DNA from: Nitrospirota bacterium
Lineage (GTDB): Bacteria; Nitrospirota; Thermodesulfovibrionia; Thermodesulfovibrionales; JdFR-86
Assembly: GCA_037386965.1 (NCBI GenBank)
Contig: JARRLN010000001.1
Span: 5,323 to 69,322, forward strand
Length of the DNA stretch: 64,000 nt
Reading direction: 5' to 3'
The notes below the pieces were generated by a model. It was given only the letters and a program-made list of their open reading frames with translations. It searched no databases and had not been told where the DNA came from. This document shows, piece after piece, positions 1 to 64,000 of the stretch; positions within the stretch are counted from its first letter, which is position 1, and every line of letters begins with the position of its first letter. A program made the translations under genes and the position numbers.

Positions 1-1
1 C

Positions 2-2458
2 GGCGACAGAAGGACCCTGGACATCCACGTGACGGGCATGTCCTGTGCCGCCTGTGCGGCACGGGTGGAGCAGGGCCTGAAGGAGACGGAGGGCGTCGAC
101 GAGGCCGCGGTCAACTTCGCCGCCGAACGGGCTACGGTGAGTTTCGACTCCCGGCGCATCCAGCCGCACGACCTTATCGAGAAAGTGCAGGACCTAGGCT
201 ACGGGGCCTCGGTGGAGAGGACTGAGATTCCCATCAAGGGGATGACTTGCGCTGCCTGCGTGGCCAGGGTGCAGAGGGCCATCGAGGGCCTCGACGGGGT
301 CCTCTCGGCCTCGGTGAACCTGGCCACGGAGCGGGCCGTGGTAGAGTACGTGCCGGAGCAGGTGGGCCTGAGGGACTTCCGCAGGGCCATAAAGGAAGCG
401 GGCTACGACGTCCTCAGCGTGCAGAAGGGCGAGGACGTGGTCGAGAAGGAGAGAAGGGAGCGGGAGGCGGCCTTCAGGGCCATGAAGAGGAAGCTCTTCA
501 CAGGCATTGCCCTGTCGGTCCCGGTGTTTCTCCTGGTTTTCTGGGAGAGGCTCGGCCTTTCGGCCTTCCTTGATATTCCCCGGTACTGGAACTACCGTCT
601 CCAGCTCGTCCTGGAAACCCCCATACAGTTCTGGATAGGCTGGCAGTTTTACGCCGGAGCACTCTCGGCGGCCCGGCACCGCTCGACCAACATGAACACC
701 CTCATCGCCGTGGGCACCTCGGCCGCCTACCTCTACAGCATCACGGCGACCTTCTTCCCTTGGGTCTTTGAGATAAAGGGTTACTCCGCCCACGTCTATT
801 TCGACACCGCCGGGGCCATCATCGTCCTCATTCTCCTGGGGCGGGTTTTGGAGGCGCGCGCCCGGGGGCACACCTCCGAGGCCATCAAGAAGCTCATGGG
901 GCTTCAGGCCCGCACAGCCCGGGTGGTGCGGGACGGCACCGAGGAGGACCTCCCGGTGGAGGAGGTCGAGCCCGGCGATATCGTCATCGTGCGCCCCGGG
1001 GAGAAGATACCCGTGGACGGCGTCATCCGGGAGGGCTCTTCCTCCGTGGATGAGTCCATGGTCACCGGAGAGTCCATCCCCGTGGAGAAGGGCGCGGGCG
1101 AGGAGGTCATCGGGGCCACCGTCAACAAGACCGGGAGCTTCAGGTTCGAGGCTACCAAGGTGGGCCGCGACACCATGCTGGCCCAGATAATCAGGATGGT
1201 GCAGGAGGCACAGGGCACCAAGCCCCCCATAGCGCGGCTGGCCGACAAGATAGCATCCATATTCGTCCCCACGGTGATGGGCATCGCCACCGTGACGTTT
1301 CTGGTCTGGTTGTTCTTCGGGCCTGCTCCGGCCTTTACTTATGCGGTCCTGAACTTCATCGCCGTCCTCATCATCGCCTGTCCCTGTGCCCTGGGGCTGG
1401 CCACCCCCACCTCCATCATGGTGGGCACTGGGAAGGGGGCTGAAAACGGCATCCTCATCAGGGGTGGGGAGTCCCTGGAGACGGCCCACAAGATAGACGC
1501 CATCGTCTTCGACAAGACGGGCACCCTCACCAGGGGAGAGCCTTCGGTGACCGACGTCCTGGGCAGGGACGGGTTCTCGGAGGCCGATGTCCTTTTTCTT
1601 GCCGCCAGTGCGGAGCGCGGCTCTGAGCACCCCCTGGGGGAGTCAATCGTGAGGAAGGCCAGGGCGGCCGGGGCAAATCTGGCCGAGCACGGCGCCTTCG
1701 AGGCGGTGCCCGGCAAAGGCATCAGGACGGAGGTGCAGGGGCGGAAGGTCCTTCTGGGCAACGCCGCCCTGATGGAGCATGACGGCGTGGAGCGCGGCGG
1801 CCTTGCCGGAGAGGCAGAGCGCCTGGCAGGGGAGGGGAAGACCCCGATGTTCGTGGCCGTGGACGGCCGGGCGGCGGGCGTCGTCGCCGTGGCCGACACC
1901 CTCAAGGAAAGCTCCCTGCGGGCCGTGCAGGCGCTCGGGAAAATGGGCGTGGAGGTCGTGATGCTTACCGGGGACAACAGGCGCACGGCGGAGGCCATCG
2001 CCCGGGAGGCGGGCATCGACCGCGTGCTCTCGGAGGTCCTTCCGGACGAGAAGGCGGCCCACGTGCGGAAGCTCCAGGAGGAGGGCAAGGTGGTGGCCAT
2101 GGTGGGCGACGGCATAAACGACGCCCCCGCGCTGGCCCAGGCCGACGTGGGCATAGCCATCGGCACCGGCACGGACGTGGCCATCGAAGCCTCCGACATC
2201 ACCCTCATCAAGGGCGACCTCACGGGGGTAGCCACGGCCATCGCCCTTTCGAAGGCGACCCTCCGGAACATCAAGCAGAACCTTTTCTGGGCCTTCGCCT
2301 ATAACACCATCCTCATCCCCTTGGCGGCGGGTGTGCTCTTCCCCTTCTACGGCATTCTCCTGAGCCCCATCTTCGCCGCGGCGGCCATGGGGATGTCCTC
2401 GGTGACGGTCGTCAGCAACGCCCTGAGGCTCCGGAAGTTCCGCTTCCAGGCGTCCTGA
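2..2458 (+). CDS. copA: Copper-translocating P-type ATPase (P1B) with two N-terminal HMA domains; 5' end probably cut by the window edge
   Basis: There are two GMxCxxC metal-binding motifs ([22 protein letters not shown]), a CPC transmembrane motif, the DKTGT phosphorylation site and a GDGINDAP hinge. The frame stays open back to base 2 ([13 protein letters not shown]). That stretch is the first beta-strand of the HMA fold, so the GTG at 29 is unlikely to be the true start. Confidence 0.9.
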
Positions 2459-2579
2459 GCTGACTGGAAACTGGAGACTAAAGACCAGGAATGTTTTTTT
2501 CGGTGCCCGGATGTTCCGTCTCGTAATGTCCCCGAAACGGGTTCTCTTTCTTCAGCGACCGCAGCGCAGTGGCGGGCGT

Positions 2580-2855
2580 TCATCCTCGGAGGACAGAGAG
2601 AAGGAATGACCTGATGCGGTCGGAAAAGAAATAATAGGCCGTGCCGATGATGAGAAGCCAGAGGAGGGCCCGTAGAATCCTGCCCGCATGAGACTCCTTC
2701 TTCCGCTCCTTGAGCTTCGTGAGCCTCTCAAGCTGTTCCTCGGGCGAGATGAGGAGCCTCCCGCACCGGGGGCACCGCATGGCCCCGGTGATGACCTTCT
2801 GCCCGCATCCCGCACAGGCATCGAAACCGGGGCCTGTGTAAGCATCATGTCTCAT
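2580..2855 (-). CDS. Small zinc-ribbon protein with C-terminal transmembrane helix
   Basis: An internal ATG at 2855 of ORF 2580..2975 gives MRHDAYTGPGFDACAGCGQKV...RCPRCGRLL, with two CxxC pairs. A hydrophobic helix (ILRALLWLLIIGTAYYFF) follows. A purine-rich AAGGCGG lies upstream of this ATG. Confidence 0.5.
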   Translation of the reverse strand: MRHDAYTGPGFDACAGCGQKVITGAMRCPRCGRLLISPEEQLERLTKLKERKKESHAGRILRALLWLLIIGTAYYFFSDRIRSFLLSVLRG

Positions 2856-3018
2856 TGAGCCGCCTTTTCCATTCCCATGAAGGCATCCTCTTTCTATTAT
2901 CACCAGGCGCGGGAAAGCACGAGTGAGGGGAATCACACGTGCCTCTTCCCATCCCTTGCCTTCCCCGCCTGCCATGGGTGATAATAAAAGACGTTCTATT
3001 AAGGGGTTATGAGCGGAG

Positions 3019-4308
3019 ATGAAGAAAGCCTACATAAAGACCTTCGGCTGCCAGATGAACGTGCACGACTCGGAGAAGATGGCCGGAATCCTCCGCGCCC
3101 AGGGCTTCGACCTTACCGAGGACAGGCAGAACGCCGACCTTATCATTTTCAATACGTGCAGCATCCGGCAGAAGGCCGAGCAGAAGTTCCTGAGCGAGTT
3201 GGGCAGGACCCGGCGGATGAAGGAGAGGCGCCCCGCTCTGCGGGTGGCCGTCGCCGGGTGCATCGCCCAGCAGATGGGCGAGAAGCTTCTCAGGCGGGCG
3301 CCCCATGTGGACTATCTGTTCGGCCCGCAGAACCTGCACGCCCTGACGGGCGTATCGGAGAAGGAGAGCCTTCTCGCCCTGGAGGAAAACCCCGGCCTGG
3401 CGACGATGGAGCTTCCGGTGCTGAGGAAGGAGAGGGGGAGGGCGTGGGTGAGCATCATGTACGGGTGCGATAACTTCTGCTCCTACTGCATCGTGCCCTA
3501 CACCCGGGGGAGGGAGAGAAGCAGGCCGAGCGAGAGCATCGTTTCGGAGGTCCGGGCCCTGGCGGCGGAGGGCTTCAGGGAGGTGACCCTGCTGGGGCAG
3601 AACGTCAACTCCTACCGCAGTGACGTGGACTTCCCCGGGCTCCTGAGACGGCTGAACGGGGTGGACGGCCTTGCGCGCATCCGGTTTGTGACAAGCCATC
3701 CCAAGGACTTCTCTCCGGAGCTTGTGGATGCCCTGGCCGGCCTTGAGAAGCCCTGCGAGCACGTCCACCTGCCGTTACAGTCCGGCTCCACGCGCGTTCT
3801 CCGCGAGATGAACCGCAAGTACACCCGGGAGGAATACCTGAAAAAGGTGCAGGCCCTGAGGGCCCGCGTCCCCGGTGTGGCCATCACCACGGATATCATC
3901 ACGGGGTTCCCCGGAGAGCGGGAGGAGGACCATCGGGATACGCTCGGCGTCCTCGGGGAGGTGCGGTTCGACGGCATCTTCGCCTTCGCGTTCTCCCCCC
4001 GGCCGGGGACGCGCGCCGCGGCGATGCAGGGGCACCTGCCCGATGCCGTCAGGAGCGCCAGGCTTGCGGAGGTCCTGGAGCTTCAGGACTCCATAACCCT
4101 TGGGAAGAACGAGGCCCTTACGGGCACAACCACCGAGGTCCTGGTGGAGGGGCCAGGCGAGGCCCTTCCGGGACAGCTTACGGGAAGGACCCGGACGAAC
4201 AAGATAGTGACCTTCCAAGGCGGAGAGGACCTTGAGGGCACGCTGCTCGACGTGCGCATTGTGCGGGCCAGGAGGCATTCCCTGGAGGGTGAGGTGCTCA
4301 GCTCATGA
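3019..4308 (+). CDS. miaB: tRNA-2-methylthio-N6-dimethylallyladenosine synthase (radical SAM methylthiotransferase)
   Basis: The N-terminus reads MKKAYIKTFGCQMNVHDSEKM (UPF0004 domain). There is a CDNFCSYCIVP radical-SAM cluster motif and a C-terminal TRAM-like region. Confidence 0.9.
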   Translation: MKKAYIKTFGCQMNVHDSEKMAGILRAQGFDLTEDRQNADLIIFNTCSIRQKAEQKFLSELGRTRRMKERRPALRVAVAGCIAQQMGEKLLRRAPHVDYLFGPQNLHALTGVSEKESLLALEENPGLATMELPVLRKERGRAWVSIMYGCDNFCSYCIVPYTRGRERSRPSESIVSEVRALAAEGFREVTLLGQNVNSYRSDVDFPGLLRRLNGVDGLARIRFVTSHPKDFSPELVDALAGLEKPCEHVHLPLQSGSTRVLREMNRKYTREEYLKKVQALRARVPGVAITTDIITGFPGEREEDHRDTLGVLGEVRFDGIFAFAFSPRPGTRAAAMQGHLPDAVRSARLAEVLELQDSITLGKNEALTGTTTEVLVEGPGEALPGQLTGRTRTNKIVTFQGGEDLEGTLLDVRIVRARRHSLEGEVLSS

Positions 4309-5546
4309 AGGTTTCCCTCCTTACCCTCGGATGCAAGGTGAACCAGGCCGAGGCTGCCCAGTGGGAGGGCGCCCTGAGAAGCAGGGGCCATGCCATCGTG
4401 GGCCTCGGGGACGCCCCGGATGTCTGCGTCGTCAATACCTGCACGGTGACCGGCAAGAGCGACTACCAGTCGCGGCAGCTCATTCGCCGGGCCGGGCGAA
4501 CGGGGGCCCGGGTGTTGGTCACGGGCTGCTACGCGGAGCTCAATGCCGAGCGTGCGCGCGGGTTGGGCGGGGTGGAGCACGTCGTTCGGAACGCAGAAAA
4601 AGATTCCATAATCAGCTACATAGACGAGCAAGCTCATGAAACGCATCATCTTTTGGGGGCAGCGCGCACGAGGGCTTTCCTCAAGGTGCAGGACGGCTGC
4701 GACAGGCGGTGCAGCTATTGCCTGGTCTGGAGGGCCCGGGGCAGGCCCCGCAGCGTCGAGCCCGAGGCGGTGGCGCGGATGGTTCGGCGGGCCGTGGCCG
4801 AGGGGGCGCAGGAGGTCGTCCTTACGGGCATCCATCTGGGTCTTTACGGCGTGGACCTCACGCCCGCGAAGCCCCTGAGCGCCCTGGTGCGAAAGGTCCT
4901 GAGCGATACGGCCGTCAAGCGAGTCCGTTTGAGCTCCCTGGAGGTGGGCGAGGTCGACCAGTCCCTGCTTGAGCTCTTCGAGGACGAGCGCCTTCTCCGC
5001 CATCTTCACATTCCTCTTCAAAGCGGGCACGACGGCGTTCTCAGAAGGATGAATCGGCATTACAGTGCGGAGGCGTTTCGTCGGAGGGTGCAGGGCATCT
5101 CGGAGCGCTACCCGGGGATGGCCTTGGGCACCGACGTCATCGCGGGCTTCCCCGGGGAAACGGACCAGGCCTTCCTCAACACATACAATCTTCTTGAGAG
5201 CCTGCCGTTTACCTATGTGCACGTATTCCCGTACTCGCCCAGGCCCGGCACGCCCGCGGTCGGAATGCCGGGTGCAGTAAGCGGGCCCTTGAAGAAGAAG
5301 CGTGCGGCGCGCCTCAGAAGCCTTGCCCTTGAAAAGAAGAAGGCTTTCATGAAGAGGCAGGTGGGCCGCATACTCGAGGTCCTCGTGGAGGAGGAACTGC
5401 CCGACGGCCTTGTGCAGGGCACGAGCAGGAATTATCTGAAAGTCCGCCTGCCCGGAGAGGGTCGTCTCAAGGGAAGCCTTGTCCCCGTTAGGATTGGCGC
5501 CCTCGAGGACGAAGCCCTGTGGGGAGAGCCCGTTGCTGCGCCGTAA
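4305..5546 (+). CDS. mtaB: Radical SAM methylthiotransferase, MtaB-like (ms2t6A tRNA modification)
   Basis: The protein starts MKVSLLTLGCKVNQAEA and carries a CDRRCSYCLV radical-SAM motif. It is a paralogue of the upstream miaB. Its start overlaps the miaB stop as ATGA. Confidence 0.8.
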   Translation: MKVSLLTLGCKVNQAEAAQWEGALRSRGHAIVGLGDAPDVCVVNTCTVTGKSDYQSRQLIRRAGRTGARVLVTGCYAELNAERARGLGGVEHVVRNAEKDSIISYIDEQAHETHHLLGAARTRAFLKVQDGCDRRCSYCLVWRARGRPRSVEPEAVARMVRRAVAEGAQEVVLTGIHLGLYGVDLTPAKPLSALVRKVLSDTAVKRVRLSSLEVGEVDQSLLELFEDERLLRHLHIPLQSGHDGVLRRMNRHYSAEAFRRRVQGISERYPGMALGTDVIAGFPGETDQAFLNTYNLLESLPFTYVHVFPYSPRPGTPAVGMPGAVSGPLKKKRAARLRSLALEKKKAFMKRQVGRILEVLVEEELPDGLVQGTSRNYLKVRLPGEGRLKGSLVPVRIGALEDEALWGEPVAAP

Positions 5547-5774
5547 CCCTGCGGCACGAAAGCGCTTTTTCTCTGAACAAAACCTGTACACGAACAGAAA
5601 AGCCCTTGTCAGAGAAGGTACGGGGGGCGGGCAGCGCTTCTCTCATGAACAGGTTGTCAACAGCTCGTGTCGATTATAACGTCCGATAAGGTATATTATG
5701 TAAAATACCGAAGTGACCAAGAGACACACAGCAACGCCAGTCTAATCCAAACATTTACCTTATTATAAGAAGCC

Positions 5775-6953
5775 TTATCTCAGTTTAGTTAATCTTCTGC
5801 TTGATATCCATCTGCGGGCCTGTGCCCTTGTGCGGACCTCTCCGGTGAACTGGGCCTTCCGGAGCTCGTAGAGGAGCCTGCCCAGGGCCGGTCCGGGCTT
5901 TAGCGTGCCCAGCTCCATGACCTCCACCGAAGAGAGAAGCCCCTTGGCGCTTATCTTCCAGAATTTCCTGAGCTGGGCCAGATGCTCCACCTGGCAGCTC
6001 AGGACAAGCAGGTCCAGGGCAGCCTCCCCTCCCTCGGCGAACAGGTCATAAAGCACATCCTTCCGGCTGAAATCCGTTTTTTGAAACCTCTGGAAGTTGT
6101 CCTGAACCAGCCGCAGACGCCTCTGGACGGGCCGGCTCAGGCTGAGCCGGTGCTCCCCGGCGCCGATGAAGAGGCCCTCAAGACGGAGGAGCCCCGGGAA
6201 GTCGAGCCCCTGGGGGAATACCTTCAAGTAATACCTTTCAGGTATTTTCTCAACCTTCCCCGCAACGCTCGAAAGACGTTGAATGTTCCGGCGTAACTGC
6301 CCATCTGGCAAGGATACTATCCCTTGGAGGACCCGGTCGCGGTAGGCCGTGCGAAGGGCCTCCTGCGCCCTTTCGCCGTTGAGGAGCCTGAAAAACTCTA
6401 AAGTAATTCTTTCAGCCGCCGGCCTGCCGGCCAGGGACGCAAGCTCGCGCAGGACCGCCCTCGTGCCCCTCTCGATTCGCCAGGGGGGCTCGGCGAGGAA
6501 GCGGTAGGCCCTGAGGATGCGCAGGGGGTCGCTCACAAAGTTCTGCCTCGCCACGCCCCGGAGTATCCCTCTTTGGATGTCGCGCAGCCCCCCGGTGGGG
6601 TCCAGAAGCCCGGTCCCGGGAGACCAGCCCAGCGCGTTTGCGGTAAAGTCCCTCCTCCGGAGGTCCTCTTCGATGGACCCCTTGAGGGGTGAGAAGTCCA
6701 GGACCCTCCCGCCTTTGAGGACCACCCGAAGGAGGCCCTCCTTTCCCAGGGCGACCAGCGTGCCCTCCAGGGACGCCGATACCCCGTGGGCCAGAGGGCC
6801 GGGATTGCCCCTCACGGCAAAGTCCATGTCCGGAGACCGCACCCCGCGGGCCACGAGGTCTCTCAGGTATCCCCCCACAAGGTAAACCTCCCCTGCCCGG
6901 GAGAAGACACGTCTCGCAATGGCGTCCTGGCGAACCCTGGCGTCAAGCTCCAT
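5775..6953 (-). CDS. CCA-adding enzyme / poly(A) polymerase family nucleotidyltransferase
   Basis: It has the PolyA_pol head motif (GGYLRDLVARG...DMDFAV) and an RRDFTANAL motif. A TATAAT at 6973-6978 (minus) and a GGGAGGA Shine-Dalgarno precede the ATG. Confidence 0.8.
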   Translation of the reverse strand: MELDARVRQDAIARRVFSRAGEVYLVGGYLRDLVARGVRSPDMDFAVRGNPGPLAHGVSASLEGTLVALGKEGLLRVVLKGGRVLDFSPLKGSIEEDLRRRDFTANALGWSPGTGLLDPTGGLRDIQRGILRGVARQNFVSDPLRILRAYRFLAEPPWRIERGTRAVLRELASLAGRPAAERITLEFFRLLNGERAQEALRTAYRDRVLQGIVSLPDGQLRRNIQRLSSVAGKVEKIPERYYLKVFPQGLDFPGLLRLEGLFIGAGEHRLSLSRPVQRRLRLVQDNFQRFQKTDFSRKDVLYDLFAEGGEAALDLLVLSCQVEHLAQLRKFWKISAKGLLSSVEVMELGTLKPGPALGRLLYELRKAQFTGEVRTRAQARRWISSRRLTKLR

Positions 6954-7062
6954 GCCCCTAGTCCTCCCGGCGATTATACCACCCTCCTCGGGAAGGAGAG
7001 TTCCGGAGAAGATGGACGGGCATTCCTGGAAAAGAGAGACAGGGCCAGCCCCCTTCCAAAAG

Positions 7063-7092
7063 AAAAGCCCCGCCGGGGCGGGCGGGGCTTTT
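7063..7092 (-). terminator. Rho-independent terminator (usable in both directions) after the 7116..7394 ORF
   Basis: The GCCCCGCC/GGCGGGGC stem (7067-7074 / 7081-7088) is flanked by an A-run and a T-run. On the minus strand the hairpin is followed by TTTTCTTTT. Confidence 0.6.
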
Positions 7093-7115
7093 CGCGCTCC
7101 AAGATGCTGACGATG

Positions 7116-7394
7116 TCAGGTCCTGGAGGGGGAGGCAGGCAGGGCATGAGGGGAGGTAAATGCCCTGCCTGCGTATCGGGGCCTGCGTTTGTGCTGCTTC
7201 TGAGCGTGTCGGCTAATCCGCGTGGCCAGGGCCATGATTCTCATCCTCTCCCTGGCATCCAGCCCGAGGAGCGCTGCCGTCTGCGAGAAGCCTTCGCTGC
7301 TGAAAAACTCCAGGCTCTCCGCGGTATGTCTTTCGTCATAGAGGTCCTCTAGCTGCTGAAGGATGATGGCTTCGCTCAGGGCCCTAAGACTCAT
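7116..7394 (-). CDS. Hypothetical 92-aa protein, distal gene of the CheY-like operon
   Basis: The ORF overlaps the stop of the upstream receiver gene by 11 bp and is followed by a terminator. It has no recognisable motif and its C-terminus is basic and low-complexity. Confidence 0.4.
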   Translation of the reverse strand: MSLRALSEAIILQQLEDLYDERHTAESLEFFSSEGFSQTAALLGLDARERMRIMALATRISRHAQKQHKRRPRYAGRAFTSPHALPASPSRT

Positions 7395-7752
7395 GTGCGG
7401 CCTCCTTCCTCAGGACGGTCTCCACGGCTCCCAGCAGCAAGGCGCTGTTGATGGGCTTGCGGATATAGCCGATGCCCGCCTTCATCAGATGCATGAGCTG
7501 CCAAGGCGCAAGGGCTGTAATAACCAGGGTCGGAGGCCTTTTGGGGTTCTTATCCAGGCTCATGAGGAGCTCCTCACCGTTCATGCCCGGCATGCAGAGG
7601 TCCATGAGCATCATGCTTATCTTCTCGGTTTCTATGCACCTACGCGCCTCTTCGCCGTCGGCGGCTGTCAGAACCTTGTACCCTGCAATACGGAGAATTT
7701 CACTCACGGAGTCGCGAATCTCCCTTTCGTCATCCACTACAAGTATCTGCAT
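7384..7752 (-). CDS. Single-domain response regulator (CheY-like receiver)
   Basis: MQILVVDDEREIRD...MLMDLCMPGMNGEELL has the acidic pocket and phospho-acceptor Asp context. The protein is 122 aa with no output domain. Confidence 0.85.
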   Translation of the reverse strand: MQILVVDDEREIRDSVSEILRIAGYKVLTAADGEEARRCIETEKISMMLMDLCMPGMNGEELLMSLDKNPKRPPTLVITALAPWQLMHLMKAGIGYIRKPINSALLLGAVETVLRKEAAHES

Positions 7753-7764
7753 GTCATATCTTAT

Positions 7765-7779
7765 GCAGAAGATGTGCCA
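7765..7779 (-). promoter_or_regulatory. Candidate sigma-54 (-24/-12) promoter abutting the CheY-like gene
   Basis: The minus strand reads TGGCAC-ATCTT-CTGC. The GG and GC are separated by 10 nt. The GC element lies 12 nt before the ATG at 7752. Confidence 0.35.
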
Positions 7780-7870
7780 GGTAAAAGGCGTGTATTATCG
7801 AGGAGATAGAAAAGCCTGATACGTCGGATTTTGGACAAACTGTCGCCTGCCGGACAGACAGGCCGCCGCT

Positions 7871-8587
7871 TTAAGACCTCTTGGGCACGGTGAGCACGGC
7901 CAGGGTCCCCTGCCCCGAAGCCCCGGAAAGCTTTACCTCGCCTCCCAGGACCTCCATGATGCGGCTCACCCTGAAAAGGCCAAGGCCCAGGGAGCCGGGC
8001 TTCCTCGCAAAGAAGGGCTCACACGCCTGGGTGATGTCCTCCGCCTCCATGCCCTGCCCGTCGTCCTGCACGGTGAGGACCACGGACTCCTCCTCGGCGA
8101 AACCCCGAACGTCCACCCTCTTGCCCTTGGCCTCCAGGGCGTTTCTCACCACCTCGGAGAGGGCCTCCCTGAGCCCGTCCGCCCGGGTCTCCACCACCAC
8201 CCCGCGGGCGCACTGGGTTGTCAGGGCAACGCCTTGGTCCCTGGCCTCGGGCGAAACGGTGTCCACCACCTCGGCCAGAATCGAATCCAGCGCGACCGTG
8301 CCGCGGCCGCCGCAGTCGGGACGGCAGGCGTCGGCAAAGGCGTGAAGCGCAGCGGCGGCTTTCCCGACGCCGGACTCGATGCTCTTTACCATTTCCCGGG
8401 TGTCGGCGTCCTTATGCATTTCCTTCAGGATGAAGGCATAATTCAGGGAGGAGGCAAGGGAATTGCTCACCTTGTGGGAGAGCCTGGAGGCAAGGCGGGC
8501 CAGGAAGTCGGAACTTTCCGAACTTTCCCTCTCCGGAGGGCGGCTCTCATTGCCCTCTTTTCTCTTATCAGGTCCGGGAGAGGCCAT
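7871..8587 (-). CDS. Soluble histidine kinase with DHp and HATPase_c domains only (no sensor domain, no TM segment)
   Basis: It has an H-box (RLSHKVSNSLASSL), an N-box (VVRNALEA) and a G-box (GSLGLGLFRVSRIMEVLGGEV). It is only 238 aa and overlaps the upstream activator gene by 20 bp. Confidence 0.8.
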   Translation of the reverse strand: MASPGPDKRKEGNESRPPERESSESSDFLARLASRLSHKVSNSLASSLNYAFILKEMHKDADTREMVKSIESGVGKAAAALHAFADACRPDCGGRGTVALDSILAEVVDTVSPEARDQGVALTTQCARGVVVETRADGLREALSEVVRNALEAKGKRVDVRGFAEEESVVLTVQDDGQGMEAEDITQACEPFFARKPGSLGLGLFRVSRIMEVLGGEVKLSGASGQGTLAVLTVPKRS

Positions 8588-9914
8588 ATTTTTTCAGCTT
8601 GCTGTAAAGGCTTGACCGCGGGATGCCCAGCATCCTGGCCGCCTGGTACTTGTTGCCTCCGCTTTCCCTGAGGGCCTTCTCCAGGAGGTCCTTTTCCGCC
8701 TCATCGAGACGGGAAGGGCCTTCGCCCCCGTCCTCATCGCCCAGCGGAGGCAAGTCGTACGCCTGTATCTGCTTTCCGGAGGCCATGATGAGGGCGTGCT
8801 CGATGGCGTTTTCCAGCTCCCGGACATTGCCCGGCCACGTGTGGCCCATAAGGACCTTGAGGGCGTCCTTCGTCACGCCGGAGGCGCTGCCGCCGGCCTT
8901 CTCCCGGTGTTTCTGAACGAAGTGCATGGCCAGGGCCAGGATGTCGCTCTTTCTCTCCCTCAGGGGCGGCACCCGGATGGTGACGATATTCAGGCGGTAA
9001 AAAAGGTCCTCCCGGAACCGCCCTCCCCGCACGGCGTCCCTCAGGGGCTGGTTGGCCGCCGCGATGAGGCGTATGTCCACGGGAACCTCGCGCCTGCCCC
9101 CCAGGCGCTGGATGGCGCTTTCCTGGAGGGACCTGAGGAGCTTGGCCTGTGAGAGCAGCGGCAGGTTGCCTATCTCGTCCAGAAACAGCGTTCCCCGGTG
9201 CGCTTGTTCGAACTTCCCCGGCCGGCTGCTCATGGCCCCCGTGAAAGCGCCCTTCTCGTATCCGAAGAGCTCCGATTCCACCAGCCCCTCGGGAATGGCC
9301 CCGCAGTCCACGGCCACAAAGGGGCCCCCGGACCGCTTGCTCCGCCGGTGGATGAGGCGGGCAACCACTTCCTTGCCCGTGCCGGACTCTCCTTCGATGA
9401 GCACCGCGCTCTCGCTGGGGGCCACGGTGCCGACGAGGCGCAGGAGCTTCTTCACCGAGGGATGCGAGCCCACGAAATGCCTCTCCGTAAGCTGGTCCAT
9501 CTGCTCGATGAGGTCTCGCCGCTCCGACAGGGCCGTATAGAGCTGCTCGGCGCGGTTGGCCATCTCCAGAAGGTGTTCGGGGTTGACCGGCTTGGTGATG
9601 AAGTCGAAGACTCCCGCCTTCATGGCGCCGACGGCGGCGTCGATTGTTCCCTTTCCGGTCACCATGATCATCTGGACCTCGGGCAGAATGTCCCGGAAAC
9701 GCGTGAGAAGCTCCGTTCCCGGCAGGTCGGGAAGCACGAGGTCGCAGACCACAACGGGCACGGGCCGGTCGGCGAAGAGGCGGACGGCTTCTTCGCCGCA
9801 TGCGGCGGTCATGGCCTCGTAGCCCCGGGAGGCGAAGACCGCACGCAGCGACTCCAGAATGTCCGGCTCGTCATCGACGATGAAAATTCTCCGTGCCTCG
9901 TCCGCAACACTCAT
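8568..9914 (-). CDS. Sigma-54-dependent response regulator (NtrC family: receiver + AAA+ + Fis-type HTH)
   Basis: It has a receiver domain (IFIVDDEPDILESL), Walker A (GESGTGKEV) and the GAFTGA sigma-54 contact loop (EKGAFTGA). The C-terminus carries an HTH (GNKYQAARMLGIPRSSLYSKLKKYG). Confidence 0.9.
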   Translation of the reverse strand: MSVADEARRIFIVDDEPDILESLRAVFASRGYEAMTAACGEEAVRLFADRPVPVVVCDLVLPDLPGTELLTRFRDILPEVQMIMVTGKGTIDAAVGAMKAGVFDFITKPVNPEHLLEMANRAEQLYTALSERRDLIEQMDQLTERHFVGSHPSVKKLLRLVGTVAPSESAVLIEGESGTGKEVVARLIHRRSKRSGGPFVAVDCGAIPEGLVESELFGYEKGAFTGAMSSRPGKFEQAHRGTLFLDEIGNLPLLSQAKLLRSLQESAIQRLGGRREVPVDIRLIAAANQPLRDAVRGGRFREDLFYRLNIVTIRVPPLRERKSDILALAMHFVQKHREKAGGSASGVTKDALKVLMGHTWPGNVRELENAIEHALIMASGKQIQAYDLPPLGDEDGGEGPSRLDEAEKDLLEKALRESGGNKYQAARMLGIPRSSLYSKLKKYGLSRT

Positions 9915-9916
9915 GG

Positions 9917-11251
9917 CTAAGCGCTGATGTCCGTGGGGCCCACGAGGAGGCTCGGAGAGCCTATGCTTCCGTAGAACCTCAGGTCTCCGGCCAGGGCCTC
10001 CGCTTTTCCGAAGAACTCAAGAAGGTTACCCGAAACGGCGGCCTCCTTGACGGGATACAGCACCTTTCCCCCTTCCACCCAGAGGCCCGACACCCCTATG
10101 GAGAAATGGCCGGATATGGGATTTATCGTATGCACGCCCATGGCTTCGACGATATAAAGGCCCCTTTGCATGCCGCCCAGAAGGGTCTCCAGGGTGGGCT
10201 TTTCGCCCGGCGCATCCAGATACATGCTGACGGGGCCCACCGTGGGGAGCGCCTGGAACCCTCGCCGCATGCCGTTTCCGGTGGAGCGGACGCCGTCCTT
10301 GGCTGCCGTGCGGGTGTTGTGCATGTATCCCCTGAGCACCCCCCGGGAAACCAGCTCGTGCCGACCCACCGGAACCCCCTCGTCGTCGATGGGGCGGGAG
10401 CCCGGCTCCCGCGGGCGGAGCCCGTCGTCCACGATGTCCACGTTCTCGCTCATCACGCGCTGGCCGACCTTGCCCGCCAGGAGGGATTTTCCCTTCTGCA
10501 CGGCGTCGGCCGAAAGCATCGAGGCGAAGACCGAAAGGAACTCCGCCGCCACCTGGCCGTCCAGAAGGACCGGGGCCTTGACCGGGGAGATGCGCCTGGC
10601 CCCGAGCATGCAGAGCGCGCGGCGTGCGGCCTCGGCGCCCACCCCGGGGAAGGAGACCCCGCGGAGGAAGCGGTTCACCTGATAGCCCCACCCCATCTGG
10701 CTTTCCTGACCCTCCTCGGCCACGGCCATGATGCTGCCGCCCACCAGGGTGGAGGGGTAGCTCACGGAGACACCCCTGGTGTTCATGACCAGGGTCTCGC
10801 TCTGGCCGAAGGAGGCTTGGGCGCGCCGTACCTTCTTCATCCGCCGGTCGGCCCCCAGGGCCGCCCTCTCCACGTCCAGGGCCCCCCGGATGGCCTCCTC
10901 CTCCGATATGGAGGCCACCGCCGGGTCGTACACGTCCAGGCTCCGGGCGGCCTCAGGCCCGGGAAGTCCGGCAAACTCGTCCTTTTCAGTGCCCTTCATC
11001 GTTTCGAGCGCGTTTGCGCGGACTGCTTCGAGGGCGTCCTTGTCCGTGGCATAGGAGAAGCCCACGTGCCCGTCCCTGATGACCCTGAGCGCGTAGCCGA
11101 ACCCGACGGAGGTCTCCAGGGCCTCCACCTCTCCGCCCTTGACGTCCACCGAGAGGGTCCGCGAGGCCCGCTGATAGACCTCTGCCAGGCCGCCCGTCTC
11201 TTCCCGGGCCCTGGCAAGCAGCCTGCGGGCGAAGTCCTCGTCAGTCCTCAT
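9917..11251 (-). CDS. pmbA: TldD/PmbA family metalloprotease (PmbA/TldE-like)
   Basis: Family-typical sequence runs along the full length (VDVKGGEVEALE..., GHVGFSYATD, ...GSIGSPSLLV). It is 444 aa. Confidence 0.8.
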   Translation of the reverse strand: MRTDEDFARRLLARAREETGGLAEVYQRASRTLSVDVKGGEVEALETSVGFGYALRVIRDGHVGFSYATDKDALEAVRANALETMKGTEKDEFAGLPGPEAARSLDVYDPAVASISEEEAIRGALDVERAALGADRRMKKVRRAQASFGQSETLVMNTRGVSVSYPSTLVGGSIMAVAEEGQESQMGWGYQVNRFLRGVSFPGVGAEAARRALCMLGARRISPVKAPVLLDGQVAAEFLSVFASMLSADAVQKGKSLLAGKVGQRVMSENVDIVDDGLRPREPGSRPIDDEGVPVGRHELVSRGVLRGYMHNTRTAAKDGVRSTGNGMRRGFQALPTVGPVSMYLDAPGEKPTLETLLGGMQRGLYIVEAMGVHTINPISGHFSIGVSGLWVEGGKVLYPVKEAAVSGNLLEFFGKAEALAGDLRFYGSIGSPSLLVGPTDISA

Positions 11252-11612
11252 AATACGTAGCGGAAGACGTCTCCGACTCCCAGACGGTCACGGCCGACAG
11301 GCGGACGTGGTCCCACGGCATCTTCCTTTTCACGGTATCGAATATCCACTTGGCCACGTTCTCCGACGAGGGGTTCTTCTCCGTGAAGGGGAAGAGCTCG
11401 TTCAGGAAGGAATGGTCCAGGGACACCGTGGCCTCGCCCACCAGTTTCTTCAGTTCGTGGAAGTCGATGACCAGGTCGATGTCGTTGAGCCGTTCCGCCA
11501 CCACGTGCACGTGCACTTTCCAGTTATGCCCGTGCATGCGCTCGCATTTGCCGCCGTAGCCCCTGAGCTGATGCGCCGCGGCAAAGCTGGTCTCCACCAT
11601 GAGTTCGAACAT
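11241..11612 (-). CDS. queD: 6-carboxy-5,6,7,8-tetrahydropterin synthase (queuosine biosynthesis)
   Basis: An internal ATG at 11612 of ORF 11241..11786 gives MFELMVETSFAAAHQLRGYGGKCERMHGHNWKV, which carries the QueD/PTPS His/Cys motifs. The 58-aa upstream extension is Arg/Ala-rich shadow sequence. Confidence 0.85.
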   Translation of the reverse strand: MFELMVETSFAAAHQLRGYGGKCERMHGHNWKVHVHVVAERLNDIDLVIDFHELKKLVGEATVSLDHSFLNELFPFTEKNPSSENVAKWIFDTVKRKMPWDHVRLSAVTVWESETSSATYYED

Positions 11613-11626
11613 TGGCGATGCGCTCC

Positions 11627-12148
11627 TCAGATGGTCTTTTTGAACACGGAAATGTACGGCAGGTTCCGGAACTTGTTGTCGTAGTCCAGCCCGTAGCCGA
11701 CGACGAAGAGGTTGGGAATTTCCCAACCGACGTACTCGATGGGCACGTCCACGGTGCGCCGCTCCCGCTTGTCCAGGAGCCCGCATATCTTCAGGGTCCG
11801 CGGGTTCTTCTGAAGGACGTGCTCGCGCACGTAATTAAGCGTGGTACCCGAGTCTATGATGTCCTCCACGATGAGGACGTCCCTGCCTTCCACCCTCTCG
11901 CGGACGTCGCTGTGGATGACCACCTCTCCGGTGCTGCGGTCCGCGGCATAGCTGGAGACGACCATGAAGTCGATAATCAGGGGGATGCGGATGTTCTTGA
12001 CGAGGTCGGCCGTGAACATGAAGGCCCCCTTCAGGAGAGAGACGACCAAAAGGTCCCGGCCCGCATAGTCCTCCGATATCCTGCCGGCCAGCTCATGGAC
12101 CTTTTCCTGGATCTGATTGACCGTAAAAAGCGGTTTCCCGGTGACCAT
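11627..12148 (-). CDS. hpt: Hypoxanthine phosphoribosyltransferase
   Basis: It has the PRPP-binding motif (VLIVEDIIDSGTTL) and the VSLLKGAFMFTADL motif. It is 173 aa. Confidence 0.9.
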   Translation of the reverse strand: MVTGKPLFTVNQIQEKVHELAGRISEDYAGRDLLVVSLLKGAFMFTADLVKNIRIPLIIDFMVVSSYAADRSTGEVVIHSDVRERVEGRDVLIVEDIIDSGTTLNYVREHVLQKNPRTLKICGLLDKRERRTVDVPIEYVGWEIPNLFVVGYGLDYDNKFRNLPYISVFKKTI

Positions 12149-12231
12149 GCCCTCTCCTCCTTGGCTTATCTTAACTCCGCACTTGTTCCCGACTCAAGAA
12201 AAACCCGGACATCCCCGCAGGCAGTGGACAA

Positions 12232-12882
12232 TCAGAACCCTTCGGGGGGGTTTGTCAGAGTGCCGGCCGGGCTCGCGGAGCCCCTGGCGAAGACCTTTCG
12301 CCCCGCGACCTCAAGACGGCCTTCCGCAAAGAGGCGCACGGCCTCTGGGTATATCCTGTGCTCCTGGGCGAGAATCCTCGCGGAGAGGCTCTCTTCCGTA
12401 TCCCCGTCCAGGACCGGGACGGCGGCCTGTATGATGATGGGCCCGGTGTCCACGCCCTCGTCGACGAAGTGCACCGTGCACCCCGATACCTTCACCCCGT
12501 ACTCAAGCGCCTGCGCCTGCCCGTGCAGCCCCGGAAACGACGGCAGAAGCGCCGGATGGATATTCATCACCCGGAGGGGAAAGGCCTCCAGCAGGGGTTT
12601 CCCCACCACCCGCATGAAGCCCGCCAAAAGCACCAGGTCCACGTTCCGCCCCGTGAGCTCCCGGGCTATGCGCCCGTAGAAGGCGTCCCCGGAGGCGAAC
12701 TCCCGGGGGTCGATGCAAAGCGACTCCACGCCGTGCCTTGCGGCCCGCGTGAGGGCGTAGGCATCGGGGTTGTCCACGATGAGGAGGACCACCCGGGCCT
12801 CGAAAAGACCCCTGTCCCGGGCGTCCAGTATGGCCTGGAAGTTCGACCCCCTGCCGCTGGCCAGCACCCCGATATTTATCAC
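12232..12882 (-). CDS. purN: Phosphoribosylglycinamide formyltransferase
   Basis: Motifs are INIGVLASGRGSNFQAI, AGFMRV and MNIHPALLPSFPG. The proposed GTG start at 12882 forms a GTGA overlap with the stop of the upstream GNAT gene. The longer ORF to 12948 adds a non-homologous extension. Confidence 0.85.
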   Translation of the reverse strand: MINIGVLASGRGSNFQAILDARDRGLFEARVVLLIVDNPDAYALTRAARHGVESLCIDPREFASGDAFYGRIARELTGRNVDLVLLAGFMRVVGKPLLEAFPLRVMNIHPALLPSFPGLHGQAQALEYGVKVSGCTVHFVDEGVDTGPIIIQAAVPVLDGDTEESLSARILAQEHRIYPEAVRLFAEGRLEVAGRKVFARGSASPAGTLTNPPEGF

Positions 12883-13433
12883 CGGGCCCCCTGGCTGCCG
12901 AGCTCCAGGACAACGGCCGTCTCGTCGCATTCCGGAAACTTGTGGCACTTCAGGCAGTCTCCCCAGACCTTGTGGGGAAGCGCGGCCTTGTCCACGACCC
13001 GAAAGCCGAACCGCGTGAAAAACTCCGGCTGGTAGGTGAGGGAGAAGATTCTTCTGACGCCCAAGTCCCCGGCCTCCTGGACGGCCCTTTCGAGGAGAGC
13101 CTTCCCTATCCCTTTCTTCTGATGTCCTTCACGGACGGCCAGGGAGCGGATTTCGGCCATGTCCTCCGAGACCACATGCAGGGAGCAGGTCGCGGTGATT
13201 TCCCCGTCCTCCTCCACCACCAGGGCGTCGCGCAGGTTCTCGTAAAGCTCGTTGAGGGAGCGGGGTATCATTTCCTGCCGCTTGGCAAACTCGTTGATGA
13301 GCTTCTGGACCTCCTTGATGTCTCCTGTCCTTGCGGGCCGTAACGTCACTGCATCTCCTTTGAGACTCTCTTTCCTCTCCGCGCCGGGAGCGCAAGCAGG
13401 TCTCCCCCGGAGCCTTTCCTTCATGTCACGCAT
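12879..13433 (-). CDS. GNAT family N-acetyltransferase (amino-acid N-acetyltransferase-like)
   Basis: It has the acetyl-CoA binding motif (RSLAVREGHQKKGIGKALL) and an overall GNAT fold pattern. The start codon is uncertain: several in-frame candidates lie between 13343 and 13433. Confidence 0.75.
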   Translation of the reverse strand: MRDMKERLRGRPACAPGAERKESLKGDAVTLRPARTGDIKEVQKLINEFAKRQEMIPRSLNELYENLRDALVVEEDGEITATCSLHVVSEDMAEIRSLAVREGHQKKGIGKALLERAVQEAGDLGVRRIFSLTYQPEFFTRFGFRVVDKAALPHKVWGDCLKCHKFPECDETAVVLELGSQGAR

Positions 13434-13470
13434 GTGGTTTCATAGGGCCGGGGCACCGCTCTACCCTGGA

Positions 13471-13540
13471 CGCCGAGCCCCCCGACAGGGCTTCCGAGCC
13501 CTCCGACAGGGCTTCCGAGCCCCCCCGACAGGGCTCACGA
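13471..13540. repeat. Intergenic tandem repeat, about 2.5 copies of a 21-22 bp unit
   Basis: CCGACAGGGCTTCCGAGCCCT (13482-13502) repeats as CCGACAGGGCTTCCGAGCCCC (13503-13523), followed by a partial CCGACAGGGCT at 13525. A CGAGCCCC tail also precedes the first copy. Confidence 0.7.
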
Positions 13541-13660
13541 AGGGGAAGAAACCCCTCCGTCAAGGCCTTTTGCCGTCTCTCGATTGACGGCGTCTCCGCC
13601 TTTTCTCCAAAATCCACGGAGACGATGCGCCGGCTCTCGCGGCCATTGCCCGGGAGCCCT

Positions 13661-15037
13661 TTATGCGCCTTCTTTCTCGAAGCACCGGACCTGTTTCTTC
13701 CCCGCGGCCTTGGCGGCGTACATGGCCATGTCCGCCGCGTACAAAAGCCCCTTGGCATCGAAGGCGTCCCCGGGACATGAGGCCACTCCGCCGCTGACCG
13801 ATATGCGGACCGCTTCGTCAAGGAATGTCACCTTCTCCACGGCTTCCTTTATTCTGTTGGCCAGGACGTAGGCCTCCTCCTTCGTGGTGTTCGGTAATAT
13901 TATAATGAATTCCTCCCCTCCGTAGCGCGCCACGACGTCCGTCTCCCGGGAGGACGCCTTCAGGACGCCGGCCACGTCCTTCAAAACGTCGTCGCCCGCC
14001 TGATGGCCATAGGTGTCGTTCAGGGACTTGAAGTCGTCGATGTCGAAGAGAACGAGGGAAAAGGGCGTGGCGTAGCGCTCCGTGCGTGCCACTTCGGCAT
14101 TGAGGACGGTGTAGAAATAGCGGACGTTATAAAGCTCCGTCAGGGCGTCCGTGACCGCCAGCATCTCGTTTTTCCGGAAGAAGCGTATCTTCTCGGCTAT
14201 GAGCGAAATGTTATTGCCCACCAGGGAGAGAAGGGAGGCAAAGTCGAAGTCGAACTGAATCTCCACCCTGCTGGCCAGCGCCACAAGGCCCATGTTCTCC
14301 TCGCCCACCCTGAGGGGGATGACGATGCAGAAGGCAATGCCCTCCTTTTTCAACGGCTCGGGCATGTCGTTGTACCCGGCCTCAAGCACATAGAGGGGGT
14401 CCCCGGCCTCCAGCGCCTGCCGGTACAGGCTCTCCAGCTCGCCCTGCTCCAGTGCATCCCGGAACTCCCGTGACAGCCCCTCGGAGCTCTTCACCCTGAA
14501 CCTGTCGTCCTCCACGATGACAATCCACCCGAGGTTCAGGTTCGTTATGATGAGGACCTTCTCGATGAGCTCGGTGTAAACGTCCTCCATGTTGCTCGAG
14601 GAGATGAAGGCGCTCGAAAGGGTGTTCGTTATGATGAGCTCCTTGCTCCGCTTCACGAATTCGTTCTCCAGGAGCACGTAGGACGACACGTCGCGGAAGA
14701 CGACGCCGAGGTTGCGGACTTCGTCTCCCGTTATGATGGGGGTGATGAGGACGTCCAGGGTCATGTTGCCGTAGGATATGCGCTCCGTCTCTTCCTTCCG
14801 GTGCAGGACGCATGCGCTGATGGTGTTCCAGAGCTCCTTCATGGGCTCGACGTCTCTGCAGTCGCGCCCGCGCAAGCTTGATGGTTCCAGGTTGGCCAGG
14901 GCGGAAAAGGCGCTGTTGGCCTCCAGGATGCGCCCGTCGCGCGAGAGGATGGCCACGGGGTCCTTCATGTAATCGATGAAAGGAACGGTAACGCTCCTCT
15001 CACCCAGAATGCGCTCAAGAAAGCTTATGGGACGCAT
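13661..15037 (-). CDS. Diguanylate cyclase with N-terminal PAS and GAF-like sensory regions (GGDEF domain)
   Basis: The active site is RYGGEEFIIILP (GGEEF). There is an upstream PAS-like region (DPVAILSRDGRILEANSAF). The start is placed at ATG 15037; the listed start at 15088 is a TTG. Confidence 0.85.
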   Translation of the reverse strand: MRPISFLERILGERSVTVPFIDYMKDPVAILSRDGRILEANSAFSALANLEPSSLRGRDCRDVEPMKELWNTISACVLHRKEETERISYGNMTLDVLITPIITGDEVRNLGVVFRDVSSYVLLENEFVKRSKELIITNTLSSAFISSSNMEDVYTELIEKVLIITNLNLGWIVIVEDDRFRVKSSEGLSREFRDALEQGELESLYRQALEAGDPLYVLEAGYNDMPEPLKKEGIAFCIVIPLRVGEENMGLVALASRVEIQFDFDFASLLSLVGNNISLIAEKIRFFRKNEMLAVTDALTELYNVRYFYTVLNAEVARTERYATPFSLVLFDIDDFKSLNDTYGHQAGDDVLKDVAGVLKASSRETDVVARYGGEEFIIILPNTTKEEAYVLANRIKEAVEKVTFLDEAVRISVSGGVASCPGDAFDAKGLLYAADMAMYAAKAAGKKQVRCFEKEGA

Positions 15038-15950
15038 ATTCGAGCCTGAGAAGGACTCCTTGCAGGAGCCCGTGGTCGCTGATAACAACCCTGCGGAAAT
15101 TAAGCATTTCCATGACTGTAATTGTAAGCAGGATGCCCGGTATAATCAAGTCCTCTCGGCCGGGCTCAAGCCCCTTGACCCGGACCCTCTCCGCAAGAGG
15201 CAGAGAGGCCAGACGGGTGGACATCCGCCTCAGCCTCTCAAGGGATATCTCGTGGCCGTGGACCTTCTCCCGGTTATACTCTTCAAGGGCCAGGTCCATG
15301 GCGGCAAGGGTCGTGGCGGTGCCTGCCGTGCCCACAAAAACCGTCTCCGGCAGAAGAAGGTCCTTAAAATGCCGGGCGAGGTTCCGGGCCACCCGCGCGG
15401 CTTCCTCGTCCAGTGCCGCAAGCTCGCCCGGACGAGGCGGGTCCGACCGGATGAACCCTTCGGCCATCTTTACCACGCCGGCCGGCACGGTAACTCTTTT
15501 CACAAGCTCCGGCCCCCGGCAGAACATCATCTCCGTGCTCCCTCCCCCGATGTCCGCGATGAGGACGGAGCGCGGCGTGCGAAGCGAGGACGTCACCCCC
15601 AGGGCCGTCAGCTCGGCCTCCTCCTCGCCGCTGACGACTTCGATATCGATTCCCGCGGTTTCCTTCACCATGCGCAGGACCTCCGCGCGGTTGGCCGCCT
15701 CGCGCAGGGCGCTCGTCCCCACGGCCCTGTAGCGGGCGACACCGTGCGCCTCCATGAGTGAGCGGTACTTTTTCAGGACCTCCAGGGACAGGGCAAGCCC
15801 TTTCTCCCCCACCCTGCCGGTCCGGCCCATTTCGCCGCCCAGCCGGGTGATGTCCCGTTCGTAGAGGAGGGGCTCCACGCTGCCGCCCTGAAGCGTGCCG
15901 ATGAGAAGGCGCAAGGTATTGGAGCCGATGTCCAGCGCGGCACTGCTCAT
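15015..15950 (-). CDS. Ppx/GppA family phosphatase (exopolyphosphatase / pppGpp phosphohydrolase)
   Basis: ATG at 15950 gives MSSAALDIGSNTLRLLIG, the Ppx-GppA phosphate-1 motif, and later DIGGGSTE. The listed ORF start at 16055 is a TTG that would overlap the divergent gene. Confidence 0.85.
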   Translation of the reverse strand: MSSAALDIGSNTLRLLIGTLQGGSVEPLLYERDITRLGGEMGRTGRVGEKGLALSLEVLKKYRSLMEAHGVARYRAVGTSALREAANRAEVLRMVKETAGIDIEVVSGEEEAELTALGVTSSLRTPRSVLIADIGGGSTEMMFCRGPELVKRVTVPAGVVKMAEGFIRSDPPRPGELAALDEEAARVARNLARHFKDLLLPETVFVGTAGTATTLAAMDLALEEYNREKVHGHEISLERLRRMSTRLASLPLAERVRVKGLEPGREDLIIPGILLTITVMEMLNFRRVVISDHGLLQGVLLRLEYASHKLS

Positions 15951-15993
15951 GGCGCAATTATAGCGCAAGATGGGCGGAACGCTATGGTAGAAT

Positions 15994-17364
15994 ATGCGAA
16001 ATATGCAGACAGTCCTCATTGTCGAAGATAAGGACTCCATGGCCCGCATGCTCAAGGAAACCCTGGAGGCCGAGGGCTACAGGGCCCTGACAGCACAAAA
16101 CGAGGCCGAGGGTCTTCGAAAAATCAAGCAGGAGTCCTCCGACCTTATTCTTACGGACCTGAAACTCCCCGACGGCGACGGGCTTCGCATCCTTCGGGCT
16201 TCCCGGGAGGAAAACCCCCTGAGGCCCGTTATCGTCATGACCGCGTTCGGCTCCGTGGAGACGGCCGTGGAGGCCATGAAGGAAGGCGCCTACGACTTCA
16301 TAACCAAGCCCTTCAACGTGGAGCACCTCCTGGTGCTCATACGAAGGGCCACGGAGAACCAAAGGCTCCTGACCGAAAACATCCTTCTCAGGGAGGAGCT
16401 GGCCTCTCACCTGGGCCTTCCCACCATCATAGGGCGGAGCGAGGGCATCCAGGACCTGGCCCGTAAAGTCCAGAAGGTCGCCCCCGCAAGGACGACAGTT
16501 CTACTTCTGGGAGAAAGCGGCACCGGCAAGGAGCTCTTCGCCCGGGCGGTCCACCACCTGAGCGGCCGTAAGGACTACCCCTTTGTCCCGGTCAACTGTG
16601 CCGCCATCCCCAACGACCTTCTGGAGAGCGAGCTTTTCGGCTACGAGAAGGGAGCCTTCACGGGGGCGGAGTCGCGCAAGCTCGGGAAGTTCGAGCTTGC
16701 CCACGAGGGAACCATATTCCTTGACGAGATAGGGGAGCTTCACCCCTCCTTGCAGGCCAAGCTCCTGAGGGTCCTGCAGGAGGGCGAGGTGGAGCGCGTC
16801 GGCGGCACGAAGGCCGTCAGGGTGGATGTCCGCGTCGTGGCGGCCAGCAACAGGGACCTCGAAAAGGCCGTCCAGGAGAAGGCGTTCCGCGAAGACCTCT
16901 TCTACCGCCTCAACGTCTTCCCGCTGAGGATTCCGCCGTTGAGGGAAAGGCCCGAGGACATCCCCCTTCTGACGGAATACTTCGTCAAGAAGTACGCCAG
17001 GGAGCTCAAGATGCCCGAGAGGACCATTTCCGGGGAGGCCGTGGGAATGCTCCAGGGCTATCGCTGGAAGGGAAACGTCCGGGAGCTCGAAAACACCGTA
17101 GAGCGGGCGATGATTCTCGCCGAGGGCGGCCGCATCGAGCCCGAGCACATCTCCCTTGCCCCCGACGGTGCGCCGGGACTTTTTCCAGGGGCTCCCGGGG
17201 CTTCCCTGGATGAGGTGGCCCGGTTTGCCCTCCGGCAGGCGGAGACCGGGCACATTCGTCGAGCCCTCCAGGAGTCGGGCGGCAATAAGAGCAAGGCGGC
17301 CCAGAGTCTGGGGGTCAGTTACAAGACCCTCTTGACGAAAATAAAGGACTACGGTATCCGGTAG
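15994..17364 (+). CDS. Sigma-54-dependent response regulator (NtrC/AtoC family)
   Basis: It has a receiver domain ([14 protein letters not shown]...[14 protein letters not shown]), Walker A (GESGTGKEL) and the EKGAFTGA loop. The C-terminal HTH reads [25 protein letters not shown]. Confidence 0.9.
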
Positions 17365-17586
17365 GCCGGAGTCGCCTTTTAAAGGCCCTGTCCCCGGGCG
17401 GCGGCGTGCGGCGGCTGAGTTTCTATCGGGATTCTATTGAAGCGGAGGGGCTTGACAGGCTATTATAGAAGCATCGCCGGCGAATGTTCCTCATGGCCGG
17501 GAGGGGGGAAATTCCCGCCATGAGCCTCGGCAGCATCGAGAGAGTGCAGTTTCGCCAGTAGCCTTGAGGAGGTCTCAAAGCACGCC

Positions 17587-18342
17587 ATGGCTGGCCATTC
17601 CAAGTGGGCGCAGATAAAGCACAAGAAGGCCCACACCGACGCCAAGAGGGGCAAGGTTTTCACCAAGATCGTCAAGGAGCTCTCCGTTGCCGCCCGCATG
17701 GGAGGCGGCGACCCCGACGGCAACCCCCGCCTCAGGCTCGCCATCGATAAGGCCAAGGAAGTCAACATGCCCCAGGACAACATCAAGCGGGCCATCATGA
17801 AAGGCACCGGCGAGTTGCCGGGCATGTCCTACGAGGAGGTCCTCTACGAAGGCTATGGTCCGGGCGGAGTCGCCGTCTACATCGAGGCCCTCACCGACAA
17901 CAGGAACCGCACGGTCTCCGAGGTGCGGCATATCCTCTCCAAACAGGGCGGAAGCATGGGCGAGAGCGGCTGCGTCGCCTGGCTCTTCGACAAGACGGGC
18001 TATATCCTGGTGGAAAAGAGTGCCGCCGGCGAGGACGACCTGATGAGCGTGGCCCTGGAGGCCGGGGCGCTGGACATGAAGAACGACCCCAACGAAGAAA
18101 GCTACGAGGTCCTCACCGCCCCGGAGGACATGGAGTCCGTGCGGGAGGCCGTCGAGAAGGCCGGCATTGAGGTCGCCCTGGCCGAGGTCACCATGCTTCC
18201 CAAGAGCTACGTTACCCTGGATGAGAAGCAGGCGGAGCAGATGACCCGGCTCATGGAGGCCCTGGAAGAGAACGACGACGTACAGAACGTCTATGCCAAC
18301 TTCGACATACCCGAAGAAGTAATGAAAAGACAAGCGGTCTGA
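17587..18342 (+). CDS. yebC: YebC/PmpR family DNA-binding transcriptional regulator
   Basis: [28 protein letters not shown] is the invariant YebC N-terminus. Confidence 0.9.
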
Positions 18343-19724
18343 TGGGCCCTCCGGGCGACAGAAGCCTCTTCTGCGTGGTGCTTGCCGCGGGCTTGGGCAC
18401 GCGGATGAAGTCCTCGCTTCCGAAGGTTCTGCATCCCCTCATGGGAAGGCCCATGCTGGAGTATCCCCTCCATGCCCTGAAAGCCCTGCGTCCGAAGAGG
18501 ACCGTCCTCGTCGTGGGCGTGAATGGGCGGGCCGTGCGCGAGGCCATCCGCCCTCCCCTCCCCGTGGAGTATGCCACCCAGGGCAGGCAGCTCGGCACCG
18601 CCCATGCCGTGCGGGCGGGCCTGGAGCCCCTGGGCGCGCTCCGCGCCGGAACCGTCCTGGTTACCAACGGCGATACCCCTCTGATTACGGCGGGCACCCT
18701 CCGGAAGTTCCTCTCGGCCCACGCGCGTGCGGGAAACGCCGTCTCCGTTTTATCCTTCACCGCCCGGGACCCCTCCTCCTACGGACGCATCGTTCGCGGC
18801 GGGGGTGACGTGAGGATCGTGGAGCAGAAGGACGCCACCCCCAAGGAGCGGAACATCCGGGAGGTCAACAGCGGCGTCTACGCCATAGAGGTCCACACCC
18901 TCCCCTTCCTTGAGAAAATAAAGCTCAACAGGAAAAAAGGGGAATACTACCTTACCGACCTGGTGTCGGTGGCCCTTCGGGCGGGGGCGCGTGTGGGGGT
19001 TTTCCGCCGGGGGGAGGAAGAGGAATTCCTCGGGGTCAACAGCCGGAAAGACCTCCTGCGGGCCCAGGGCGTTCTGAGAGAGAAGACCGTGGCCCGCCAT
19101 GTCGAAAAGGGCGTCGCCTTCATGGACCCCGGTGCCGTGTACATCGACCCTCTGGTGAGCATCGGTTCGGACACGCTCATCTACCCGAACGTCTACCTCA
19201 TGGGAGACACGCGGGTGGGCAGGGGCTGCACGGTCTACCCCAACGCGCGTATAACCGACAGCGTCATAAGAGACCGCGCGGTTGTCAAGGACAGCACGGT
19301 CATTGAGAAGTCCGTAGTCGGTGCCGGTGCCCAGGTGGGTCCTTTCGCTCACGTGCGCCCGGAAAGCCGCATCGGGGAGGGGGCCAGGGTCGGCAATTTC
19401 GTCGAGCTGAAAAAGGCCGTTTTGGGCAAGGGCGTCAAGGCCGGCCACCTGAGCTATCTGGGAGATGCCGTCCTCTCGCCCGGCGTCAACGTGGGCGCGG
19501 GAACCATCACCTGCAACTACGACGGCAGGAAGAAGCATCCCACGGTTATCGGTGCGGAGGTCTTCATCGGCAGCGACACCCAGCTCGTAGCTCCCGTCAG
19601 AGTCGGCAAGGGGGCCTACATCGGGGCGGGCTCCACCATTACCAGGGACGTCCCCCCCTTTGCTCTGGCCGTCAGCAGGACGGCCCAGAAGACCATCCCC
19701 GGCTGGGCGAGGAAAAAGAGGTAG
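18342..19724 (+). CDS. glmU: Bifunctional UDP-N-acetylglucosamine pyrophosphorylase / glucosamine-1-phosphate N-acetyltransferase
   Basis: It has the LAAGLGTRMKSSLPKVLH nucleotidyltransferase motif and C-terminal left-handed beta-helix hexapeptide repeats. Its start overlaps the yebC stop. Confidence 0.9.
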   Translation: MGPPGDRSLFCVVLAAGLGTRMKSSLPKVLHPLMGRPMLEYPLHALKALRPKRTVLVVGVNGRAVREAIRPPLPVEYATQGRQLGTAHAVRAGLEPLGALRAGTVLVTNGDTPLITAGTLRKFLSAHARAGNAVSVLSFTARDPSSYGRIVRGGGDVRIVEQKDATPKERNIREVNSGVYAIEVHTLPFLEKIKLNRKKGEYYLTDLVSVALRAGARVGVFRRGEEEEFLGVNSRKDLLRAQGVLREKTVARHVEKGVAFMDPGAVYIDPLVSIGSDTLIYPNVYLMGDTRVGRGCTVYPNARITDSVIRDRAVVKDSTVIEKSVVGAGAQVGPFAHVRPESRIGEGARVGNFVELKKAVLGKGVKAGHLSYLGDAVLSPGVNVGAGTITCNYDGRKKHPTVIGAEVFIGSDTQLVAPVRVGKGAYIGAGSTITRDVPPFALAVSRTAQKTIPGWARKKR

Positions 19725-19729
19725 CGCGC

Positions 19730-21556
19730 ATGTGCGGCATCATCGGATACGTGGGAAAGAGGGACGCCATCACGGTCATCGTGGAGGGCCTCCGGCGGCT
19801 GGAGTACAGGGGGTATGATTCCGCCGGCGTTTCCTTCCTGAGCGACGGGAAAATCCACGTCAAACGCTGCAAGGGCAAGATAAACGACCTCAGTGAGCGC
19901 TTGAGGGGCGTGGAGGCCCACTGCACCGTGGCCATCGGCCATACCCGGTGGGCCACCCACGGCAAACCCTCCGACGAAAACGCCCACCCCCACCGCTCCG
20001 GCGGCATCGTGCTGGTGCATAACGGCATCATCGAGAACTACCACGAACTGAAGAGGTCCCTTGAGGCCGACGGCTTCGTCTTCACCTCCGAGACCGACAC
20101 CGAGGTCATCTGTCACCTCGTGAACAAGCACTCCGGGGGCCGCACGCTGGAGGAAGCCGTCCGGAAGGCCCTTGTCGAGGTGCGGGGCGCTTACGCCATC
20201 GCCGTGATGAGCGAGGATGAGCCCGGTAAGGTCGTGGCGGTGCGGAAGGACAGCCCCCTGGTGGCCGGGGTCGGCGAGACGGACTTTTTCGTCGCCTCCG
20301 ACATCCCCGCCTTTCTCAGTTATTCGCGGAATGTGGTCTTCCTTGAAGACGACGAGATGGTGGTCATGACTAGCGGGGGCATAGCCTTCAGCAACCTCGA
20401 GGGGGAGCCCCTCCGGCGGGAGCCAACCCGCATCGCCTGGAACGCCTCCATGGCGGAGAAAGGCGGCTACAAGCATTTCATGCTCAAGGAGATATTCGAG
20501 CAGCCCCGCGCCCTGGCCGACACCATCGCCGGACGCGTCAGCGCCGAGACCGGCGAGGTCAACCTGGGGGAGTTTCACCTTACGGAGGAGCTTCTCCGGG
20601 AAGCGGAGAAGCTTTTCATCGTGGCCTGCGGGACCTCGTGGCATGCGGCGCTGGTGGGCAAGTACCTGATAGAGGCCCTGGCCAGGGTGCCGGTGGAGGT
20701 GGATATCGCCTCGGAGTTCCGCTACAGAAGCCCCATCATAGGAGGGAAGAGCCTCTTCGTCTCCATCACCCAGTCGGGGGAGACGGCCGACACGCTGGCA
20801 GCCCAGAGGCTCGCCAGGAAAACGGGCGTGCCCGTCCTCAACGTCTGTAACGTCATCGGAAGCACCTCCTCGCGGGAGGCCGACGCCGTCTTCTATACAC
20901 GCTCAGGCCCGGAGGTGGGGGTGGCCTCCACGAAGGCCTTCACGACACAGATGGCGGGCCTCTATCTGCTGGCCGTGGCCATGGGCAGGGCGCGGGGGGT
21001 GCTCGCTCCGGAGGACTGCCGCGGGCTCGTCAAGGAGCTGCTTGCCATGCCCGACAAGGTGGAGACCGCGCTCCAGGGTGAGAAGGACGTGGAGGCCATC
21101 TCCCGGGAGCTGCAGAAGAAGAACGCCTTCCTTTACCTCGGCCGGGGCATCAACTACCCCATAGCCCTGGAAGGGGCGCTCAAGCTGAAAGAGATATCCT
21201 ATATTCACGCCGAGGGCTACGCCGCCGGAGAGATGAAGCACGGCCCCATCGCCCTCATAGACGCCGGCTATCCCGTCCTGTTCCTGGCGCCTCGGGACGG
21301 GCTCTACGAGAAAGTCATATCCAACATGGAGGAAATAAGAAGCAGAGGCGGAACCATCATTTCAGTGACGACGGACACCGGCGGGGACGACAGCGGCCTG
21401 GCCGCCTTCTCCCTCGCGGTGCCGGAAGCCTCACCCTTTCTTTTACCCATTCTTTTTGCGGTCCCGCTTCAGCTTCTTGCATATCATATAGGCGTTCTCC
21501 GGGGATGCGACGTTGACCAACCGCGGAACCTTGCGAAAAGCGTCACCGTCGAGTGA
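19730..21556 (+). CDS. glmS: Glutamine--fructose-6-phosphate aminotransferase
   Basis: MCGIIGYVG is the N-terminal nucleophile Cys. Two SIS domains follow and the C-terminus is ...KSVTVE. Confidence 0.95.
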   Translation: MCGIIGYVGKRDAITVIVEGLRRLEYRGYDSAGVSFLSDGKIHVKRCKGKINDLSERLRGVEAHCTVAIGHTRWATHGKPSDENAHPHRSGGIVLVHNGIIENYHELKRSLEADGFVFTSETDTEVICHLVNKHSGGRTLEEAVRKALVEVRGAYAIAVMSEDEPGKVVAVRKDSPLVAGVGETDFFVASDIPAFLSYSRNVVFLEDDEMVVMTSGGIAFSNLEGEPLRREPTRIAWNASMAEKGGYKHFMLKEIFEQPRALADTIAGRVSAETGEVNLGEFHLTEELLREAEKLFIVACGTSWHAALVGKYLIEALARVPVEVDIASEFRYRSPIIGGKSLFVSITQSGETADTLAAQRLARKTGVPVLNVCNVIGSTSSREADAVFYTRSGPEVGVASTKAFTTQMAGLYLLAVAMGRARGVLAPEDCRGLVKELLAMPDKVETALQGEKDVEAISRELQKKNAFLYLGRGINYPIALEGALKLKEISYIHAEGYAAGEMKHGPIALIDAGYPVLFLAPRDGLYEKVISNMEEIRSRGGTIISVTTDTGGDDSGLAAFSLAVPEASPFLLPILFAVPLQLLAYHIGVLRGCDVDQPRNLAKSVTVE

Positions 21557-21600
21557 AAAGTGGATAATTTTTAAGACGATTTGTTAGAATTTATGAGGGG

Positions 21601-23703
21601 ATGATGTCGAAATCTATTCTGGAAGGGTTGAATCCTTCTCAAAAGGAAGCCGTCACCCACAATGGGGGACCCCTGCTCATCATCGCGGGAGCCGGCAGCG
21701 GCAAGACGCGGGTCATCACCCACAAGTTTGCCTACCTCGCGCAGAAGTCTTCTCCCAACACCATTCTTGCCGTCACCTTCACCAACAAGGCCGCCGGGGA
21801 AATGAAGGAGCGCATCGGCGAGCTCAGCAGGAAAGACCTCCGTGGCGCCTGGATAGGTACTTTCCACTCCCAGTGCAACAGGATCCTTCGCAAGGAGATC
21901 CAGCCCCTGGGGTACAAGAACGATTTTTCCATTTACGACGAAGAGGACCAGTGCACCCTCATCCGGCATATCCTGAAGGAGTTCAAGATATACGAGGCGC
22001 TGTACAGGGGGATTCTCTCCCGCATCAGCGCCTTGAAAGCCGCAGGCGTCACGCCGGAGGCCTTTCTGGCCGATGGCGACGGGTTCGGTTTCGAAGAGAG
22101 GCTGGCCCGGGTGTACGTGCGGTATCAGGACGAGCTGAAGCGCTGTAACGCCCTGGATTACGACGACCTCATCATGCTCACCGTCCGGCTCTTCCAGGAG
22201 AACCCCAGGATACTGGAAAAATACCAGAACAAGTTCAAGCATGTCCTCGTGGACGAGTTTCAGGACACCAACTCCTCCCAGTACGAGCTGGTAAAGCTCC
22301 TGGGCCGCGCAAGCAGGAGCCTGGCGGCCGTGGGAGACGACGACCAGAGCATTTACGGTTTCCGGGGCGCCAGCGTCATGAACATCTTGAACTTCGAGAA
22401 GGACTTCCCCGATGCCGCCGTCGTCAAGCTCGAACAGAACTATCGTTGCACCAAGAACATCCTTGCCGTCTCGGATAGCATCATAAAGGACAACGACAAG
22501 CGGAGGCAAAAGACCCTGTGGTGCGACCGCGACCCGGGCGAACTGGTGCGCCACTGCTGGTTCGGCTCCGAGGACGAAGAAGCCAAATATATCGCAAAGC
22601 TCCTCAAGGAGCTGTACCTCAAGGGCCAGTACGACTACAGCGACTGCGCCGTCCTTTACCGGATAAACGTCGAGTCGCGCGCCCTGGAGGACGCCCTGAG
22701 GCACGAGCGCATCCCCTACCGGGTGGTGGGCAGCGTCAGCTTCTACCAGAGGAAGGAGATAAAGGACATCACGGCGTACATGCGCCTGGTCCTGAACCGG
22801 GACGACAACGTGAGCTTGAGGCGGGTGGTAAACGTCCCGCCGAGGGGCATCGGCGCCTCCACCCTGGCCAAGGTCGAACAGGTGGCGAAGAAGAAAAACG
22901 GGAGCCTCTTTGCCGCCATAAAGGGCATCGTCAAGGGCGGCTCCCTCATCTCCTCCACGAAAGAGAAGCTCAACGGCTTCGCAAGCGTCATCGAGGACGT
23001 GGCCGCCGGCAGCTACAAAAACGCCGCAGACATGCTCCGCAATATCTATATCAAGACGGGCTACTCGGACTACGTTGACGACGACAGGGCCGAAAACGTC
23101 AAGGAGCTCATCGAGTCCGCCGAAGGGCGGGACATAAAGGAGTTTGTAGATTCCCTCTCCCTGGTCACCAGCCTGGACGAGGCGGGTCCGGAGGGTTCGG
23201 TCTCGCTGCTTACCCTGCATGGCGCAAAGGGCCTTGAGTTTCCGGTCGTCTGTCTCTCCGGCCTGGAGGAAGGGGTGGTGCCCTACTTCAAGGCGGAAAC
23301 ACCCCAGGAGATAGCCGAGGAGAGGCGGCTTCTTTACGTGGGCATGACCAGGGCCAAGGACATGCTGGTGCTGACGGGGGCCGGCCGGCGCAGGCTTTTC
23401 GCGAAGGTCCAGGAACAGGAGCCCTCGCGGTTTCTGGGCAGCCTGCCCGATGTCTGCTGCCTCCGCATAGAGAAGCGCCCCGAGGCCCTGGAGGACTTCG
23501 GCTCGCGGCGGGCCCGAAAGAAGGCCTTCAAGCCCGTGGGACTCTACAAGGTGGGGGCCCGCGTGCGGCATCCCAAGTGGGGAGTGGGCGTCGTGCGGGA
23601 CTGTTACGGAAACGGTGACGACCAGAAGATAACCGTGAACTTCCCCTCCATCGGGGTCAAGAGGCTGGCGCTGAAGTTCGCCAACCTCGAAAGGGTCACC
23701 TGA
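21601..23703 (+). CDS. uvrD: ATP-dependent DNA helicase, UvrD/PcrA/Rep family
   Basis: It has Walker A (AGAGSGKTRVITHK), motif II (VLVDEFQDTN), and the QNYRCT and LLYVGMTRAK motifs. Confidence 0.9.
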   Translation: MMSKSILEGLNPSQKEAVTHNGGPLLIIAGAGSGKTRVITHKFAYLAQKSSPNTILAVTFTNKAAGEMKERIGELSRKDLRGAWIGTFHSQCNRILRKEIQPLGYKNDFSIYDEEDQCTLIRHILKEFKIYEALYRGILSRISALKAAGVTPEAFLADGDGFGFEERLARVYVRYQDELKRCNALDYDDLIMLTVRLFQENPRILEKYQNKFKHVLVDEFQDTNSSQYELVKLLGRASRSLAAVGDDDQSIYGFRGASVMNILNFEKDFPDAAVVKLEQNYRCTKNILAVSDSIIKDNDKRRQKTLWCDRDPGELVRHCWFGSEDEEAKYIAKLLKELYLKGQYDYSDCAVLYRINVESRALEDALRHERIPYRVVGSVSFYQRKEIKDITAYMRLVLNRDDNVSLRRVVNVPPRGIGASTLAKVEQVAKKKNGSLFAAIKGIVKGGSLISSTKEKLNGFASVIEDVAAGSYKNAADMLRNIYIKTGYSDYVDDDRAENVKELIESAEGRDIKEFVDSLSLVTSLDEAGPEGSVSLLTLHGAKGLEFPVVCLSGLEEGVVPYFKAETPQEIAEERRLLYVGMTRAKDMLVLTGAGRRRLFAKVQEQEPSRFLGSLPDVCCLRIEKRPEALEDFGSRRARKKAFKPVGLYKVGARVRHPKWGVGVVRDCYGNGDDQKITVNFPSIGVKRLALKFANLERVT

Positions 23704-23705
23704 GG

Positions 23706-23993
23706 ATGCCCATAACGCGGGACGACGTCATGTATATCGCCCGCCTCTCCCGGCTGGCCATTACCGAGGAGGAGGCCGCAATGTTCGAGGGCCAGTTGGG
23801 CGATATCCTGGCCTACATGGAGAAGCTCGGGGAGCTGGACACGGAGGACGTCGAGCCCACCTCCCACGTGCTTGAGCTGGGCAACGTCTTCCGCGAAGAC
23901 AAGCCGAGGCCGTCGCTTCCGGTTGACGAGGTCCTCGCCAACGCCCCCGACAGGGCGAAGAACTTCTACCGCGTCCCCAGGATCATCGAATAA
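23706..23993 (+). CDS. gatC: Asp-tRNA(Asn)/Glu-tRNA(Gln) amidotransferase subunit C
   Basis: It is 95 aa with ...VMYIARLSRLAITEEEAAMFEGQLGDILAYMEKL...TEDVEPTSHV, typical of GatC. Confidence 0.85.
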   Translation: MPITRDDVMYIARLSRLAITEEEAAMFEGQLGDILAYMEKLGELDTEDVEPTSHVLELGNVFREDKPRPSLPVDEVLANAPDRAKNFYRVPRIIE

Positions 23994-23998
23994 GACAT

Positions 23999-24355
23999 AT
24001 GCTCCGCCCCATGCTCAGGGCCAAGATACACGGGGCCACCGTCACCCGTTCGGACCTTCGCTACGAAGGGAGCATTACGATTGACGCCGGCCTTCTCGAG
24101 AAAGCCGACATACGGCCGTACGAGCAGGTGCAGGTGAGCAACCTCATGAACGGGGAGCGCTTCGAGACGTACGTCATTGCGGGCGGGGCCGGGGAGATAT
24201 GCCTCAACGGTCCCACCGCCCGGAAAGGCGCGGTGGGTGACAAGCTCATGATATTCGCCTACTGCCTCCTGAGCGAGGAGGAACAGGCATCGCATGCGCC
24301 CCGCATCTTCGTCATGGACGAGCAGAACCGGGTGAAGCGGGAGGGGAAGCTTTAG
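23999..24355 (+). CDS. panD: Aspartate 1-decarboxylase
   Basis: MLRPMLRAKIHGATVTRSDLRYEGSITID contains the G-S self-processing site. Confidence 0.9.
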   Translation: MLRPMLRAKIHGATVTRSDLRYEGSITIDAGLLEKADIRPYEQVQVSNLMNGERFETYVIAGGAGEICLNGPTARKGAVGDKLMIFAYCLLSEEEQASHAPRIFVMDEQNRVKREGKL

Positions 24356-25454
24356 ACATCCGCGGCGGATAGGAGACCCTGCCCTGGATAAGGATGTCTT
24401 CGCCGACCCGCCGCACCTGCAACCGGTCGAGGCGGCAGGCCTCGCCGAGGCGCCTGAAGGAGGAGCCGCCAACCGGGGTGAAAGCCGTCCTTCCCCCTAT
24501 GACCGTGGGGGCGACGAAGACCATCGCCTTGTCCACAATCTCCTCCTCGAAGGCCGAGGCGTTCAGGCTGGAGCCGGCCTCGATGAGCACGGAGACGATG
24601 TTCCGTCTGCCCAGCTCCTCGATGAGCCATCTCAGGCTCAGGCGTCCCTGGAAAAAGAGAAGCTCGATACCCCTCGTCTCGAGCCCGCGGGCCTTCTCGC
24701 CCCGGTTTCTCGTGACCAGGAGCGTGGGAGGCGGCGTGCGGAGCACCCGGGCGTCGGGAGAGACCTCGAGGTCCGGGTCCACGATGACGCGCAAGGGATC
24801 CTCCCCTCCCGGCACCCGGGCGGTGAGCTCCGGGTCGTCGGCCCGCACGGTGCCGATGCCGGTGAGGATGGCGTCCACCTCGTCCCGCACCCTGTGCACC
24901 AGCCGGCGGGCCGGCTCCCCGGTTATCCATTTGGATTCCCCCTCCGGCGTCGCTATCTTTCCGTCCAGGGTCATGGCGGTCTTCAGGATGACGAAGGGAA
25001 GCCCCGTGGTGATGAACTTCTCGTAGGCCTCGTTCAGGGCGCGGGCCTTCTCTTCGAGGAGGCCCGTTTGGACTTCTATGCCCGCCTCGCCGAGCTTGCG
25101 CACCCCTTCTCCGCGCACCCGGGGGTTGGGGTCCACCATGGCCACCACCACCCGGGCCACGCCCGCCCTGATAATGGCGTCGGCGCAGGGCGGGGTCTTC
25201 TTGTCCAGGTGGCTGCAGGGCTCGAGGGTGACATACAGGGTGGAGCCCCGGGCCCTCTGTCCGGCCTTCTCCAGGACCAGGGCCTCGGCGTGGGGCGAGC
25301 CGGCCCTCCTGTGGAAATCCTCCGCAACGACCTGCCCACCCCGGGTGAGAACGGCCCCCACCATGGGGTTGGGGCTCGTCCTGCCCCGGGCCCGGGCGGC
25401 CAGCCGGAGAGCCTTCCTCATGAGCAATTCGTCGCGCACGGTTAAGGATAACAC
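24312..25454 (-). CDS. ribD: Bifunctional riboflavin biosynthesis deaminase/reductase
   Basis: The CMP/dCMP deaminase zinc motifs are HAEALVL and PCSH...PPCADAI. A C-terminal RibD reductase domain follows. The 3' end overlaps convergent panD by 44 bp. Confidence 0.9.
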
Positions 25455-25469
25455 AGGGACATTCTGAGA

Positions 25470-25498
25470 TTGAAATATGCCGTGAATTCATATATATT
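25470..25498 (+). promoter_or_regulatory. Candidate sigma-70 promoter for thrS (TTGAAA-17 nt-TATATT)
   Basis: TTGAAA lies at 25470-25475 and TATATT at 25493-25498, with a 17-nt spacer. Both sit in the 44-bp divergent ribD/thrS gap. The -10 directly abuts the ATG at 25499. Confidence 0.4.
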
Positions 25499-27457
25499 AT
25501 GATGTTGCACCGAAAAGCGGTCGTTTCCCCTCCCCGTGGAGAGGGGCCCCAAGGAGGACCGGAGATTAAACTCATTTTCCCCGGCGGAGAGGTCCAGGCC
25601 GAGGACCTCTCACAGGCCGAAAAGGAGCTGAAGAAGGGAAAGGCCCTGGCGCTCAGGGCCGACGGTGAACTGTACGACCTGAGCGAGGTCTCCCGGCTGT
25701 CCGGGCGCGGGGCCGTGGAGGTCCTTACCTTCGAGAGCAAAGAGGGACGGGAGGTCTACCGCCACAGCACCGCCCACGTCATGGCCCATGCCGTCAAGGA
25801 GCTTTTCCCGGAGGCGAAGCTTGCCATCGGCCCGGCGACGGACGAGGGCTTCTATTACGATTTCGATATGGACCGCCCCTTCACGCCGGAGGACCTGGAG
25901 GCCATCGAGAAAAAGATGGCCCACCTCATCAAGCGGAATACCCCCTTTGTCCGGAAGGCCATGAAGAGGGAGGACGCCATCGGGCTTTTCGAGGAAAAGG
26001 GGGAGCCCTACAAGGTGGAGATCCTCCGGGAGATAGAAGACCGGGAGGTCTCCCTTTATGAAGAGGACGGCTTCATCGACCTGTGCCGGGGCCCCCACCT
26101 GCCCTCCACCGGAAGGGTGCAGGCCTTCAAGCTCCTGAGCATCGCCGGAGCCTACTGGAGGGGAGACGAGCACAACAGGATGCTTCAGCGCATCTACGGC
26201 ACCTCCTTCGCCGACAAGAAGGGACTGACGGAGTATCTGGAGTTCCTCGAACAGGTCAAGAAGCGCGACCACCGGAGGCTTGGCCGGGAGCTCGACCTCT
26301 TCAGCGTGAGCGAGGACATCGGCCCGGGGCTCATCCTCTGGCACCCCAGCGGGGCCATCATCCGGAAGACCATCGAGGACTTCTGGCGGGAGGAGCACCT
26401 GAAGGCCGACTACCAGATTCTCTACACCCCGCATATCGCGAAGCTCGACCTCTGGGGGCGGAGCGGACACCTGGACTTCTATAGCGAGAACATGTACTCC
26501 CCCATGGAGGTGGAAGGACAGCCCTATGAGGTGAAACCCATGAACTGTCCTTTCCACATCATGGTCTACAAGAGCTCCCTGAAGAGCTACCGGGACCTCC
26601 CCGTGCGGTTCGCCGAGCTGGGCACGGTCTACCGCTATGAGCGCTCCGGCGTCCTGCACGGGCTTCTCAGGGTGCGGGGGTTCACCCAGGACGACGCCCA
26701 TATCTTCATCCGGGAGGACCAGGCGGAAGAGGAGGTCCAGCGAGTCCTGGACTTCACCCTTTTCGTCCTGAGGACGTTCGGTTTCGAGGATTACGACATC
26801 TACCTCTCCACGCGGCCCGAAAAATACGTGGGCACAGGGGAGCACTGGGAGCTTGCCACCGGGGCCCTGGAGGCGGCTCTCCGCGACAAGGGCCTTCCCT
26901 ACGAGGTGGACCCGGGCGAGGGGGTCTTTTACGGGCCGAAGATAGACATCAAGGTCAAGGACTCCCTGGGGAGGGCCTGGCAGTGCAGCACCGTGCAGGT
27001 GGACTTCAACCTGCCGGAGCGTTTCGACGTCACCTACAGGGGGGCCGACGGCAAGGAGCACCGGCCCATCATGGTCCACCGGGCCCTGATGGGCTCCCTG
27101 GAGAGGTTCTTCGGCGTCCTCGTGGAGCACTATGCGGGGGCCTTTCCCCTCTGGCTCGCCCCCATGCAGGTGGAGATACTCACCATCGCGGACCGCCACG
27201 CGGAGTATGCCGGCGCTTTGGCCCGCTTTTTGAAGGGCCGGGGAGTGCGCGCCGCGCTCAGAGCGGAAAACGAGAAAATCGGCTATAAAATCAGGCAGGC
27301 CACTATCGCAAAGGTCCCGTATCTGGTTATAATAGGGGATAAGGAAGTGCAGGAAAACAAGGTTACCGTCAGGAAGCGGACCGGTGAGAACATCGGGCCG
27401 TTTTCGTTTGACGAGTTTTATTCCCTGCTTCGGGAAGAGATACAACTGAGGAGGTGA
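25499..27457 (+). CDS. thrS: Threonine--tRNA ligase (start codon uncertain, see findings)
   Basis: It has an N-terminal TGS domain ([10 protein letters not shown]...), the editing-domain motif [11 protein letters not shown], class II core motifs and a C-terminal anticodon-binding domain. The first 22 codons of the listed ORF have no ThrRS counterpart. Confidence 0.9.
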
Positions 27458-27470
27458 AGGCATAAGCAAG

Positions 27471-27962
27471 ATTACTCGAATAAACGAGAGAATACGGGTC
27501 CCGGAAGTCCGGCTGGTGGACGAGGAGTCCAAACAGGTCGGCATCGTGCCCACCAGGGAGGCCCTGAGGATAGCCAGGGAGAAGGACCTGGACCTTGTGG
27601 AAGTGGCCCCCGGCGCCAAGCCTCCTGTCTGCAAGATCATGGACTTCGGGAAATATAAATATCAGCAAAGCAAGAAGCAGGCGCAGAAGAAGGCGCCCGA
27701 GCTCAAGGAGGTCAAGCTCCGCCCCCGTATCGACGAGCACGACCTGCAGTTGAAGGTGCGCAACATCAAGAGGTTTCTCGACGCGGGGCACAAGGCCAAG
27801 GTCTCGATGTTCTTCAGGGGGCGCGAGAGGGCCCGTCCGGAGATGGGCATGAAGGTGTTCGATAGGGTCATGGAGCTTCTGGACGGCGATTACAACGTCA
27901 TACAGAAACCCAGACACGAAGGCAACAGCATCATCATGGTGCTGGCCCCTTCGTCCAAATAA
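27471..27962 (+). CDS. infC: Translation initiation factor IF-3, non-AUG (ATT) start
   Basis: The listed ORF (GTG 27516) lacks the conserved N-terminus. The frame is open from the TGA at 27447 and encodes I-T-R-INERIRVPEVRLVDEESKQVGIV from ATT 27471; ATA 27462 is an alternative. GGAGGTGAAGG lies upstream. Confidence 0.8.
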   Translation: MTRINERIRVPEVRLVDEESKQVGIVPTREALRIAREKDLDLVEVAPGAKPPVCKIMDFGKYKYQQSKKQAQKKAPELKEVKLRPRIDEHDLQLKVRNIKRFLDAGHKAKVSMFFRGRERARPEMGMKVFDRVMELLDGDYNVIQKPRHEGNSIIMVLAPSSK

Positions 27963-27977
27963 AGGAAGGAGGACGAA

Positions 27978-28172
27978 ATGCCGAAAGCGAAGACCCACAG
28001 GGGAGCGGCCAAGCGCTTTCGCCTGACGGGCAGCGGGAAGCTGAGGAGAAACAGGGCGTACAAGAGCCATATCCTCACTAAGAAAAGAGCGAAGCGGAAA
28101 AGGCGCCTGAGGCAGCCCGCCCTGGTCTCTGCGACCGAGGAGAAGGCCGTCCGCAAGCTCCTTCACCTGTAA
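27978..28172 (+). CDS. rpmI: 50S ribosomal protein L35
   Basis: [36 protein letters not shown], preceded by AAGGAAGGAGG. Confidence 0.9.
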
Positions 28173-28204
28173 GACGCCGATAGAAAGCGACCAAGGAGGA
28201 ATAG

Positions 28205-28564
28205 ATGCCACGGGCACGAGGGGGGTTCAAGACCCGCAGACGCAGAAAGAAAGTCTTAAGCAGGGCCAAGGGTTTTTACTCGGCGAAAAGCCGCAATTTC
28301 AGGAGTGCTACGGAAGCCGTGGACAAGGCCCTGCGCCATGCCTACGCCGACAGGAGGGCGAAGAAGCGCGAGTTCAGGTCCCTGTGGATAGCCCGCATCA
28401 ACGCCGCCGCACGCCAGGAGGGGCTGACCTACAGCCAGTTGATGAAGGGGCTCCGGGACTCCGAGATTCTCCTGAACAGGAAAGTCCTGGCCGACATGGC
28501 CTACCGCGACCCCGAGGCCTTCCGGGCCCTCGTGGGCACCGCCAGGGAGAAGCTCGCGTCCTGA
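28205..28564 (+). CDS. rplT: 50S ribosomal protein L20
   Basis: [35 protein letters not shown]...[14 protein letters not shown]. Confidence 0.9.
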
Positions 28565-29574
28565 TGAACCTGACCGCCCTCAGGGAGGAGTTCGGACAGG
28601 ACATACGGCAAGCCCACTCGACGCAGGACCTGGAGAGGCTCCGGGTCAAGTATCTCGGGAAGAAGGGCCTGGTGACCGAGCAGTTCAAGCTGCTGGCCGA
28701 GATGCCGCCCGGGGAGAAGAAGGCCTTCGGCAAGGGGGTCAACGACCTGAAGACCCTCGTCGCGGAGGAAATCTCCTCCCGCAAAGTGCAGCTCAAGGAC
28801 AAGGAGCTCGGTGAGAAGCTCCTGGCCGAGAGCGTGGATATCACCCTGCCGGGCAAGTATCGGCCTTACGGCCGGGAGCATCCCGTCAACCAGACCATGA
28901 ACGAGATCATCGGGATATTCTCGAGCATGGGCTTCGGCGTGGAGGAAGGCCCGGAGGTGGAGACGGACTACTATAACTTCGAAGCCTTGAACATCCCCAA
29001 GGACCACCCCGCCCGGGACATGCAGGACACCTTCTACATCAGCGACGAGGTGGTTCTCCGCACGCACACCTCTCCTGTGCAGGTACGGGTCATGGAGCGG
29101 AGCACCCCTCCCCTGAGGTTCATCGCCCCCGGAAAGGTTTACCGCTGCGACGCCGACATCTCCCATACGCCGATGTTCCATCAGGTGGAGGGCCTGATGG
29201 TGGGCGCCGACATTTCCTTCAGCCACCTGAAGGGCGTCCTGGAGGCCTTCGTTCATGCCTTCTTCGGGCCGGAGGTGCCGGTGCGGTTCCGCCCGAGCTT
29301 CTTCCCCTTCACCGAGCCCTCCGCGGAGGTGGACATCGGGTGCACCTTCTGCCGGGGCCGCGGCTGTCGGGTCTGCAAGGCCTCGGGGTGGATAGAAATC
29401 CTGGGGGCCGGCATGGTCAACCCCAGGGTCTTCGAAATGGTGGGCTACGACCCGGAGCAGTACACCGGCTTTGCCTTCGGCATGGGGGTGGAGCGCATCG
29501 CCATGCTCAGCTTCTCGGTGGACGACATCCGCCTGTTTTACGAAAACGACGTCCGCTTCCTCGGGCAGTTCTAA
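28564..29574 (+). CDS. pheS: Phenylalanine--tRNA ligase alpha subunit
   Basis: ATG at 28564 overlaps the rplT stop (TGATG) and gives [10 protein letters not shown]...LERLRVKYLGKKG. Class II motifs are present (FRPSFFPFTEPSAEVD, GMGVERIAML). The listed start at 28384 is an extension running through rplT. Confidence 0.9.
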   Translation: MNLTALREEFGQDIRQAHSTQDLERLRVKYLGKKGLVTEQFKLLAEMPPGEKKAFGKGVNDLKTLVAEEISSRKVQLKDKELGEKLLAESVDITLPGKYRPYGREHPVNQTMNEIIGIFSSMGFGVEEGPEVETDYYNFEALNIPKDHPARDMQDTFYISDEVVLRTHTSPVQVRVMERSTPPLRFIAPGKVYRCDADISHTPMFHQVEGLMVGADISFSHLKGVLEAFVHAFFGPEVPVRFRPSFFPFTEPSAEVDIGCTFCRGRGCRVCKASGWIEILGAGMVNPRVFEMVGYDPEQYTGFAFGMGVERIAMLSFSVDDIRLFYENDVRFLGQF

Positions 29575-30470
29575 AGGCCCGCGCCCCTCGCGGAGCCCCC
29601 GACGCGCACGAAGCACTCCTTCACCGTAAGGCCGTCCCTCCCGACATATCCCCCGGCCATGTACTTCGTCGTGTGGATGATGGCCGGCCTTCCCCTCGCG
29701 TCAATGGCGATGACCCCGCCCTCGCCGCCCATGCGGGTAAGCCTGGTGAGCGAGCGCGCTGCGGCCTCGCGCAGGGTCAGGAGGAAAAGGCTCATGCATA
29801 TTTCCTTGCCCAGGCAAAGGCGCAGGATGTGCTCGCCGGAGCCCGTGCAGGCCACCGCACCCAGGGCGTTCTCGGCATAAACCCCGGCGCCCACGATGGG
29901 GGTGTCGCCTACCCGGCCGGGGAGCATCGCCGCGACCCCGCCCGTCGATGCCGCGGCCGCAAGGTCGCCCCTCCCGTCCCGGGCCACAGCCCCCACGGTG
30001 GAGAAGTATTTCTCGTACAGCTCCATGAAGTCCCTGTTCCGTCTCGCCTTCTGCAGGCTCTCTCTGGCCCTTTCGACCGGCGGGGGGAGCGGTGCAAGCC
30101 CCTCGGCGCGGGCCATGGCGGCGGCCCCTTCTCCCGCAAGCATTGTGTTGGGCAGGTCCATGGCCCGCCGGGCGGCAAAAACGGGGTTTCTGAAACCCTG
30201 AAGGCCGATGACGGAACCGGCCCTAAGCCCGCGGCCTTCCATGACGGAGGCGTCCAGCCTCCGGAGGCCGTCGGCCTGGAGGTTGGCCCCGGCCCCGGCG
30301 TTAAACTCCCCGGAGTTCTCCATGAGGGCAATGGTCCTGGTGACGGCATCGAGGGCGGCCCCCCCGGCTTTGAGGATGTCCCAGCCCTCCCGAAGAGCCT
30401 CCGACAGCGCCTGTAAGGCTGCCCCGGAGGGCCTCTTCTCCCCCGCTCCACCGTGGACCATGAAGACCAT
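29571..30470 (-). CDS. Isoaspartyl peptidase / L-asparaginase (Ntn hydrolase, asparaginase_2 family)
   Basis: It starts VHGGAGE and has the autoprocessing nucleophile context (STVGAVARDGRGDLAAAASTGG). Its 3' end overlaps pheS by 4 bp (convergent). Confidence 0.85.
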   Translation of the reverse strand: MVFMVHGGAGEKRPSGAALQALSEALREGWDILKAGGAALDAVTRTIALMENSGEFNAGAGANLQADGLRRLDASVMEGRGLRAGSVIGLQGFRNPVFAARRAMDLPNTMLAGEGAAAMARAEGLAPLPPPVERARESLQKARRNRDFMELYEKYFSTVGAVARDGRGDLAAAASTGGVAAMLPGRVGDTPIVGAGVYAENALGAVACTGSGEHILRLCLGKEICMSLFLLTLREAAARSLTRLTRMGGEGGVIAIDARGRPAIIHTTKYMAGGYVGRDGLTVKECFVRVGGSARGAGL

Positions 30471-30807
30471 GCACGCTCCTCCTCATCTTCATCCTACTAC
30501 AGGGATTCACGCGGGGGAACGGCACTCCGCATATGTCTTCCCGTTTGTCTCACATTAGAAAGATTAAGCCCTATCTGTTACTGATTGTAATCCTTCCCAT
30601 AGACCGTTAAGAATTCCATAATCTTCTGTCGGAATTATTTGCAAAAATACACCCCAAGATAAGCAAGGATTCAGAAATCCCCATAAAAACAATGCTTTTA
30701 TATAAGGCATATATTTTGCTTTTACAAAATTTCAAGGGGATGTGGTCATCTAATTAAGACAGAGAGGAGGGCGTCAAGGAATCCTTGCGGGACAGGCACC
30801 TGTAAAA

Positions 30808-30822
30808 GGGCACGAATATTGC
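30808..30822 (+). promoter_or_regulatory. Sigma-54 promoter (-24/-12) of the PEP-CTERM beta-propeller gene
   Basis: The site reads GGGCAC-GAATA-TTGC. The GG (30809-30810) and GC (30821-30822) are separated by exactly 10 nt. It lies about 40 bp upstream of the ATG at 30862, and AAGGAGG sits between the two. Confidence 0.6.
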
Positions 30823-30861
30823 CTGCTCGATTCTTAATAAGACCAGCGAAAGGAGGTCTCC

Positions 30862-31851
30862 ATGAGAAGAGTCGCTATCATAGCGACGTTGTTCATGTTG
30901 TTAGCATGGACGGGCATTGCCTCGGCCCTGCCGTACACACAGGGAAACGTTTTCGTATCCCTCCGGGACGGGACGGTCCAAGAGTACACCCCCACCGGAA
31001 CCCTGGTGCAGACCCTCAGCACGCCTTCATCTGGGGAGTTGACGGGTTCGGCCTTCGATTCGAGCGGCAACTTTTATGTGACAGCAGGGTTCTCGCTACA
31101 ACCCGCAGGTGGTATTTACAAATTCGATTCCAGCGGCAACCTGGTGTCGCCCTCCCCATTTTTCACGAACCCTTCTGTCAATGGCTCGACCAATGAATCT
31201 ATCCTGTTCAACATAGCCGGGATGGCACTGTCGGGGACGGCCGACGGAGACAGAACTGTCAACCTGTTTGATCCCAGTACGGGTGGAAATCCTGTCACCC
31301 AGTACAGTGTCGCGACGCAGGACCGGGGGAGCGACTGGATCGATCTTGCAGCCGACCAGACGACCCTCTACTACACCTCAGAGGGCTCCAGGATTCTCAG
31401 GTACGACCTCGACACCAGCACGCAACTGACAGATTTCACCAACGAGGGGTTTAACCTGTTTGCCCTCAGGCTTCTTTCAAGCGGGGGGATTCTGGCCGCC
31501 GACACTAATAAGGTCCTTCGGTTCGACAGCAGCGGGAACGTTGCGCAGACGTACCTGCCCGGTTCCGGCTTGCTCTTCGCCCTGAATCTCGACCCGGATG
31601 GCACCTCCTTCTGGACCGCGGAATATTATACAGGCGACATATACAATATCGACATCGCCACCGGCACCATCCTTAACCAATTTGATATCGACCAGGGAAT
31701 CAGCGGACTGTCGGTCTACGGCGAGATAACCCAAGGCGGCGGCGGCGGAGGAGGAGGGGGTGGAGAGCCCATTCCCGAGCCTTCCACACTATTTCTTCTC
31801 GGCAGCGGGTTCCTGGGGCTTGCGGCGTTCAGAAGGCGATTCAGAAGATAG
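30862..31851 (+). CDS. Secreted beta-propeller-like repeat protein with Gly10 linker and C-terminal PEP-CTERM sorting signal
   Basis: It has a signal peptide (MRRVAIIATLFMLLAWTGIASA). Repeated blade motifs occur (AFDSSGNFYV, KFDSSGNLV, RFDSSGNVAQ, LDPDGTSFW). The C-terminus reads GGGGGGGGGG-EPIPEPSTLFLLGSGFLGLAAFRRRFRR, i.e. PEP motif, TM helix and Arg cluster. Confidence 0.8.
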   Translation: MRRVAIIATLFMLLAWTGIASALPYTQGNVFVSLRDGTVQEYTPTGTLVQTLSTPSSGELTGSAFDSSGNFYVTAGFSLQPAGGIYKFDSSGNLVSPSPFFTNPSVNGSTNESILFNIAGMALSGTADGDRTVNLFDPSTGGNPVTQYSVATQDRGSDWIDLAADQTTLYYTSEGSRILRYDLDTSTQLTDFTNEGFNLFALRLLSSGGILAADTNKVLRFDSSGNVAQTYLPGSGLLFALNLDPDGTSFWTAEYYTGDIYNIDIATGTILNQFDIDQGISGLSVYGEITQGGGGGGGGGGEPIPEPSTLFLLGSGFLGLAAFRRRFRR

Positions 31852-31901
31852 GCAGCATTATGTGACATCCGCGACTTCTGGTACACTGGCGTGATCGCCA
31901 T

Positions 31902-31953
31902 AGGGCGCTCCTCCTGTTAATAGTCTAACGACATTGGATGGGAGGAGCGCCCT
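31902..31953 (+). terminator. Long-loop hairpin downstream of the beta-propeller gene (possible terminator)
   Basis: There is a perfect 13-bp inverted repeat, AGGGCGCTCCTCC (31902-31914) / GGAGGAGCGCCCT (31941-31953). The loop is 26 nt and the hairpin is followed by TCTTTAT. Confidence 0.45.
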
Positions 31954-32174
31954 TCTTTATCCCCGCTTCAATTTCACCTAATCACCTGACGGCTGTAATT
32001 CGCATGAGCTTGTTTTTCACTCAGAAAGATGCCAGTGCCATAAGGTGGGTGTCTTTAGAGACATGAGAATTAAGTTTGGTCGCCGCTACTGTGCCTTCTT
32101 TTTGGAAGGCCTCCACATCTCTTCCTCCTGGCGACACGCCCCCCTCCGCCATCTGCCGGTTGCCCAGTGGTTGT

Positions 32175-32201
32175 TAAAAAAGGCCCCTCTGAAAGGGGCC
32201 T
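32175..32201 (-). terminator. Rho-independent terminator on the minus strand, just outside the left tRNA-derived repeat
   Basis: The stem is AGGCCCCT/AGGGGCCT with a 5-nt loop (32181-32201). On the minus strand the hairpin is followed by TTTTTTAA. Confidence 0.6.
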
Positions 32202-32230
32202 TTGGAAAAAGTAACTTTTTTATGAAGTTG

Positions 32231-32251
32231 TGGCGCGCCCAGGAGGATTCG
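32231..32251 (-). repeat. Partial duplicate (21 nt) of the tRNA-Arg(ACG) 3' end; putative distal att site
   Basis: TGGCGCGCCCAGGAGGATTCG is identical to 36084-36104 and in the same orientation. Confidence 0.85.
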
Positions 32252-32360
32252 GTATCAAGGTGACACTGAGCTGGTGGAAGGCGGCCGGAGTCTGACCGGC
32301 AAACTCCCATCTATCCGCTCTTTACCGAAGGGCAATCCTTGTTCTGTAAGGATCGGCTGT

Positions 32361-34178
32361 TCAGGGAAGACGTTTGAGGAGTCTTTCCGCTTCCTTCGCC
32401 TCTTTGAAATCCCGAGAGATCGAGAGAGCCTTCTCTACGCTGCGCCGTGCGGCCTCCGCGTTGCCCGAGGCCCGGTACGCCTCGGCTAGGTGATAAAGGA
32501 TGGTTGGGCTATTCGGCGACAGAGAGGTCGACTTCTCGAGTGTATCCAGGGCTTCCTTTGTCCTGCCAAGCTTGAACAGAACCCATCCAAGGGTATCAAG
32601 AATCATGGCGTTTTCGCCCGCCGAGGAGGCGGCCCTCCGCGCCATCATCAGGGCTTGGTCGTTGTCCCCTCTTTCAAGCTCTAGCATCGCCAGGTTGTTG
32701 AGGGCGTACACATGCTGGGGATCATTTGCAATGATATCCCGATACATCTTTAGTGCACGGAGTTTGTCCCCCGCGTCCTGGTAGAGGGCGGCAAGGTAAA
32801 ACATGTCATCGGGATTATCGGGGCTGGCCTTCCGGAGCTGTTCTGCGGCCTCGATTGCCTTTTTCAGGTCGCCTTTCCGTACGTACGTTACGCTCAGGGC
32901 CTTGAGAATCAGCGGCTCACTCGGGGCAAGCGAGAGAGCTTTGCCAAGTTCATCGAGTGCAATATCGTATTTCTTGACATAACCGTAAAAGAGGCCAAGT
33001 TCGTAAAAAGACAAGGGTGAGTCCGGAAACCTCCGGGACATTTCCTTGAATGTCTCTTCGGCGAGGTCCATCTGGCCAATCATCTGATACGTTGAGCCGA
33101 GCAAGTCGTAAATTTCAATACCCGCGTTCCCGGAGCCCACTATTTCAGTGTAAATCTTTATCGCTTCTGCGGGTTTTTCCTCGCGGAGGTACACATCTGC
33201 AATCCTCTTCCGGGCAAAAAGTGGATCAGGGCTTAGGTCTGCGGCCCGCTTGTAGCACCGCAGCGCTTCTTCGTATCGTCCCATCGCAAAGAGCGTCTCT
33301 CCAAGCTGGTAATGTCCGACAGACCACTCAGGCTTTATCTCTGTTACTTTCTGTAGTTCCGCGAGGGATTCCTGGTATTTCCCCTTTTCCCTATATGCCA
33401 TCCCTAGCGGAAGGCGGGCCCTCTCCGTGTCGGGTTCGAGTTTGAGGGCGGTCTTAAAATGGTCAATGGCTTCGTTCACCCTGTCCGTGTTCAGATAAGC
33501 GGAGCCAAGCACGATATGCGCCGTGGCACCACCTTTATCTCTGGTAATGAGTCCCTCAAGCAGCGCAATGGTCTTTTCGTACATCCTCGAAAGGTTATAG
33601 AGCCGCCCCAGGTTTACCTTGACTCCTACATACTCGGGTGGTGTCCCCCTTATGCCTTTTCCATAATGTTCGACGGCCTGCTGATACTTACCTTCGTCCT
33701 CGTATATCAGCCCGAGCCTTTGGTGGGCTCTCCGGTTTTGAGGATTTATCTTGATGGCCTGGAGGAATTTCTCTTTAGCTTTCTTCTGTTGGCCCTGCGC
33801 CATATAGATGTCGCCTATCTTGGTGATGGCTGAATCCGCGGAAGGGTCCAGTTCAACGGCCCTTTTAAGGGCCTTGAGACCTTCGTCAACCTGTCCCTTC
33901 ATGACCAACGCGGCCCCGAGGATTTCCTGGGCGGGGGCAGAGCCGGGGTCGTCTTTCAGCACTTCCCGGACCTTCTTGATTGCAGCATCGTATCGACCAT
34001 GGTTCAGAAGGGCAAGGGCCTCAGCCAGAGACTTCTGCCCAGGAAGAACCTGTATCTGTTCGGGGGTTATGTCGATTACCGGGAAGGCCTGAGAAACCGC
34101 GATGTCAAATGTCAGGGATGCAATCGCCCCCGCGACAAACATGCACAACCAGAATAATGCTCTCCTCGTCATTTTCAA
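32361..34178 (-). CDS. Secreted or membrane-anchored tetratricopeptide (TPR) repeat protein
   Basis: The N-terminus is hydrophobic (MKMTRRALFWLCMFVAGAIASL). More than 12 tandem 34-aa TPR-like units follow (recurrent A..Y...G....A...F..AL..dP). It is 605 aa. Confidence 0.85.
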   Translation of the reverse strand: MKMTRRALFWLCMFVAGAIASLTFDIAVSQAFPVIDITPEQIQVLPGQKSLAEALALLNHGRYDAAIKKVREVLKDDPGSAPAQEILGAALVMKGQVDEGLKALKRAVELDPSADSAITKIGDIYMAQGQQKKAKEKFLQAIKINPQNRRAHQRLGLIYEDEGKYQQAVEHYGKGIRGTPPEYVGVKVNLGRLYNLSRMYEKTIALLEGLITRDKGGATAHIVLGSAYLNTDRVNEAIDHFKTALKLEPDTERARLPLGMAYREKGKYQESLAELQKVTEIKPEWSVGHYQLGETLFAMGRYEEALRCYKRAADLSPDPLFARKRIADVYLREEKPAEAIKIYTEIVGSGNAGIEIYDLLGSTYQMIGQMDLAEETFKEMSRRFPDSPLSFYELGLFYGYVKKYDIALDELGKALSLAPSEPLILKALSVTYVRKGDLKKAIEAAEQLRKASPDNPDDMFYLAALYQDAGDKLRALKMYRDIIANDPQHVYALNNLAMLELERGDNDQALMMARRAASSAGENAMILDTLGWVLFKLGRTKEALDTLEKSTSLSPNSPTILYHLAEAYRASGNAEAARRSVEKALSISRDFKEAKEAERLLKRLP

Positions 34179-34284
34179 CCCCCTGCCTTTTCAATAGACC
34201 GTCTTTTAAATTATCTCGAAGTCCAGGAAAAAATCAACGAAATGAATGCATCACCGGCAAACAGGGGGTCCGGCTTGAGCGGGG

Positions 34285-34320
34285 AAAAAGCAGGCACGGG
34301 TAATTGACCCGTGCCTGCTC
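34285..34320 (-). terminator. Rho-independent terminator of the vWA/PEP-CTERM gene
   Basis: The stem is GCAGGCACGGG/CCCGTGCCTGC with a 7-nt loop. On the minus strand it is followed by TTTTT, 16 bp after the stop at 34336. Confidence 0.65.
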
Positions 34321-34335
34321 GCCTTGATGTTCAAT

Positions 34336-35451
34336 TTACTTCCCGAACTTCATACTTCTCACACCGACAAGACCTAAAAGACCGACTCCCACCAGCAGAA
34401 AAGTTGCAGGCTCCGGCACGGCGGCTGCTGCGCCACCCACCGTAAATCTGTCGCTTTCTATGGCAACAATGCCCCCGTCAACGAGCGCATCAATGCTGAA
34501 AGCATGCGTTCCGGCTTCAAGACCGGTAAAGGTTACATCAAAGGCAAACGTCATGTCGGTGTCACGCGAGAAGTCACCCAGATAAGACGTAGGGCTTATG
34601 GAGACGCCTACGCCCGGCAGGTTGCCATCCGCCATCAGGGACACCTCGCTATAGGACGCAAAGACGGACGCCAGGGCGTCATCGATCACGGTGACGATCT
34701 CACCCGAAGTCACACCGCTGAACAGGTCGCCTCCGGTGGCGTCGGTGATGGCAGTCGCCTGACCGGTAGAGTTCAAACCTCCCAGGTCGATTGCCTCCAC
34801 AACAACATTCTCCGCAGTGAGAGAACCGATGGCGTCAGAAAGCCCTATATCGGATGGATATGAGGCCTCCAGGTCCCCGTCATGCCCCGGAGCATCGCCG
34901 AACCAGACGACTATCTTTGTAGCGTCGTCCCGCCAACTGGTCGTGGTGGCCACTTGGTCAAGCGCATAAAGGTTGGCCTCAGGAGTGTCGCCGCCACTGC
35001 CAGCGACTGCGTCCAGCGAACCGATTGCGCTTTGCGCTGCGGTGGCGTCCGTCGTGATATCCTGGACCAGCTCGTAGGCTACATCGCCCGGGAGGCCGTA
35101 AGGAGACACCGGAAAATCCTCGTAGTCGCCCACGCCGAACGCCACGTCCCCCAGCCCCGAGGCATTTGAGAGAATCGTGGAGGCGTTGGTCTGCGCGGAG
35201 GATATCAGTGGAGCCATGCTTCCCGTGGTGTCAAACAGGAAGAAGACGTCCACCTTTGCCGTTGTGACGTCCGAGGTTACGGTCACCGTCTTTTCAACGG
35301 TGAGGCTCTCACCCACATCGATAGACGCTGAAACCGAAGCCGGGCTGATGGTGTCCGCTAATGCGACGTACGGCAATGCCAGAAGAAGCGCAACACAGAG
35401 GGTGAGCAAAAGCTGCACCTTTCTTCCCATTGCTACTTTTGGTCCTTTCAT
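34336..35451 (-). CDS. Secreted von Willebrand factor A (vWA) domain protein with C-terminal PEP-CTERM sorting signal
   Basis: It has a signal peptide (VQLLLTLCVALLLALPYVALA). The MIDAS-like motif is DVFFLFDTTGSM, with ...GGDTPE and VVWFGDAPGHD further on. The C-terminus reads AAAAVPEPATFLLVGVGLLGLVGVRSMKFGK. GGAGGTG lies 7 nt upstream of the ATG. Confidence 0.85.
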   Translation of the reverse strand: MKGPKVAMGRKVQLLLTLCVALLLALPYVALADTISPASVSASIDVGESLTVEKTVTVTSDVTTAKVDVFFLFDTTGSMAPLISSAQTNASTILSNASGLGDVAFGVGDYEDFPVSPYGLPGDVAYELVQDITTDATAAQSAIGSLDAVAGSGGDTPEANLYALDQVATTTSWRDDATKIVVWFGDAPGHDGDLEASYPSDIGLSDAIGSLTAENVVVEAIDLGGLNSTGQATAITDATGGDLFSGVTSGEIVTVIDDALASVFASYSEVSLMADGNLPGVGVSISPTSYLGDFSRDTDMTFAFDVTFTGLEAGTHAFSIDALVDGGIVAIESDRFTVGGAAAAVPEPATFLLVGVGLLGLVGVRSMKFGK

Positions 35452-35507
35452 TTCTTTTCACCTCCCTTCCAGGTTTTTCGGTTTATCGGGAATCGGACCG
35501 ATTACAA

Positions 35508-35522
35508 GCAAAAGACGTGCCC
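35508..35522 (-). promoter_or_regulatory. Sigma-54 promoter (-24/-12) of the vWA/PEP-CTERM gene
   Basis: The minus strand reads GGGCAC-GTCTT-TTGC, the same form as the 30808 site. The -12 element lies about 57 bp upstream of the ATG at 35451. Confidence 0.6.
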
Positions 35523-36083
35523 ATTTAGAACATCCGGATTTTAAATGATAGTTTTCTCAACGTCTGTGGGCTAAACTATCTTTTGTAAAATCCTCCGACA
35601 CAAAATTCGAGAAAGTTTACATATCATAGGCCGTATGAATGATGGTCATAATTCGTTAATGGTAGGTGCAGCTTGAGATGCGAATCTGTTGGGAAACCAT
35701 GACATTCACGATAGGAAATCCCGCAACCAGGCGGAACCGGACATTGAGCACCTCAGAGTACCTTTTTCGGAGGGCGCAAGGTAGTCAACGTTATCCCAGA
35801 CTTGATGCAGGTCCATAACCGGAGAAAGCGGCGCGACGGTGCCGGTCCGTGCGCCACCAGCCGGGAGTTTTCAGCCATGCGCCGTATGTCGGCTCTCGCA
35901 TTTTCGAAGGTACGACGTGGTCAGTGGGTCAGACCTCGGGGCCGCCTCAGAGAGGCTGACGGATGTGCATCGGGAAGCACAAGAAGTCCTCGAACGGAAA
36001 GGAGATGGGCAATTTCGAACACACGAAACAAGCACAAAGGGCTCCCGCAAAGATGACCGGAAGCCCGCAAGTGCTTGAAAATA

Positions 36084-36160
36084 TGGCGCGCCCAGGAGGA
36101 TTCGAACCCCCGACACTCGGATTCGTAGTCCGATGCTCTATCCGGCTGAGCTATGGGCGC
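36084..36160 (-). tRNA. tRNA-Arg (anticodon ACG), CCA encoded
   Basis: Manual cloverleaf: acceptor GCGCCCA/TGGGCGC, D stem GCTC/GAGC, anticodon stem TCGGA/TCCGA with loop CTACGAA, T loop TTCGAAT, discriminator G, then CCA. Confidence 0.9.
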
Positions 36161-36197
36161 AGACGGAAGGAGGGGCTCCGAAGGCCCCCTCCTCTGT

Positions 36198-36701
36198 TTA
36201 GCTTGTGGCCTTGATGCCCTCCTTCAGGGTCAGGGCGTACGTATCATGCTCGAAGGGGTGGATGGCCGGGAACTTCGAGTACAGCCATCCGGTGAATATC
36301 TGCTTGTCACCCTCGAACACATCAACATGCACCGCCGGGTTGTTCAGCTCGTTTGAGGCCGATGTAATGGTCGACCCGCTCATCTTGAAGTCGGGAAGGA
36401 ATTGCCCGACTTCGATCTTCAGGTTCGAGCCCGGGATGGCGTATTCTCCCTCCAGCGGAATGGTGACTTCGTCGGACTTCTTGGTCGTCTTGTTTTCGAT
36501 AACCAACGTGACCGCCTTCCACTTCCCTGCAACCGATTCGGGGACGACTATCTGCGTCTGCACGGGAGGCATAACGCCATGCGGAGAAGCGGCCTCCCCG
36601 CCCGGCTGGCCCGGCTTCGTAATCGGTTCCTCCTTCTGCTTGCACCCCACGAAAGCAAAGACCACGACAAGAGCCGCCAACAGCACCAGAAGTTTTCTCA
36701 T
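36198..36701 (-). CDS. Putative lipoprotein of unknown function
   Basis: ATG 36701 gives MRKLLVLLAALVVVFAFVGCKQ, a signal peptide with a lipobox Cys. The listed ORF start (36833) would run through tRNA-Ser and is rejected. Confidence 0.7.
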   Translation of the reverse strand: MRKLLVLLAALVVVFAFVGCKQKEEPITKPGQPGGEAASPHGVMPPVQTQIVVPESVAGKWKAVTLVIENKTTKKSDEVTIPLEGEYAIPGSNLKIEVGQFLPDFKMSGSTITSASNELNNPAVHVDVFEGDKQIFTGWLYSKFPAIHPFEHDTYALTLKEGIKATS

Positions 36702-36745
36702 TCGCCTTCCTCCTGTATAGGTTGCACGCCATGAAGTCCATACGC

Positions 36746-36839
36746 TGGCGGAGAGGCAGGGATTCGAACCCTGGGTGAGGCTTTTGACCCCACAACCGCT
36801 TAGCAGGCGGCTGCCTTCAGCCAGCTCGGCCACCTCTCC
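36746..36839 (-). tRNA. tRNA-Ser (anticodon GCT), long variable arm, CCA encoded
   Basis: Manual cloverleaf: acceptor GGAGAGG/CCTCTCC, anticodon stem GCCGC/GCGGT with loop CTGCTAA, long variable arm, T loop TTCGAAT, then G-CCA. Confidence 0.9.
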
Positions 36840-36894
36840 TCATTGACCTTTTATGTTATCAGGTATGCGCGCGCTTTGTAAAGGGACGCACGGT

Positions 36895-36923
36895 TTGCGG
36901 AGCCCAAAAAAATTTAGTAAAAT
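36895..36923 (+). promoter_or_regulatory. Candidate sigma-70 promoter of nifS (TTGCGG-17 nt-TAAAAT)
   Basis: TTGCGG lies at 36895-36900 and TAAAAT at 36918-36923. The ATG follows 11 nt downstream with no Shine-Dalgarno. Confidence 0.35.
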
Positions 36924-36934
36924 AAAGTCCTTCC

Positions 36935-38059
36935 ATGATCTACCTGGACCACAACGCGACCACTCCGGTAGAGCCGGAAGTGGCGGAGGCCATGGCGGAA
37001 GCCCAGAGGGAGGGCTTCGGAAATCCTTCGAGCTGCCACCTCCCCGGGGTCCGGGCGCGCCAGTTCGTGGAAACGGCCCGCTCCCGGGTCGCCGGGCTTC
37101 TCGGAGCACGGCAGGAGGAGATTTATTTTACCTCCGGGGGCACCGAGTCCAACAACCTTGCCATCCTGGGCCTTGCGCGCCGTCGTCCGAAAGGGCACAT
37201 CGTCACCTCGGCCGTGGAACACCCCTCCGTAACCCAGGCCGTCCGCCACCTTCTCTCTCAGGGTTTTCAGGCCACCCTCGTCGGGGTGGACGGCGACGGA
37301 CGCGTGAAGGTGGATGAGGTGGAGCGGGCCATACGGGACGACACGGTGCTCATCACCGTCATGCACTCCAACAACGAGACCGGCGTGCTCCAGCCCATCG
37401 AGGATATAGCGCGTCTGGCCCGGAGCCGCAAGGTCCCCTTCCACACAGACGCCGCCCAGTCCGTGGGAAAGGTGCCCGTGAGCGCGGAGGCCTGTGACAT
37501 GCTTACCGTGGCCGGCCACAAACTCTACGGGCCCAAGGGTGTCGGGGCGCTGTACGTGCGAAGGGGCATCGCCCTGGAGCCCATCCTCTTCGGGGCCGGA
37601 CACGAGAAGGGGCTCCGCCCGGGGACGGAGAACGTTTCCGGGGTGGTGGGTCTCGGTGTGGCCTGCGAGCTTGCGGGCCGGGAGCGAGAGGCCCGGGGAC
37701 GCCATGTGGAGGCATTGGCGGAGAGGTTCCTTTCGGGCCTCAGGCGGAACGTCTCCGCCCTCCGCCTGAACGGCCACCCTGCCCTCAGGCTTCCGGGGAC
37801 CCTGAATCTCTGCTGCCCCGGTGTGGATTCCACCTCCCTGACCGCCGCCCTGGGGGACCGGATAGCCATGTCTTCGGGCTCCGCGTGCCACGCGGGGGAG
37901 AGGAAGCCCTCGGCCGTGCTCATGGCCATGGGCGTTTCGGAGGACGAGGCGCTCTCCTCGGTAAGGTTCAGCCTCGGGAAGGACAACACGGAAGAAGAGA
38001 TGGACCGGGCCGTCAGGATACTTTCAGAGACCCTTGCTCCACCGGCCCCAGCACGGTAA
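36935..38059 (+). CDS. nifS: Cysteine desulfurase (NifS/IscS class V aminotransferase)
   Basis: It starts MIYLDHNATTP. Motifs are TSGGTESNN, HSNNETGVLQPI, the PLP lysine in GHKLYGPKGVGALYVR, and the catalytic Cys loop SSGSACHAG. Confidence 0.9.
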   Translation: MIYLDHNATTPVEPEVAEAMAEAQREGFGNPSSCHLPGVRARQFVETARSRVAGLLGARQEEIYFTSGGTESNNLAILGLARRRPKGHIVTSAVEHPSVTQAVRHLLSQGFQATLVGVDGDGRVKVDEVERAIRDDTVLITVMHSNNETGVLQPIEDIARLARSRKVPFHTDAAQSVGKVPVSAEACDMLTVAGHKLYGPKGVGALYVRRGIALEPILFGAGHEKGLRPGTENVSGVVGLGVACELAGREREARGRHVEALAERFLSGLRRNVSALRLNGHPALRLPGTLNLCCPGVDSTSLTAALGDRIAMSSGSACHAGERKPSAVLMAMGVSEDEALSSVRFSLGKDNTEEEMDRAVRILSETLAPPAPAR

Positions 38060-39254
38060 GGGCGACCTCCCCATCGGAGGCGAGCCGCCCTGCCAGGTGC
38101 CGCACCTCTTCGAGGGTGACGGCGTCTATCTTTTTCAGTATCTCCCCGGGAGAGTAGTACCGGCCGTAGTATATCTGCTGTATGGCGATGTTCTGCATCC
38201 TCCTGCTCGTGGACTCGAGGCCGAGGATGAGGTTTCCCTTCACCTGCGCCTTCGCCCGCTCAAGCTCCTGCTTCGTCACGGTCTGGGCAAGGGACCGGAA
38301 CTCCCGGGCCGTGTGCTCCACGACCTCCTGGGCGTGCTCCTCTCCCGTGCCGGCGTAAACCCCCCAGAGCCCCGTGTCCCCGTACATGGAGAGAAACGAG
38401 TAGACGGAGTACGCCAGTCCCCGCTTCTCCCGGATTTCCTGGAAGAGGCGGGAGCTGACCCCTCCGCCCAGTATGGTGTTCAGCAGAAGGAGGTGATATC
38501 TCTCTTCGCTGGGTTGGGGAAGAGCCTTGACGCCCATGCAGATGTGCACTTCGGAGAGGTCCTTTTCATGGACTGATTCCCGCGGGCGGAAGACGGGCAA
38601 AGCGCCGGTTTGGGGCTTCGGGCCCAGCCCGATTCCATCCAGCGCCCTGTTGAGGTTCTCCATAAGGGCGTCCTCGTCGAAGTGCCCGGCGCAGGCCACA
38701 ACGATGTTTCCGGTGCCATAGGAGTTCTTGATGTGCTCCAGGATGTTCTCGCGGGAAAAGCCACCCACGGTATCCCTGGTGCCCAGGACCGCCTGGCCCA
38801 GGCCGTCCTCGCCCCAGACGGAGCGGTTGAAGAGGTCGTGCACGTAGTCGTCGGGGGTGTCCTCCACCATCTTTATCTCCTCCCCCACGACGCTCTTCTC
38901 GCGCTCGATTTCCTCCTCCGGGAAGGTCGACCCCAAAAAGATGTCCCCCAGAAGCTCTACCCCCCGGCCGAGGTACTCGTCCAGCACCTTCACGTAAAAA
39001 GTCGTACTCTCCTTGGAGGTGAAGGCGTTGAGCTCCCCGCCCAGGGAGTCCATGTCCACGGCTATGTCAAGGGCGGTGCGCTTCTCCGTCCCCTTGAAGA
39101 ACATGTGCTCAAGGAAATGGGATATCCCGTTTCTCTCGCGCGGTTCGTGGCGAGAGCCCACCTGCACCCAGATGCCCAGCGCCACGGAGCGGACGTTTCG
39201 AATCTGCTCCATCACCACGAGCACGCCGTTATCCAGTGCTTTCTTGCTGAACAT
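38013..39254 (-). CDS. M16 family zinc metallopeptidase (pitrilysin/insulinase-like)
   Basis: It has the inverted zinc motif HFLEH (GISHFLEHMFFKGTEKR) and a downstream Glu. It is 413 aa. The 3' end overlaps convergent nifS by 47 bp. Confidence 0.85.
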   Translation of the reverse strand: MFSKKALDNGVLVVMEQIRNVRSVALGIWVQVGSRHEPRERNGISHFLEHMFFKGTEKRTALDIAVDMDSLGGELNAFTSKESTTFYVKVLDEYLGRGVELLGDIFLGSTFPEEEIEREKSVVGEEIKMVEDTPDDYVHDLFNRSVWGEDGLGQAVLGTRDTVGGFSRENILEHIKNSYGTGNIVVACAGHFDEDALMENLNRALDGIGLGPKPQTGALPVFRPRESVHEKDLSEVHICMGVKALPQPSEERYHLLLLNTILGGGVSSRLFQEIREKRGLAYSVYSFLSMYGDTGLWGVYAGTGEEHAQEVVEHTAREFRSLAQTVTKQELERAKAQVKGNLILGLESTSRRMQNIAIQQIYYGRYYSPGEILKKIDAVTLEEVRHLAGRLASDGEVALTVLGPVEQGSLKVS

Positions 39255-39334
39255 GTATACCCGCTGACTAGGAAAAAGGGGGACGTACGCCCCCCTTATT
39301 GTAGGTGTACCGGACGCCGGAAGTCAGGGCCTTC

Positions 39335-41428
39335 TCAGGCCTGAGGGCGCGCCTTCTCTTTCAAGGCCTCTTTCCTGCTCAGGCGGACCCTTCCGAGCTT
39401 GTCTATCTCGATGACCTTGACCAGCACCTCGTCCCCCTCGTGCAGGACGTCGGTCACTTTCTCTATCCTCTTGTGGTCTATCTGAGAGATGTGCAGGAGG
39501 CCGTCGGTGCCGGGCAGTATCTCCACAAAGGCCCCGAAGTCGGTGATGCGAACGACCTTGCCTTTGTAGAGCTTGCCCACCTCGGGCTCCTCGATAATGC
39601 CCTCGATTATCTTGATGGCCTTCCGCGCTGCGGCCTCGTCCGGAGAGGCAATGCTCACCAGGCCGGAGTCCTCGATGTTTATCTTCACGCCGGTCTCCTC
39701 GATGATGCCCTTTATCACCTTTCCGCCGGTGCCGATAATGTCGCGGATCTTGTCCTGCTTCACCATCATGGTGTAGATGCGGGGAGCGTAAGGCGACAGC
39801 GTCTCGCGCGGGGCCGGCAGGGCCTGCTTCATGGCCTCCAGGATGAAGAGGCGGCCCTTCCGGGCCTGCTCCAGTGCCTCCTGGAGCACCTCGCCGGTTA
39901 TGCCGGCTATCTTGACGTCCATCTGAAACGCCGTCACACCCCTCTCGGTGCCCGTCACCTTGAAGTCCATGTCCCCCAGGTGGTCCTCCAGGCCGAGGAT
40001 GTCCGTAAGGACAACGGTCCTGTCGCCCTCCTTTATAAGGCCCATGGCGATGCCGGCCACGGGGGATTTCATGGGCACCGCGGCGTCCATGAGCGAGAGA
40101 GACGCCGCGCAGACGGTGGCCATGGAGGAGGAGCCATTGGACTCCAGGATGTCGGAGACGACCCGGATGGTGTAGGGGAAGTCGTCGTGGGAGGGAAGCA
40201 GCGGCCTTACGGCCTTCTCGGCCAGGGCGCCGTGGCCGACCTCCCGCCTGCCCGGGCCCCTCAGGAACCGGGCCTCGCCCACGCTGAAGGGCGGAAAATT
40301 ATAGTGGAGCATGAAGCTCTTGTAATACTCCCCTTCCAGGGCATCGATCTTCTGCTCGTCCTCGGTGGTGCCCAGGGTGCTCACCGCCAGGGCCTGGGTC
40401 TCTCCCCGCACGAAGAGCGCGGAGCCGTGCACCCGGGGCAGAAGGCCCACGGTGCAGGAGATGGGGCGTATCTCGTCGGGCCGCCTGCCGTCGGCGCGGA
40501 CGTTCTCTTCCACGATGGCCCTGCGGACCAGCTGCCGCTCCAGTTCGTAGAAGACGTCGGCCACCTCCCGCGAACGGTCCTCCTCGGGCGTGCTGAAATG
40601 TTCCTTGGCCCCGGTGAGCAGGTGGTCCAGGGCGTCCTGACGCCGGAGCTTGTCCGGTATCTTTATGCCTTCCTGGATGCCGCCCAGGACGTACTCCCGG
40701 ACTTTCGCCTTGAACTCTTCGTCTATCTTGGGCTGTTCGGGAATGGCCCTCTTGGGCCTGCCGACCTTTTCCCGAAGCTCCCTCTGAAGTGCGTTGAGCC
40801 TCTTTATCTCCCTGTGGGCGATGTCGATGGCCTCCAGGAAATCCGCCTCCGGCACCTCCCCGGCCTTTCCCTCCACCATGACCACTGCCTCGTCCGTGCC
40901 GGCCACGGCGATCTCCAGCTCCAGGTCCTCGATGTCCTTCAGGCTCGGGAAGAGCACGTACTCCCCGCCGAGTTTGCCCACCCGCACTCCGGAGACCGGC
41001 CCGTCAAAGGGGATATCCGATATGACCAACGCAGCCGACACACCCGTAATGCCCATTACGTCCGAGGTGTTTTCGTCCCCGAAGGAAAGGACGTTTACGA
41101 TGCCCTGGGTCTCGGACTTGAAGCCCTTGGGGAACAAGGGTCTGATCGGCCGGTCGATGAGGCGGGAGGTGAGGACTTCCTTCTCCGAGGGCCTGCCCTC
41201 ACGCTTGAAAAAGCCGCCGGGTATCTTCCCCGCGGCGTAGGTCTTCTCCAGGTAATCTATGGTCAGGGGGAAAAAATCGATGCCCTCCCTGACCCCCTTG
41301 CTCGCCACCGCGGTGGCAAGAAGGATGGTGTCTCCGTACGTAAGGACGGTGGAACCGTCGGCCTGACGGGCCATCCTGCCCGTCTCCATGCGCAATACTC
41401 GCCCTGCGATTTCGGTCTCTACCTGCAT
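39335..41428 (-). CDS. pnp: Polyribonucleotide nucleotidyltransferase (PNPase)
   Basis: It has two RNase PH domains, a KH domain ([15 protein letters not shown]) and a C-terminal S1 domain ([23 protein letters not shown]). It is 697 aa. Confidence 0.95.
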
Positions 41429-41437
41429 CGTTCCGCT

Positions 41438-41707
41438 CTACTTCCTAAGCCCTAAGCTTTGTCTGATGTTTTCGTACCTGTCTTTGTCCGAACCCTTGAG
41501 GTAGTCCAGGAGCTTTCTCCTCGTGCCCACAAGCTTGAGGAGCCCCCTGCGAGAGTGGTGGTCCTTCTTGTGCGTGCGGAAGTGCTCGGTCAGGTACTCG
41601 ATGCGTGCGCTCAGCAGAGCGATTTGAACTTCGGGAGAACCGGTGTCGCTCTCATGCGTCTTATACCGGTTTATGATCTCCCCTTTTCCCTCCTTGCTCA
41701 GAGGCAT
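41438..41707 (-). CDS. rpsO: 30S ribosomal protein S15
   Basis: [57 protein letters not shown]. The ATG at 41707 is preferred over the listed TTG at 41713. Confidence 0.9.
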
Positions 41708-41934
41708 CTCCAATCCCTTCCTTCCTCTTCTTTTTTAAGCACTTAGTCTATCATAGACAATTATACAGTGTAAAGGCGCTCCGGGCGAGCGGACGTGGCC
41801 GCTATCCTTTTTGCACCGGGATAGCCCGCCTCCACCCAGCGGGGCAAACCCGCCTGGAAGATGCGGATGTTCCAGGAGCCCGAAAACGGCAAAAACCTTC
41901 TTCACGACCCCCTCACCTTGTCGAAAAATACGGA

Positions 41935-42011
41935 TGGCGCCCCCTGCACGACTCGAACGTGCGACACCAGGTTTAGGAAACCTGTGCTCTATCCTACTGA
42001 GCTAAGGGGGC
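41935..42011 (-). tRNA. tRNA-Arg (anticodon CCT), CCA encoded
   Basis: Manual cloverleaf: acceptor GCCCCCT/AGGGGGC, D stem GCTC/GAGC, anticodon stem CAGGT/ACCTG with loop TTCCTAA, T loop TTCGAGT, then G-CCA. Confidence 0.9.
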
Positions 42012-42076
42012 GAGATACTCCAGGTCCATCTCCGGAACAGTTCATAATAACATTTTTTTCCGGGCCCGGTCCAGGG

Positions 42077-42106
42077 TTGAACGGGCGAAAAACGGGCGGG
42101 TATAAT
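42077..42106 (+). promoter_or_regulatory. Candidate sigma-70 promoter of mutS (TTGAAC-18 nt-TATAAT), 5 nt before the ATG
   Basis: TTGAAC lies at 42077-42082 and TATAAT at 42101-42106, followed by CTCCT and then the ATG at 42112. No Shine-Dalgarno is present. Confidence 0.45.
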
Positions 42107-42111
42107 CTCCT

Positions 42112-44667
42112 ATGCCGCCGGAAGGGACCCCTGTGATGAAGCAGTACCAGAGCATCAAGGAGAAGCATCCCGACGCCGTCGTTCTGTTCCGCATGGGGGA
42201 CTTCTACGAGATGTTCGGCGAGGACGCGCGGGTGGCCTCGCGGGTGCTTCAGATAGCGCTGACGACCCGGGAGAAGAACAAGGACGACCCCATGCCCATG
42301 TGCGGCATCCCCTACTTCGCCTCGGAGAACTATATCGCCAAGCTCATCCGTGCCGGCCACAAGGTGGCCGTGTGCGAGCAGGTCGAAGACCCCCGCTCGG
42401 CCAGGGGCATCGTCAGGCGGGAGGTGGTCCGGGTCATCTCTCCCGGCACCCACACGCCGGAGCACCCCAAGGAGAACGCCTACATCGTGAGCCTGGTCCC
42501 CGAGGGCGACCGGCACGGCCTGGCGGTGGCCGACGTTTCCACGGGGGAGTTTTTCGTCTACGAAAGCACGCGCCCCCTGGAGGACGAGCTTTCCCGCTAC
42601 GAGCCCGCCGAGGTGGTGCTGCCCGAGAGCCTCGGAGAGGACATGCATTATTCGGAGATACTGGACGGCCTGTACGTCACTACCGTGGAGGACCACGCGT
42701 TCGACTACCCGCGGGCCATGCGCACGCTGCTCGGGCACTTCAAGGTGGCTTCCCTGGAGGGCTTCGGCTGCGAGGGCCTCACCGCGGCAGTACGGGCCGC
42801 CGGGGGGCTCATGAGCTATCTGGAGGAGACCCAGAAAGGTGCTCTGCACTTCGGCACTCTTTCCACTCTCACGCCCTCGGGCACCATGTTCCTCGACACC
42901 CCGACCCAGCGGAACCTGGAGCTGGTCAGAAACCTCAAGGACGGCTCCACGGAAGCCACCCTTCTGTCCACGCTGGAGCAGACCCTTACCCCCATGGGGG
43001 GCCGGTTCCTCCGGGCCGCCATCCTGCGTCCCCTCGTCGAGACGGAGGAAATCCACGAGCGCCACCGGGCTGTAGCGGTGCTGGTGGAGGATTACGACAT
43101 TCTGGAGAGGCTCAGGAGACGGCTGAGGAACGTCCAGGACGTGGAGAGGCTCGCCCAGCGCATCTCCACGGGAAGCGCCACCGCCAGGGACCTGGCGGCC
43201 CTCGGAAACTCCCTCGCCCCTCTCCCCGAGATACGTGAAAGCCTCCTGGGCTCCGGAGACCCGCTCCTTTGCAGCCTGGGAGAGGGGCTTCCCCTGTTCG
43301 AGGAGCTTACGGACCTCATCGGGAGGGCCATTGTGGAGCATCCGCCCGCATCGGTGCGGGACGGCGGCATCATCAGGGCCGGTTTCTCCGCGGAGATAGA
43401 CGAGCTCAGGAACATTTCGACGGGGACCAGGGACTTCATCGCGGCGCTGGAGGCCGAGGAGAGGGTGAAGACGGGCATCACCACGCTCAAGGTCGGCTTC
43501 AACAGGATTCACGGCTACTACATCGAGGTGACCAAGTCGAACCTGGACCTGGTCCCGTACCATTACGTCCGGAAGCAGACCCTGGTGGGCGGGGAGAGGT
43601 TCATCACCCCGGAGCTCAAGGACTACGAGTCGAAGGTCCTGGGTGCGGAAGAGAGGCTCAAGGTCCTGGAGCTCGACGTCTTCACCGGCCTTCTCGCCCA
43701 GGCCGACCGGTGGAGCCCCGCCCTTTCGGAGGCGGCCCGGGCCCTGGCCGTGGCCGACTTTCTGGTCTCCTTGGCCGTCGTGGCCAAGAGGCATGACTAT
43801 GTCATGCCCCGCATGACCGAGGAGCCCGTCATCCGCATCTCCAACGGCCGCCATGCGGTCATCGAGCGCCTGTCCTTGGGAGAGAAGTTCATCCCCAACG
43901 ACGCCCACCTCGACGGCGGCGACGAGCGGCTCCTCGTCATCACGGGCCCGAACATGGCCGGGAAGTCCACCTACATGCGCCAGGTGGCCCTCATAGTGCT
44001 CATGGCCCAGATGGGGAGCTTCGTCCCGGCCGAGGAAGCGGTCCTCGGCGTGGCCGACAGGATATTCACCCGCATCGGGGCCTCGGACTTCCTGAGCAGG
44101 GGGCAGAGCACCTTCATGGTGGAGATGGTGGAGACCGCAAACATCCTCAATAACGCCACCCAGCGGAGCCTCATCCTCCTGGACGAGGTGGGAAGGGGCA
44201 CCAGCACCTTCGACGGCATCAGCATCGCCTGGGCCGCCGCGGAGCACATCTCCCAGAGGGTCCGGGCGCGCACGCTCTTTGCCACCCACTACAACGAGCT
44301 CACCGACCTGGCCCACCTGCTGGAAGGGGTGCGCAACTACAATATCGCCGTCAAGGAGTGGGGAGACGAGATAATCTTTCTCCGGAGAATAGAGGCCGGT
44401 CCGGCGGACAAGAGTTACGGCATCCAGGTGGCCCGGCTGGCGGGGCTCCCGCCGGAGGTGGTGGCCCGGGCCGGGGAGGTCCTCTCCCTGCTGGAGAAAC
44501 AGCCAAAGGGAGAAGCCGCGAGGCGGGCGCGGCAGATGGACCTGTTCGCCCCGCGGGAGGACCTGCTGCTCGATGAACTGCTGGGCATGGACCTCGAGGC
44601 CCTGAGCCCCGAGGAGGTGGTGGCCCGGATTCGGGACATCAAGGTGCGGAGCCCCCGGCGCTCCTGA
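42112..44667 (+). CDS. mutS: DNA mismatch repair protein MutS
   Basis: It has TPVMKQYQSIKEKHPDAVVLFRMGDFYEMF (mismatch-binding domain), Walker A (GPNMAGKSTYMRQ) and STFMVEM. It is 851 aa. Confidence 0.95.
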   Translation: MPPEGTPVMKQYQSIKEKHPDAVVLFRMGDFYEMFGEDARVASRVLQIALTTREKNKDDPMPMCGIPYFASENYIAKLIRAGHKVAVCEQVEDPRSARGIVRREVVRVISPGTHTPEHPKENAYIVSLVPEGDRHGLAVADVSTGEFFVYESTRPLEDELSRYEPAEVVLPESLGEDMHYSEILDGLYVTTVEDHAFDYPRAMRTLLGHFKVASLEGFGCEGLTAAVRAAGGLMSYLEETQKGALHFGTLSTLTPSGTMFLDTPTQRNLELVRNLKDGSTEATLLSTLEQTLTPMGGRFLRAAILRPLVETEEIHERHRAVAVLVEDYDILERLRRRLRNVQDVERLAQRISTGSATARDLAALGNSLAPLPEIRESLLGSGDPLLCSLGEGLPLFEELTDLIGRAIVEHPPASVRDGGIIRAGFSAEIDELRNISTGTRDFIAALEAEERVKTGITTLKVGFNRIHGYYIEVTKSNLDLVPYHYVRKQTLVGGERFITPELKDYESKVLGAEERLKVLELDVFTGLLAQADRWSPALSEAARALAVADFLVSLAVVAKRHDYVMPRMTEEPVIRISNGRHAVIERLSLGEKFIPNDAHLDGGDERLLVITGPNMAGKSTYMRQVALIVLMAQMGSFVPAEEAVLGVADRIFTRIGASDFLSRGQSTFMVEMVETANILNNATQRSLILLDEVGRGTSTFDGISIAWAAAEHISQRVRARTLFATHYNELTDLAHLLEGVRNYNIAVKEWGDEIIFLRRIEAGPADKSYGIQVARLAGLPPEVVARAGEVLSLLEKQPKGEAARRARQMDLFAPREDLLLDELLGMDLEALSPEEVVARIRDIKVRSPRRS

Positions 44668-44689
44668 CGGCACAGGCGGAATTTTGCGC

Positions 44690-44717
44690 TTGCATGCATA
44701 TATGATATTGGTATACT
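44690..44717 (+). promoter_or_regulatory. Candidate sigma-70 promoter of gcvH-lpd (TTGCAT-16 nt-TATACT)
   Basis: TTGCAT lies at 44690-44695 and TATACT at 44712-44717. AAGGAGGGAG precedes the ATG at 44770. Confidence 0.45.
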
Positions 44718-44769
44718 TGTATACGCTTTTGAGAAGAGACGGTCAAATCACTTCAGTAAGGAGGGAGAA

Positions 44770-45156
44770 ATGAACCCCGATGAACTCAAGTACCACAAGG
44801 AGCACACATGGGCCAGGGCCGAAGGGCACAAAGCCACCATCGGCATAACCGACTACGCACAGGACGCGCTCGGCGACATCGTCTACATCGACCTCCCCGA
44901 GGTTGACAACACCGTCGAGGCCAACTCCGAGATATCGGAGATAGAGTCGACCAAGGCCACGTCCTCGGTAATATCGCCCGTGAGCGGGACCATCGTCAAG
45001 GTCAACGAGGAGCTTTCCGAGACCCCCGAGGTCATCAACGAGGACCCTTACGGCAAGGGGTGGATAGCGGTCGTCGAGCTCTCCAGCGACGCCGAGCTCA
45101 GCGACCTCATGGATGCCTCCGACTACGAGAAGTACGTCGAGGAAGAGGCGAAATGA
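44770..45156 (+). CDS. gcvH: Glycine cleavage system H protein (lipoyl carrier)
   Basis: YHKEHTWARAEG...GITDYAQDALGDIVYIDLPEV, with the lipoyl-lysine motif IESTKATSSVISPVSG. Confidence 0.9.
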   Translation: MNPDELKYHKEHTWARAEGHKATIGITDYAQDALGDIVYIDLPEVDNTVEANSEISEIESTKATSSVISPVSGTIVKVNEELSETPEVINEDPYGKGWIAVVELSSDAELSDLMDASDYEKYVEEEAK

Positions 45157-46538
45157 GGCTGGTCGTCATCGGTTCGGGTCCGGGGGGGTACGTCGCCGCC
45201 CTGAAGGCGGCCCAGCTTGGCGCGGAGGTAACCGTCATAGAGGAGACCGAGGTCGGCGGGACGTGTCTGAACAGGGGATGCATTCCCACCAAGAGCCTTA
45301 TCGCCTCCACCGAGCTGTATACGAAGGCCAGGGAGATGGAGAAGTTCGGCCTCGACCTCGACGGCGCGGTCAAGCCCAACCTTGCCAGAATGATGGAGCG
45401 CAAGGACAAGATAGTGGGCATCCAGGTGAAAGGCATACGGGGCCTGTTCAAGAGCTGGGGCGTCAGCATCGTGGAGGGCCGGGGAGCCCTGAAGGGGGCC
45501 CGAAGCGTGGAGGTCCGGAAAAAGGACGGCTCCACCGAGACCCTGGAGGCCGACGGGGTCATCATTGCCACGGGCTCCGAGCCCGCCGAGATAAAGGCCT
45601 TTCCCTTCGATGCCAAGACGATTATCAACAGCACCCATGCCCTGGGGCTTACGGAGCTTCCCAAAAGCATGCTCATCGTGGGCGCCGGGGTCATCGGCTG
45701 CGAGTGGGCCTGCATGTTCGCGGAGCTGGGCACCGAAATCACCATGGTGGAGATGCTCCCGCGGGCCGTGGCCACCGAGGACCCCGAGGTCTCGGAGCTC
45801 CTGGCAAGGGAGCTGAAGAAGAAAAAGATAAAGCTTCTTACCGGAACCGGCGTGGAGAGCGTGCAGGTGACCGGCCAGGGCGCGGTGGCCAGGCTCTCCG
45901 GCGGCAAGGAGGTCTCGGCCGAGAAGGTCCTGGTCTCGGTGGGGCGGGCCCTGAACAGCAAGAACATGGGCCTGGAGGAGGCCGGCGTCGATGTCGGCAA
46001 GCGCGGCGAGATTGTGGTGAACGAGCGCATGGAGACCACTGTGGAGGGCGTCTACGCCATCGGGGACGTCACCGGAGGCATTCTCCTGGCCCACGTGGCG
46101 TCCAAGGAAGGCATCGTGGCGGCCCTGAACGTCTGTGGCAAGGACGCCGCGATGGACTACGGCACCGTTGCGGCGGCCATCTTCACCTCGCCCGAGATCG
46201 GCTCCGTGGGCCTCAGGGAGCACGAGGCGGAGCAGAGGGGGGTAAAGTACCGGACCGGCCACTTCCCGTTCAGGGCGCTGGGCAAGGCCCATGCCATGGG
46301 CGAGATATCGGGCTTCTTCAAGCTCGTGGCGGACCGGGAGACCGACAGGGTGCTGGGCGCCCACATCATCGGCCCGCATGCATCCGTCCTCGTTCACGAG
46401 GCCGCGGTGGCCATGCATAACGGACTCACGGTACGCGACCTCGCCGACACCATCCATGCCCACCCCACCCTCTCGGAGGGCCTGATGGAAGCGGCGGAGG
46501 ACGTCCACGGCGAAGCCATACATGCACCCAGGAAATAA
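45153..46538 (+). CDS. lpd: Dihydrolipoyl dehydrogenase (E3 / L protein)
   Basis: ATG 45153 forms an ATGA overlap with the gcvH stop and gives MRLVVIGSGPGGYVAALKAAQLG (FAD-binding). The redox disulfide is GGTCLNRGCIPTK and the C-terminal HAHPTLSE motif is present. The listed start at 45060 is an extension through gcvH. Confidence 0.9.
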   Translation: MRLVVIGSGPGGYVAALKAAQLGAEVTVIEETEVGGTCLNRGCIPTKSLIASTELYTKAREMEKFGLDLDGAVKPNLARMMERKDKIVGIQVKGIRGLFKSWGVSIVEGRGALKGARSVEVRKKDGSTETLEADGVIIATGSEPAEIKAFPFDAKTIINSTHALGLTELPKSMLIVGAGVIGCEWACMFAELGTEITMVEMLPRAVATEDPEVSELLARELKKKKIKLLTGTGVESVQVTGQGAVARLSGGKEVSAEKVLVSVGRALNSKNMGLEEAGVDVGKRGEIVVNERMETTVEGVYAIGDVTGGILLAHVASKEGIVAALNVCGKDAAMDYGTVAAAIFTSPEIGSVGLREHEAEQRGVKYRTGHFPFRALGKAHAMGEISGFFKLVADRETDRVLGAHIIGPHASVLVHEAAVAMHNGLTVRDLADTIHAHPTLSEGLMEAAEDVHGEAIHAPRK

Positions 46539-47928
46539 CAACAAACAGAAGAGCGCAGCGGAGACGTCTGCCTGGCTCAGGGAATCGAAACAGAAACATC
46601 GCGCCCTGTTTTCGGAGATGGACGTCCTGATGCGCGCCCTGGACAGGTACTTCCTCGTGGAAAACCTTCCCTTCTCGCGGGAAAGCCTGGGAAGTCGGGA
46701 TTTCTCCCGGGAGCTGGCCTGTGCGCGGGATGTCATCCGGCACGTCCTGACCATCCTGGAGTCCATCATCCCCGAGAGCAACCGTAACGCCTTCTGGTTC
46801 CAGAAGTACGCCGAGACCCGCCTTGTGAACGGGCAGCACAGGGACCTGGTCCGCACGGGCATGTACGAGCAGGACGCCCCGGAGAAGAGCCTCTACGTTC
46901 TCTTCGACGGTTTCATCAACTTCAAGGGCATCATCACCGACATGCTGAAGGCGGGCGCCATCGAGTACGTCAGTTTCAGAAACGTGGGCCAGCTGATAGG
47001 CAAGGAGCTCAGGCACAACGTCTATTTCAACCCCTTCAGGAAGGACGTAGACCCGGAGCTGGACGCGGTCTCCAACCGCGAGATAGCCGATATCGTGCGC
47101 AACATAGGGGACCGCAACACCAAGAAGGCCGTCTCCACCGTGCTTTTGAACTTCTTCCGCTTCCTGAGATACATACGGCATATGGACCACAGCAGCCAGA
47201 GCATGCGGGCCATCCACTGCTCGCTGGCAATCTTCGCCCTTCTCAAGGCCGAGATGGAGCAGCTTCGCCTGTACATAGAAAGAAAGGTGCGGACGCTTCC
47301 CCGGGGCGAGCTGGCAACGCTTCTGGAGAGCCTCGGATACCAGATGTCCATGGAGGGCAAGAGGGTCTTTCACCAGGAGCTCCTGGACATCCTGGACAAG
47401 GAAAACACCGCCCAGATGCGGGCCCGGGTGGAAAACAGCCGGGGGATTCTCAAGAACCTGACCGAGCAGTCCATCATCCAGCTCGCAAAGCACTGGAATC
47501 CCGACCTCAGGGGCGAGGAGATTTTTGACGTTTTCATCACCAAGACCGCCCTCTCGGTGAAGCTCAGGGAGGACATCTACATCCTGAACCGCCTTCTCAA
47601 GGAGGCCCCCAGGCGCGCGGGCAAGGAAGGCGAGCTCGGAGCACTCCTGGGGAGCCTGATGAACTACCTGGATTACTTCGAAAGCTACACATCCAAGCTC
47701 CTGAGATATGACGATTACGAGGAGTTCACCGGCCTGGCCGGGAGCCTCAGGAGCGCCTGGCACAACGGCGAAAGCACGCAAAAGGTCCTGGAGAGTTGCC
47801 ACAAGTTCGGCGTTTACCTGGACACCACCCTGCGCTACATCAACAACAGGGGCGACCTCAAGGACCGCCCCCTGGACGAGGAGAAGGTGGAGGAGGTGGT
47901 CCAGATGTACCTCTCCATAAAACGATAA
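46522..47928 (+). CDS. Hypothetical protein, 468 aa, predicted all-helical; no family recognised
   Basis: This is a long ORF on the same strand as its neighbours. Its amino-acid composition looks protein-like (K/E/L/F/Y-rich, unlike the Arg/Pro/Gly-rich shadow ORFs). It overlaps the lpd stop by 17 bp and ends 9 bp before eno. I could not identify any catalytic or binding motif. Confidence 0.6.
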   Translation: MHPGNNNKQKSAAETSAWLRESKQKHRALFSEMDVLMRALDRYFLVENLPFSRESLGSRDFSRELACARDVIRHVLTILESIIPESNRNAFWFQKYAETRLVNGQHRDLVRTGMYEQDAPEKSLYVLFDGFINFKGIITDMLKAGAIEYVSFRNVGQLIGKELRHNVYFNPFRKDVDPELDAVSNREIADIVRNIGDRNTKKAVSTVLLNFFRFLRYIRHMDHSSQSMRAIHCSLAIFALLKAEMEQLRLYIERKVRTLPRGELATLLESLGYQMSMEGKRVFHQELLDILDKENTAQMRARVENSRGILKNLTEQSIIQLAKHWNPDLRGEEIFDVFITKTALSVKLREDIYILNRLLKEAPRRAGKEGELGALLGSLMNYLDYFESYTSKLLRYDDYEEFTGLAGSLRSAWHNGESTQKVLESCHKFGVYLDTTLRYINNRGDLKDRPLDEEKVEEVVQMYLSIKR

Positions 47929-49534
<1,606 letters not shown>

Positions 49535-49558
49535 CCCCGGGTGTTCCCCCGGGGAGCC

Positions 49559-50599
49559 CTATGGGCTGGGGGCCCCTTCCCTCATCCTGGAGCGGAGCTG
49601 CCCGCAGGCGGCCAGTATGTCCGTACCCTTGCTCTTTCTGACAAGCGCCCTGAGCCCCGCCCGGATGAGCGCCTGCTGGAAGGCCATGACCCTCGAGTCG
49701 GAGGGACGCCTGAGGCCGGTTCCGTCGTGCTCGTTCAGGGGAATGAGGTTTATCTTGGACGGAATTCCCCGGAGCAGCCCCGGGAGGCGCCGGGCGTCCT
49801 CAGGGGCATCGTTTTTCCCCTCGATGAGAACGTACTCGATGGTGATATGCTCCCGCTTGGGAAGGGGGTAGTTCCTGAGCTCCTCAAGAAGCACCGGGAG
49901 GGGATACCTGCGGTTTATCGGCATGAGGTCGTCCCTGACCGCATCCGTCGCGGCGTTGAGGGAGACGGCCAGCCTCACATGGGGGCCCGCCTCCGACAGG
50001 GCCCGCATGCCGGGCACATAGCCCGCCGTGGAGACGGTGATTCTCTTCCGGGAGAAACCGGCCAGCCCGGTCAGCCGCCTCACGGCCTCGGCGACCTCGC
50101 CCGGGTTGTGCAGGGGTTCGCCCATCCCCATGAAGACGAGGTTCGTCACCCGAAGAGGCTCCACGGCCTTCTCCGCGGCAAAGACCTGGTCGACCATCTC
50201 ATGGGCCTTCAGGTTGCGGAGAAGCCCTTCCCTGCCCGTCCGGCAGAAGAGGCAGCCCATGGCGCAGCCCACCTGGCTCGAAACGCAGAGGGTGAGCCTC
50301 TCGCCGTCGGGGATGAGGACGCTTTCGACGGAGAGGCCGTCCTCGAGCCCGAAGAGGAACTTCTCCGTACCGTCCTCCGACCGCTGCCGTGCCAGGAGCA
50401 CGAGGCCGCTCACATAGGCGACGTTCTCCAGGGAGGCCCGGAGGTCCCGGGAGAACTCCGTTATCTCCCGGAGGGAAGCCGCCCGCTTTTCATACAGCCA
50501 GTGAAGGAGCTGGCGCGAGCGGTAGCGGGGAAGGCCCCGTGTGGAGAGGAAATCCTCCACGCCCCGGGCACTGAGCTCTTTGAGGTTCGTGCGCTCCAT
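49559..50599 (-). CDS. rlmN: 23S rRNA (adenine2503-C2)/tRNA methyltransferase, radical SAM
   Basis: It has the VSSQVGCAMGCLFCRTG cluster motif and a C-terminal conserved Cys (DILAACGQL). Confidence 0.9.
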   Translation of the reverse strand: MERTNLKELSARGVEDFLSTRGLPRYRSRQLLHWLYEKRAASLREITEFSRDLRASLENVAYVSGLVLLARQRSEDGTEKFLFGLEDGLSVESVLIPDGERLTLCVSSQVGCAMGCLFCRTGREGLLRNLKAHEMVDQVFAAEKAVEPLRVTNLVFMGMGEPLHNPGEVAEAVRRLTGLAGFSRKRITVSTAGYVPGMRALSEAGPHVRLAVSLNAATDAVRDDLMPINRRYPLPVLLEELRNYPLPKREHITIEYVLIEGKNDAPEDARRLPGLLRGIPSKINLIPLNEHDGTGLRRPSDSRVMAFQQALIRAGLRALVRKSKGTDILAACGQLRSRMREGAPSP

Positions 50600-50667
50600 G
50601 ATTTATTATACCTTTCCAGTTGAGAAGGCGTGAGCGCTCCCCGGTGGGCGCCGCGCCGGAGGGATGG

Positions 50668-51168
50668 ATGAGAGCCCTTTGCTGGTTTGTTCTTTTCTGC
50701 CTCATGGTTACGGGTTTTCTGGTTTCGCCCCGGCCGGGCGCCGCGGACGAGGTCATCGACCGCGTGGTCGCCTTCGTAGGGGACCACGCCATCACCCTGG
50801 CCGAGCTTGATGCCGAATACAAGCGCAGGGTCGATGCCGGCCTGGACACCACCCGGGAGGCCGTCCTCGCGACCATGATCAACCGGTTCCTGCTCCTCAG
50901 GGAGGCCCGGCGCATGAGAATCGACGCCCCGGACGACGACACCCTCGTCAGGGAGTACATCGAGCTCAAGGTGCGGGCGTTCGTAAAGGTCAGGGAGAAC
51001 GAGGTCCAGGCCTACTACGCAGAGCACCGCGAGGAATTCGGCAACGTACCGTACGAGAAGGTAAAGGACACCATCAAGACCCTCTTGAAGGAGCGGGAGG
51101 TGAACCGGCTGCTCCGGGCTCACATCGAAAAGCTCAGGGAAGCCGCGTACATCAAGGTCCTCCTCTAG
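50668..51168 (+). CDS. SurA N-terminal-domain-like periplasmic chaperone (no PPIase domain)
   Basis: ATG 50668 gives a signal peptide (MRALCWFVLFCLMVTGFLVSPRPGAA). It is followed by IDRVVAFVGDHAITLAELD, a SurA_N-like sequence. The listed start at 50620 is a TTG that adds a charged extension. Confidence 0.65.
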   Translation: MRALCWFVLFCLMVTGFLVSPRPGAADEVIDRVVAFVGDHAITLAELDAEYKRRVDAGLDTTREAVLATMINRFLLLREARRMRIDAPDDDTLVREYIELKVRAFVKVRENEVQAYYAEHREEFGNVPYEKVKDTIKTLLKEREVNRLLRAHIEKLREAAYIKVLL

Positions 51169-51172
51169 GGCC

Positions 51173-53881
51173 TCAGAAGGCGTGGCCGATGCTGAAGTGT
51201 ACCTCGCCCGCGCTTTCCCCGGGCTCGCGGTCCAGCTTGTACCCGTAGTCCACGCGGATGGGCCCTACCGGCGTGTTATACTGGATGCCCGCCCCGGCCG
51301 TGTAGCGGAGGTCTCCCGGGTTGATGTCCCCCGGCTGCACCCAGACATTGCCCGAATCCACGAAACCCACGAGCCGCCAGTTCCTCGTCACGTGCGTGCG
51401 CAGTTCGAGATTGCCCAGAACGAAGGCGTTCCCCCCGGTGGGCGCCCCGTCAGGCCCTTTCGGACCCAGCTCGTCCTGCGGGAACCCTCGCACCGTGTTT
51501 CTGCCGCCGAGGAAGAACCGCTCCACCAGGGGGAGCTCCGAGGACTCGTCAAAGGACGTGGCCAGACCCCAGCGAAGAGAGGCGGCCAGGACGAGCCACC
51601 GGGCAAGCGCCTGGTATCCGCTCGCCTGGAACCTGCCCTTGACGAAGTTCGTCTCCGACAGCAGGGCCTGGGTTGCGACCTTCAGGCTGCCGCCCAGGAA
51701 GAAACCCCTCCGGGGGTCGAAGGGGTTGTCCCGGGTGTCATAGGAAAGGCTCGGCGTGAGGGAGCTGATCCCCAGGGTGCCGGTGTCTTCCCGGGTCAGT
51801 ATGACGCCGGGCTGAACGTGGAAGGTTTTCACCAGGCTGTACTCATAGGAGATGCTTCCTTTCAGTTGGGGAGTAAACTGTTTTTCCAGGCTCGTGCTCG
51901 CCGTCAGCCGGCGAAGCTTGTAGCGGGTCTCGCGCGTGTCGATGTTCTCTTCGGTGCGCTGTTCATACAACAGCAGCGTCCTGCTTTCCAGGGCCCTTCC
52001 CAGAAAGTACGGGTCCTGGAAGTTCAGGATGTAGCGCTCCGACAGGGTGCTGGCCTCCACGCGGGCCGAGACCCGGCGGTTCATCCCGAAGAGGTTGATA
52101 TAGCCCACCTCCAGGAAGCCGCGGTATCTTTCGTACTCGCCGTAGCCGACGCCGAACTCCACGGTGCCCGCCTTGGCTTCCTCGACTTCTATGAGGACGT
52201 CGGCCTTCCGGCTGCCTTTCCGCTGGATGGGCCGCGCTTCGACGTTGGAGAAAAGCCCCGTCTTGTATAGCCTCTGGCGCGTTTCGGCGAGAAGGGCCTG
52301 GCTGAAGGGCTGCCCTTCCTCATAGGCTGCCTCCCGCATGACGACCTCGGGCTTCGTCCGCCTGTTTCCGGCTACCACCGTCTTGCCGAAGAACATGCGG
52401 GGCCCCTCGTGCACGCGGTAGAGAAGGGCAGCCCCCTTCTCGGTGAGAGTCCTTTCCACGGTGACGGCGCAGTTTGCAAACCCGCGGTTTCTGTACAGCC
52501 TGAGAATCTCTCTCCGACTGTCGGATATGTCCACGTCGTTGTACGGGCTGCCGGACTTTATTGTGAGGGCATCGAGGATGTCCTTTTCCGGGATTGACCG
52601 GACGCCCCTCAGATTCACCTCCGTTATGTGAACCTGCCGGCCTTCCTCGATTTCTATCTTTATGGTCGCCCAGGAGTCCAGGATTTTCACGTCGGGTTCG
52701 GCTATGGAGACGTCCGTGTAGCCCAGGGCCCTGTAGAGCTCTCTTATTCTCTCTACGTCCTCCTTCAGGAGGGCGGGGTTGAACGCGTGCCTCTCCTTCA
52801 GGGACATCATGTCCCGTATCTTCTTCTCCTCTATGTTCGAGCCCGCGATATGGATGGAGTCCACAAGGACCTTGCGGCCTTCGTAGACATAGAAGTTCAG
52901 CCGCACCACATCGTCGGAGATCGCCTTGACGGGCGCCACCTGCGCGGAGGGATAGCCTTCCTCGTGATAGACCTCCAGAATCCGGGACAGCGCCTCCTCC
53001 ACCACTTCGTCCGCGGCGGAGCCGGCCTCTTCGAAGGGTAAAACGCCCTTCAGGCTCTTCCCGGAAACGGATTCGTTCCCGACGATGTTGACCTCAAGCT
53101 GTCTCCCGGGCCGCACCCGCACTTTCAAAACGCCGTCTTCGTAGGAATACGGCCCCGCCGCGGGGTCGATGTAGCCCTTCTTCCGATAATGCCGTTTGAT
53201 GCGCTCCAGGTCCTCTTCGAGCTTGAACTGGTCGTAGACTCCACCCACGTTCGTCTTCATGAGATAGCGGACGTCCTGGGCCATGACGCCGTCAAAATCG
53301 ATTCTCTTTACGCGGAGAGGCGTTCCCTCATCCAGGTTTACCCGGACTCGTATCCTGTGCGGGTTGTGCGTCTGGGAGAACTGAAAGGTGAACGTGGCCG
53401 AGGGATATCCCCTTTTTTCGAGGGCTCGGGCAAGGGCCTCCTGCTTTCTTGTGAGCAGGTCGTACCGGAGCAGGTCGTGCTCCTGCATGCCCAGGTGCTC
53501 TCTGACGAAGGAATCGGACACGTTTTCGTTGCCCCTGACCTCCATTTTATCTACGAAATCCCGCTCCTTCACGCGGACAACGATAAGCCCCCCTGCCCCG
53601 CTTTCCACCGAAATGCTCTCGAAAATGCCCTTCCTGAAGGCCCTTTTTATCCCGCGGGTCGCCTCCCCTGTACTGAGGTCCATGCCCGGCGAGATGCCCA
53701 GCAGGTAGAGAAGCTCCTCCTCGGATATGCAATAGAGTCCCTCCACCCTGACTTTGCCGACGGGGTAGGAGGCCAGGGCGCTCAAGGGCCGAAAGACAAA
53801 GAAGGCCATGAGAAGAAGGGCGGCGAGAACGAACGGAGGAACGGTCGGGCCGGAGCCGGGCGTTTTCCTCGCGGGCCCCAC
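51173..53881 (-). CDS. bamA: Outer membrane protein assembly factor BamA (Omp85 family, POTRA repeats + beta-barrel)
   Basis: It has a signal sequence, repeated POTRA-like units (VRVEGL..., IDFDGV..., IHIAGSN..., VNLRGV...) and a C-terminal barrel ending ...GEVHFSIGHAF with a terminal aromatic residue. Confidence 0.9.
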   Translation of the reverse strand: MGPARKTPGSGPTVPPFVLAALLLMAFFVFRPLSALASYPVGKVRVEGLYCISEEELLYLLGISPGMDLSTGEATRGIKRAFRKGIFESISVESGAGGLIVVRVKERDFVDKMEVRGNENVSDSFVREHLGMQEHDLLRYDLLTRKQEALARALEKRGYPSATFTFQFSQTHNPHRIRVRVNLDEGTPLRVKRIDFDGVMAQDVRYLMKTNVGGVYDQFKLEEDLERIKRHYRKKGYIDPAAGPYSYEDGVLKVRVRPGRQLEVNIVGNESVSGKSLKGVLPFEEAGSAADEVVEEALSRILEVYHEEGYPSAQVAPVKAISDDVVRLNFYVYEGRKVLVDSIHIAGSNIEEKKIRDMMSLKERHAFNPALLKEDVERIRELYRALGYTDVSIAEPDVKILDSWATIKIEIEEGRQVHITEVNLRGVRSIPEKDILDALTIKSGSPYNDVDISDSRREILRLYRNRGFANCAVTVERTLTEKGAALLYRVHEGPRMFFGKTVVAGNRRTKPEVVMREAAYEEGQPFSQALLAETRQRLYKTGLFSNVEARPIQRKGSRKADVLIEVEEAKAGTVEFGVGYGEYERYRGFLEVGYINLFGMNRRVSARVEASTLSERYILNFQDPYFLGRALESRTLLLYEQRTEENIDTRETRYKLRRLTASTSLEKQFTPQLKGSISYEYSLVKTFHVQPGVILTREDTGTLGISSLTPSLSYDTRDNPFDPRRGFFLGGSLKVATQALLSETNFVKGRFQASGYQALARWLVLAASLRWGLATSFDESSELPLVERFFLGGRNTVRGFPQDELGPKGPDGAPTGGNAFVLGNLELRTHVTRNWRLVGFVDSGNVWVQPGDINPGDLRYTAGAGIQYNTPVGPIRVDYGYKLDREPGESAGEVHFSIGHAF

Positions 53882-53883
53882 GT

Positions 53884-56800
53884 CTACTCGAACCGGAACC
53901 TGAACGTGATGTCCGCACCAACGCTGCCCCTGTCGTCGCGTCCGCCCAGAAGGGAGACGTTCTCGCCCAGGAGCAGCTCGAGCCTGATTTCCTGCTCCTC
54001 CGTGCTGCTGACGGGCGAGGAGTAGGTGACGTAGAGTTTGTCGCTGAGGAGCGTTTTGGAGACGGTTATCCGGGGCGTGAGGGTCCCGGTGCTCCTGGAT
54101 ACGTGGGGGTCTATCTGGACCCTGTCCAGACCCGTGATGTTGGTGAGCCGCTCCTCGATGACGTCCTGCACCTCTCCCGTCAGGAAGGAGGTGGCCTCCG
54201 ACGCCCCGATACCGCTTTCCAGGCCCGTGAGGTTTTCGCCGTAGTCCCCCAGCGTCAGGAGGGCCAGAAGCTCTTCCTCTTCCAGGTGGGGGTCGGAGCT
54301 GAGGTTGAGGTCGAATACCCCGCCCATCCGGCCCTCCAGGTTAAGCCAGATGCGGTAGCCCTTGAGGTTGGTCTCGGCGGCCACCGTAACCAGGGGCCCG
54401 AGGGAGTCGGCGTCCATGAAGTCCACGGTGGCGTGCAGGATACGGAACTCGCTGTTTCTGAAGTAGACTTTTCCCTCGGAGGCCTCCACCCTCCCGAAGA
54501 GTTTCGGCGCTCCCACGGTGCCTTGCACGTTCAGGTCCACCTCGACGGGCGCCCGTGCTATGTTGTTGTCCAGGCGGACATGCTCCGCACCCTGGACATG
54601 CACGTTCAGGCCGACGGTGTCCGGCCAGCCCCGGGAGGCGGCCACCTTGGGGGCGCCGTTGCGGGAGGAGACGAGCCACGTCTTCCAGTCCACCCTTTTG
54701 CGGTAGACGGCCCGGTTTATCCGGATATCTCCCGTGAGGTCCTGCCCCCTGGGGGTGCCAACGTAGACGATGTTTCCCCCGATGTTGACCGGGAAGTTTC
54801 GCGCAGCCTGGACGTTGACGTCCTCCAGACGCGTCTCTATCTGGAAACGCTTCAGCCCAAACTTCTCAAGCTCGACCACTCCCGTGGCCGAGGCGCGTCC
54901 GCCCCCCACCTTCGCCCTGGCGTCCTCGATAATCACCTTGTTGTCGTCCACATAGAGATAGCCCTCCATGTCGCTGAAACGATGAGGAAAGTCCGCCACC
55001 GCCAGGTGCCCACCCTCCAGGGTGAGCCCCCCGTCCAGGGACGGCCTTTCCCACGGGCCTTGAAGCGTGAAAACGAAATCCGCCGTGCCCCGGAGGGTCT
55101 CGATGGTGTCGGAGAATGCCGTCAGGGGCGCCAGTGACGTACTGCCCTCCAGAGTCACATCCAGGGAGGAGCCCATGTCCAGCCCTCCCGACACCCTCAG
55201 AGAGGTGTTGCCGCTTCTGAGCACCATCTTCTGGAACCGGATTTCCCTGTTATGAAGGGCGAGGACGATGTCCGAATCGTTGGCAAAGCCCTGGCCGTAC
55301 ATGGTGAAGGTGAGGGTCCCGAAGCGGGCGGAGCCGCCGAAGCTCTTCCTGTCGCCCGAGAGGCTGGCATGCCCAAGCACGTTGAAGGTAAGGTCCTGGG
55401 GGGGCTGCTTGAGGAGGGGGGTGAGGAGAAAGGCATACCGTCCGTACTCGAGATCCACCTCCGCGCTCCAGGGCAGCTCTTCCGTAAGCCCGGCTTTCCC
55501 CTGCACCGTCGCCTTGCCGTCCAGGGCGACCCCTTTGAAGAGCAGGGAATCTCCCGTGAGGACGCCGTGGACGGTGGCATTGCCCAGGTCTTGCCCGCGG
55601 AAGCTCCCCCGGGCCAGGTCGGCCTCCAGGGTGATGGAGGGGTTCTCGAAAGTGCCCTCTCCCCGGGCCCTCACCGAGAGGGTGTAATCGACGGGGGTTT
55701 TCTCGACGAGGTCTCGGAGAGCGAGATTGCCGCCCGATGCCTCGAAGGCAAAGGAGCCCTCGGGGGAGAGATGTCCCTGGAAGTCCAGGGAGGCCCCGTC
55801 GGACCGGATATGCCCGTCCTTTGCGCTCACCACTCCGCGGCCAAGGGAGAAAAGAAAAGAGGCCTCCGTCACGGGATGCCCGTACAGGGCCCCCCCGCGT
55901 ATCCGCACGGGCCCGGCCAGGGTGGGCTCGACCCCCTTGCCCTTCACGGTGAAATCGGCCTTCACCTTGCCCTTGGCGTCGATGTCCTTGCCGAAAAGAA
56001 CGAGAATATCCCCGAGCGGTGCGCCGGAGAGGGAGACCGCAAGGTCATAGGACGGGTTGCTGAAGTCAAAGAGGCTTGTGGACCCCTTGAAGGTAACCGT
56101 GCCTCTGACGGCGTGCGTAACGCCGCCGGCGAGGACGGCCTGGGCGCGGTCCACCTCAAGAAACGTCTCTCCCAGGCGCACACGTGCCCGGACGCTGCCC
56201 AGAGGATAGCCGCCGTAAGCGGTCCCGTGGGCCTCCACGTCTCCCTCGAGGACGGGCTCCTCGAAGCTCCCTTTCAGAGAGCCCGCGAAGGCGCCCTCTC
56301 CGCTTATCTCCTGAAAATGGGGCGCCAGGGCCGCCCGGAGGTCCCGGGCCAGGAAACGGCAGTCCAGGGAAAGCTCTCTTTTCCCGCGGTCCACGGTGCC
56401 TGAAAAGGCTGCCTCCGAGGCCGCCGATTCCATGGTGAACCCCTGGAGGGTGACAACGTCTTCTTTCTCATCGAACTTTCCGGCGATTTTCCTTATTCTT
56501 CCCACCGGGTCGCCCGGCCGCTCGCGCGAGGCCGTGAAGACGACCTCTCCGTGCGGGTCGAAATGCATCCCCGCGGTATGAAGCTCCCCTTTAACGCGCC
56601 CCGGGGGCAGATTGAGAAAGCCGAGCCCCACAAGCTCCAGGGCGGCGTGGGCGTCTATGCCCTCGAACGAGGCGTCCAGCGTGTAAGGCCTTACCCGGGG
56701 GATTCCGATGGACGCCTCCGCCCTGCCCGTGCCGCCATAGAGCCTGCCCTGGGCGGCGGTAAAGCGCATCTGCCCGTTCTCATACGCGATGTCGGAGGCG

Positions 56801-57831
56801 GTCTCGTCGATTTTCAGGCCGAAGAGCCTGCCTTTGCTCAGGGTGATTCTGCCCCGGCCCACGGGACCCGAGAGCGGTCCCGAGACGGTGCCCTTCAGGT
56901 CAACCTGTCCTGTGAGGGTGTACCCGTGCACGCCCAGGGCCTCCATGAGGGTCGCAAGGCGGAAGCCCCCGGCAATTTTCATGTCCAAGGCGGGGTCTCT
57001 GACGTCGCCCTCGAGCTTTCCCTGCACCCGGACGGTGCCCTCCCCGGGGTTCTCTAAAGAAAGGGCCTCCTTTACGGCGGAGAAAGGAAGTGCCAGGTCC
57101 AGGGCAAGGGCCACCCTGCCCTGGTACGACACCGTGCCCTTCCCTTTCAGTGTCGCCTCCAGGGACTTGACCTCCAGCCTGTCGAGCCGCAGGCCCTTCG
57201 GTCCCACAACGGCTTCACCCTCCACGGACGCCTCCACCGCCCTTGTATGCCATACCGAAAGAGGGCCGACCGCCCCGACGGAGAAGGAGACCTCCGGCTC
57301 ATTGCGGAGAAGCACGGTCGCGTCGAGCCCCGATAGAGTAAGGGGAGAGCCCGTGGGCGAGTCACGGAGCGTGAGGCGGCCTCCCTTGAGGGTGACGACC
57401 TTCACCTCCAGGCTGACCGGGGAGTGCGCGCCGTGCCTGCCCCTGAGAAGGCCCGCCAGGGCCTCGAAATCCTTCCTGTCACCCGAGGCCGCGGGCTCCA
57501 GAACGCTTAGGCGCTGGATGGTCACGTGCCCGGAAAACAGGGAAGACAGGTTCACGTAGGCCTTTATTCCCTTGCTCCGCAGAACCTCTCTTTTGTCCGG
57601 CCCGGCCACCGTGACCCCCCGGGCCTCCACAACAAGGGGCAGGGGTTTTATGAAGATGCGCTCGACATCCACCTGGTAGCCCGTGGCCCGGGTTATGTCG
57701 GCCAGGACGGTCCGTCTCAGGTAATCGGAGACGAAAGGTCCGCGAAGGACACGGACGAAAACGGCAAGGGCCACGGCCAGGAAAAGGACGAACAGGACTT
57801 TTTTATTCAGTAATTTCCGAGCCTTTCCCAT
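53884..57831 (-). CDS. tamB: Translocation and assembly module protein TamB-like (AsmA-like, DUF490 C-terminus)
   Basis: It is 1315 aa with an N-terminal signal-anchor (KVLFVLFLAVALAVFV). A long beta-rich repetitive body follows, and the C-terminus has a conserved DUF490-like region (...LSSDPHLEEEELLALLTLG...LYVTYSSPV...). It ends 2 bp upstream of bamA. Confidence 0.8.
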   Translation of the reverse strand: MGKARKLLNKKVLFVLFLAVALAVFVRVLRGPFVSDYLRRTVLADITRATGYQVDVERIFIKPLPLVVEARGVTVAGPDKREVLRSKGIKAYVNLSSLFSGHVTIQRLSVLEPAASGDRKDFEALAGLLRGRHGAHSPVSLEVKVVTLKGGRLTLRDSPTGSPLTLSGLDATVLLRNEPEVSFSVGAVGPLSVWHTRAVEASVEGEAVVGPKGLRLDRLEVKSLEATLKGKGTVSYQGRVALALDLALPFSAVKEALSLENPGEGTVRVQGKLEGDVRDPALDMKIAGGFRLATLMEALGVHGYTLTGQVDLKGTVSGPLSGPVGRGRITLSKGRLFGLKIDETASDIAYENGQMRFTAAQGRLYGGTGRAEASIGIPRVRPYTLDASFEGIDAHAALELVGLGFLNLPPGRVKGELHTAGMHFDPHGEVVFTASRERPGDPVGRIRKIAGKFDEKEDVVTLQGFTMESAASEAAFSGTVDRGKRELSLDCRFLARDLRAALAPHFQEISGEGAFAGSLKGSFEEPVLEGDVEAHGTAYGGYPLGSVRARVRLGETFLEVDRAQAVLAGGVTHAVRGTVTFKGSTSLFDFSNPSYDLAVSLSGAPLGDILVLFGKDIDAKGKVKADFTVKGKGVEPTLAGPVRIRGGALYGHPVTEASFLFSLGRGVVSAKDGHIRSDGASLDFQGHLSPEGSFAFEASGGNLALRDLVEKTPVDYTLSVRARGEGTFENPSITLEADLARGSFRGQDLGNATVHGVLTGDSLLFKGVALDGKATVQGKAGLTEELPWSAEVDLEYGRYAFLLTPLLKQPPQDLTFNVLGHASLSGDRKSFGGSARFGTLTFTMYGQGFANDSDIVLALHNREIRFQKMVLRSGNTSLRVSGGLDMGSSLDVTLEGSTSLAPLTAFSDTIETLRGTADFVFTLQGPWERPSLDGGLTLEGGHLAVADFPHRFSDMEGYLYVDDNKVIIEDARAKVGGGRASATGVVELEKFGLKRFQIETRLEDVNVQAARNFPVNIGGNIVYVGTPRGQDLTGDIRINRAVYRKRVDWKTWLVSSRNGAPKVAASRGWPDTVGLNVHVQGAEHVRLDNNIARAPVEVDLNVQGTVGAPKLFGRVEASEGKVYFRNSEFRILHATVDFMDADSLGPLVTVAAETNLKGYRIWLNLEGRMGGVFDLNLSSDPHLEEEELLALLTLGDYGENLTGLESGIGASEATSFLTGEVQDVIEERLTNITGLDRVQIDPHVSRSTGTLTPRITVSKTLLSDKLYVTYSSPVSSTEEQEIRLELLLGENVSLLGGRDDRGSVGADITFRFRFE

Positions 57832-57944
57832 GAATACTTTATGTAGTTTCCTATCGCTAGAGTGCTTTTAGTATACCCAAAAGAAAGGGCCTTCATCCAT
57901 GCGGAAACGCACAATGCCGCGCTAAAAGGAGAGGCTCGGGCGGG

Positions 57945-59136
57945 TTATTCGTATCTCAGGGCGACGATGGGGTCGTAGCGGGCTGCCTTCCGGGCTGGGT
58001 AGACGCCGAAGAAGACACCCACGGCCACGGAGAAGAAAAAGGCCAGCACCACGGACCAGAGCTGCAGATGGGTGGGCAGGTAAGAGACAAAGTACGGAAG
58101 CACGGTTGCCAGGCCGCCCCCGAGCACGATTCCGGCGGAGCCTCCCAGAACGCTCAGGGTGACGGACTCCACCAGGAACTGCAGAAGGATGTCCGAGTTC
58201 CGGGCCCCCATGGCTTTCCGGATGCCGATTTCCCTGGTGCGCTCCCGCACCGAGACGAGCATGATGTTCATAATGCCGATGCCGCCCACCAGAAGGGAGA
58301 TTGCGGCGATGCCGGCCAGGACCGCGGTCATGATGGCCAGTATCTTGTTCATCACGCTGAGCATCTCGTCCTGGCTCAGGATGGTGAAGTCCTCCCTGCC
58401 GGCGTGCCTCCTGGTCAGTATCTCGGTTATCTCCTTCTTGGCCCTCTTTATGTACTCCGGCCCACGGACTTTGACCGTGATGTTCAGGAGGGCGTCGGTA
58501 TCAAAGAGCTCCCGGGCCGCCGTGACCGGGATAAAGACCACGTCATCGAGGTCGCTGCCCAGGGTGACGCCCTTCTTCTCCATCACGCCCACGACCCGGT
58601 ACTTGGCGTCCCCCAGGGTAACGATGGCCCCCAGGGGGTTCTGGTCCCCCAGGATCTCCCTCTTGACCGTGCGCCCCAGAACGCAGACCTTGCGGCTGGC
58701 CTCCACCTCGGAGCGCGTGAAGGGCCTCCCGACCTCGATGCCCAGGTTCCTGACGGGGAAATACTTCTCCGTGGCCCCCACGATGTAGGTGTCCCGGGAG
58801 CGGCCGTCGTGCTTTATCCAGGATGTGCCGAGCATTACGGGGACCGCTTCCTCCACGCTTCCGGAGCGCTTTTCCAGGAGCACGGCGTCGTCATAGACCA
58901 GTTTCCTTACCGAGGAGGTCCCCATGTGCATGCCTCCTTCCTTGGAGGTCTTTCCCGGCACGACGATAAGGATGTTGGAGCCCAGCTCCCCCAGTTCCTG
59001 CTTGATGTAGCTGCGGGCCCCCTCGCCGATGGACACCAGCAGAATGACCGCGGCTACCCCTATGATGACGCCCAGCATGGTCAGGACGCTCCGCATCCTG
59101 TTTACGCGGAGGGAGTCGCCGGAAATCCTCAGGGTC

Positions 59137-59150
<14 letters not shown>
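57945..59150 (-). CDS. ABC transporter permease, MacB/FtsX family
   Basis: It has an N-terminal TM helix, a large periplasmic domain and a C-terminal FtsX domain (GGIGIMNIMLVSVRERTREIGIRKAMGA). Confidence 0.85.
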
Positions 59151-59804
<654 letters not shown>

Positions 59805-59808
<4 letters not shown>

Positions 59809-61034
59809 CCTTCCGCCCTTACCCTGGCCCCCGCCTTGAGCCCCGGCACGTCGGGGTTGACGATAACCACGTCCTCCGGGCTCAGGCCCGAAAGGACCTG
59901 GGTATGGGTCCAGTCCGAAAGGCCCACGGTGACCTCCCGGAGGGCGGCCCTGTCGCCGTCCTTTACGTAGACGAACTTCTTTCCGTCCCTGTCCACCACG
60001 GCCTGGGACTCGATGACCAGGGCGTCCTGGACCGTCTCGACGACAATCTCCGTGTCGGCGGACATCCCCGTCTTGAGCACCACGGTGGGGTCCTTGAGCC
60101 GGGTCCTCACCTCGAAGGTCCTGCTCTCCAGCCGTCCGCCCGTGACCACCGGGGAAATCCTGTAAACCTCGCCCCGAAAGGTGCGGCCGGGATAGGCGTC
60201 CATGGTCACCCGGACGGGCTGGCCCACCCTGACCTTCCCCACGTCAGCCTCGTCTACGAAGGACTCTATGTAGAGGGATTCGGGGGAAATCATGGCCGCC
60301 ACCAGGGTCCCCTTGGTCACGGTCTGCCCCAGGTCCACGGGCCTTTCGGTCACAATGCCGGAGATGGGGGCCTTGATGAAGGAGTACTGGTAGGTGAGCC
60401 GGGCCAGCTCGAGGTTCTTTCCGGCCTCCCGGACAGCCGCCCGCTGGGCGCGTATCTCGTCCTTGCGGGCCTGAAGAAGGCTCTTGCGCGAAAGGGCGTT
60501 CTGAAGCGCGGACTCGGCCACCTGGTACTCCCGCTGCACGGCGGCCATGTCCAGGTCCGAGAAGAAACCCTTCTTCTGAAGCTCCTGGAGCTTCTGGTGG
60601 CGCGCCCGGACTTCCTTCAGCTCGGCCTGCGCCTTCTCGATGCCTGTTTCCACCTCCACCTGAAACGCCTCGTAGGAGGCGCGCATCTGCTGGAGAGAGG
60701 CCCGGGCCCTCGCACGGGCGGCCTCTGCGAGCTCCAGATTGAGCCGGGCCTCCACGGGGTCGATCTCGGCGATGGTGTCCCCCTCCTTGAGGATGTCACC
60801 CTCCACCACAGGGAGCGAGGAGAGCCTGCCCGTGCGCTGGGCGGTTATCTTTACCTCTGTGTCCGCCCGGATGGTGCCCGTGGAGGTGGCCGTCACGGTA
60901 AGGGCGAAGTCGCGCCTTTCGACGGGCTGGGTTTTTACCTCTACGGTGACGTGCGTCCTTGTGTAGACGAGAAACCCCAGGGCGGCCAGGGCGATGAGGA
61001 TGAGCCAGAAGCCCGTTCTTTTATATATTTTCAT
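59805..61034 (-). CDS. Efflux transporter periplasmic adaptor subunit (HlyD/MacA membrane fusion family)
   Basis: It has an N-terminal anchor, a lipoyl-like/coiled-coil hairpin and a beta-barrel domain pattern. Translational coupling (ATGA-type overlaps) runs through the three-gene operon. Confidence 0.85.
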
Positions 61035-61037
61035 CCG

Positions 61038-62486
61038 CTACTTCTTCCAGAACCTCGGCACAAAGAGAACTATCACGGTGTAGACCTCGAGCCTGCCGGC
61101 CAGCATGCAGAAAATCAGTACCCATTTCCCCGCTGCGGGCAACCCGGCATAATTCTCCGCGGGGCCGGCCGCACCCAGGGCCGGGCCCACGTTGCTCATG
61201 GCCGATACGACCGTGGAAGCGCTGGTCACGAGGTCCAGCCCGAGGGCGGTCATCGCCAGGATTGCCAGCGCATAGATGGTGAGGAACAGAAACAGAAACC
61301 CCCAGATGCTTCCCAGCACCTCCTTCGGCACGAACCGCCGGTCCAGCTTCATCGTGGTGACCGCATGGGGGTGGATAAGCTGGTAGAGCTCCCGATAGCC
61401 CTGCTTGAGCATCAGGAGGACCCGCACCTGTTTCATCCCCCCGCCGGTGGAACCGACCATGCTTCCAAAGAACATGAGCAACACAAGGAGCGCCTGGACG
61501 AAAGGCGGCCAGAGCCCGTAGTCCGCCGTGGTATATCCCGTCGTGGTCATGACCGAAACGACCTGAAAGGCCGCGTATCTGACGGACGTAATTATATTTT
61601 CGTATTCCGAGCCGGCAATTTTCAAGGTCACCAGCACGATGGCCACCAGGGTGACGGTGACGTAGAACCGGAACTCACTGCTTCGCCAGAACCGGGAGAG
61701 CTCTCCGCGGAACCCGCGGAAGTACAGCGTGTAGTTGACGCCCGCCATGAACATGAAAAGCGTGGCCACGACGTCGATGAAGGGGCTTCGATAGGAGGCC
61801 AGGCTTGCGTTTCTGGTGGAGAACCCGCCCGTGGCCAAGGTGGTGAAGGCATGGCAGAAGGCGTCATAGAGGTCCATGCCCCCTGCCGCATACAGGAGCA
61901 CGGCCAGGCCCGTCAGGGCGGCGTAGATGTACCAGAGGGCCTTGGCCGTATCGATGATGCGGGGGCGGAGCTTGTCCACCGTCACCTCCGGCACCTCTGC
62001 CTTGAAAAGCTGCATCGCCCCGCTTCCCACCAGAGGCAGGACGGCCAAAGCGAAGAGAATGATGCCCATCCCCCCTATCCACTGGGTGAGATGCCGCCAG
62101 AAGAGTATCCCCCGCGGCATGCCCTCTATGTCGGTCACCACGGTGGCCCCCGTGGTGGTAAACCCGGCCATCGCCTCGAAATAGGCGTCGGTGAAGGAAG
62201 GGAGGTCCCCCGAGAGCACGTACGGCAGGGAGCCCAGCAGACTGGCCACCAGCCAGCTCAGGGTGACCACGGCGAAGACGTCGCGGTGCCGGAGGCTCTC
62301 CTTCCTGTGCTTCCGGGTAAGGACATAGAGGAGGGCGCCGCCCAGGAGGCAGAGTCCGAAAGTGACCAGGAGCGCCTGGATGCCGGGCTGCGCGCCCAGG
62401 GAGGAGATGGCCACCGGAACGACGAGGAAGAGAGAAAGGATAAGCAGGACCGAACCGATGAAGTTCAGGATGAGGGGAAGGTTCAT
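61038..62486 (-). CDS. trkH: Trk-type potassium uptake protein, membrane subunit
   Basis: ATG 62486, preceded by GGAGGAG, gives MNLPLILNFIGSVLLILSLFL. It is multi-pass with TrkH motifs (GFTTTGATV, TTGYTTADY, GSTGGGMK). The listed start at 62771 overlaps trkA in another frame. Confidence 0.9.
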   Translation of the reverse strand: MNLPLILNFIGSVLLILSLFLVVPVAISSLGAQPGIQALLVTFGLCLLGGALLYVLTRKHRKESLRHRDVFAVVTLSWLVASLLGSLPYVLSGDLPSFTDAYFEAMAGFTTTGATVVTDIEGMPRGILFWRHLTQWIGGMGIILFALAVLPLVGSGAMQLFKAEVPEVTVDKLRPRIIDTAKALWYIYAALTGLAVLLYAAGGMDLYDAFCHAFTTLATGGFSTRNASLASYRSPFIDVVATLFMFMAGVNYTLYFRGFRGELSRFWRSSEFRFYVTVTLVAIVLVTLKIAGSEYENIITSVRYAAFQVVSVMTTTGYTTADYGLWPPFVQALLVLLMFFGSMVGSTGGGMKQVRVLLMLKQGYRELYQLIHPHAVTTMKLDRRFVPKEVLGSIWGFLFLFLTIYALAILAMTALGLDLVTSASTVVSAMSNVGPALGAAGPAENYAGLPAAGKWVLIFCMLAGRLEVYTVIVLFVPRFWKK

Positions 62487-62502
62487 CTCCTCCGGGCCCG
62501 TC

Positions 62503-63849
62503 TCACTCCAGGAGGCTCTCCACGTTCTTGATCGATTCCCGCAGGGTGAAGAAGATGAGCTTGTCGCCCTCGTGCACGGTGTCCTGGCCCGAGGGGATGA
62601 TGATCTTGTTGTCCTCCCGGACGATGGCCCCCACCAGGGCGGACTTGGGCAGCCGGACGTCCTTGAGCTGCTTGTTGATGAGGGCCGAGGAGCCCCCGAT
62701 GCGCGCCTCAAGGATCTCGGCCTTGTCATCGGCCACGGAGGTGATGGAAAGGATGTCCCCCCGCCGGACATATTTCAGGATGGAGCTTGCCGTGATGACG
62801 CGGGGGCTCAGGACGGCCTGAAGCCCCAGGCCGCGCGCCAGGGCGAGATAGTCCGGCCTGTTGACGATGGTGATGGTCTTTTTGGCCCCGAGGCGCTTGG
62901 CCAGGAGGGAGGACATTATGTTCAGCTCCTCGTTGTTGGAGACCGAGACGAAGGCATCCATGTCGGCGATATTCTCCTCCTTGAGCAGCGCCTCGTCGGA
63001 GCCGTCCCCATGAAGGACGATAGCCTTTCTCAGGCTCCGGCTGATGAACTTGGACCTTCCGGCGTCCCTCTCGATGACCTTTACATCGGCGCGGGACTCC
63101 ATGGCGGCGGCCACCGCCAGGCCCACCCGTCCGCCGCCGGCTATCATGATTTTCTTGGCCGGTTTGGTGGAGGCCCCGAGGAAGCGGATGGCATCGCCCA
63201 CCTCCCATTTTTTCACGGGCATGTGGATGACGTCCTCGGGGAGGATAACGTCATCGCCCGTGGGGATGATGACGGTGCCGTCCCTCTCGATGATGCCGAT
63301 GAGGAACTTCTTGGGAGGCACCAGGTCGCGTATGCTTTTCAGGGGCTTGCCGGTGATGGCCGAGTCATTCGGCATCCGGAACCCCACGACCTTGATGAGG
63401 CCCTCCTCGAAGTCCTCCACATCGGTGGCGAAGGGAGTTTCCAGGAGGCGGACGACCGCCCCGGCCACCTCCATCTCGGGGCTGATGGCCGGGTCTATGT
63501 CCAGGTGCTCCTTGCTCAGGAGCTTCTCGTTGCGGAAATACTCGGGGTTGCGGAGGCGGGCTATCTTGCGGGGAATGGCGAACATGGCCTTGCCCAGCAT
63601 GCAGGCTATCATGTTCGTCTCGTCGCTGTCGGTGACAGCCAGGAGGATGTCGGCGTTTTCCGCACCCGCTTCCTTGAGCCCGGAGGGCGAACACCCGTCG
63701 GCCACCACCGTGCCCACGTCCACCTCTTCGCTGATCCTTTCGAGCTTGGCCGCGTCGCGGTCCACCACCACCACGTCCTGTTTCTCCAGGGCCAGGAACT
63801 TGGTGACCTGGTAGCCCACCTCTCCGGCGCCGACGACAATTACGCGCAT
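62503..63849 (-). CDS. trkA: Trk system potassium uptake protein TrkA (two RCK/NAD-binding domains)
   Basis: It starts MRVIVVGAGEVGYQV and has a second Rossmann motif (IMIAGGGRVGLAVA). It is 448 aa. Confidence 0.9.
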   Translation of the reverse strand: MRVIVVGAGEVGYQVTKFLALEKQDVVVVDRDAAKLERISEEVDVGTVVADGCSPSGLKEAGAENADILLAVTDSDETNMIACMLGKAMFAIPRKIARLRNPEYFRNEKLLSKEHLDIDPAISPEMEVAGAVVRLLETPFATDVEDFEEGLIKVVGFRMPNDSAITGKPLKSIRDLVPPKKFLIGIIERDGTVIIPTGDDVILPEDVIHMPVKKWEVGDAIRFLGASTKPAKKIMIAGGGRVGLAVAAAMESRADVKVIERDAGRSKFISRSLRKAIVLHGDGSDEALLKEENIADMDAFVSVSNNEELNIMSSLLAKRLGAKKTITIVNRPDYLALARGLGLQAVLSPRVITASSILKYVRRGDILSITSVADDKAEILEARIGGSSALINKQLKDVRLPKSALVGAIVREDNKIIIPSGQDTVHEGDKLIFFTLRESIKNVESLLE

Positions 63850-63882
63850 AGCTGATTATATATCACTTTTGCCTCTCCGGGC

Positions 63883-64000
63883 TCAACGGAGGAAAACCTC
63901 CGCCGCGGTGAAAAAGAGGACCGTCACGCTGATATAGCCGTTCATGTTGAAGAAGGCCATGTCCAGCCTGCTCAGGTCGTCGGCGCGCACCAAGGAGTGC
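63883..64000 (-). CDS. 3' end of an unidentified membrane-protein gene continuing beyond the window
   Basis: The open frame to the window edge ends ...HSLVRADDLSRLDMAFFNMNGYISVTVLFFTAAEVFLR*. Only 38 codons are visible. Confidence 0.3.
   Translation of the reverse strand, partial: HSLVRADDLSRLDMAFFNMNGYISVTVLFFTAAEVFLR

Follow-up and report, generated by a model that had tools for sequence, protein, structure and literature searches.

How two PEP-CTERM genes may be controlled

The 64-kb stretch of DNA analysed here (the window) contains only two genes for PEP-CTERM proteins, and it raises the question of how these two genes are switched on. An earlier note on this DNA had proposed that they form a small sigma-54 regulon. 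According to that proposal gene A, which encodes a beta-propeller protein, is read from a promoter, GGGCACGAATATTGC, at 30808-30822 on the plus strand, and a decamer shared by the two upstream regions is the site of an NtrC-type activator encoded in the window. The motifs on which the proposal rested (GGGCACGAATATTGC, the decamer TTTTACAAAA, AAGGAGG and the copies upstream of gene B) are all found where they had been placed. The two genes and the elements next to them are the following.

30862-31851, plus strand: gene A, secreted beta-propeller protein with a Gly-rich linker and a PEP-CTERM anchor, 329 aa (family matches, structure model)
30850-30856, plus strand: ribosome-binding site AAGGAGG of gene A (read from the sequence)
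31902-31953, plus strand: terminator-like hairpin after gene A (fold z-score -4.05)
34336-35451, minus strand: gene B, vWA-domain PEP-CTERM protein, 371 aa, ATG at 35451 (family matches, terminal sequences)
34289-34319, minus strand: intrinsic terminator after gene B (14-bp stem plus UUUUU; -31 kcal/mol, z-score -3.9)

The PEP-CTERM family matches scored 23.5 for TIGR02595 (cut-off 16) and 29.7 and 28.5 for PF07589 (cut-off 20.7); the C-terminal tails of the two proteins are IPEPSTLFLLGSGFLGLAAFRRRFRR and VPEPATFLLVGVGLLGLVGVRSMKFGK. The model of the gene A product is an all-beta propeller with a pLDDT of 89, and the top PDB matches in a fold search were propeller proteins. Because a hairpin terminator stands behind each of the two PEP-CTERM genes, both are single-gene units. 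The rest of the window is made up of housekeeping genes (thrS, infC, pheS, pnp, mutS, bamA and others).

The PEP-CTERM box and a consensus for its first motif

A promoter arrangement called the PEP-CTERM box was described by Haft et al. 2006 in front of single PEP-CTERM genes of Proteobacteria (PMC1569441). Its motif 1 is 17 nt long with TTTACA at the end, and its motif 2 is a 17-nt sigma-54 motif with the -24 GG and the -12 GC; the spacer between the two measures 62.8 +/- 10.6 nt (range 32-92), and the distance from motif 2 to the ATG is 71 +/- 38 nt (range 23-221) (PMC1569441). The PEP-CTERM genes are mostly single-gene operons preceded by over 200 nt of non-coding sequence, and the box co-occurs with the kinase PrsK, the NtrC-type activator PrsR and the TPR protein PrsT; PEP-CTERM proteins need an exosortase (PMC1569441).

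The motif-1 consensus that we used for scoring is not the logo of Haft et al. but was re-derived from four homologue loci together with metagenome matches, and has 12 scored positions. Among 80 genome loci whose genes code for homologues of the beta-propeller protein, six have a sigma-54-like site upstream, and in four of these six TTTACA occurs 58-71 nt upstream of that site. The four box-bearing loci are annotated as betaproteobacteria (L028 and L044) or gammaproteobacteria (L042) or are unclassified (L051), and their 17-mers yield the consensus TGTCGG-N5-TTTACA.

Metagenomes were scanned with the composite pattern TGTCGG-N5-TTTACA-N{50,80}-GGCAC-N5-TTGC, so that the range of gaps searched ends at 80 nt. 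The scan returned at least 120 matches, compared with about 7 estimated by chance, an estimate in which the size of the database is an assumption. The gaps peak at 52-54, 63-65 and 74-76 nt, and 76 of the 120 matches listed fall into the class of 63-65 nt; the clusters are about 11 nt apart, which indicates helical phasing. A PEP-CTERM tail ends at least 55 of the 94 complete downstream ORFs (crudely called) among the matches listed. In the metagenomic boxes listed the bases that flank the 17-mer of motif 1 are not conserved. Extra copies of motif 1 are frequent (24 among 105 boxes listed) and cluster about 89-103 and 160-196 nt upstream of the proximal copy. The GTCG core is the best-kept part of these other copies, and variants with CTTACA in place of TTTACA are present in genuine extra copies.

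The box of the vWA gene

Upstream of gene B, the predicted promoter and the decamer form a canonical, textbook PEP-CTERM box.

35584-35600, minus strand: motif 1 of gene B, TGTCGGAGGATTTTACA, putative activator site (12/12 consensus positions)
35507-35522, minus strand: predicted sigma-54 promoter of gene B, GGGCACGTCTTTTGCT (match to GGCAC-N5-TTGC; predicted start near 35497)

Read along the minus strand, GGCACGTCTTTTGCT comes 62 nt after TGTCGGAGGATTTTACA (35600->35584). The sequence GGGCACGTCTTTTGC occupies 35522->35508, and from the promoter to the ATG there are 56 nt. The flanks of this promoter are typical, since they score 3.6 against a mean of 3.75 in the training set, which consisted of the metagenomic boxes listed. 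The second copy of the decamer TTTTACAAAA, at 35590->35581 on the minus strand, corresponds to the 3' end of motif 1, which includes most of it. At gene B the decamer thus does belong to an upstream activator element, as had been proposed. What is conserved is the 17-mer; its flanks are not, and the AAAA of the decamer therefore lies outside the activator site, which speaks against the decamer as the unit of recognition.

Two predicted promoters of the beta-propeller gene

The region upstream of gene A contains the same composite motif and, in addition, a further sigma-54-like core.

30627-30643, plus strand: motif 1 of gene A, TGTCGGAATTATTTGCA, putative activator site (11/12 consensus positions; ends in TTTGCA)
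30705-30720, plus strand: P1, predicted sigma-54 core AGGCATATATTTTGCT (GG at 30706-7, GC at 30718-9; predicted start near 30730)
30720-30729, plus strand: the decamer TTTTACAAAA (its first base is the last of the P1 16-mer, right behind the -12 GC; the predicted P1 start falls within it)
30808-30823, plus strand: P2, the sigma-54 promoter predicted in the earlier note, GGGCACGAATATTGCC (exact match to GGCACG-N4-TTGC; predicted start near 30833)

The sequence GGCATATATTTTGCT (30706-30720, P1) begins exactly 62 nt after the motif 1 of gene A, a spacing identical to that of gene B. P1 deviates from the consensus in having GGCAT rather than GGCAC and an A rather than a T before the GG, and it is 142 nt away from the ATG. 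Transcription from a sigma-54-dependent promoter begins about 11-12 nt past the -12 GC. A rough weight matrix for sigma-54, our own approximation of the frequencies of Barrios 1999, gives 14.5 for P1 compared with 11.7 for P2.

Several observations favour P2 as a promoter. It is the sole exact match to GGCACG-N4-TTGC upstream of gene A, and the last base of GGGCACGAATATTGC (30808-30822) is 39 nt before the ATG at 30862, a typical distance; a chance match at this position is unlikely (about 1e-3, an estimate). P2 follows P1 at 103 nt and motif 1 at 165 nt; the latter distance is beyond the published range of spacers. The bases that flank P2 score like random sequence (-4.2) when compared with the 120 metagenomic boxes listed. 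P2 is probably a second sigma-54 promoter of gene A. Tandem sigma-54 promoters were seen in 0 of the 111 metagenomic boxes listed, so that the arrangement of P1 and P2 is without precedent in that sample. An alignment of the P1 and P2 leaders as a tandem duplication was not significant, with 26 of 300 shuffles scoring equally well. From the arrangement of these motifs it seems most likely that gene A has a canonical box with P1 and an unusual second promoter, P2.

The decamer at 30720-30729, which had been regarded as the activator site of gene A, probably does not have this role; the site with 11 of 12 consensus positions is instead found at 30627-30643, outside the coordinates given in the earlier note. 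The 17-mer that ends in the TTTACA of this decamer (30710-30726) agrees with the consensus at 8 of 12 positions and is devoid of the GTCG core. The decamer abuts P1, and 82 nt separate it from P2, a distance that coincides with none of the phased peaks which the scan, limited to 80 nt, could show. In favour of the decamer it can be said that its exact sequence occurs at two places only in the 64-kb window.

The tract around the decamer (30680-30760) is 70% A+T, compared with 38% in the whole window, and the A+T-rich spacers that had been described are present. No convincing IHF site was found in them: gene A has a single weak match, at 30690-30702 and without the conserved C, and gene B has none. 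As a further candidate for an activator site, a near-palindrome of 17 nt at 30693-30709 was considered and rejected, being not significant by itself. The TTTACA was also rejected as the -35 box of a sigma-70 promoter, as the gene strand has no partner -10 at either decamer. A weak sigma-70-like site is located at 30594-30622. The search for known RNA families gave no match in the leaders; the two tRNAs were the sole matches.

The composite motif is far from chance

The pattern GGCAC-N5-TTGC has two matches in 64 kb (P2 and the promoter of gene B) against 0.49 expected, and 7 of 100 shuffles gave two or more; taken alone this is marginal. When the window was scanned with the weight matrix, several sites in coding regions scored as high or higher, which means that a -24/-12 match alone is no better than background. 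The picture is different for the composite. With at most one mismatch, TGTCGG-N5-TTTACA has two matches only in the window against 0.08 expected, and GGCAY-N5-TTGCT likewise has two matches only, each of them exactly 62 nt after a motif 1. This combination is far from chance: it is intergenic, it is on the gene strand, it precedes the window's only two PEP-CTERM genes and it has motif 1 at 62 nt. The claim that sigma-54-type promoters with an upstream activator site precede both PEP-CTERM genes is borne out by the two occurrences of the composite.

Every cis-acting feature of the PEP-CTERM box is found in the window. These are a PEP-CTERM gene downstream, motif 1, motif 2, a spacer (62 nt at gene B and from the motif 1 of gene A to P1) and an intergenic region above 200 nt (391 nt and 632 nt). 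Only the statement of 2006 that the hosts are Proteobacteria does not hold here. The host of this DNA is a Nitrospirota MAG (GCA_037386945.1 and relatives), and the orthologues of the activators point to Thermodesulfovibrionales. The "Nitrospira multiformis" of the older study is a name which we take to stand for the betaproteobacterium Nitrosospira multiformis.

Candidate activators encoded in the window

Two proteins of the window had been put forward as activators.

8568-9914, minus strand: NtrC-family sigma-54 activator, candidate 1 (receiver, sigma-54-interaction (GAFTGA) and Fis-type HTH domains)
15994-17364, plus strand: NtrC-family sigma-54 activator, candidate 2 (receiver, sigma-54-interaction (GAFTGA) and Fis-type HTH domains)

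Both are indeed sigma-54 enhancer-binding proteins with GAFTGA and so speak for sigma-54 machinery in the host; their role as cognate activators is another matter. The best family match of candidate 1 is the PrsR model, by 19 bits, which is a point in favour of this role. The scores of the two activators with that model are 436.6 and 434.9, however, and both are below the cut-off of 502.6. Candidate 1 is followed by a 238-aa soluble kinase that is not PrsK, and neither candidate adjoins a PrsK-type kinase. The orthologues of candidate 1, with 53-69% identity, come from Thermodesulfovibrionales and Nitrospirota; they are generic sigma-54 regulators typical of the lineage. In one metagenome locus (L186) an activator gene has a box in front of it; the product of this gene is itself below the PrsR cut-off and is 41% and 37% identical to the two activators of the window. 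On the basis of the scores, the missing PrsK neighbour, the generic orthologues of candidate 1 and the 41% and 37% identity, both candidates were rejected as PrsR, and the gene for the cognate activator probably lies elsewhere in the genome. Neither the 64-kb window nor the readable contig flank of about 17 kb contains a gene for PrsK, PrsR, PrsT, an exosortase, RpoN or EPS.

A low-GC segment next to a tRNA gene

The two PEP-CTERM genes are part of a segment with the following further features.

32361-34178, minus strand: TPR protein, 605 aa, PrsT-like (TIGR02917 score 272, below the cut-off of 312; best family match PrsT)
36084-36160, minus strand: tRNA-Arg(ACG) (3' end faces the low-GC segment with the PEP-CTERM genes)
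32231-32251, no strand assigned: att-like exact 21-nt direct repeat of the tRNA-Arg 3' end (E = 1.5e-7; far boundary of a 3.85-kb segment)

The GC content between 30.5 and 36.1 kb is 0.54-0.56, compared with about 0.62 in the window, and GC3 is 0.63-0.69 versus 0.81-0.88 in the neighbouring genes. Elements that integrate at a tRNA gene usually leave behind a direct repeat of its 3' end. The 21-nt repeat is identical to the last 21 nt of tRNA-Arg, CCA included, and within the 3.85-kb piece that it bounds are the TPR gene, the vWA gene and the box of the latter. Gene A lies just outside the repeat, and its composition is also foreign. The segment therefore has the marks of a tRNA island, with a tRNA gene at one end, a repeat of the tRNA 3' end at the other and an atypical composition. 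An integrase gene was sought next to tRNA-Arg: the two ORFs tested in 35452-36083 have no family match, and the six-frame translation shows nothing that resembles an integrase.

The TPR gene probably has its own sigma-70 promoter, as judged from a promoter-like site of this type at 34237->34210.

The foreign composition of the genes (GC3 0.64-0.69) can be held against the explanation preferred below, since the boxes could have been imported with the genes and could be idle.

We also considered whether the box is inherited with the gene family. This was rejected because no box precedes the closest homologues of gene A (57% and 53% identity) or is present at 76 of the 80 genome loci. The absence of the box from the nearest homologues indicates that it goes with a PrsR-type host or donor, and not with the protein family.

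Variation between strains

Three haplotypes of the region could be compared. A related strain (L207), whose asparaginase is 96% identical to that of the window, has nine changes in 30471-30626, upstream of motif 1; from motif 1 to the ATG it has a single one, at 30798. The five assemblies L001-L005, which belong to the same population and are 99.9% identical, have four of their 4-6 differences at 30696, 30721, 30754 and 30764. Position 30721 is a C in these five assemblies, with the result that the decamer of gene A reads TCTTACAAAA. Motif 1, P1, P2 and the whole box of gene B are intact in all three haplotypes. This pattern of variation fits constraint on the elements of the box, in a sample that is too small for proof.

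Proposed mechanism and alternative explanations

The explanation that we consider likely is that both genes are read from PEP-CTERM-box promoters under a PrsR-type activator encoded elsewhere in the genome, with P1 as the canonical promoter of gene A and P2 as an extra one. The idea of a small sigma-54 regulon is retained in so far as the two genes would belong to one regulon; the regulon is not new, because it is that of the PEP-CTERM box of Haft et al. 2006. At the vWA gene, an activator of the NtrC family and of the PrsR type would bind TGTCGG-N5-TTTACA at 35600->35584; at the beta-propeller gene its binding site would be 30627-30643. By looping across the A+T-rich spacer of 62 nt it would reach the promoter and use ATP to open the sigma-54 RNA polymerase waiting at the -24/-12 elements, which are predicted at 35522->35507 for the vWA gene and at P1 (30705-30720) for the beta-propeller gene. 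P2 (30808-30823) might be fired from the motif 1 that is 165 nt away, or by another activator. Each gene is a unit of its own and ends in the hairpin. Besides the foreign composition, several points speak against this explanation: PrsK, PrsR, exosortase and rpoN genes are absent from the window and about 17 kb of flank, both candidate activators score below the PrsR cut-off, the host is not a proteobacterium, P1 deviates from the consensus and is 142 nt from the ATG, and none of the 111 metagenomic boxes listed has tandem promoters.

A wider version of this explanation is tentative, and we hold it to be doubtful. It says that a proteobacterial-type PrsR/sigma-54 box works in a Nitrospirota (Thermodesulfovibrionales-like) cell, which it reached on a small island at tRNA-Arg that lacks an integrase. 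Cargo genes for surface proteins would bring an enhancer-promoter cassette with them and come under a PrsR regulon already resident in the cell, and one of them would have gained a tandem sigma-54 promoter that could be open to a different activator.

The original model, in which P2 is the promoter of gene A and the decamer is a shared activator site bound by one of the two NtrC-type activators of the window, is unlikely. The exact P2 core at its typical distance from the ATG, the two exact decamers and the match of candidate 1 to PrsR are consistent with it, and the CTTACA variants in genuine copies of motif 1 mean that the change at 30721 need not abolish binding. Against it are the extent of the conserved site, the 8/12 match without GTCG at gene A, the 82-nt gap and the properties of the two activators; furthermore, the decamer of gene A, unlike the motifs of the box, varies between strains.

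It is also rather improbable that the boxes are imported relics, that is, that genes acquired horizontally from a donor with PrsR brought them into a host without a matching activator, where the genes would be silent or read from other promoters. The low GC and GC3 of the segment, the repeat of the tRNA-Arg 3' end that bounds part of it and the lack of a PrsK, PrsR or exosortase gene in the window and about 17 kb of flank would agree with such an origin, as would the weak sigma-70-like site at 30594-30622 and the four clustered substitutions in 30696-30764 of the sister assemblies. The motifs of both boxes are, however, near-perfect and have identical 62-nt spacing, and no haplotype has a change in motif 1, P1, P2 or the gene-B box. 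Moreover, the need of PEP-CTERM proteins for an exosortase makes it very likely that the host has the system. Finally, a chance resemblance in A+T-rich intergenic DNA, for which one could cite the -24/-12 match that alone is no better than the coding background, is extremely improbable, because motif 1, the 62 nt and a sigma-54 core occur together twice, on the gene strand and before the only two PEP-CTERM genes, and because metagenomes too show this composite in association with PEP-CTERM genes.

Comparison with known systems

The locus resembles the PEP-CTERM box of Haft et al. 2006 (PMC1569441) in its 17-nt motif, its spacer of about 60 nt, the -24/-12 elements, the short leader, the single PEP-CTERM gene, the large intergenic region and the TPR gene nearby. 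It differs in that the host is a Nitrospirota MAG, whereas theirs were Proteobacteria only, and in that no PrsK or PrsR is seen in the window and about 17 kb of flank. The TPR protein also departs from the PrsT of that study, because with 605 aa it is shorter than the model of 899, its N-terminus is without a lipobox and its score is below the cut-off. Two tandem sigma-54 cores in front of one gene, and a location in low-GC DNA beside a tRNA gene, are further differences.

Experimental data are available for related promoters. In Aquincola tertiaricarbonis RN12, pepA is RpoN-dependent and has a mapped start and a -24/-12 promoter; pepA is followed by a terminator and then by prsT, the transcription of which is RpoN-independent (PMC9850573). 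In Zoogloea resiniphila, pepA is under the control of PrsK/PrsR and RpoN, according to Gao et al. 2018 as cited in PMC9012009. As far as these sources describe the two loci, they share with ours a PEP-CTERM gene with -24/-12 elements and an upstream enhancer, then a terminator and then a TPR gene; as with the prsT of Aquincola, the TPR gene here is behind a terminator and has a sigma-70-like site. According to the same sources the dependence and the start were shown by experiment there, whereas the present promoters are predicted from the sequence, and the product there is the small PepA, whereas the cargo here is a vWA protein and a beta-propeller. The locus also shares with promoters of the NtrC/glnAp2 type the position of the activator site (about 80-180 nt upstream), a helically phased spacer and an activator of the AAA+ class that carries GAFTGA. 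Unlike these, it has the site TGTCGG-N5-TTTACA, with TGT-N11-ACA ends, instead of the NtrC dyad, and no convincing IHF site.

The switch is thus already known, and the finding opens no new mechanism; what is new is the Nitrospirota host, the island context and the tandem promoter predicted at gene A, which are modest twists. The range of the PEP-CTERM box is extended beyond Proteobacteria, and membership of the exosortase/PrsR regulon can be added to the annotation of both PEP-CTERM genes. The boxes predict a PrsK/PrsR-type system and a tightly switched expression of matrix proteins in this uncultured Nitrospirota organism. They also provide a concrete case of cargo genes that move together with an enhancer-dependent promoter. 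In addition, the metagenome survey gives a usable rule for the spacing of the box, with gaps of about 53, 64 and 75 nt.

Strain differences at the promoter of gene A

We compared the region upstream of the beta-propeller PEP-CTERM gene (gene A) between assemblies that are otherwise 99.9% identical. Four transitions, at 30696, 30721, 30754 and 30764, fall within 69 nt; these make up 4 of the 4-6 differences found over 6.1 kb. The alleles of the window are those of a related, more distant strain (L207), and therefore they look ancestral.

A near-palindrome, TGCTTTTATATAAGGCA (30693-30709), overlaps the -24 element of P1, one of the two sigma-54 cores upstream of gene A. In assemblies of the same population (L001-L005) the change at 30696 turns it into ATGCCTTTATATAAGGCAT, a perfect 7-5-7 palindrome. 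Taken alone, the near-palindrome at 30693-30709 is not statistically significant.

Gene A and the tRNA-Arg locus

The 3' end of tRNA-Arg(ACG) occurs as a 21-nt exact direct repeat:
32231-32251, first copy
36084-36104, second copy

The two copies delimit a 3.85-kb segment of low GC, which carries the vWA PEP-CTERM gene together with a TPR gene; no integrase was found in the segment between them. Gene A, which lies immediately beyond the repeat, is also low in GC3, and for this reason a tandem pair of insertions is possible.

Loci encoding gene A's beta-propeller domain family (L007-L086) come from many phyla and include contigs assigned to the archaea Methanoperedens and Nitrososphaerales; most of them have no sigma-54 box. 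In protein A, ten consecutive glycines (residues 291-300; window 31780-31810) join the propeller to the PEP-CTERM anchor.

Boxes and activators

Among the metagenome matches listed (L087-L206), the gap between motif 1 (TGTCGG-N5-TTTACA) and GGCAC is phased at ~53, 64 and 75 nt, and additional motif-1 copies occur further upstream, at distances of ~89-103 and 160-196 nt from the proximal copy. One NtrC-family activator gene (L186:67-1559) has a PEP-CTERM box upstream of itself, with a second motif-1-like copy adjacent. Its product scores 431.8 on the model of PrsR, the PEP-CTERM-box activator family, short of the 502.6 cut-off; the curated family may not include all PrsR-like activators.

Downstream of the first activator (8568-9914, minus strand) and its small kinase lies a gene for a single-domain response regulator, with its ATG at 7752. 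A good sigma-54-like site, TGGCACATCTTCTGCA (7764-7779, minus strand), ends only ~12 nt before this start codon. A leaderless transcript or autoregulation would be possible.

Immediately upstream of the window (L212:1-6584) are CODH/acetyl-CoA synthase genes, which suggest that this Nitrospirota organism has an anaerobic, Wood-Ljungdahl lifestyle.

Follow-up and report, generated by a model that had tools for sequence, protein, structure and literature searches.

A resident PEP-CTERM propeller gene and an adjoining tRNA-Arg cassette encoding an integrin-beta-headpiece-like PEP-CTERM protein in a Nitrospirota genome

INTRODUCTION

Several described systems resemble parts of the locus reported here. 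Integrase-less cis-mobilizable elements (CIMEs) are known from Streptococcus thermophilus, and Bat operons contain genes for both vWA and TPR proteins. For protein sorting, the closest counterpart is the PEP-CTERM/exosortase (EpsH/XrtA) system, whose cargo proteins combine an N-terminal signal peptide with a C-terminal PEP motif, helix, and basic tail, and whose genes have large leaders. The associated PEP-CTERM box, as described in Haft 2006 (PMC1569441), is a 17-nt motif ending in TTTACA, followed after a spacer (mean, 62.8) by a sigma-54 -24/-12 element, with a box-to-ATG distance averaging 71 (range, 23 to 221); it was then reported only in Proteobacteria. In the same study, EpsH homologues were present wherever PEP-CTERM domains were, and a lipoprotein signal sequence was given as a trait of PrsT.

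Bacterial relatives of integrin beta are represented in the literature we found by one cyanobacterial protein and by Myxococcus CglD. The former, an integrin-beta-like protein of Trichodesmium, is without a membrane segment as it is cited in PMC3192720. CglD, part of the Glt machinery, is a Cys-rich lipoprotein of 1130 aa that contains COMP/EGF modules; it was found experimentally to be an adhesin and traction factor (bioRxiv 10.1101/2023.10.19.562135).

Here we analyze a 64,000-nt stretch of a bacterial contig, which we call the window. The host is an anaerobic Nitrospirota MAG. We read the locus, with its insertion/absence polymorphism, exact boundaries, conserved gene pair, integrin-beta homology, and two PEP-CTERM boxes, as probably consisting of a resident propeller-type cargo gene next to a mobile, integrase-less tRNA-Arg cassette that carries an integrin-beta-like adhesin, a TPR partner, and a PEP-CTERM box of its own.

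RESULTS

The cluster flagged by a first-pass annotation is two separate units, a resident propeller gene and an adjoining accessory cassette, with the following features.

30862 to 31851, plus strand: propeller PEP-CTERM protein, 329 aa (ORF call, profile matches, and predicted structure)
32184 to 32197, minus strand: terminator-like GC hairpin with T-runs on either side, between the propeller gene and the left repeat (consensus match only)
32231 to 32251, no strand: TGGCGCGCCCAGGAGGATTCG, the left direct repeat (attR-like), which copies part of the tRNA-Arg(ACG) 3' end
32252 to 36083, no strand: cassette of 3,832 bp with two genes (TPR and vWA) and a 632-bp non-coding leader; without integrase; missing from a sibling strain
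32361 to 34172, minus strand: secreted TPR protein, conserved partner of the vWA gene, 603 aa from an ATG or 605 aa from a TTG at 34178
34336 to 35451, minus strand: integrin-beta-headpiece-like vWA PEP-CTERM protein, 371 aa (profile, AlphaFold2, and Foldseek)
36084 to 36160, minus strand: tRNA-Arg(ACG), the integration target, whose 3' 21 nt (36084 to 36104) form the right direct repeat, attL-like

The 21-nt repeat is exact at 32231 to 32251 and 36084 to 36104, its second copy being the 3' end of tRNA-Arg(ACG), and 0 matches to the left repeat are expected in shuffled sequence. A sibling contig (L023) aligned to window positions 24337 to 32251 and 36084 to 44701 with a 21-nt overlap, and exactly 32252 to 36083 was absent from it. 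Its flanks were 99.0% and 99.4% identical to the window and held the repeat in single copy. Three short contigs (L026, L028, and L029) ended about 100 to 220 bp beyond the DUF2155 gene, roughly at the position of tRNA-Arg in the window. Within the population, some strains carry the cassette and others do not. The first-pass annotation had placed the cluster on a tRNA-linked islet. The tRNA link is real, and stronger than it had been put, through the exact repeat of the tRNA-Arg(ACG) 3' end. The composition is anomalous as well, with a GC3 of 0.63 to 0.69 in the propeller, TPR, and vWA genes versus 0.81 to 0.89 in flanking genes (the values cited for foreign composition are 0.63 to 0.64 versus 0.81 to 0.89).

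We searched the cassette for an integrase or its relic and found none: positions 35452 to 36083 contain no ORF, and the nine stop-free six-frame pieces there (45 to 102 aa) had no Pfam match at E values up to 10. No relatives of the cassette were found among viral contigs, and no conjugation or phage genes lie near it. The cassette resembles tRNA-integrated islands and CIMEs in several respects. It is inserted in a tRNA gene at the 3' end, and its direct repeat regenerates the tRNA; it is present or absent depending on the strain, the empty site being clean; its composition is foreign; and it has no recombinase of its own. It differs in its very small size (3.8 kb, two genes) and in its lack of any detectable integrase or relic, of nearby conjugation or phage genes and of viral-contig relatives. 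Among the features by which tRNA islands are recognized, we found the bounding tRNA-end repeat and the empty site, and no integrase beside the tRNA. Integration may have been carried out by a tyrosine integrase acting in trans, or by an integrase of the element's own that was later lost.

The same absence of an integrase or relic would be expected if the cassette were ancestral and recombination between its flanking 21-bp repeats had removed it from the L023 lineage, the remaining copy being an old island that is decaying and no longer mobile. Precise deletion between direct repeats would yield an identical empty site, and the closest sampled vWA homologue is merely 61 to 64% identical, so that no donor was seen. 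Such a loss still needs an original site-specific integration to account for the tRNA-end duplication, however, and the composition of the cassette is still strongly foreign. In addition, divergence between the window and L023 is raised on the left flank alone (2.4 to 4.8% over 30 to 31.5 kb, versus about 0.5%), a pattern suggestive of exchange by recombination around the site. We regard ancestral presence followed by loss as possible but rather unlikely and continue with the cassette as a mobile element.

The vWA protein encoded on the cassette starts with a signal peptide, followed by a hybrid-like sandwich (residues 34 to 58 and 266 to 339) into which a betaI/vWA domain (65 to 265) is inserted, and a PEP-CTERM signal from P346. 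The MIDAS is complete (D74, T76, S78, E158, and D186); all 31 family members share D74, S78, E158, and D186, and at least 90% of them have T76. The VWA_4 model PF25106 matched at 30.3 bits, above its gathering score of 27. The AlphaFold2 model (pLDDT 88.1) predicts that the strands of 34 to 58 and 266 to 339 flank the vWA domain. In a Foldseek search of the PDB, every one of the top 50 matches was an integrin beta chain, aligned over about 365 columns with E values near 1e-19, with best TM-scores of 0.59 to 0.61, to open integrin headpieces. A profile of the vWA family run against PDB sequences matched integrin beta only, down to an E value of 2.5e-12; the alignment covers both hybrid halves and betaI, spanning residues 83 to 377 of integrin beta6, with the MIDAS residues lined up with the beta6 motifs.

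Predicted fold and family profile both identify the vWA protein as a homologue of the integrin-beta headpiece, its betaI domain lying inside a hybrid-like sandwich. The earlier description of a vWA domain followed by a C-terminal Ig-like region was right about the vWA domain and its MIDAS; structure prediction gives the more specific architecture of an integrin-beta headpiece. The topology is that of eukaryotic headpieces (beta3, 3ZE2; beta6, 5NEM), with betaI within a beta-sandwich. Common to both are the MIDAS DxT/SxS, the E of DxPE, and the D of FxxDA, a WR(x)DS...DA..H motif, and a single C-terminal helix with a short basic tail. Unlike integrin beta, the vWA protein has no PSI, EGF repeats, beta-tail, or NPxY; the PEP-CTERM signal ends it after the sandwich, its C terminus being an exosortase signal. 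It also lacks the acidic pair of the ADMIDAS, with SMAPL after the MIDAS serine (SMGG in the family consensus) and no DD. Identity to integrin beta is about 17 to 20%, and the Integrin_beta model PF00362 gave 21.2 bits, below its gathering score of 24.8; many vWA homologues carry a precomputed PF00362 match. We found no FG-GAP propeller that could serve as the alpha-subunit partner, the conserved neighbor of the vWA gene being a TPR gene instead.

CglD, the Trichodesmium protein, Dictyostelium SibA, and the vWA family are all either surface proteins or exported, and all contain a betaI-like vWA domain with a MIDAS. Some family members match the Pfam model vWA_SIBA-E (PF24909), named for SibA. 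Compared with CglD and the Trichodesmium protein, members of the family are compact, at about 360 aa, carry a PEP-CTERM anchor, and are TPR-paired. Its MIDAS head would bind an acidic ligand in a metal-dependent manner, possibly a matrix polysaccharide, a protein, or a mineral surface. The vWA protein is likely a regulated, exosortase-dependent surface adhesin.

A six-frame scan of the 64 kb yielded only two PEP-CTERM-like tails, those of the propeller and vWA proteins. Both ORFs are where the first-pass annotation had put them, with the C termini it quoted, and both tails exceed the gathering score of PF07589 (20.7), at 29.7 bits for the propeller protein and 28.5 bits for the vWA protein. 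On TIGR02595 (cutoff, 16), the model that the first-pass annotation had proposed as a check, the propeller tail scored 23.5 bits, but the vWA tail reached 14.2 bits and fell 1.8 bits short. Inspection of the sequences indicated N-terminal signal peptides on the propeller, vWA, and TPR proteins. These features support both tailed proteins as bona fide PEP-CTERM cargo. Following Sec export, the C-terminal helix would hold them in the inner membrane until they were cut by an exosortase encoded elsewhere.

As had been noted before, the window contains no exosortase: precomputed Pfam matches for every called gene gave none in positions 1 to 64000 or in the 7 to 10 kb past either end. The sole large unannotated ORF in the window (46522 to 47928) had no NCBIfam match. 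Across about 84 kb of contig we found neither an exosortase nor PrsK nor a PrsR above its cutoff, and in this the stretch differs from the described PEP-CTERM/exosortase system. Two sigma-54 response regulators in the window reached 436.6 and 434.9 bits on PrsR (TIGR02915; cutoff, 502.6 bits), and a 238-aa kinase fragment next to them reached 59.3 bits on PrsK (TIGR02916; cutoff, 300 bits).

Candidate regulatory elements lie 5' of both PEP-CTERM genes.

30627 to 30643, plus strand: PEP-CTERM box motif 1 TGTCGGAATTATTTGCA, a putative enhancer-binding-protein site 5' of the propeller gene, exact match to TGTCGG-N5-TTTRCA in its TTTGCA form
30705 to 30720, plus strand: sigma-54 -24/-12 element AGGCATATATTTTGCT, 61 nt 3' of motif 1 and 141 nt 5' of the propeller ATG, with GG/GC dinucleotides correctly spaced
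30808 to 30823: weaker second sigma-54 candidate GGGCACGAATATTGCC for the propeller gene
35507 to 35522, minus strand: sigma-54 -24/-12 element GGGCACGTCTTTTGCT, within the cassette, 55 nt 5' of the vWA ATG
35584 to 35600, minus strand: PEP-CTERM box motif 1 TGTCGGAGGATTTTACA, within the cassette, 61 nt 5' of the sigma-54 element

Besides the two motif 1 sites, the window has no exact match to TGTCGG-N5-TTTRCA. The composite of this motif, a 61-nt spacer, and a sigma-54 -24/-12 element also occurs exactly twice, each time 5' of a PEP-CTERM gene and on the correct strand, and never in 100 shuffles. Motif 1 of the propeller gene is kept in the sibling contig, and a box precedes 8 of 58 vWA homologues (0 in the reverse-complement control and 0/1160 in shuffles). 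The arrangement agrees with the box of Haft 2006 in its 17-nt motif ending in TTT(A/G)CA, its spacer (61 nt, against a published mean of 62.8), its sigma-54 -24/-12 element, and its ATG distances of 55 and 141 nt, inside the published 23 to 221. It differs in that the host is a Nitrospirota MAG rather than a proteobacterium, the vWA gene is TPR-paired rather than a single-gene operon, and one box rides on a mobile cassette. The sigma-54/PrsR-type regulation suggested earlier is thus borne out in the complete box on both genes but not in the regulators, as both response regulators in the window are under the PrsR cutoff.

The resident propeller gene would be driven by its own PEP-CTERM box. The cassette would bring a promoter of its own, consisting of the enhancer site, the 61-nt spacer, and the sigma-54 -24/-12 element; as it carries its own box, it would therefore be able to join a host PrsR-type/sigma-54 regulon.

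The boxes bear on whether the tails might instead be plain C-terminal membrane anchors resembling the integrin transmembrane segment, in a genome with no exosortase, with both proteins and the TPR protein facing the periplasm at the inner membrane. The failure to find an exosortase in about 84 kb, the slightly sub-cutoff TIGR02595 score of the vWA tail, and the resemblance of a head with a single helix and short basic tail to integrin beta would all fit. A box nevertheless stands 5' of both genes, and in Haft 2006 the phylogenetic profile of the box agreed with that of the PrsK/PrsR/PrsT set among EpsH-containing proteobacteria. The same study found EpsH homologues wherever there were PEP-CTERM domains. 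Moreover, P346, E347, and P348 are invariant or nearly so across the vWA family. We consider plain anchors improbable and retain exosortase-dependent sorting.

The propeller protein is laid out as a signal peptide, a six-bladed beta-propeller, a Gly10 linker, and the PEP-CTERM tail, and its gene has a 391-bp non-coding leader. Its AlphaFold2 model (pLDDT 88.8) has 23 DSSP strands and fits six 4-stranded blades, in support of the six-blade-like fold proposed at first. The SGL model (SMP-30/gluconolactonase/LRE-like, PF08450) matched residues 27 to 75 only, at 22.3 bits, and its gathering score of 26.3 was not reached, unlike in many propeller homologues, which carry PF08450. The gene is resident and outside the cassette, being also found in the sibling contig that is without the cassette.

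The TPR ORF with its N-terminal export signal is present as first annotated, at 605 aa from the TTG; gene callers use the ATG at 34172, after a Shine-Dalgarno-like AGGGGG, for 603 aa. The protein had been taken for a PrsT-like system component between two cargo genes. PrsT (TIGR02917) is its top NCBIfam match, though at 272.4 bits against a cutoff of 312.2, the best stretch being positions 305 to 666 of 899. Its N terminus, MTRRALFWLCMFVAGAIASLTFDIAVSQA, read directly, has no lipobox, with F-W-L before the Cys. The sub-cutoff score, partial profile cover, and missing lipobox rule out PrsT. Both proteins are TPR solenoids with an N-terminal export signal and genomic ties to PEP-CTERM genes, whereas the TPR protein is shorter (603 aa versus a profile of about 899 positions), has no lipobox cysteine, and is linked to one cargo family, not to regulator genes. 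Its conserved link is instead to the vWA gene, of which it is the dedicated partner.

These results also bear on the first-pass reading of one horizontally acquired, tRNA-linked cargo islet made up of the propeller gene, a PrsT-like TPR gene, and the vWA gene, serving an exosortase encoded elsewhere. That all three genes have a lower GC3 than their neighbors, that both cargo proteins pass PEP-CTERM HMMs, that PrsT is the top NCBIfam match of the TPR protein, and that tRNA genes adjoin are points in its favor. The repeats and the sibling deletion, however, enclose the TPR and vWA genes only and leave out the propeller gene, which both strains have. None of 82 other loci had a propeller homologue adjoining a vWA homologue, and the neighborhood of one propeller homologue (P0123) had neither a TPR nor a vWA partner. 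With the TPR protein under the PrsT cutoff, only partly covering the profile, and lacking a lipoprotein signal, the single-module and PrsT parts of the first reading are largely refuted, and we judge the islet as a whole quite improbable. We keep the division into a resident gene and a separate cassette.

Of 43 informative loci, which come from many phyla, 31 have a TPR gene as the conserved partner downstream of the vWA gene; it is missing from the other 12, so the pair is not universal. In two loci (L019 and L020), the orthologue lies directly downstream of the vWA orthologue and is 48 to 51% identical over its full length. TPR was the only recurrent neighbor family of vWA homologues. Pairwise identities of the two proteins were correlated (r = 0.44, reached by 7 of 5000 Mantel permutations), a modest mirror-tree signal. 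The cassette carries a two-gene unit that occurs in many phyla, in which the gene for a compact integrin-beta-headpiece homologue ending in PEP-CTERM is followed by a signal-peptide TPR gene (about 600 aa). The TPR protein, in the periplasm, could be a dedicated chaperone, scaffold, or co-receptor of the vWA protein. A Bat/aerotolerance- or MoxR-type vWA system, that is, an intracellular or periplasmic chaperone-like complex and not an adhesin, is scarcely credible: Bat operons also combine vWA and TPR and there is a weak BatC-type TPR match (83 bits versus a cutoff of 175), yet no MoxR AAA+ or DUF58 gene lies beside the pair in the window or in any annotated homologue context, no neighbor other than TPR recurs, and the vWA domain specifically resembles that of integrin beta, in a protein that also has a hybrid domain, a signal peptide, and PEP-CTERM.

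DISCUSSION

Beyond this locus, we tentatively raise a wider reading that we hold to be doubtful. The vWA family might be a large undescribed prokaryotic lineage of integrin-beta headpieces (hybrid, betaI, and single C-terminal helix) with at least 1,100 clusters at 50% identity, forming heteromeric metal-dependent adhesion receptors in which a TPR protein replaces the alpha subunit, and spread between phyla as two-gene, integrase-less, tRNA-targeting cassettes with their own PrsR/sigma-54 PEP-CTERM box. If so, it would be relevant to the question of a prokaryotic ancestry for the headpiece of integrin beta.

If the reading of a resident gene and a mobile cassette is right, the locus would be a clean natural case of exosortase-cargo exchange, with occupied and empty alleles. 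The tiny, integrase-less cassette would bring a PEP-CTERM-box promoter, and a recipient with PrsR/sigma-54/exosortase machinery could therefore regulate and sort its cargo immediately. The pair of an integrin-beta-like MIDAS head and a TPR protein would then be widespread and unannotated, and environmental anaerobes might use it for adhesion to matrix or surfaces. The compact bacterial architecture of hybrid and betaI domains with a C-terminal helix would also add evidence on the origin of the integrin beta headpiece. The NCBI name for the head is just "VWA domain-containing protein."

Genes and genomic setting

All three open reading frames reported in the first-pass annotation lie where it had placed them. 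They are listed here with the cassette that holds two of them.

30862-31851, plus strand: propeller PEP-CTERM protein gene, 329 aa
32252-36083: cassette of 3,832 bp, bounded by 21-nt repeats and missing from the sibling-population contig L023
32361-34178, minus strand: TPR gene, 605 aa from TTG or 603 aa from ATG at 34172
34336-35451, minus strand: vWA PEP-CTERM protein gene, 371 aa

Both C termini pass the Pfam PEP-CTERM model (29.7 bits for the propeller protein and 28.5 bits for the vWA protein; gathering score, 20.7), as the claim of two PEP-CTERM proteins would have it. TIGR02595 (cutoff, 16) is passed by the propeller protein only, at 23.5, with the vWA protein a marginal miss at 14.2. 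The vWA domain passes Pfam VWA_4. For the TPR gene, gene callers choose the ATG at 34172, which is preceded by an AGGGGG Shine-Dalgarno sequence. NCBI product names are limited to "PEP-CTERM sorting domain-containing protein" and "VWA domain-containing protein," and a six-frame scan found no further PEP-CTERM-like tails in the window.

Housekeeping genes make up both flanks: thrS-infC-rpmI-rplT-pheS and an isoaspartyl peptidase gene on one side, and tRNA-Arg(ACG), a DUF2155 gene, tRNA-Ser, a cysteine desulfurase gene, an M16 peptidase gene, and pnp on the other. The propeller, TPR, and vWA genes have a GC3 of 0.63 to 0.69, versus 0.81 to 0.89 in their neighbors. An Rfam search of 29500-37500 at E values up to 1 returned the two tRNAs and no other non-coding RNA. 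The DUF2155 lipoprotein-like gene (36198-36701, minus strand), between tRNA-Arg(ACG) and tRNA-Ser(GCT), is found in both strains (the window and L023), has no NCBIfam match, and has a GC3 of 0.73, between the values of host genes and cassette. Elsewhere in the window, a 468-aa ORF (46522-47928, plus strand) between a dihydrolipoamide-dehydrogenase-like gene and enolase has a host-like GC3 of 0.85, with no recorded Pfam matches and no NCBIfam matches. CODH/ACS (Wood-Ljungdahl) genes just upstream of the window (locus L113, 1-6584) indicate an anaerobic lifestyle of this Nitrospirota lineage. We found no paper on this MAG.

A strain-variable cassette at tRNA-Arg

The 21-nt sequence TGGCGCGCCCAGGAGGATTCG occurs in exactly two copies, one at 32231-32251 and one at 36084-36104, the latter coinciding with the 3' end of tRNA-Arg(ACG), including CCA, on the minus strand. 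Shuffled sequences gave no match like this repeat. The interval between the copies holds just two genes, TPR and vWA, plus a non-coding leader of 632 bp.

By exact look-up of the neighboring DUF2155 protein, we found L023, a 132-kb contig (JGI 3300057030) in which the order is DUF2155, propeller, and peptidase, with the vWA and TPR genes absent. BLASTN matches L023 to window positions 24337-32251 at 99.0% identity and 36084-44701 at 99.4%, and because these matches overlap by exactly the 21 nt of the repeat, L023 is a clean empty site. The propeller gene is kept in this strain and lies outside the cassette. The earlier reading of all three genes as one module is contradicted by this strain, which has the propeller without the other two, and by the repeats, which bracket the TPR and vWA genes only.

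With these repeats and this empty site, the cassette is built like a site-specifically integrated element, strain variable and inserted at a tRNA. It contains no integrase gene, and its leader has no integrase relic: six-frame pieces of the 632 bp gave no Pfam match at E values up to 10. Integration or excision may have relied on an integrase supplied in trans or on one that has since been lost. A phage vehicle was rejected, because viral contigs contain no relatives of the vWA family. A synteny scan of related species with the flanking asparaginase as query gave no help in dating the insertion, its sole yield being a Nitrospirota contig that is 56% identical and not syntenic.

Within 29500-32000, divergence between the window and L023 rises to 2.4 to 4.8% per 500 bp over 30000-31500, compared with approximately 0.2 to 0.8% elsewhere. 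The rise starts in the 5' portion of the asparaginase gene, takes in the intergenic region together with the propeller gene, and is confined to the left side of the cassette. Between the two strains, 18 nucleotide changes lead to 10 amino acid changes in the propeller protein. Exchange by recombination, or else diversifying selection, near the insertion site is suggested by this pattern. In other samples, three short contigs of metagenome or SRA origin (L026, L028, and L029) end approximately 100 to 220 bp beyond the DUF2155 gene, close to the position that tRNA-Arg has in the window, consistent with assembly-graph branching from both alleles co-existing in a sample.

An integrin-beta-like vWA protein

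The vWA protein is a homolog of the integrin beta headpiece. An AlphaFold2 model built from 31 homologs (pLDDT, 88.1; pTM, 0.77) places the vWA fold (residues 65-265) between N-terminal strands (34-58) and C-terminal strands (266-339), with a C-terminal helix (348-369) after the latter. In a Foldseek search of the PDB, each of the top 50 matches is an integrin beta chain (E of about 1e-19 over about 365 columns), with TM-scores of 0.47 to 0.61 that are highest for open headpieces. A sequence profile of the family likewise matched integrin beta chains in 60 of 60 PDB matches (best E, 2.5e-12), and the alignment spans the N-terminal hybrid strands, the betaI domain, and the C-terminal half of the hybrid domain. 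Invariant residues of the family reproduce the integrin MIDAS and signature motifs: DxTGSM corresponds to integrin DLSASM, GGDxPE to DTPEGG, and WRxDS..WFGDAPGH to WRNDS..FVSDADSH. Unlike integrin beta, the vWA protein has no ADMIDAS acidic pair, no PSI, EGF, or tail domains, and no alpha-type propeller partner, and the window protein falls under the Pfam Integrin_beta gathering score (21.2 versus 24.8).

The family is large, with 1,104 matches at E values of 1e-30 or below in a library of 50%-identity cluster representatives, and its named members are assigned to Desulfobacterales, Myxococcota, and Desulfobulbaceae. A bacterial precedent is the beta-integrin-like Myxococcus protein CglD, an adhesin with experimental support (bioRxiv 10.1101/2023.10.19.562135), and a beta-integrin-like protein of Trichodesmium is cited in PMC3192720. 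We found no paper tying integrin-like proteins to PEP-CTERM or to a TPR partner.

The TPR partner

The TPR protein is a conserved partner of the vWA protein and is not PrsT, the PEP-CTERM-associated TPR lipoprotein to which it had been likened. PrsT is its best NCBIfam match, at 272.4 against a cutoff of 312.2, but the best-scoring stretch covers only profile positions 305-666 of 899, and the N terminus has no lipobox. The TPR protein also scores above the equivalog cutoff for MamA (220 versus 200); we rejected this identity as a repeat-summing artifact without value as magnetosome-gene evidence, because four separate stretches of a 204-position profile add up to the score.

Homologs of the pair occur together elsewhere. 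The vWA proteins of L019 and L020 (the latter assigned by NCBI to a Desulfobacterales MAG) are 61% and 53% identical to that of the window, and each is followed on the same strand by an approximately 600-aa protein that is 48% and 51% identical, respectively, to the window TPR protein over its full length. Across 80 metagenome loci plus these two, the TPR gene is the only recurrent neighbor family of the vWA gene. In 31 loci, the window among them, it lies directly downstream with -3 to 300 bp between the two genes, and all TPR partners have an N-terminal signal peptide. It is absent from 12 loci whose downstream sequence extends for 900 bp or more; 9 of these have a different architecture with much longer vWA ORFs (576 to 914 codons). 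Pairwise identities of the vWA and TPR proteins are correlated (r = 0.44, a value reached in 7 of 5,000 Mantel permutations). The integrin-beta-like head and the TPR protein form a pair conserved across phyla.

In L020 (13352-19640), the pair is followed by small ORFs, one with a type-IV-pilin N_methyl signal, and further on by a PQQ-type propeller of 1060 aa and an additional PEP-CTERM protein, with toxin-antitoxin genes and transposase fragments nearby. Toxin-antitoxin or rve genes also adjoin the pair in L019 and L110. In locus L111 (1-21080), the vWA homolog P0074, which matches Pfam vWA_SIBA-E, lies within an exopolysaccharide biosynthesis cluster (flippase, Wzy, glycosyltransferase, and sulfotransferase genes), and a 1241-aa protein replaces the TPR protein after it.

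The resident propeller

The propeller belongs to a common family of PEP-CTERM cargo and is unremarkable within it. Its model (pLDDT, 88.8) has 23 DSSP strands, which fits six 4-stranded blades, followed by a Gly10 linker and the PEP-CTERM helix; its PDB matches are generic propellers. The linker (window 31770-31800, residues 288-297) directly precedes the PEP-CTERM motif and has the same length in both strains. More than 1,200 homologs were found, many with PEP-CTERM and SGL matches, and the organisms named include Burkholderiales, Thiohalobacter, and Motiliproteus. No propeller homolog lies beside a vWA homolog in 82 other loci, and the one propeller-homolog context checked has neither the vWA nor the TPR partner. 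An alpha/beta-like functional pairing of propeller and vWA protein was rejected, since the strain without the cassette still has the propeller and no other locus has the two side by side.

Exosortase and proposed route to the surface

The first-pass annotation had noted no exosortase in the window, and none is annotated there or within 7 to 10 kb past either end. The sole sizeable unannotated ORF of the window has no NCBIfam match. Around vWA homologs, neighbor clustering over 83 loci gave no recurrent family besides TPR, and 10 of 12 multi-TM ORFs at these loci, judged from their translations by eye, looked like transporters, TatC, NuoM, and similar proteins rather than exosortases. Overall, that annotation's picture of PEP-CTERM cargo with a tRNA link, a regulatory theme, and no local exosortase was retained, and its single module and PrsT-like TPR protein were dropped.

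Following the established PEP-CTERM/exosortase model and integrin/vWA biochemistry, both PEP-CTERM proteins would be exported by Sec and retained through their C-terminal helices, then cleaved and transferred by a putative exosortase encoded elsewhere, and displayed in the envelope or matrix, where the vWA protein could bind an acidic ligand in a MIDAS-dependent manner. The TPR protein, predicted to be periplasmic, may be dedicated to the vWA protein in the role of chaperone, scaffold, or co-receptor. Transcription would depend on sigma-54 and a PrsR-like activator. The integrin-beta-like/TPR pairing and a mobile cassette with its own PEP-CTERM box go beyond the routine.

PEP-CTERM boxes and candidate regulators

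Proteobacterial PEP-CTERM genes are preceded by a box in which a 17-nt motif with TTTACA at its end is separated by 62.8 ± 10.6 nt from a sigma-54 -24/-12 motif, at a mean of 71 nt from the start codon; its phylogenetic profile matched those of PrsK, PrsR, and PrsT (Haft et al. 2006, PMC1569441). The pattern TGTCG-N6-TTTRCA-N(50-75)-GGCAY-N5-TTGC has exactly two matches in the window, versus none in 100 shuffles, so that both cargo genes have a PEP-CTERM box as well as a PEP-CTERM tail.

30627-30643 (motif 1) and 30705-30720 (sigma-54 element), plus strand: propeller-gene box, spacer 61 nt, ATG 141 nt on
35600-35584 (motif 1) and 35522-35507 (sigma-54 element), minus strand: vWA-gene box within the cassette, spacer 61 nt, ATG 55 nt on
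7871-9914, minus strand (region), with 8568-9914: NtrC-type sigma-54 activator
15994-17364, plus strand: NtrC-type sigma-54 activator

Specificity lies only in the composite box, as sigma-54-like hexadecamers across the window are at chance level (20 versus 22 expected). Upstream of vWA homologs, sigma-54 elements with at most two mismatches occur at 15 of 60 loci versus 0 of 60 in two controls. The full box is present at 8 of 58 loci (reverse complement, 0; shuffles, 0 of 1,160), with a conserved motif 1 of TGTCGG-N5-TTTACA.

The proposed sigma-54/Prs theme held for the complete boxes at both PEP-CTERM genes and failed for the local response regulators. Both score below the PrsR cutoff of 502.6 (436.6 and 434.9), and PrsR inside the window was rejected on this ground. 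PrsR is nevertheless the best NCBIfam match of the 8568-9914 activator (436.6 bits), which adjoins a truncated-looking 238-aa histidine-kinase catalytic fragment that is not PrsK. The two NtrC-type activators are candidates for activating both boxes. The propeller box is kept in L023, and its residence in both strains is indirect evidence from which we infer that the host has a cognate regulator and, by association with it, an exosortase system as well. In metagenome locus L064 (4491-4582, plus strand), the TPR partner gene is closely followed by a second PEP-CTERM box, also complete, that presumably drives another cargo gene.

Follow-up and report, generated by a model that had tools for sequence, protein, structure and literature searches.

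Islands integrated at tRNA genes are well described in Klebsiella pneumoniae, where the flanking repeats are most commonly 20-25 bp long and often run from the T-loop to the CCA, and where the islands have a low G+C content, measure about 3.5 kb at their smallest and carry the integrase beside the tRNA (bioRxiv 10.1101/2020.11.02.365908). A comparable anatomy is seen at ssrA in Dehalococcoides, whose islands are flanked by 20 bp repeated from the 3' end of the RNA gene; the crossover there has been placed in the T-loop. These low-GC islands break synteny and accrete in tandem, and fifteen of them lack an integration module and have been discussed as cis-mobilizable or fixed elements (PMC3146451).

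Here we describe an islet of this kind at positions 32252-36083 of a 64-kb stretch of DNA (the window) from an uncultured Nitrospirota bacterium. As in the Klebsiella islands, one end is occupied by an intact tRNA and the other by a direct repeat of the tRNA 3' part, but only a gutted pseudogene is left of the integrase, the bacterium belongs to an uncultured Nitrospirota lineage and the cargo is a PEP-CTERM/TPR operon. Whereas the Dehalococcoides islands rely on serine recombinases and an ssrA target, this locus has a tyrosine-integrase remnant, a tRNA target and one repeat pair only. The islet is a decayed tRNA-integrated genomic islet, an ordinary and well-known kind of genomic island, and we consider it probable that it represents the remnant of a small integrative element inserted into the 3' end of tRNA-Arg(ACG) by a tyrosine integrase.

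A direct repeat of the tRNA-Arg(ACG) 3' end

Within the 64-kb window, TGGCGCGCCCAGGAGGATTCG has exactly two copies, one at 32231-32251 and one at 36084-36104, on the same strand. A search of the window at up to 3 mismatches gave no further copy, and raising the limit to 6 mismatches added nothing but unrelated sequences and the tRNA-Arg(CCT) 3' end. None of 100 dinucleotide shuffles of the window held two matches. The copy at 36084-36104 (minus strand) forms the 3' terminus, running from T-loop position C56 to the encoded CCA, of an intact tRNA-Arg(ACG) at 36084..36160 on the minus strand, as found by ARAGORN and by the Rfam tRNA model (66.2 bits, E 5e-13). The other copy, at 32231..32251 on the minus strand, is an orphan, an exact match with the same orientation that lies 3.8 kb away on the downstream side of the tRNA. 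An earlier note on this DNA had reported the two copies, their common orientation, the T-loop-to-CCA identity of one, the position of the other on the 3' side of the tRNA and the improbability of a chance recurrence, and all of this is borne out.

The repeat pair has the anatomy of attL (the tRNA-borne copy) and attR (the orphan), and is sharply bounded, by the CCA on one side and within the T-loop on the other. Similarity beyond the 21-mer did not exceed that of shuffles over 56 nt on the tRNA-body side, so that the orphan copy has no tRNA-like continuation inward, nor over 60 nt on the distal side; the islet termini compared as inverted repeats likewise showed no similarity above shuffles. 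Directly after the CCA lies a 15-nt motif, TATTTTCAAGCACTT (36069..36083, minus strand), presumably an att flank derived from the element. In local alignment it matches 14 of the 15 bases at the equivalent site of an intact element in metagenome locus L179, a score reached by 0.25% of shuffles.

In metagenome loci the 21-mer was found 123 times. In 97 of these occurrences it is a tRNA-Arg 3' end, 7 copies are cut by contig ends, and the remaining 19 are mostly tRNA 3' halves of the att type; the 21-mer is therefore not a dispersed repeat, a possibility that the earlier note had raised against its own proposal. PF00589 integrases account for 3 of the 97 ORFs just downstream of the 21-mer at 92 metagenome loci.

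Within 2.75 kb, the intact L179 element runs from a tRNA-Arg(ACG) through a 366-aa integrase convergent with it (PF00589, E 6.8e-19) and an HTH_17 protein to a repeat of the tRNA 3' end. In locus L228, an integrase of the same family ends 14 nt from a tRNA-Leu(CAA), and the repeats are 45 nt long. Intact members of the family are convergent with the tRNA and lie within 14-30 nt of tRNA 3' ends, the 21-mer included. The islet resembles both elements in the convergent placement of its integrase remnant relative to the tRNA and in ending, on the far side, with a repeat of the tRNA 3' part, and it shares with L179 the same 21-mer and the near-identical 15-nt flank after the CCA. L179 and L228 differ in that their integrase is complete, in having an HTH_17 excisionase-like gene, joined by a primase in L228, and in lacking the islet's cargo. 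Their repeats, like those of intact elements of the family generally, are about 45 nt long and start at the anticodon loop, against 21 nt here; either a different crossover site was used or attR was later truncated.

An integrase pseudogene beside the tRNA

The earlier note had described 35452-36083 as 630 bp of non-coding DNA and the islet as lacking a recombinase. Neither description holds, the second at least historically, since a tyrosine-integrase pseudogene occupies 35683..36078 on the plus strand, convergent with the tRNA, and a sigma-54-type promoter lies in the same spacer. The remnant was detected by tblastn with the integrases found beside the 21-mer in L179 and L131, at a score reached by none of 500 dinucleotide shuffles, and with an integrase-family profile of 120 members run over the complete set of 1432 fragments from six-frame translation of the window. 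The top three profile matches (E 7e-7, 5e-4 and 0.089) are its three pieces, and these colinear matches at 35683-36042 are the only integrase-like signals that the profile finds in the whole window.

The pieces, all on the plus strand, are separated by two frame changes. The first (35683-35772) corresponds to profile positions 66-95, the second (35760-35903) to positions 91-138, and the third (35896-36042) to positions 314-362, retaining the 'RY' of the catalytic-tyrosine motif; its frame extends to a TGA at 36076-36078, 5 nt short of the tRNA end. Profile positions 139-313, the catalytic core of about 175 codons (~525 nt), are deleted; all that remains is the tail with the tyrosine and a portion of the N-terminal SAM-like domain. 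With its core deleted the integrase is non-functional, and, given the frame shifts as well, the islet is no longer self-mobile. A six-frame scan of the spacer with the generic Pfam model (PF00589), which the earlier note had proposed, gave no match at E up to 10, and the remnant indeed lacks the R-H-R-Y catalytic domain that defines that family; it was the family-specific profile that revealed it.

Identity between the remnant pieces and members of the family is low, at 30-45%. Per residue, the remnant nonetheless scores 0.38 bits against the profile, compared with 0.36 bits for the intact, distant integrase of L167, and its homologous stretches contain no stop codons. Together with the perfect repeat and the lack of polymorphism described below, this preservation fits a fairly recent event. 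We found no traces of an excisionase, primase or relaxase in the islet, and no remnant of the other backbone genes of the L179 and L228 elements was detectable in the window. As a side observation, there is a large family of ~370-aa integrases, for which the protein database gives more than 7,800 matches.

The cargo operon and its composition

The remainder of the islet is an intact operon of two genes on the minus strand, in agreement with the cargo first proposed for it. The first gene (34336..35451) encodes a 371-aa secreted protein with a vWA domain (Pfam VWA_4, 30.3 bits, above the cut-off) and a C-terminal PEP-CTERM sorting motif, as borne by exosortase substrates (PF07589, 28.5 bits against a cut-off of 20.7, residues 344-365 of 371). 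It reaches no cut-off among the curated NCBIfam families, has 338 homologues in several phyla, and is accompanied by no exosortase among the genes annotated in the window. The second gene (32361..34178) encodes a 605-aa TPR-repeat protein (Pfam TPR families) that is the conserved downstream partner of the first: full-length orthologues with 40-49% identity immediately follow the vWA gene in loci L207-L212, and the pair is conserved in other phyla. None of the homologous pairs elsewhere lies next to a tRNA or an integrase.

The cargo recalls the XrtA/PEP-CTERM system in the PEP-CTERM end of the vWA protein and in the best NCBIfam match of the TPR protein, the TPR lipoprotein PrsT (TIGR02917). 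The TPR protein is not PrsT, however, since it scores 272.4 bits against an equivalog cut-off of 312.2 and is 605 aa long, whereas the profile has 899 positions, of which the match covers 305-666.

The operon is apparently transcribed from a predicted sigma-54-type -24/-12 element, GGCACG-N4-TTGC (35508..35521, minus strand), which precedes the start of the vWA gene by about 55 nt. This motif occurs only twice in the 64 kb, against 0.12 expected and with none of 100 shuffles holding two, and both occurrences lie just upstream of a PEP-CTERM gene. The second is at 30809-30822 (plus strand), ahead of a neighbouring gene (30862-31851, plus strand) for a 329-aa PEP-CTERM protein (Pfam PEP-CTERM, 29.7 bits) situated outside the repeat. 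Sigma-54-dependent regulation has been proposed for PEP-CTERM genes, and the sigma-54-type promoters of the window fit this proposal. At the other end of the operon, a terminator scan and reading of the sequence point to a hairpin followed by a T-run (32175..32201, minus strand), 30 nt past the orphan 21-mer and outside the islet. It is probably the original terminator of the tRNA, and the cargo operon probably now has no other terminator-like site downstream.

The composition scan suggested in the earlier note did not delimit the islet as expected. Both cargo genes (GC3 0.626 for the TPR gene, 0.652 for the vWA gene) fall below all 44 core genes (0.831 ± 0.043, minimum 0.720), 4-5 sd under them. 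The low-GC3 tract, however, runs from ~30.5 kb to 36.1 kb and so extends 1.7 kb past the left repeat into the 329-aa PEP-CTERM gene (GC3 0.691, 3.3 sd low and again below all 44 core genes). With an atypical gene on the outer side of the repeat as well, the left boundary is not marked by composition. The gene may derive from an older insertion, or an unusual composition may simply be a trait of secreted PEP-CTERM genes in this genome.

A larger, composite tract would account for this extension: two successive integrations at tRNA-Arg would have built up the region from ~30.5 to 36.1 kb by accretion, with the orphan 21-mer as an internal junction and the outermost repeat lost. Such a history, suggested by the GC3 of the outer gene and by the rare promoter motif it has in common with the cargo, agrees with the absence of any of these genes between tRNA-Arg and pheS in relatives and with the tandem arrays known both in this element family and at ssrA in Dehalococcoides (PMC3146451). 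We nevertheless regard it as the less likely course, though one to be taken seriously. No third 21-mer is present near 30.5 kb at up to 6 mismatches, the family profile finds no integrase trace there, and an asparaginase gene that also lies in this variable interval (ORF 29571-30470) is native in composition (GC3 0.843); the shared promoter type could equally be due to a host regulon.

Proposed integration and decay, and possible residual mobility

The integration proposed for 32252-36083 in the earlier note gains from three lines of evidence: the att-like repeat, the foreign-looking codon usage of the cargo and the colinear integrase remnants. An intact tRNA at one end, a direct repeat at the other and an integrase remnant, present as a pseudogene only, at the tRNA-proximal end are the marks of a genomic island. 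In the proposed mechanism, recombination between the attP of the element and the tRNA gene would have regenerated the tRNA, which would now end in sequence supplied by the element, with an element-type flank beyond it. The former 3' end of the tRNA, together with its terminator, would have been pushed 3.8 kb downstream, where it would persist as the orphan 21-mer. The integrase gene would have lain at the tRNA-proximal end, convergent with the tRNA as in intact relatives, and would later have lost its catalytic core through the ~525-nt deletion and frame shifts, leaving the vWA/PEP-CTERM and TPR operon as the intact survivor of the element.

Several observations weigh against this reading. Neither an empty site nor an excised circle was seen, and every listed conspecific contig that spans the site is occupied by the islet. 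The low-GC3 tract overruns the left repeat, the repeat is shorter than in intact elements of the family, the integrase pieces are of low identity and escape the generic Pfam model, and the cargo pair is elsewhere not associated with tRNAs or integrases. The 9 contigs that cover the islet showed no polymorphism. In favour of integration, the nearest syntenic relatives, whose flanking DUF2155 protein is ~60% identical, keep the flanking synteny and hold unrelated genes between tRNA-Arg and pheS, which makes this interval a variable spot; no closer relative was present among the matches listed.

The earlier note had left the choice between a decayed island and mobilisation in trans, and the integrase remnant favours the former. 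That the islet is still mobile as a CIME-type element, with intact att sites acted on in trans by a related integrase elsewhere in the genome and perhaps integrase-dead on arrival, is in our view improbable. It does contain no functional recombination or transfer genes, only the gutted integrase, as expected of a CIME, and despite this broken integrase its repeat is perfect and the 9 covering contigs show no polymorphism. There are parallels in L228, where a 2.5-kb segment without an integrase, bracketed by tRNA-Leu repeats, forms a tandem arrangement with an intact element whose integrase belongs to this family, and in the integrase-less Dehalococcoides islands with 20-bp ssrA repeats, which are possible cis-mobilizable elements (PMC3146451). 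Yet the window contains no helper integrase, at least 11 conspecific contigs include no empty-site or alternative junction, and attR is without the anticodon-loop part usual in the repeats of this family, so that the crossover site may be gone. The slight substitution decay of the remnant is sufficiently explained by recent inactivation in place.

Equally improbable is the broader suggestion that the vWA/PEP-CTERM and TPR pair forms a self-contained surface-protein cassette, spread between phyla on small tRNA-targeting elements, with the islet still moved in trans, as a CIME, by a resident integrase of the same family.

Very little speaks for a repeat that arose by chance or as the last piece of a duplicated tRNA-Arg gene, with native genes in between: the missing empty site and the possible compositional oddity of PEP-CTERM genes without transfer would suit it, but chance is excluded by the shuffles, the decay of a tRNA duplicate would not leave 21 bases intact with all similarity breaking off abruptly at the T-loop, and the integrase remnant in canonical position and orientation would be left unexplained.

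Integration followed by decay, the reading that we prefer, mainly tidies the annotation by accounting for the low-GC patch next to tRNA-Arg in this uncultured Nitrospirota, and would show how the lineage gained two exosortase-linked surface proteins. For method, a profile built from metagenome integrases beside the same att sequence finds a remnant that the generic Pfam model misses. Modest leads are the uncharacterised conserved vWA/PEP-CTERM and TPR pair, the ~370-aa integrase family and the orphan tRNA-Arg 3' halves. The composition of the pair is mismatched with that of its neighbours in at least three genomes, and such orphan halves are frequent in metagenomes.

The tRNA-Arg 3′-end repeat

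Exactly two copies of the 21-mer TGGCGCGCCCAGGAGGATTCG are present in the window. They lie at 32231-32251 and 36084-36104 and share a strand; no third copy exists with as many as three mismatches, and none of 100 dinucleotide shuffles contained two matches. As the earlier note had described, the second copy is the 3′ end of an intact tRNA-Arg(ACG) (36084-36160, minus strand; ARAGORN and Rfam), running from C56 in the T-loop to the encoded CCA. The orphan copy lies downstream of this tRNA with its orientation unchanged. Two tRNAs were the only features to pass thresholds in an Rfam scan of 29-38 kb. The tRNA-body and distal sides of the repeat showed no similarity above shuffles that would extend it into a longer repeat or pseudo-tRNA, and the islet (32252-36083) has no terminal inverted repeats above shuffles. 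The 21-mer had no match among IMG/VR viral contigs.

In metagenomes we found 123 occurrences of the 21-mer at 120 loci. It is not a dispersed repeat: 97 of these are predicted tRNA-Arg 3′ ends (87 ACG, 6 TCT, 4 TCG). Seven more are truncated at a contig end, and the other 19 are orphans, most of them 3′ halves of the tRNA beginning at the anticodon loop, with unrelated AT-rich DNA before it, as in a classic att fragment. These orphan halves make up ~15% of occurrences (19 sites, metagenome loci L089-L201), which suggests that integrating elements in environmental bacteria make heavy use of tRNA-Arg as a target.

The repeat is ~45 nt long in the metagenome att-type orphans, whereas that of the window spans 21 nt and ends in the T-loop. 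Either the crossover took place in the T-loop, or attR was truncated later, in which case the truncation would have disabled the element too. The T-loop is reportedly among the tRNA sublocations described by Williams in 2002. It is also mentioned in PMC3146451 and bioRxiv 10.1101/2020.11.02.365908. At the metagenome locus L138 (38-243), a disrupted tRNA-Arg has two 21-mers next to it, 129 nt apart, and one of these shows the T-loop boundary of the window. At L143 (35-6734), a 6.6-kb segment sits between 64-nt repeats, of which 47 nt are tRNA-Arg and 17 nt lie beyond it, and contains only transposase gene fragments (rve, IS91-type, DDE_3) and a methyltransferase, with no tyrosine integrase among the ORFs tested.

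An integrase remnant and its intact relatives

The spacer between the cargo and the tRNA (35452-36083) had been taken as plain non-coding DNA. This does not hold, as tblastn and a family profile both place integrase-like pieces at 35683-36042. A six-frame Pfam check of 35440-36090, at E values up to 10, returned no integrase, but the family-specific search overturned that negative. Loci with the same 21-mer were pulled from metagenomes, and 97 ORFs lying just downstream, at 92 loci, were screened; three are PF00589 integrases, two of which match the spacer by tblastn. The integrase of locus L179, an intact element, gives three colinear plus-strand matches: residues 67-92 at 35689-35766 (weak), residues 91-136 at 35763-35900, and residues 313-362 at 35896-36045 (40% identity over 50 residues). 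The best score was 38.1 bits against a shuffle maximum of 25.4, and the top two summed to 69.3 against 43.9 (each 0/500 dinucleotide shuffles of the spacer).

A profile of 120 family members was then run over the six-frame fragments of the window, 1432 in all. Window-wide, it matches best at the same three pieces, all on the plus strand: profile positions 66-95 at 35683-35772 (E 0.089), 91-138 at 35760-35903 (E 5e-4) and 314-362 at 35896-36042 (E 7e-7). It gave no integrase-like signal elsewhere in the window, and no integrase or transposase is present among the genes annotated over ~94% of it. No excisionase, primase or small backbone gene remnants were found in the islet. Profile positions 139-313, the catalytic core, are absent from the remnant, equivalent to a ~525-nt deletion, and there are two frame changes. 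The last piece retains the ‘RY’ of the catalytic-tyrosine motif, and its frame stays open to a TGA at 36076-36078, 5 nt short of the tRNA end. The colinear pieces, the missing catalytic core and the two frame changes together show that the spacer contains a pseudogene of a tyrosine integrase, convergent with tRNA-Arg.

Two intact elements show how this integrase family is arranged. At L179 (3030-5879), a 366-aa integrase convergent with tRNA-Arg(ACG) lies 28 nt from it; the protein matches PF00589 at E 6.8e-19 and has a SAM-like domain at its N terminus. Next come the gene of an HTH_17 excisionase-like protein and small ORFs. A 45-nt copy of the 3′ part of the tRNA closes the 2.75-kb element, and the core gene purH lies beyond it. 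At L228, the element is 6.7 kb long and encodes an HTH_17 protein, a primase and an integrase of the family, whose gene stops 14 nt short of a convergent tRNA-Leu(CAA). Here the tRNA-Leu(CAA) 3′ end occurs three times within 164-9461 (45, 45 and 30 nt), delimiting two adjoining segments. The second segment, 2.5 kb in tandem, is bracketed by the 30-nt copy, lacks an integrase and carries an HD-domain sensor and a TPR protein; L228 is thus a case of tandem accretion within the integrase family of the remnant. Judged from these gene orders, the window has the standard layout of the family, less a working integrase and backbone.

The 15 nt directly 3′ of the CCA are identical at 14 of 15 positions between the window (TATTTTCAAGCACTT) and L179. 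A post-CCA flank motif conserved across all loci was considered and rejected, as the loose pattern caught mostly another motif, AAATCAAGGGG, found downstream of many tRNA-Arg copies. The L179 integrase reads DRHNIV against the family consensus DRYNIV, and so may have a histidine in place of the catalytic tyrosine.

The earlier note had left two origins for the islet, a decayed island or mobilisation in trans. Since an integrase remnant is present, we prefer the decayed island, and mobilisation in trans is less favoured. The repeat described in the note is confirmed, and the reading of site-specific integration is partly supported and refined. The islet is a textbook tRNA-associated genomic islet. 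In K. pneumoniae tDNA islands, repeats are commonest at 20-25 bp and often run from T-loop to CCA, island size goes down to ~3.5 kb, and an integrase is missing from 27 of the 162 (bioRxiv 10.1101/2020.11.02.365908). In Dehalococcoides, tandem islands are bounded by 20-bp ssrA repeats, and 15 ssrA islands without integration modules have been discussed as cis-mobilizable or fixed elements (PMC3146451). Against this spectrum, the window islet fits the decayed or fixed end.

Genomic setting, composition and age

The window belongs to the core chromosome of an uncultured member of the Nitrospirota, with 99.9% identity to contig JARRLP010000001.1 of the MAG GCA_037386945.1 and to several contigs from JGI and Logan. 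Its features run in the order thrS-infC-rpmI-rplT-pheS, asparaginase, a 329-aa PEP-CTERM protein (30862-31851, plus strand), the orphan 21-mer, a TPR protein (32361-34178, minus strand), a vWA/PEP-CTERM protein (34336-35451, minus strand), the 632-nt spacer, tRNA-Arg, a DUF2155 lipoprotein, tRNA-Ser(GCT), an aminotransferase, an M16 peptidase, pnp and rpsO.

No empty site was found among conspecifics, where the islet is present in every contig extending to the site (exact-protein look-ups with two flanking genes), nor was a true one found among syntenic relatives. The nearest other lineages, with 60-63% identity in the DUF2155 protein, have both flanks in common with the window: rpsO-pnp-M16-tRNA-Ser-DUF2155-tRNA-Arg and, across the interval, pheS-rplT-rpmI-infC-thrS. 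The tRNA-Arg-to-pheS interval is variable, with four unrelated genes in L222, one 390-aa gene in L224 and 6.5 kb in the window. Among the matches listed for the aminotransferase gene, identities were at most 59% and none was syntenic. The order tRNA-Ser(GCT), DUF2155 lipoprotein, tRNA-Arg(ACG) (36084-36839 in the window) is kept in five Nitrospirota relatives (L222, L224, L087, L120, L096). The gene 3′ of tRNA-Arg differs among them, being truB, bipA or tadA, of which tRNA-Arg(ACG) is a known substrate, in the more distant ones, or others. At 28564-30470 of the window, a convergent asparaginase gene, and not pheT, comes after pheS; pheT is also absent from that place in L222 and L224.

In composition, the interior of the islet is clearly atypical, as GC3 is 0.626 in the TPR gene (z = -4.8) and 0.652 in the vWA gene (z = -4.2), against 0.831 ± 0.043 (minimum 0.720) in 44 core genes of the window. 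The tract of low GC3, however, extends from ~30.5 to 36.1 kb with no stop at the left repeat, and includes the 329-aa PEP-CTERM gene outside it (GC3 0.691, z = -3.3). PEP-CTERM genes are possibly peculiar in composition in general. Alternatively, this gene could be an older, separate acquisition, against which stands the lack of a third repeat copy (mismatch search) or integrase trace (family profile) near 30.5 kb.

Against the family profile, the remnant reaches 0.38 bits per residue, compared with 0.36 for the intact distant integrase of L167, and the homologous stretches of the remnant contain no stop codons. Across 16 conspecific contigs, 34 variable sites fall in 26935-48059 and none between 31938 and 37446, a span that includes the islet, tRNA-Arg and the DUF2155 gene; it is only moderately significant because the SNPs cluster, and could reflect recent acquisition or a sweep. 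Taken together, the perfect repeat, the remnant score, the absence of stop codons and the SNP-free islet suggest a fairly recent integration, apparently inactivated by one deletion and two frame shifts and not by long neutral decay.

The cargo module and its predicted expression signals

The vWA/PEP-CTERM protein has 338 or more homologues, with identities of ~45-61%; they come from Nitrospirota, Desulfobacterales, Myxococcota and other groups. A ~600-aa TPR orthologue (full-length, 40-49% identity) directly follows the vWA gene in all six loci examined (L207-L212), and the vWA protein (about 350-370 aa) and the TPR protein form a conserved two-gene module in several phyla. Its GC3 is mismatched to that of its neighbours in three of four genomic contexts. 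No tRNAs or integrases lie near the module at the inspected loci elsewhere, and no non-coding similarity or att-like sequence surrounds the pair in other genomes. The vWA protein had no match in phages and only distant vWA relatives on plasmids. Neither cargo protein reaches any curated NCBIfam cut-off, the TPR protein scoring 272 bits against PrsT (cut-off 312).

The only terminator-like hairpin downstream of the cargo operon (32175-32201) lies outside the islet, 30 nt past the orphan 21-mer, and is probably the original terminator of tRNA-Arg. The sigma-54-type -24/-12 motif GGCACG-N4-TTGC has two sites in the 64 kb (0.12 expected; two in 0/100 shuffles), one at 35508-35521 (minus strand) and one at 30809-30822 (plus strand). 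The vWA gene begins ~55 nt downstream of the first, and the gene for the 329-aa PEP-CTERM protein ~40 nt downstream of the second. The motif is absent upstream of homologous modules elsewhere. From its presence at the two PEP-CTERM genes of the window and its absence at those modules, the cargo seems to belong to a sigma-54 regulon of the host, or of a host-like kind. Both sites share the context TAAA(A/T)GGGCACG....TTGC(C/T)T, and the window also encodes two sigma-54-dependent response regulators, at 8568-9914 and 16003-17364. Four positions within 30696-30764, in the promoter region of the gene for the 329-aa PEP-CTERM protein, set the window apart from every one of the 11 other conspecific contigs covering this part.
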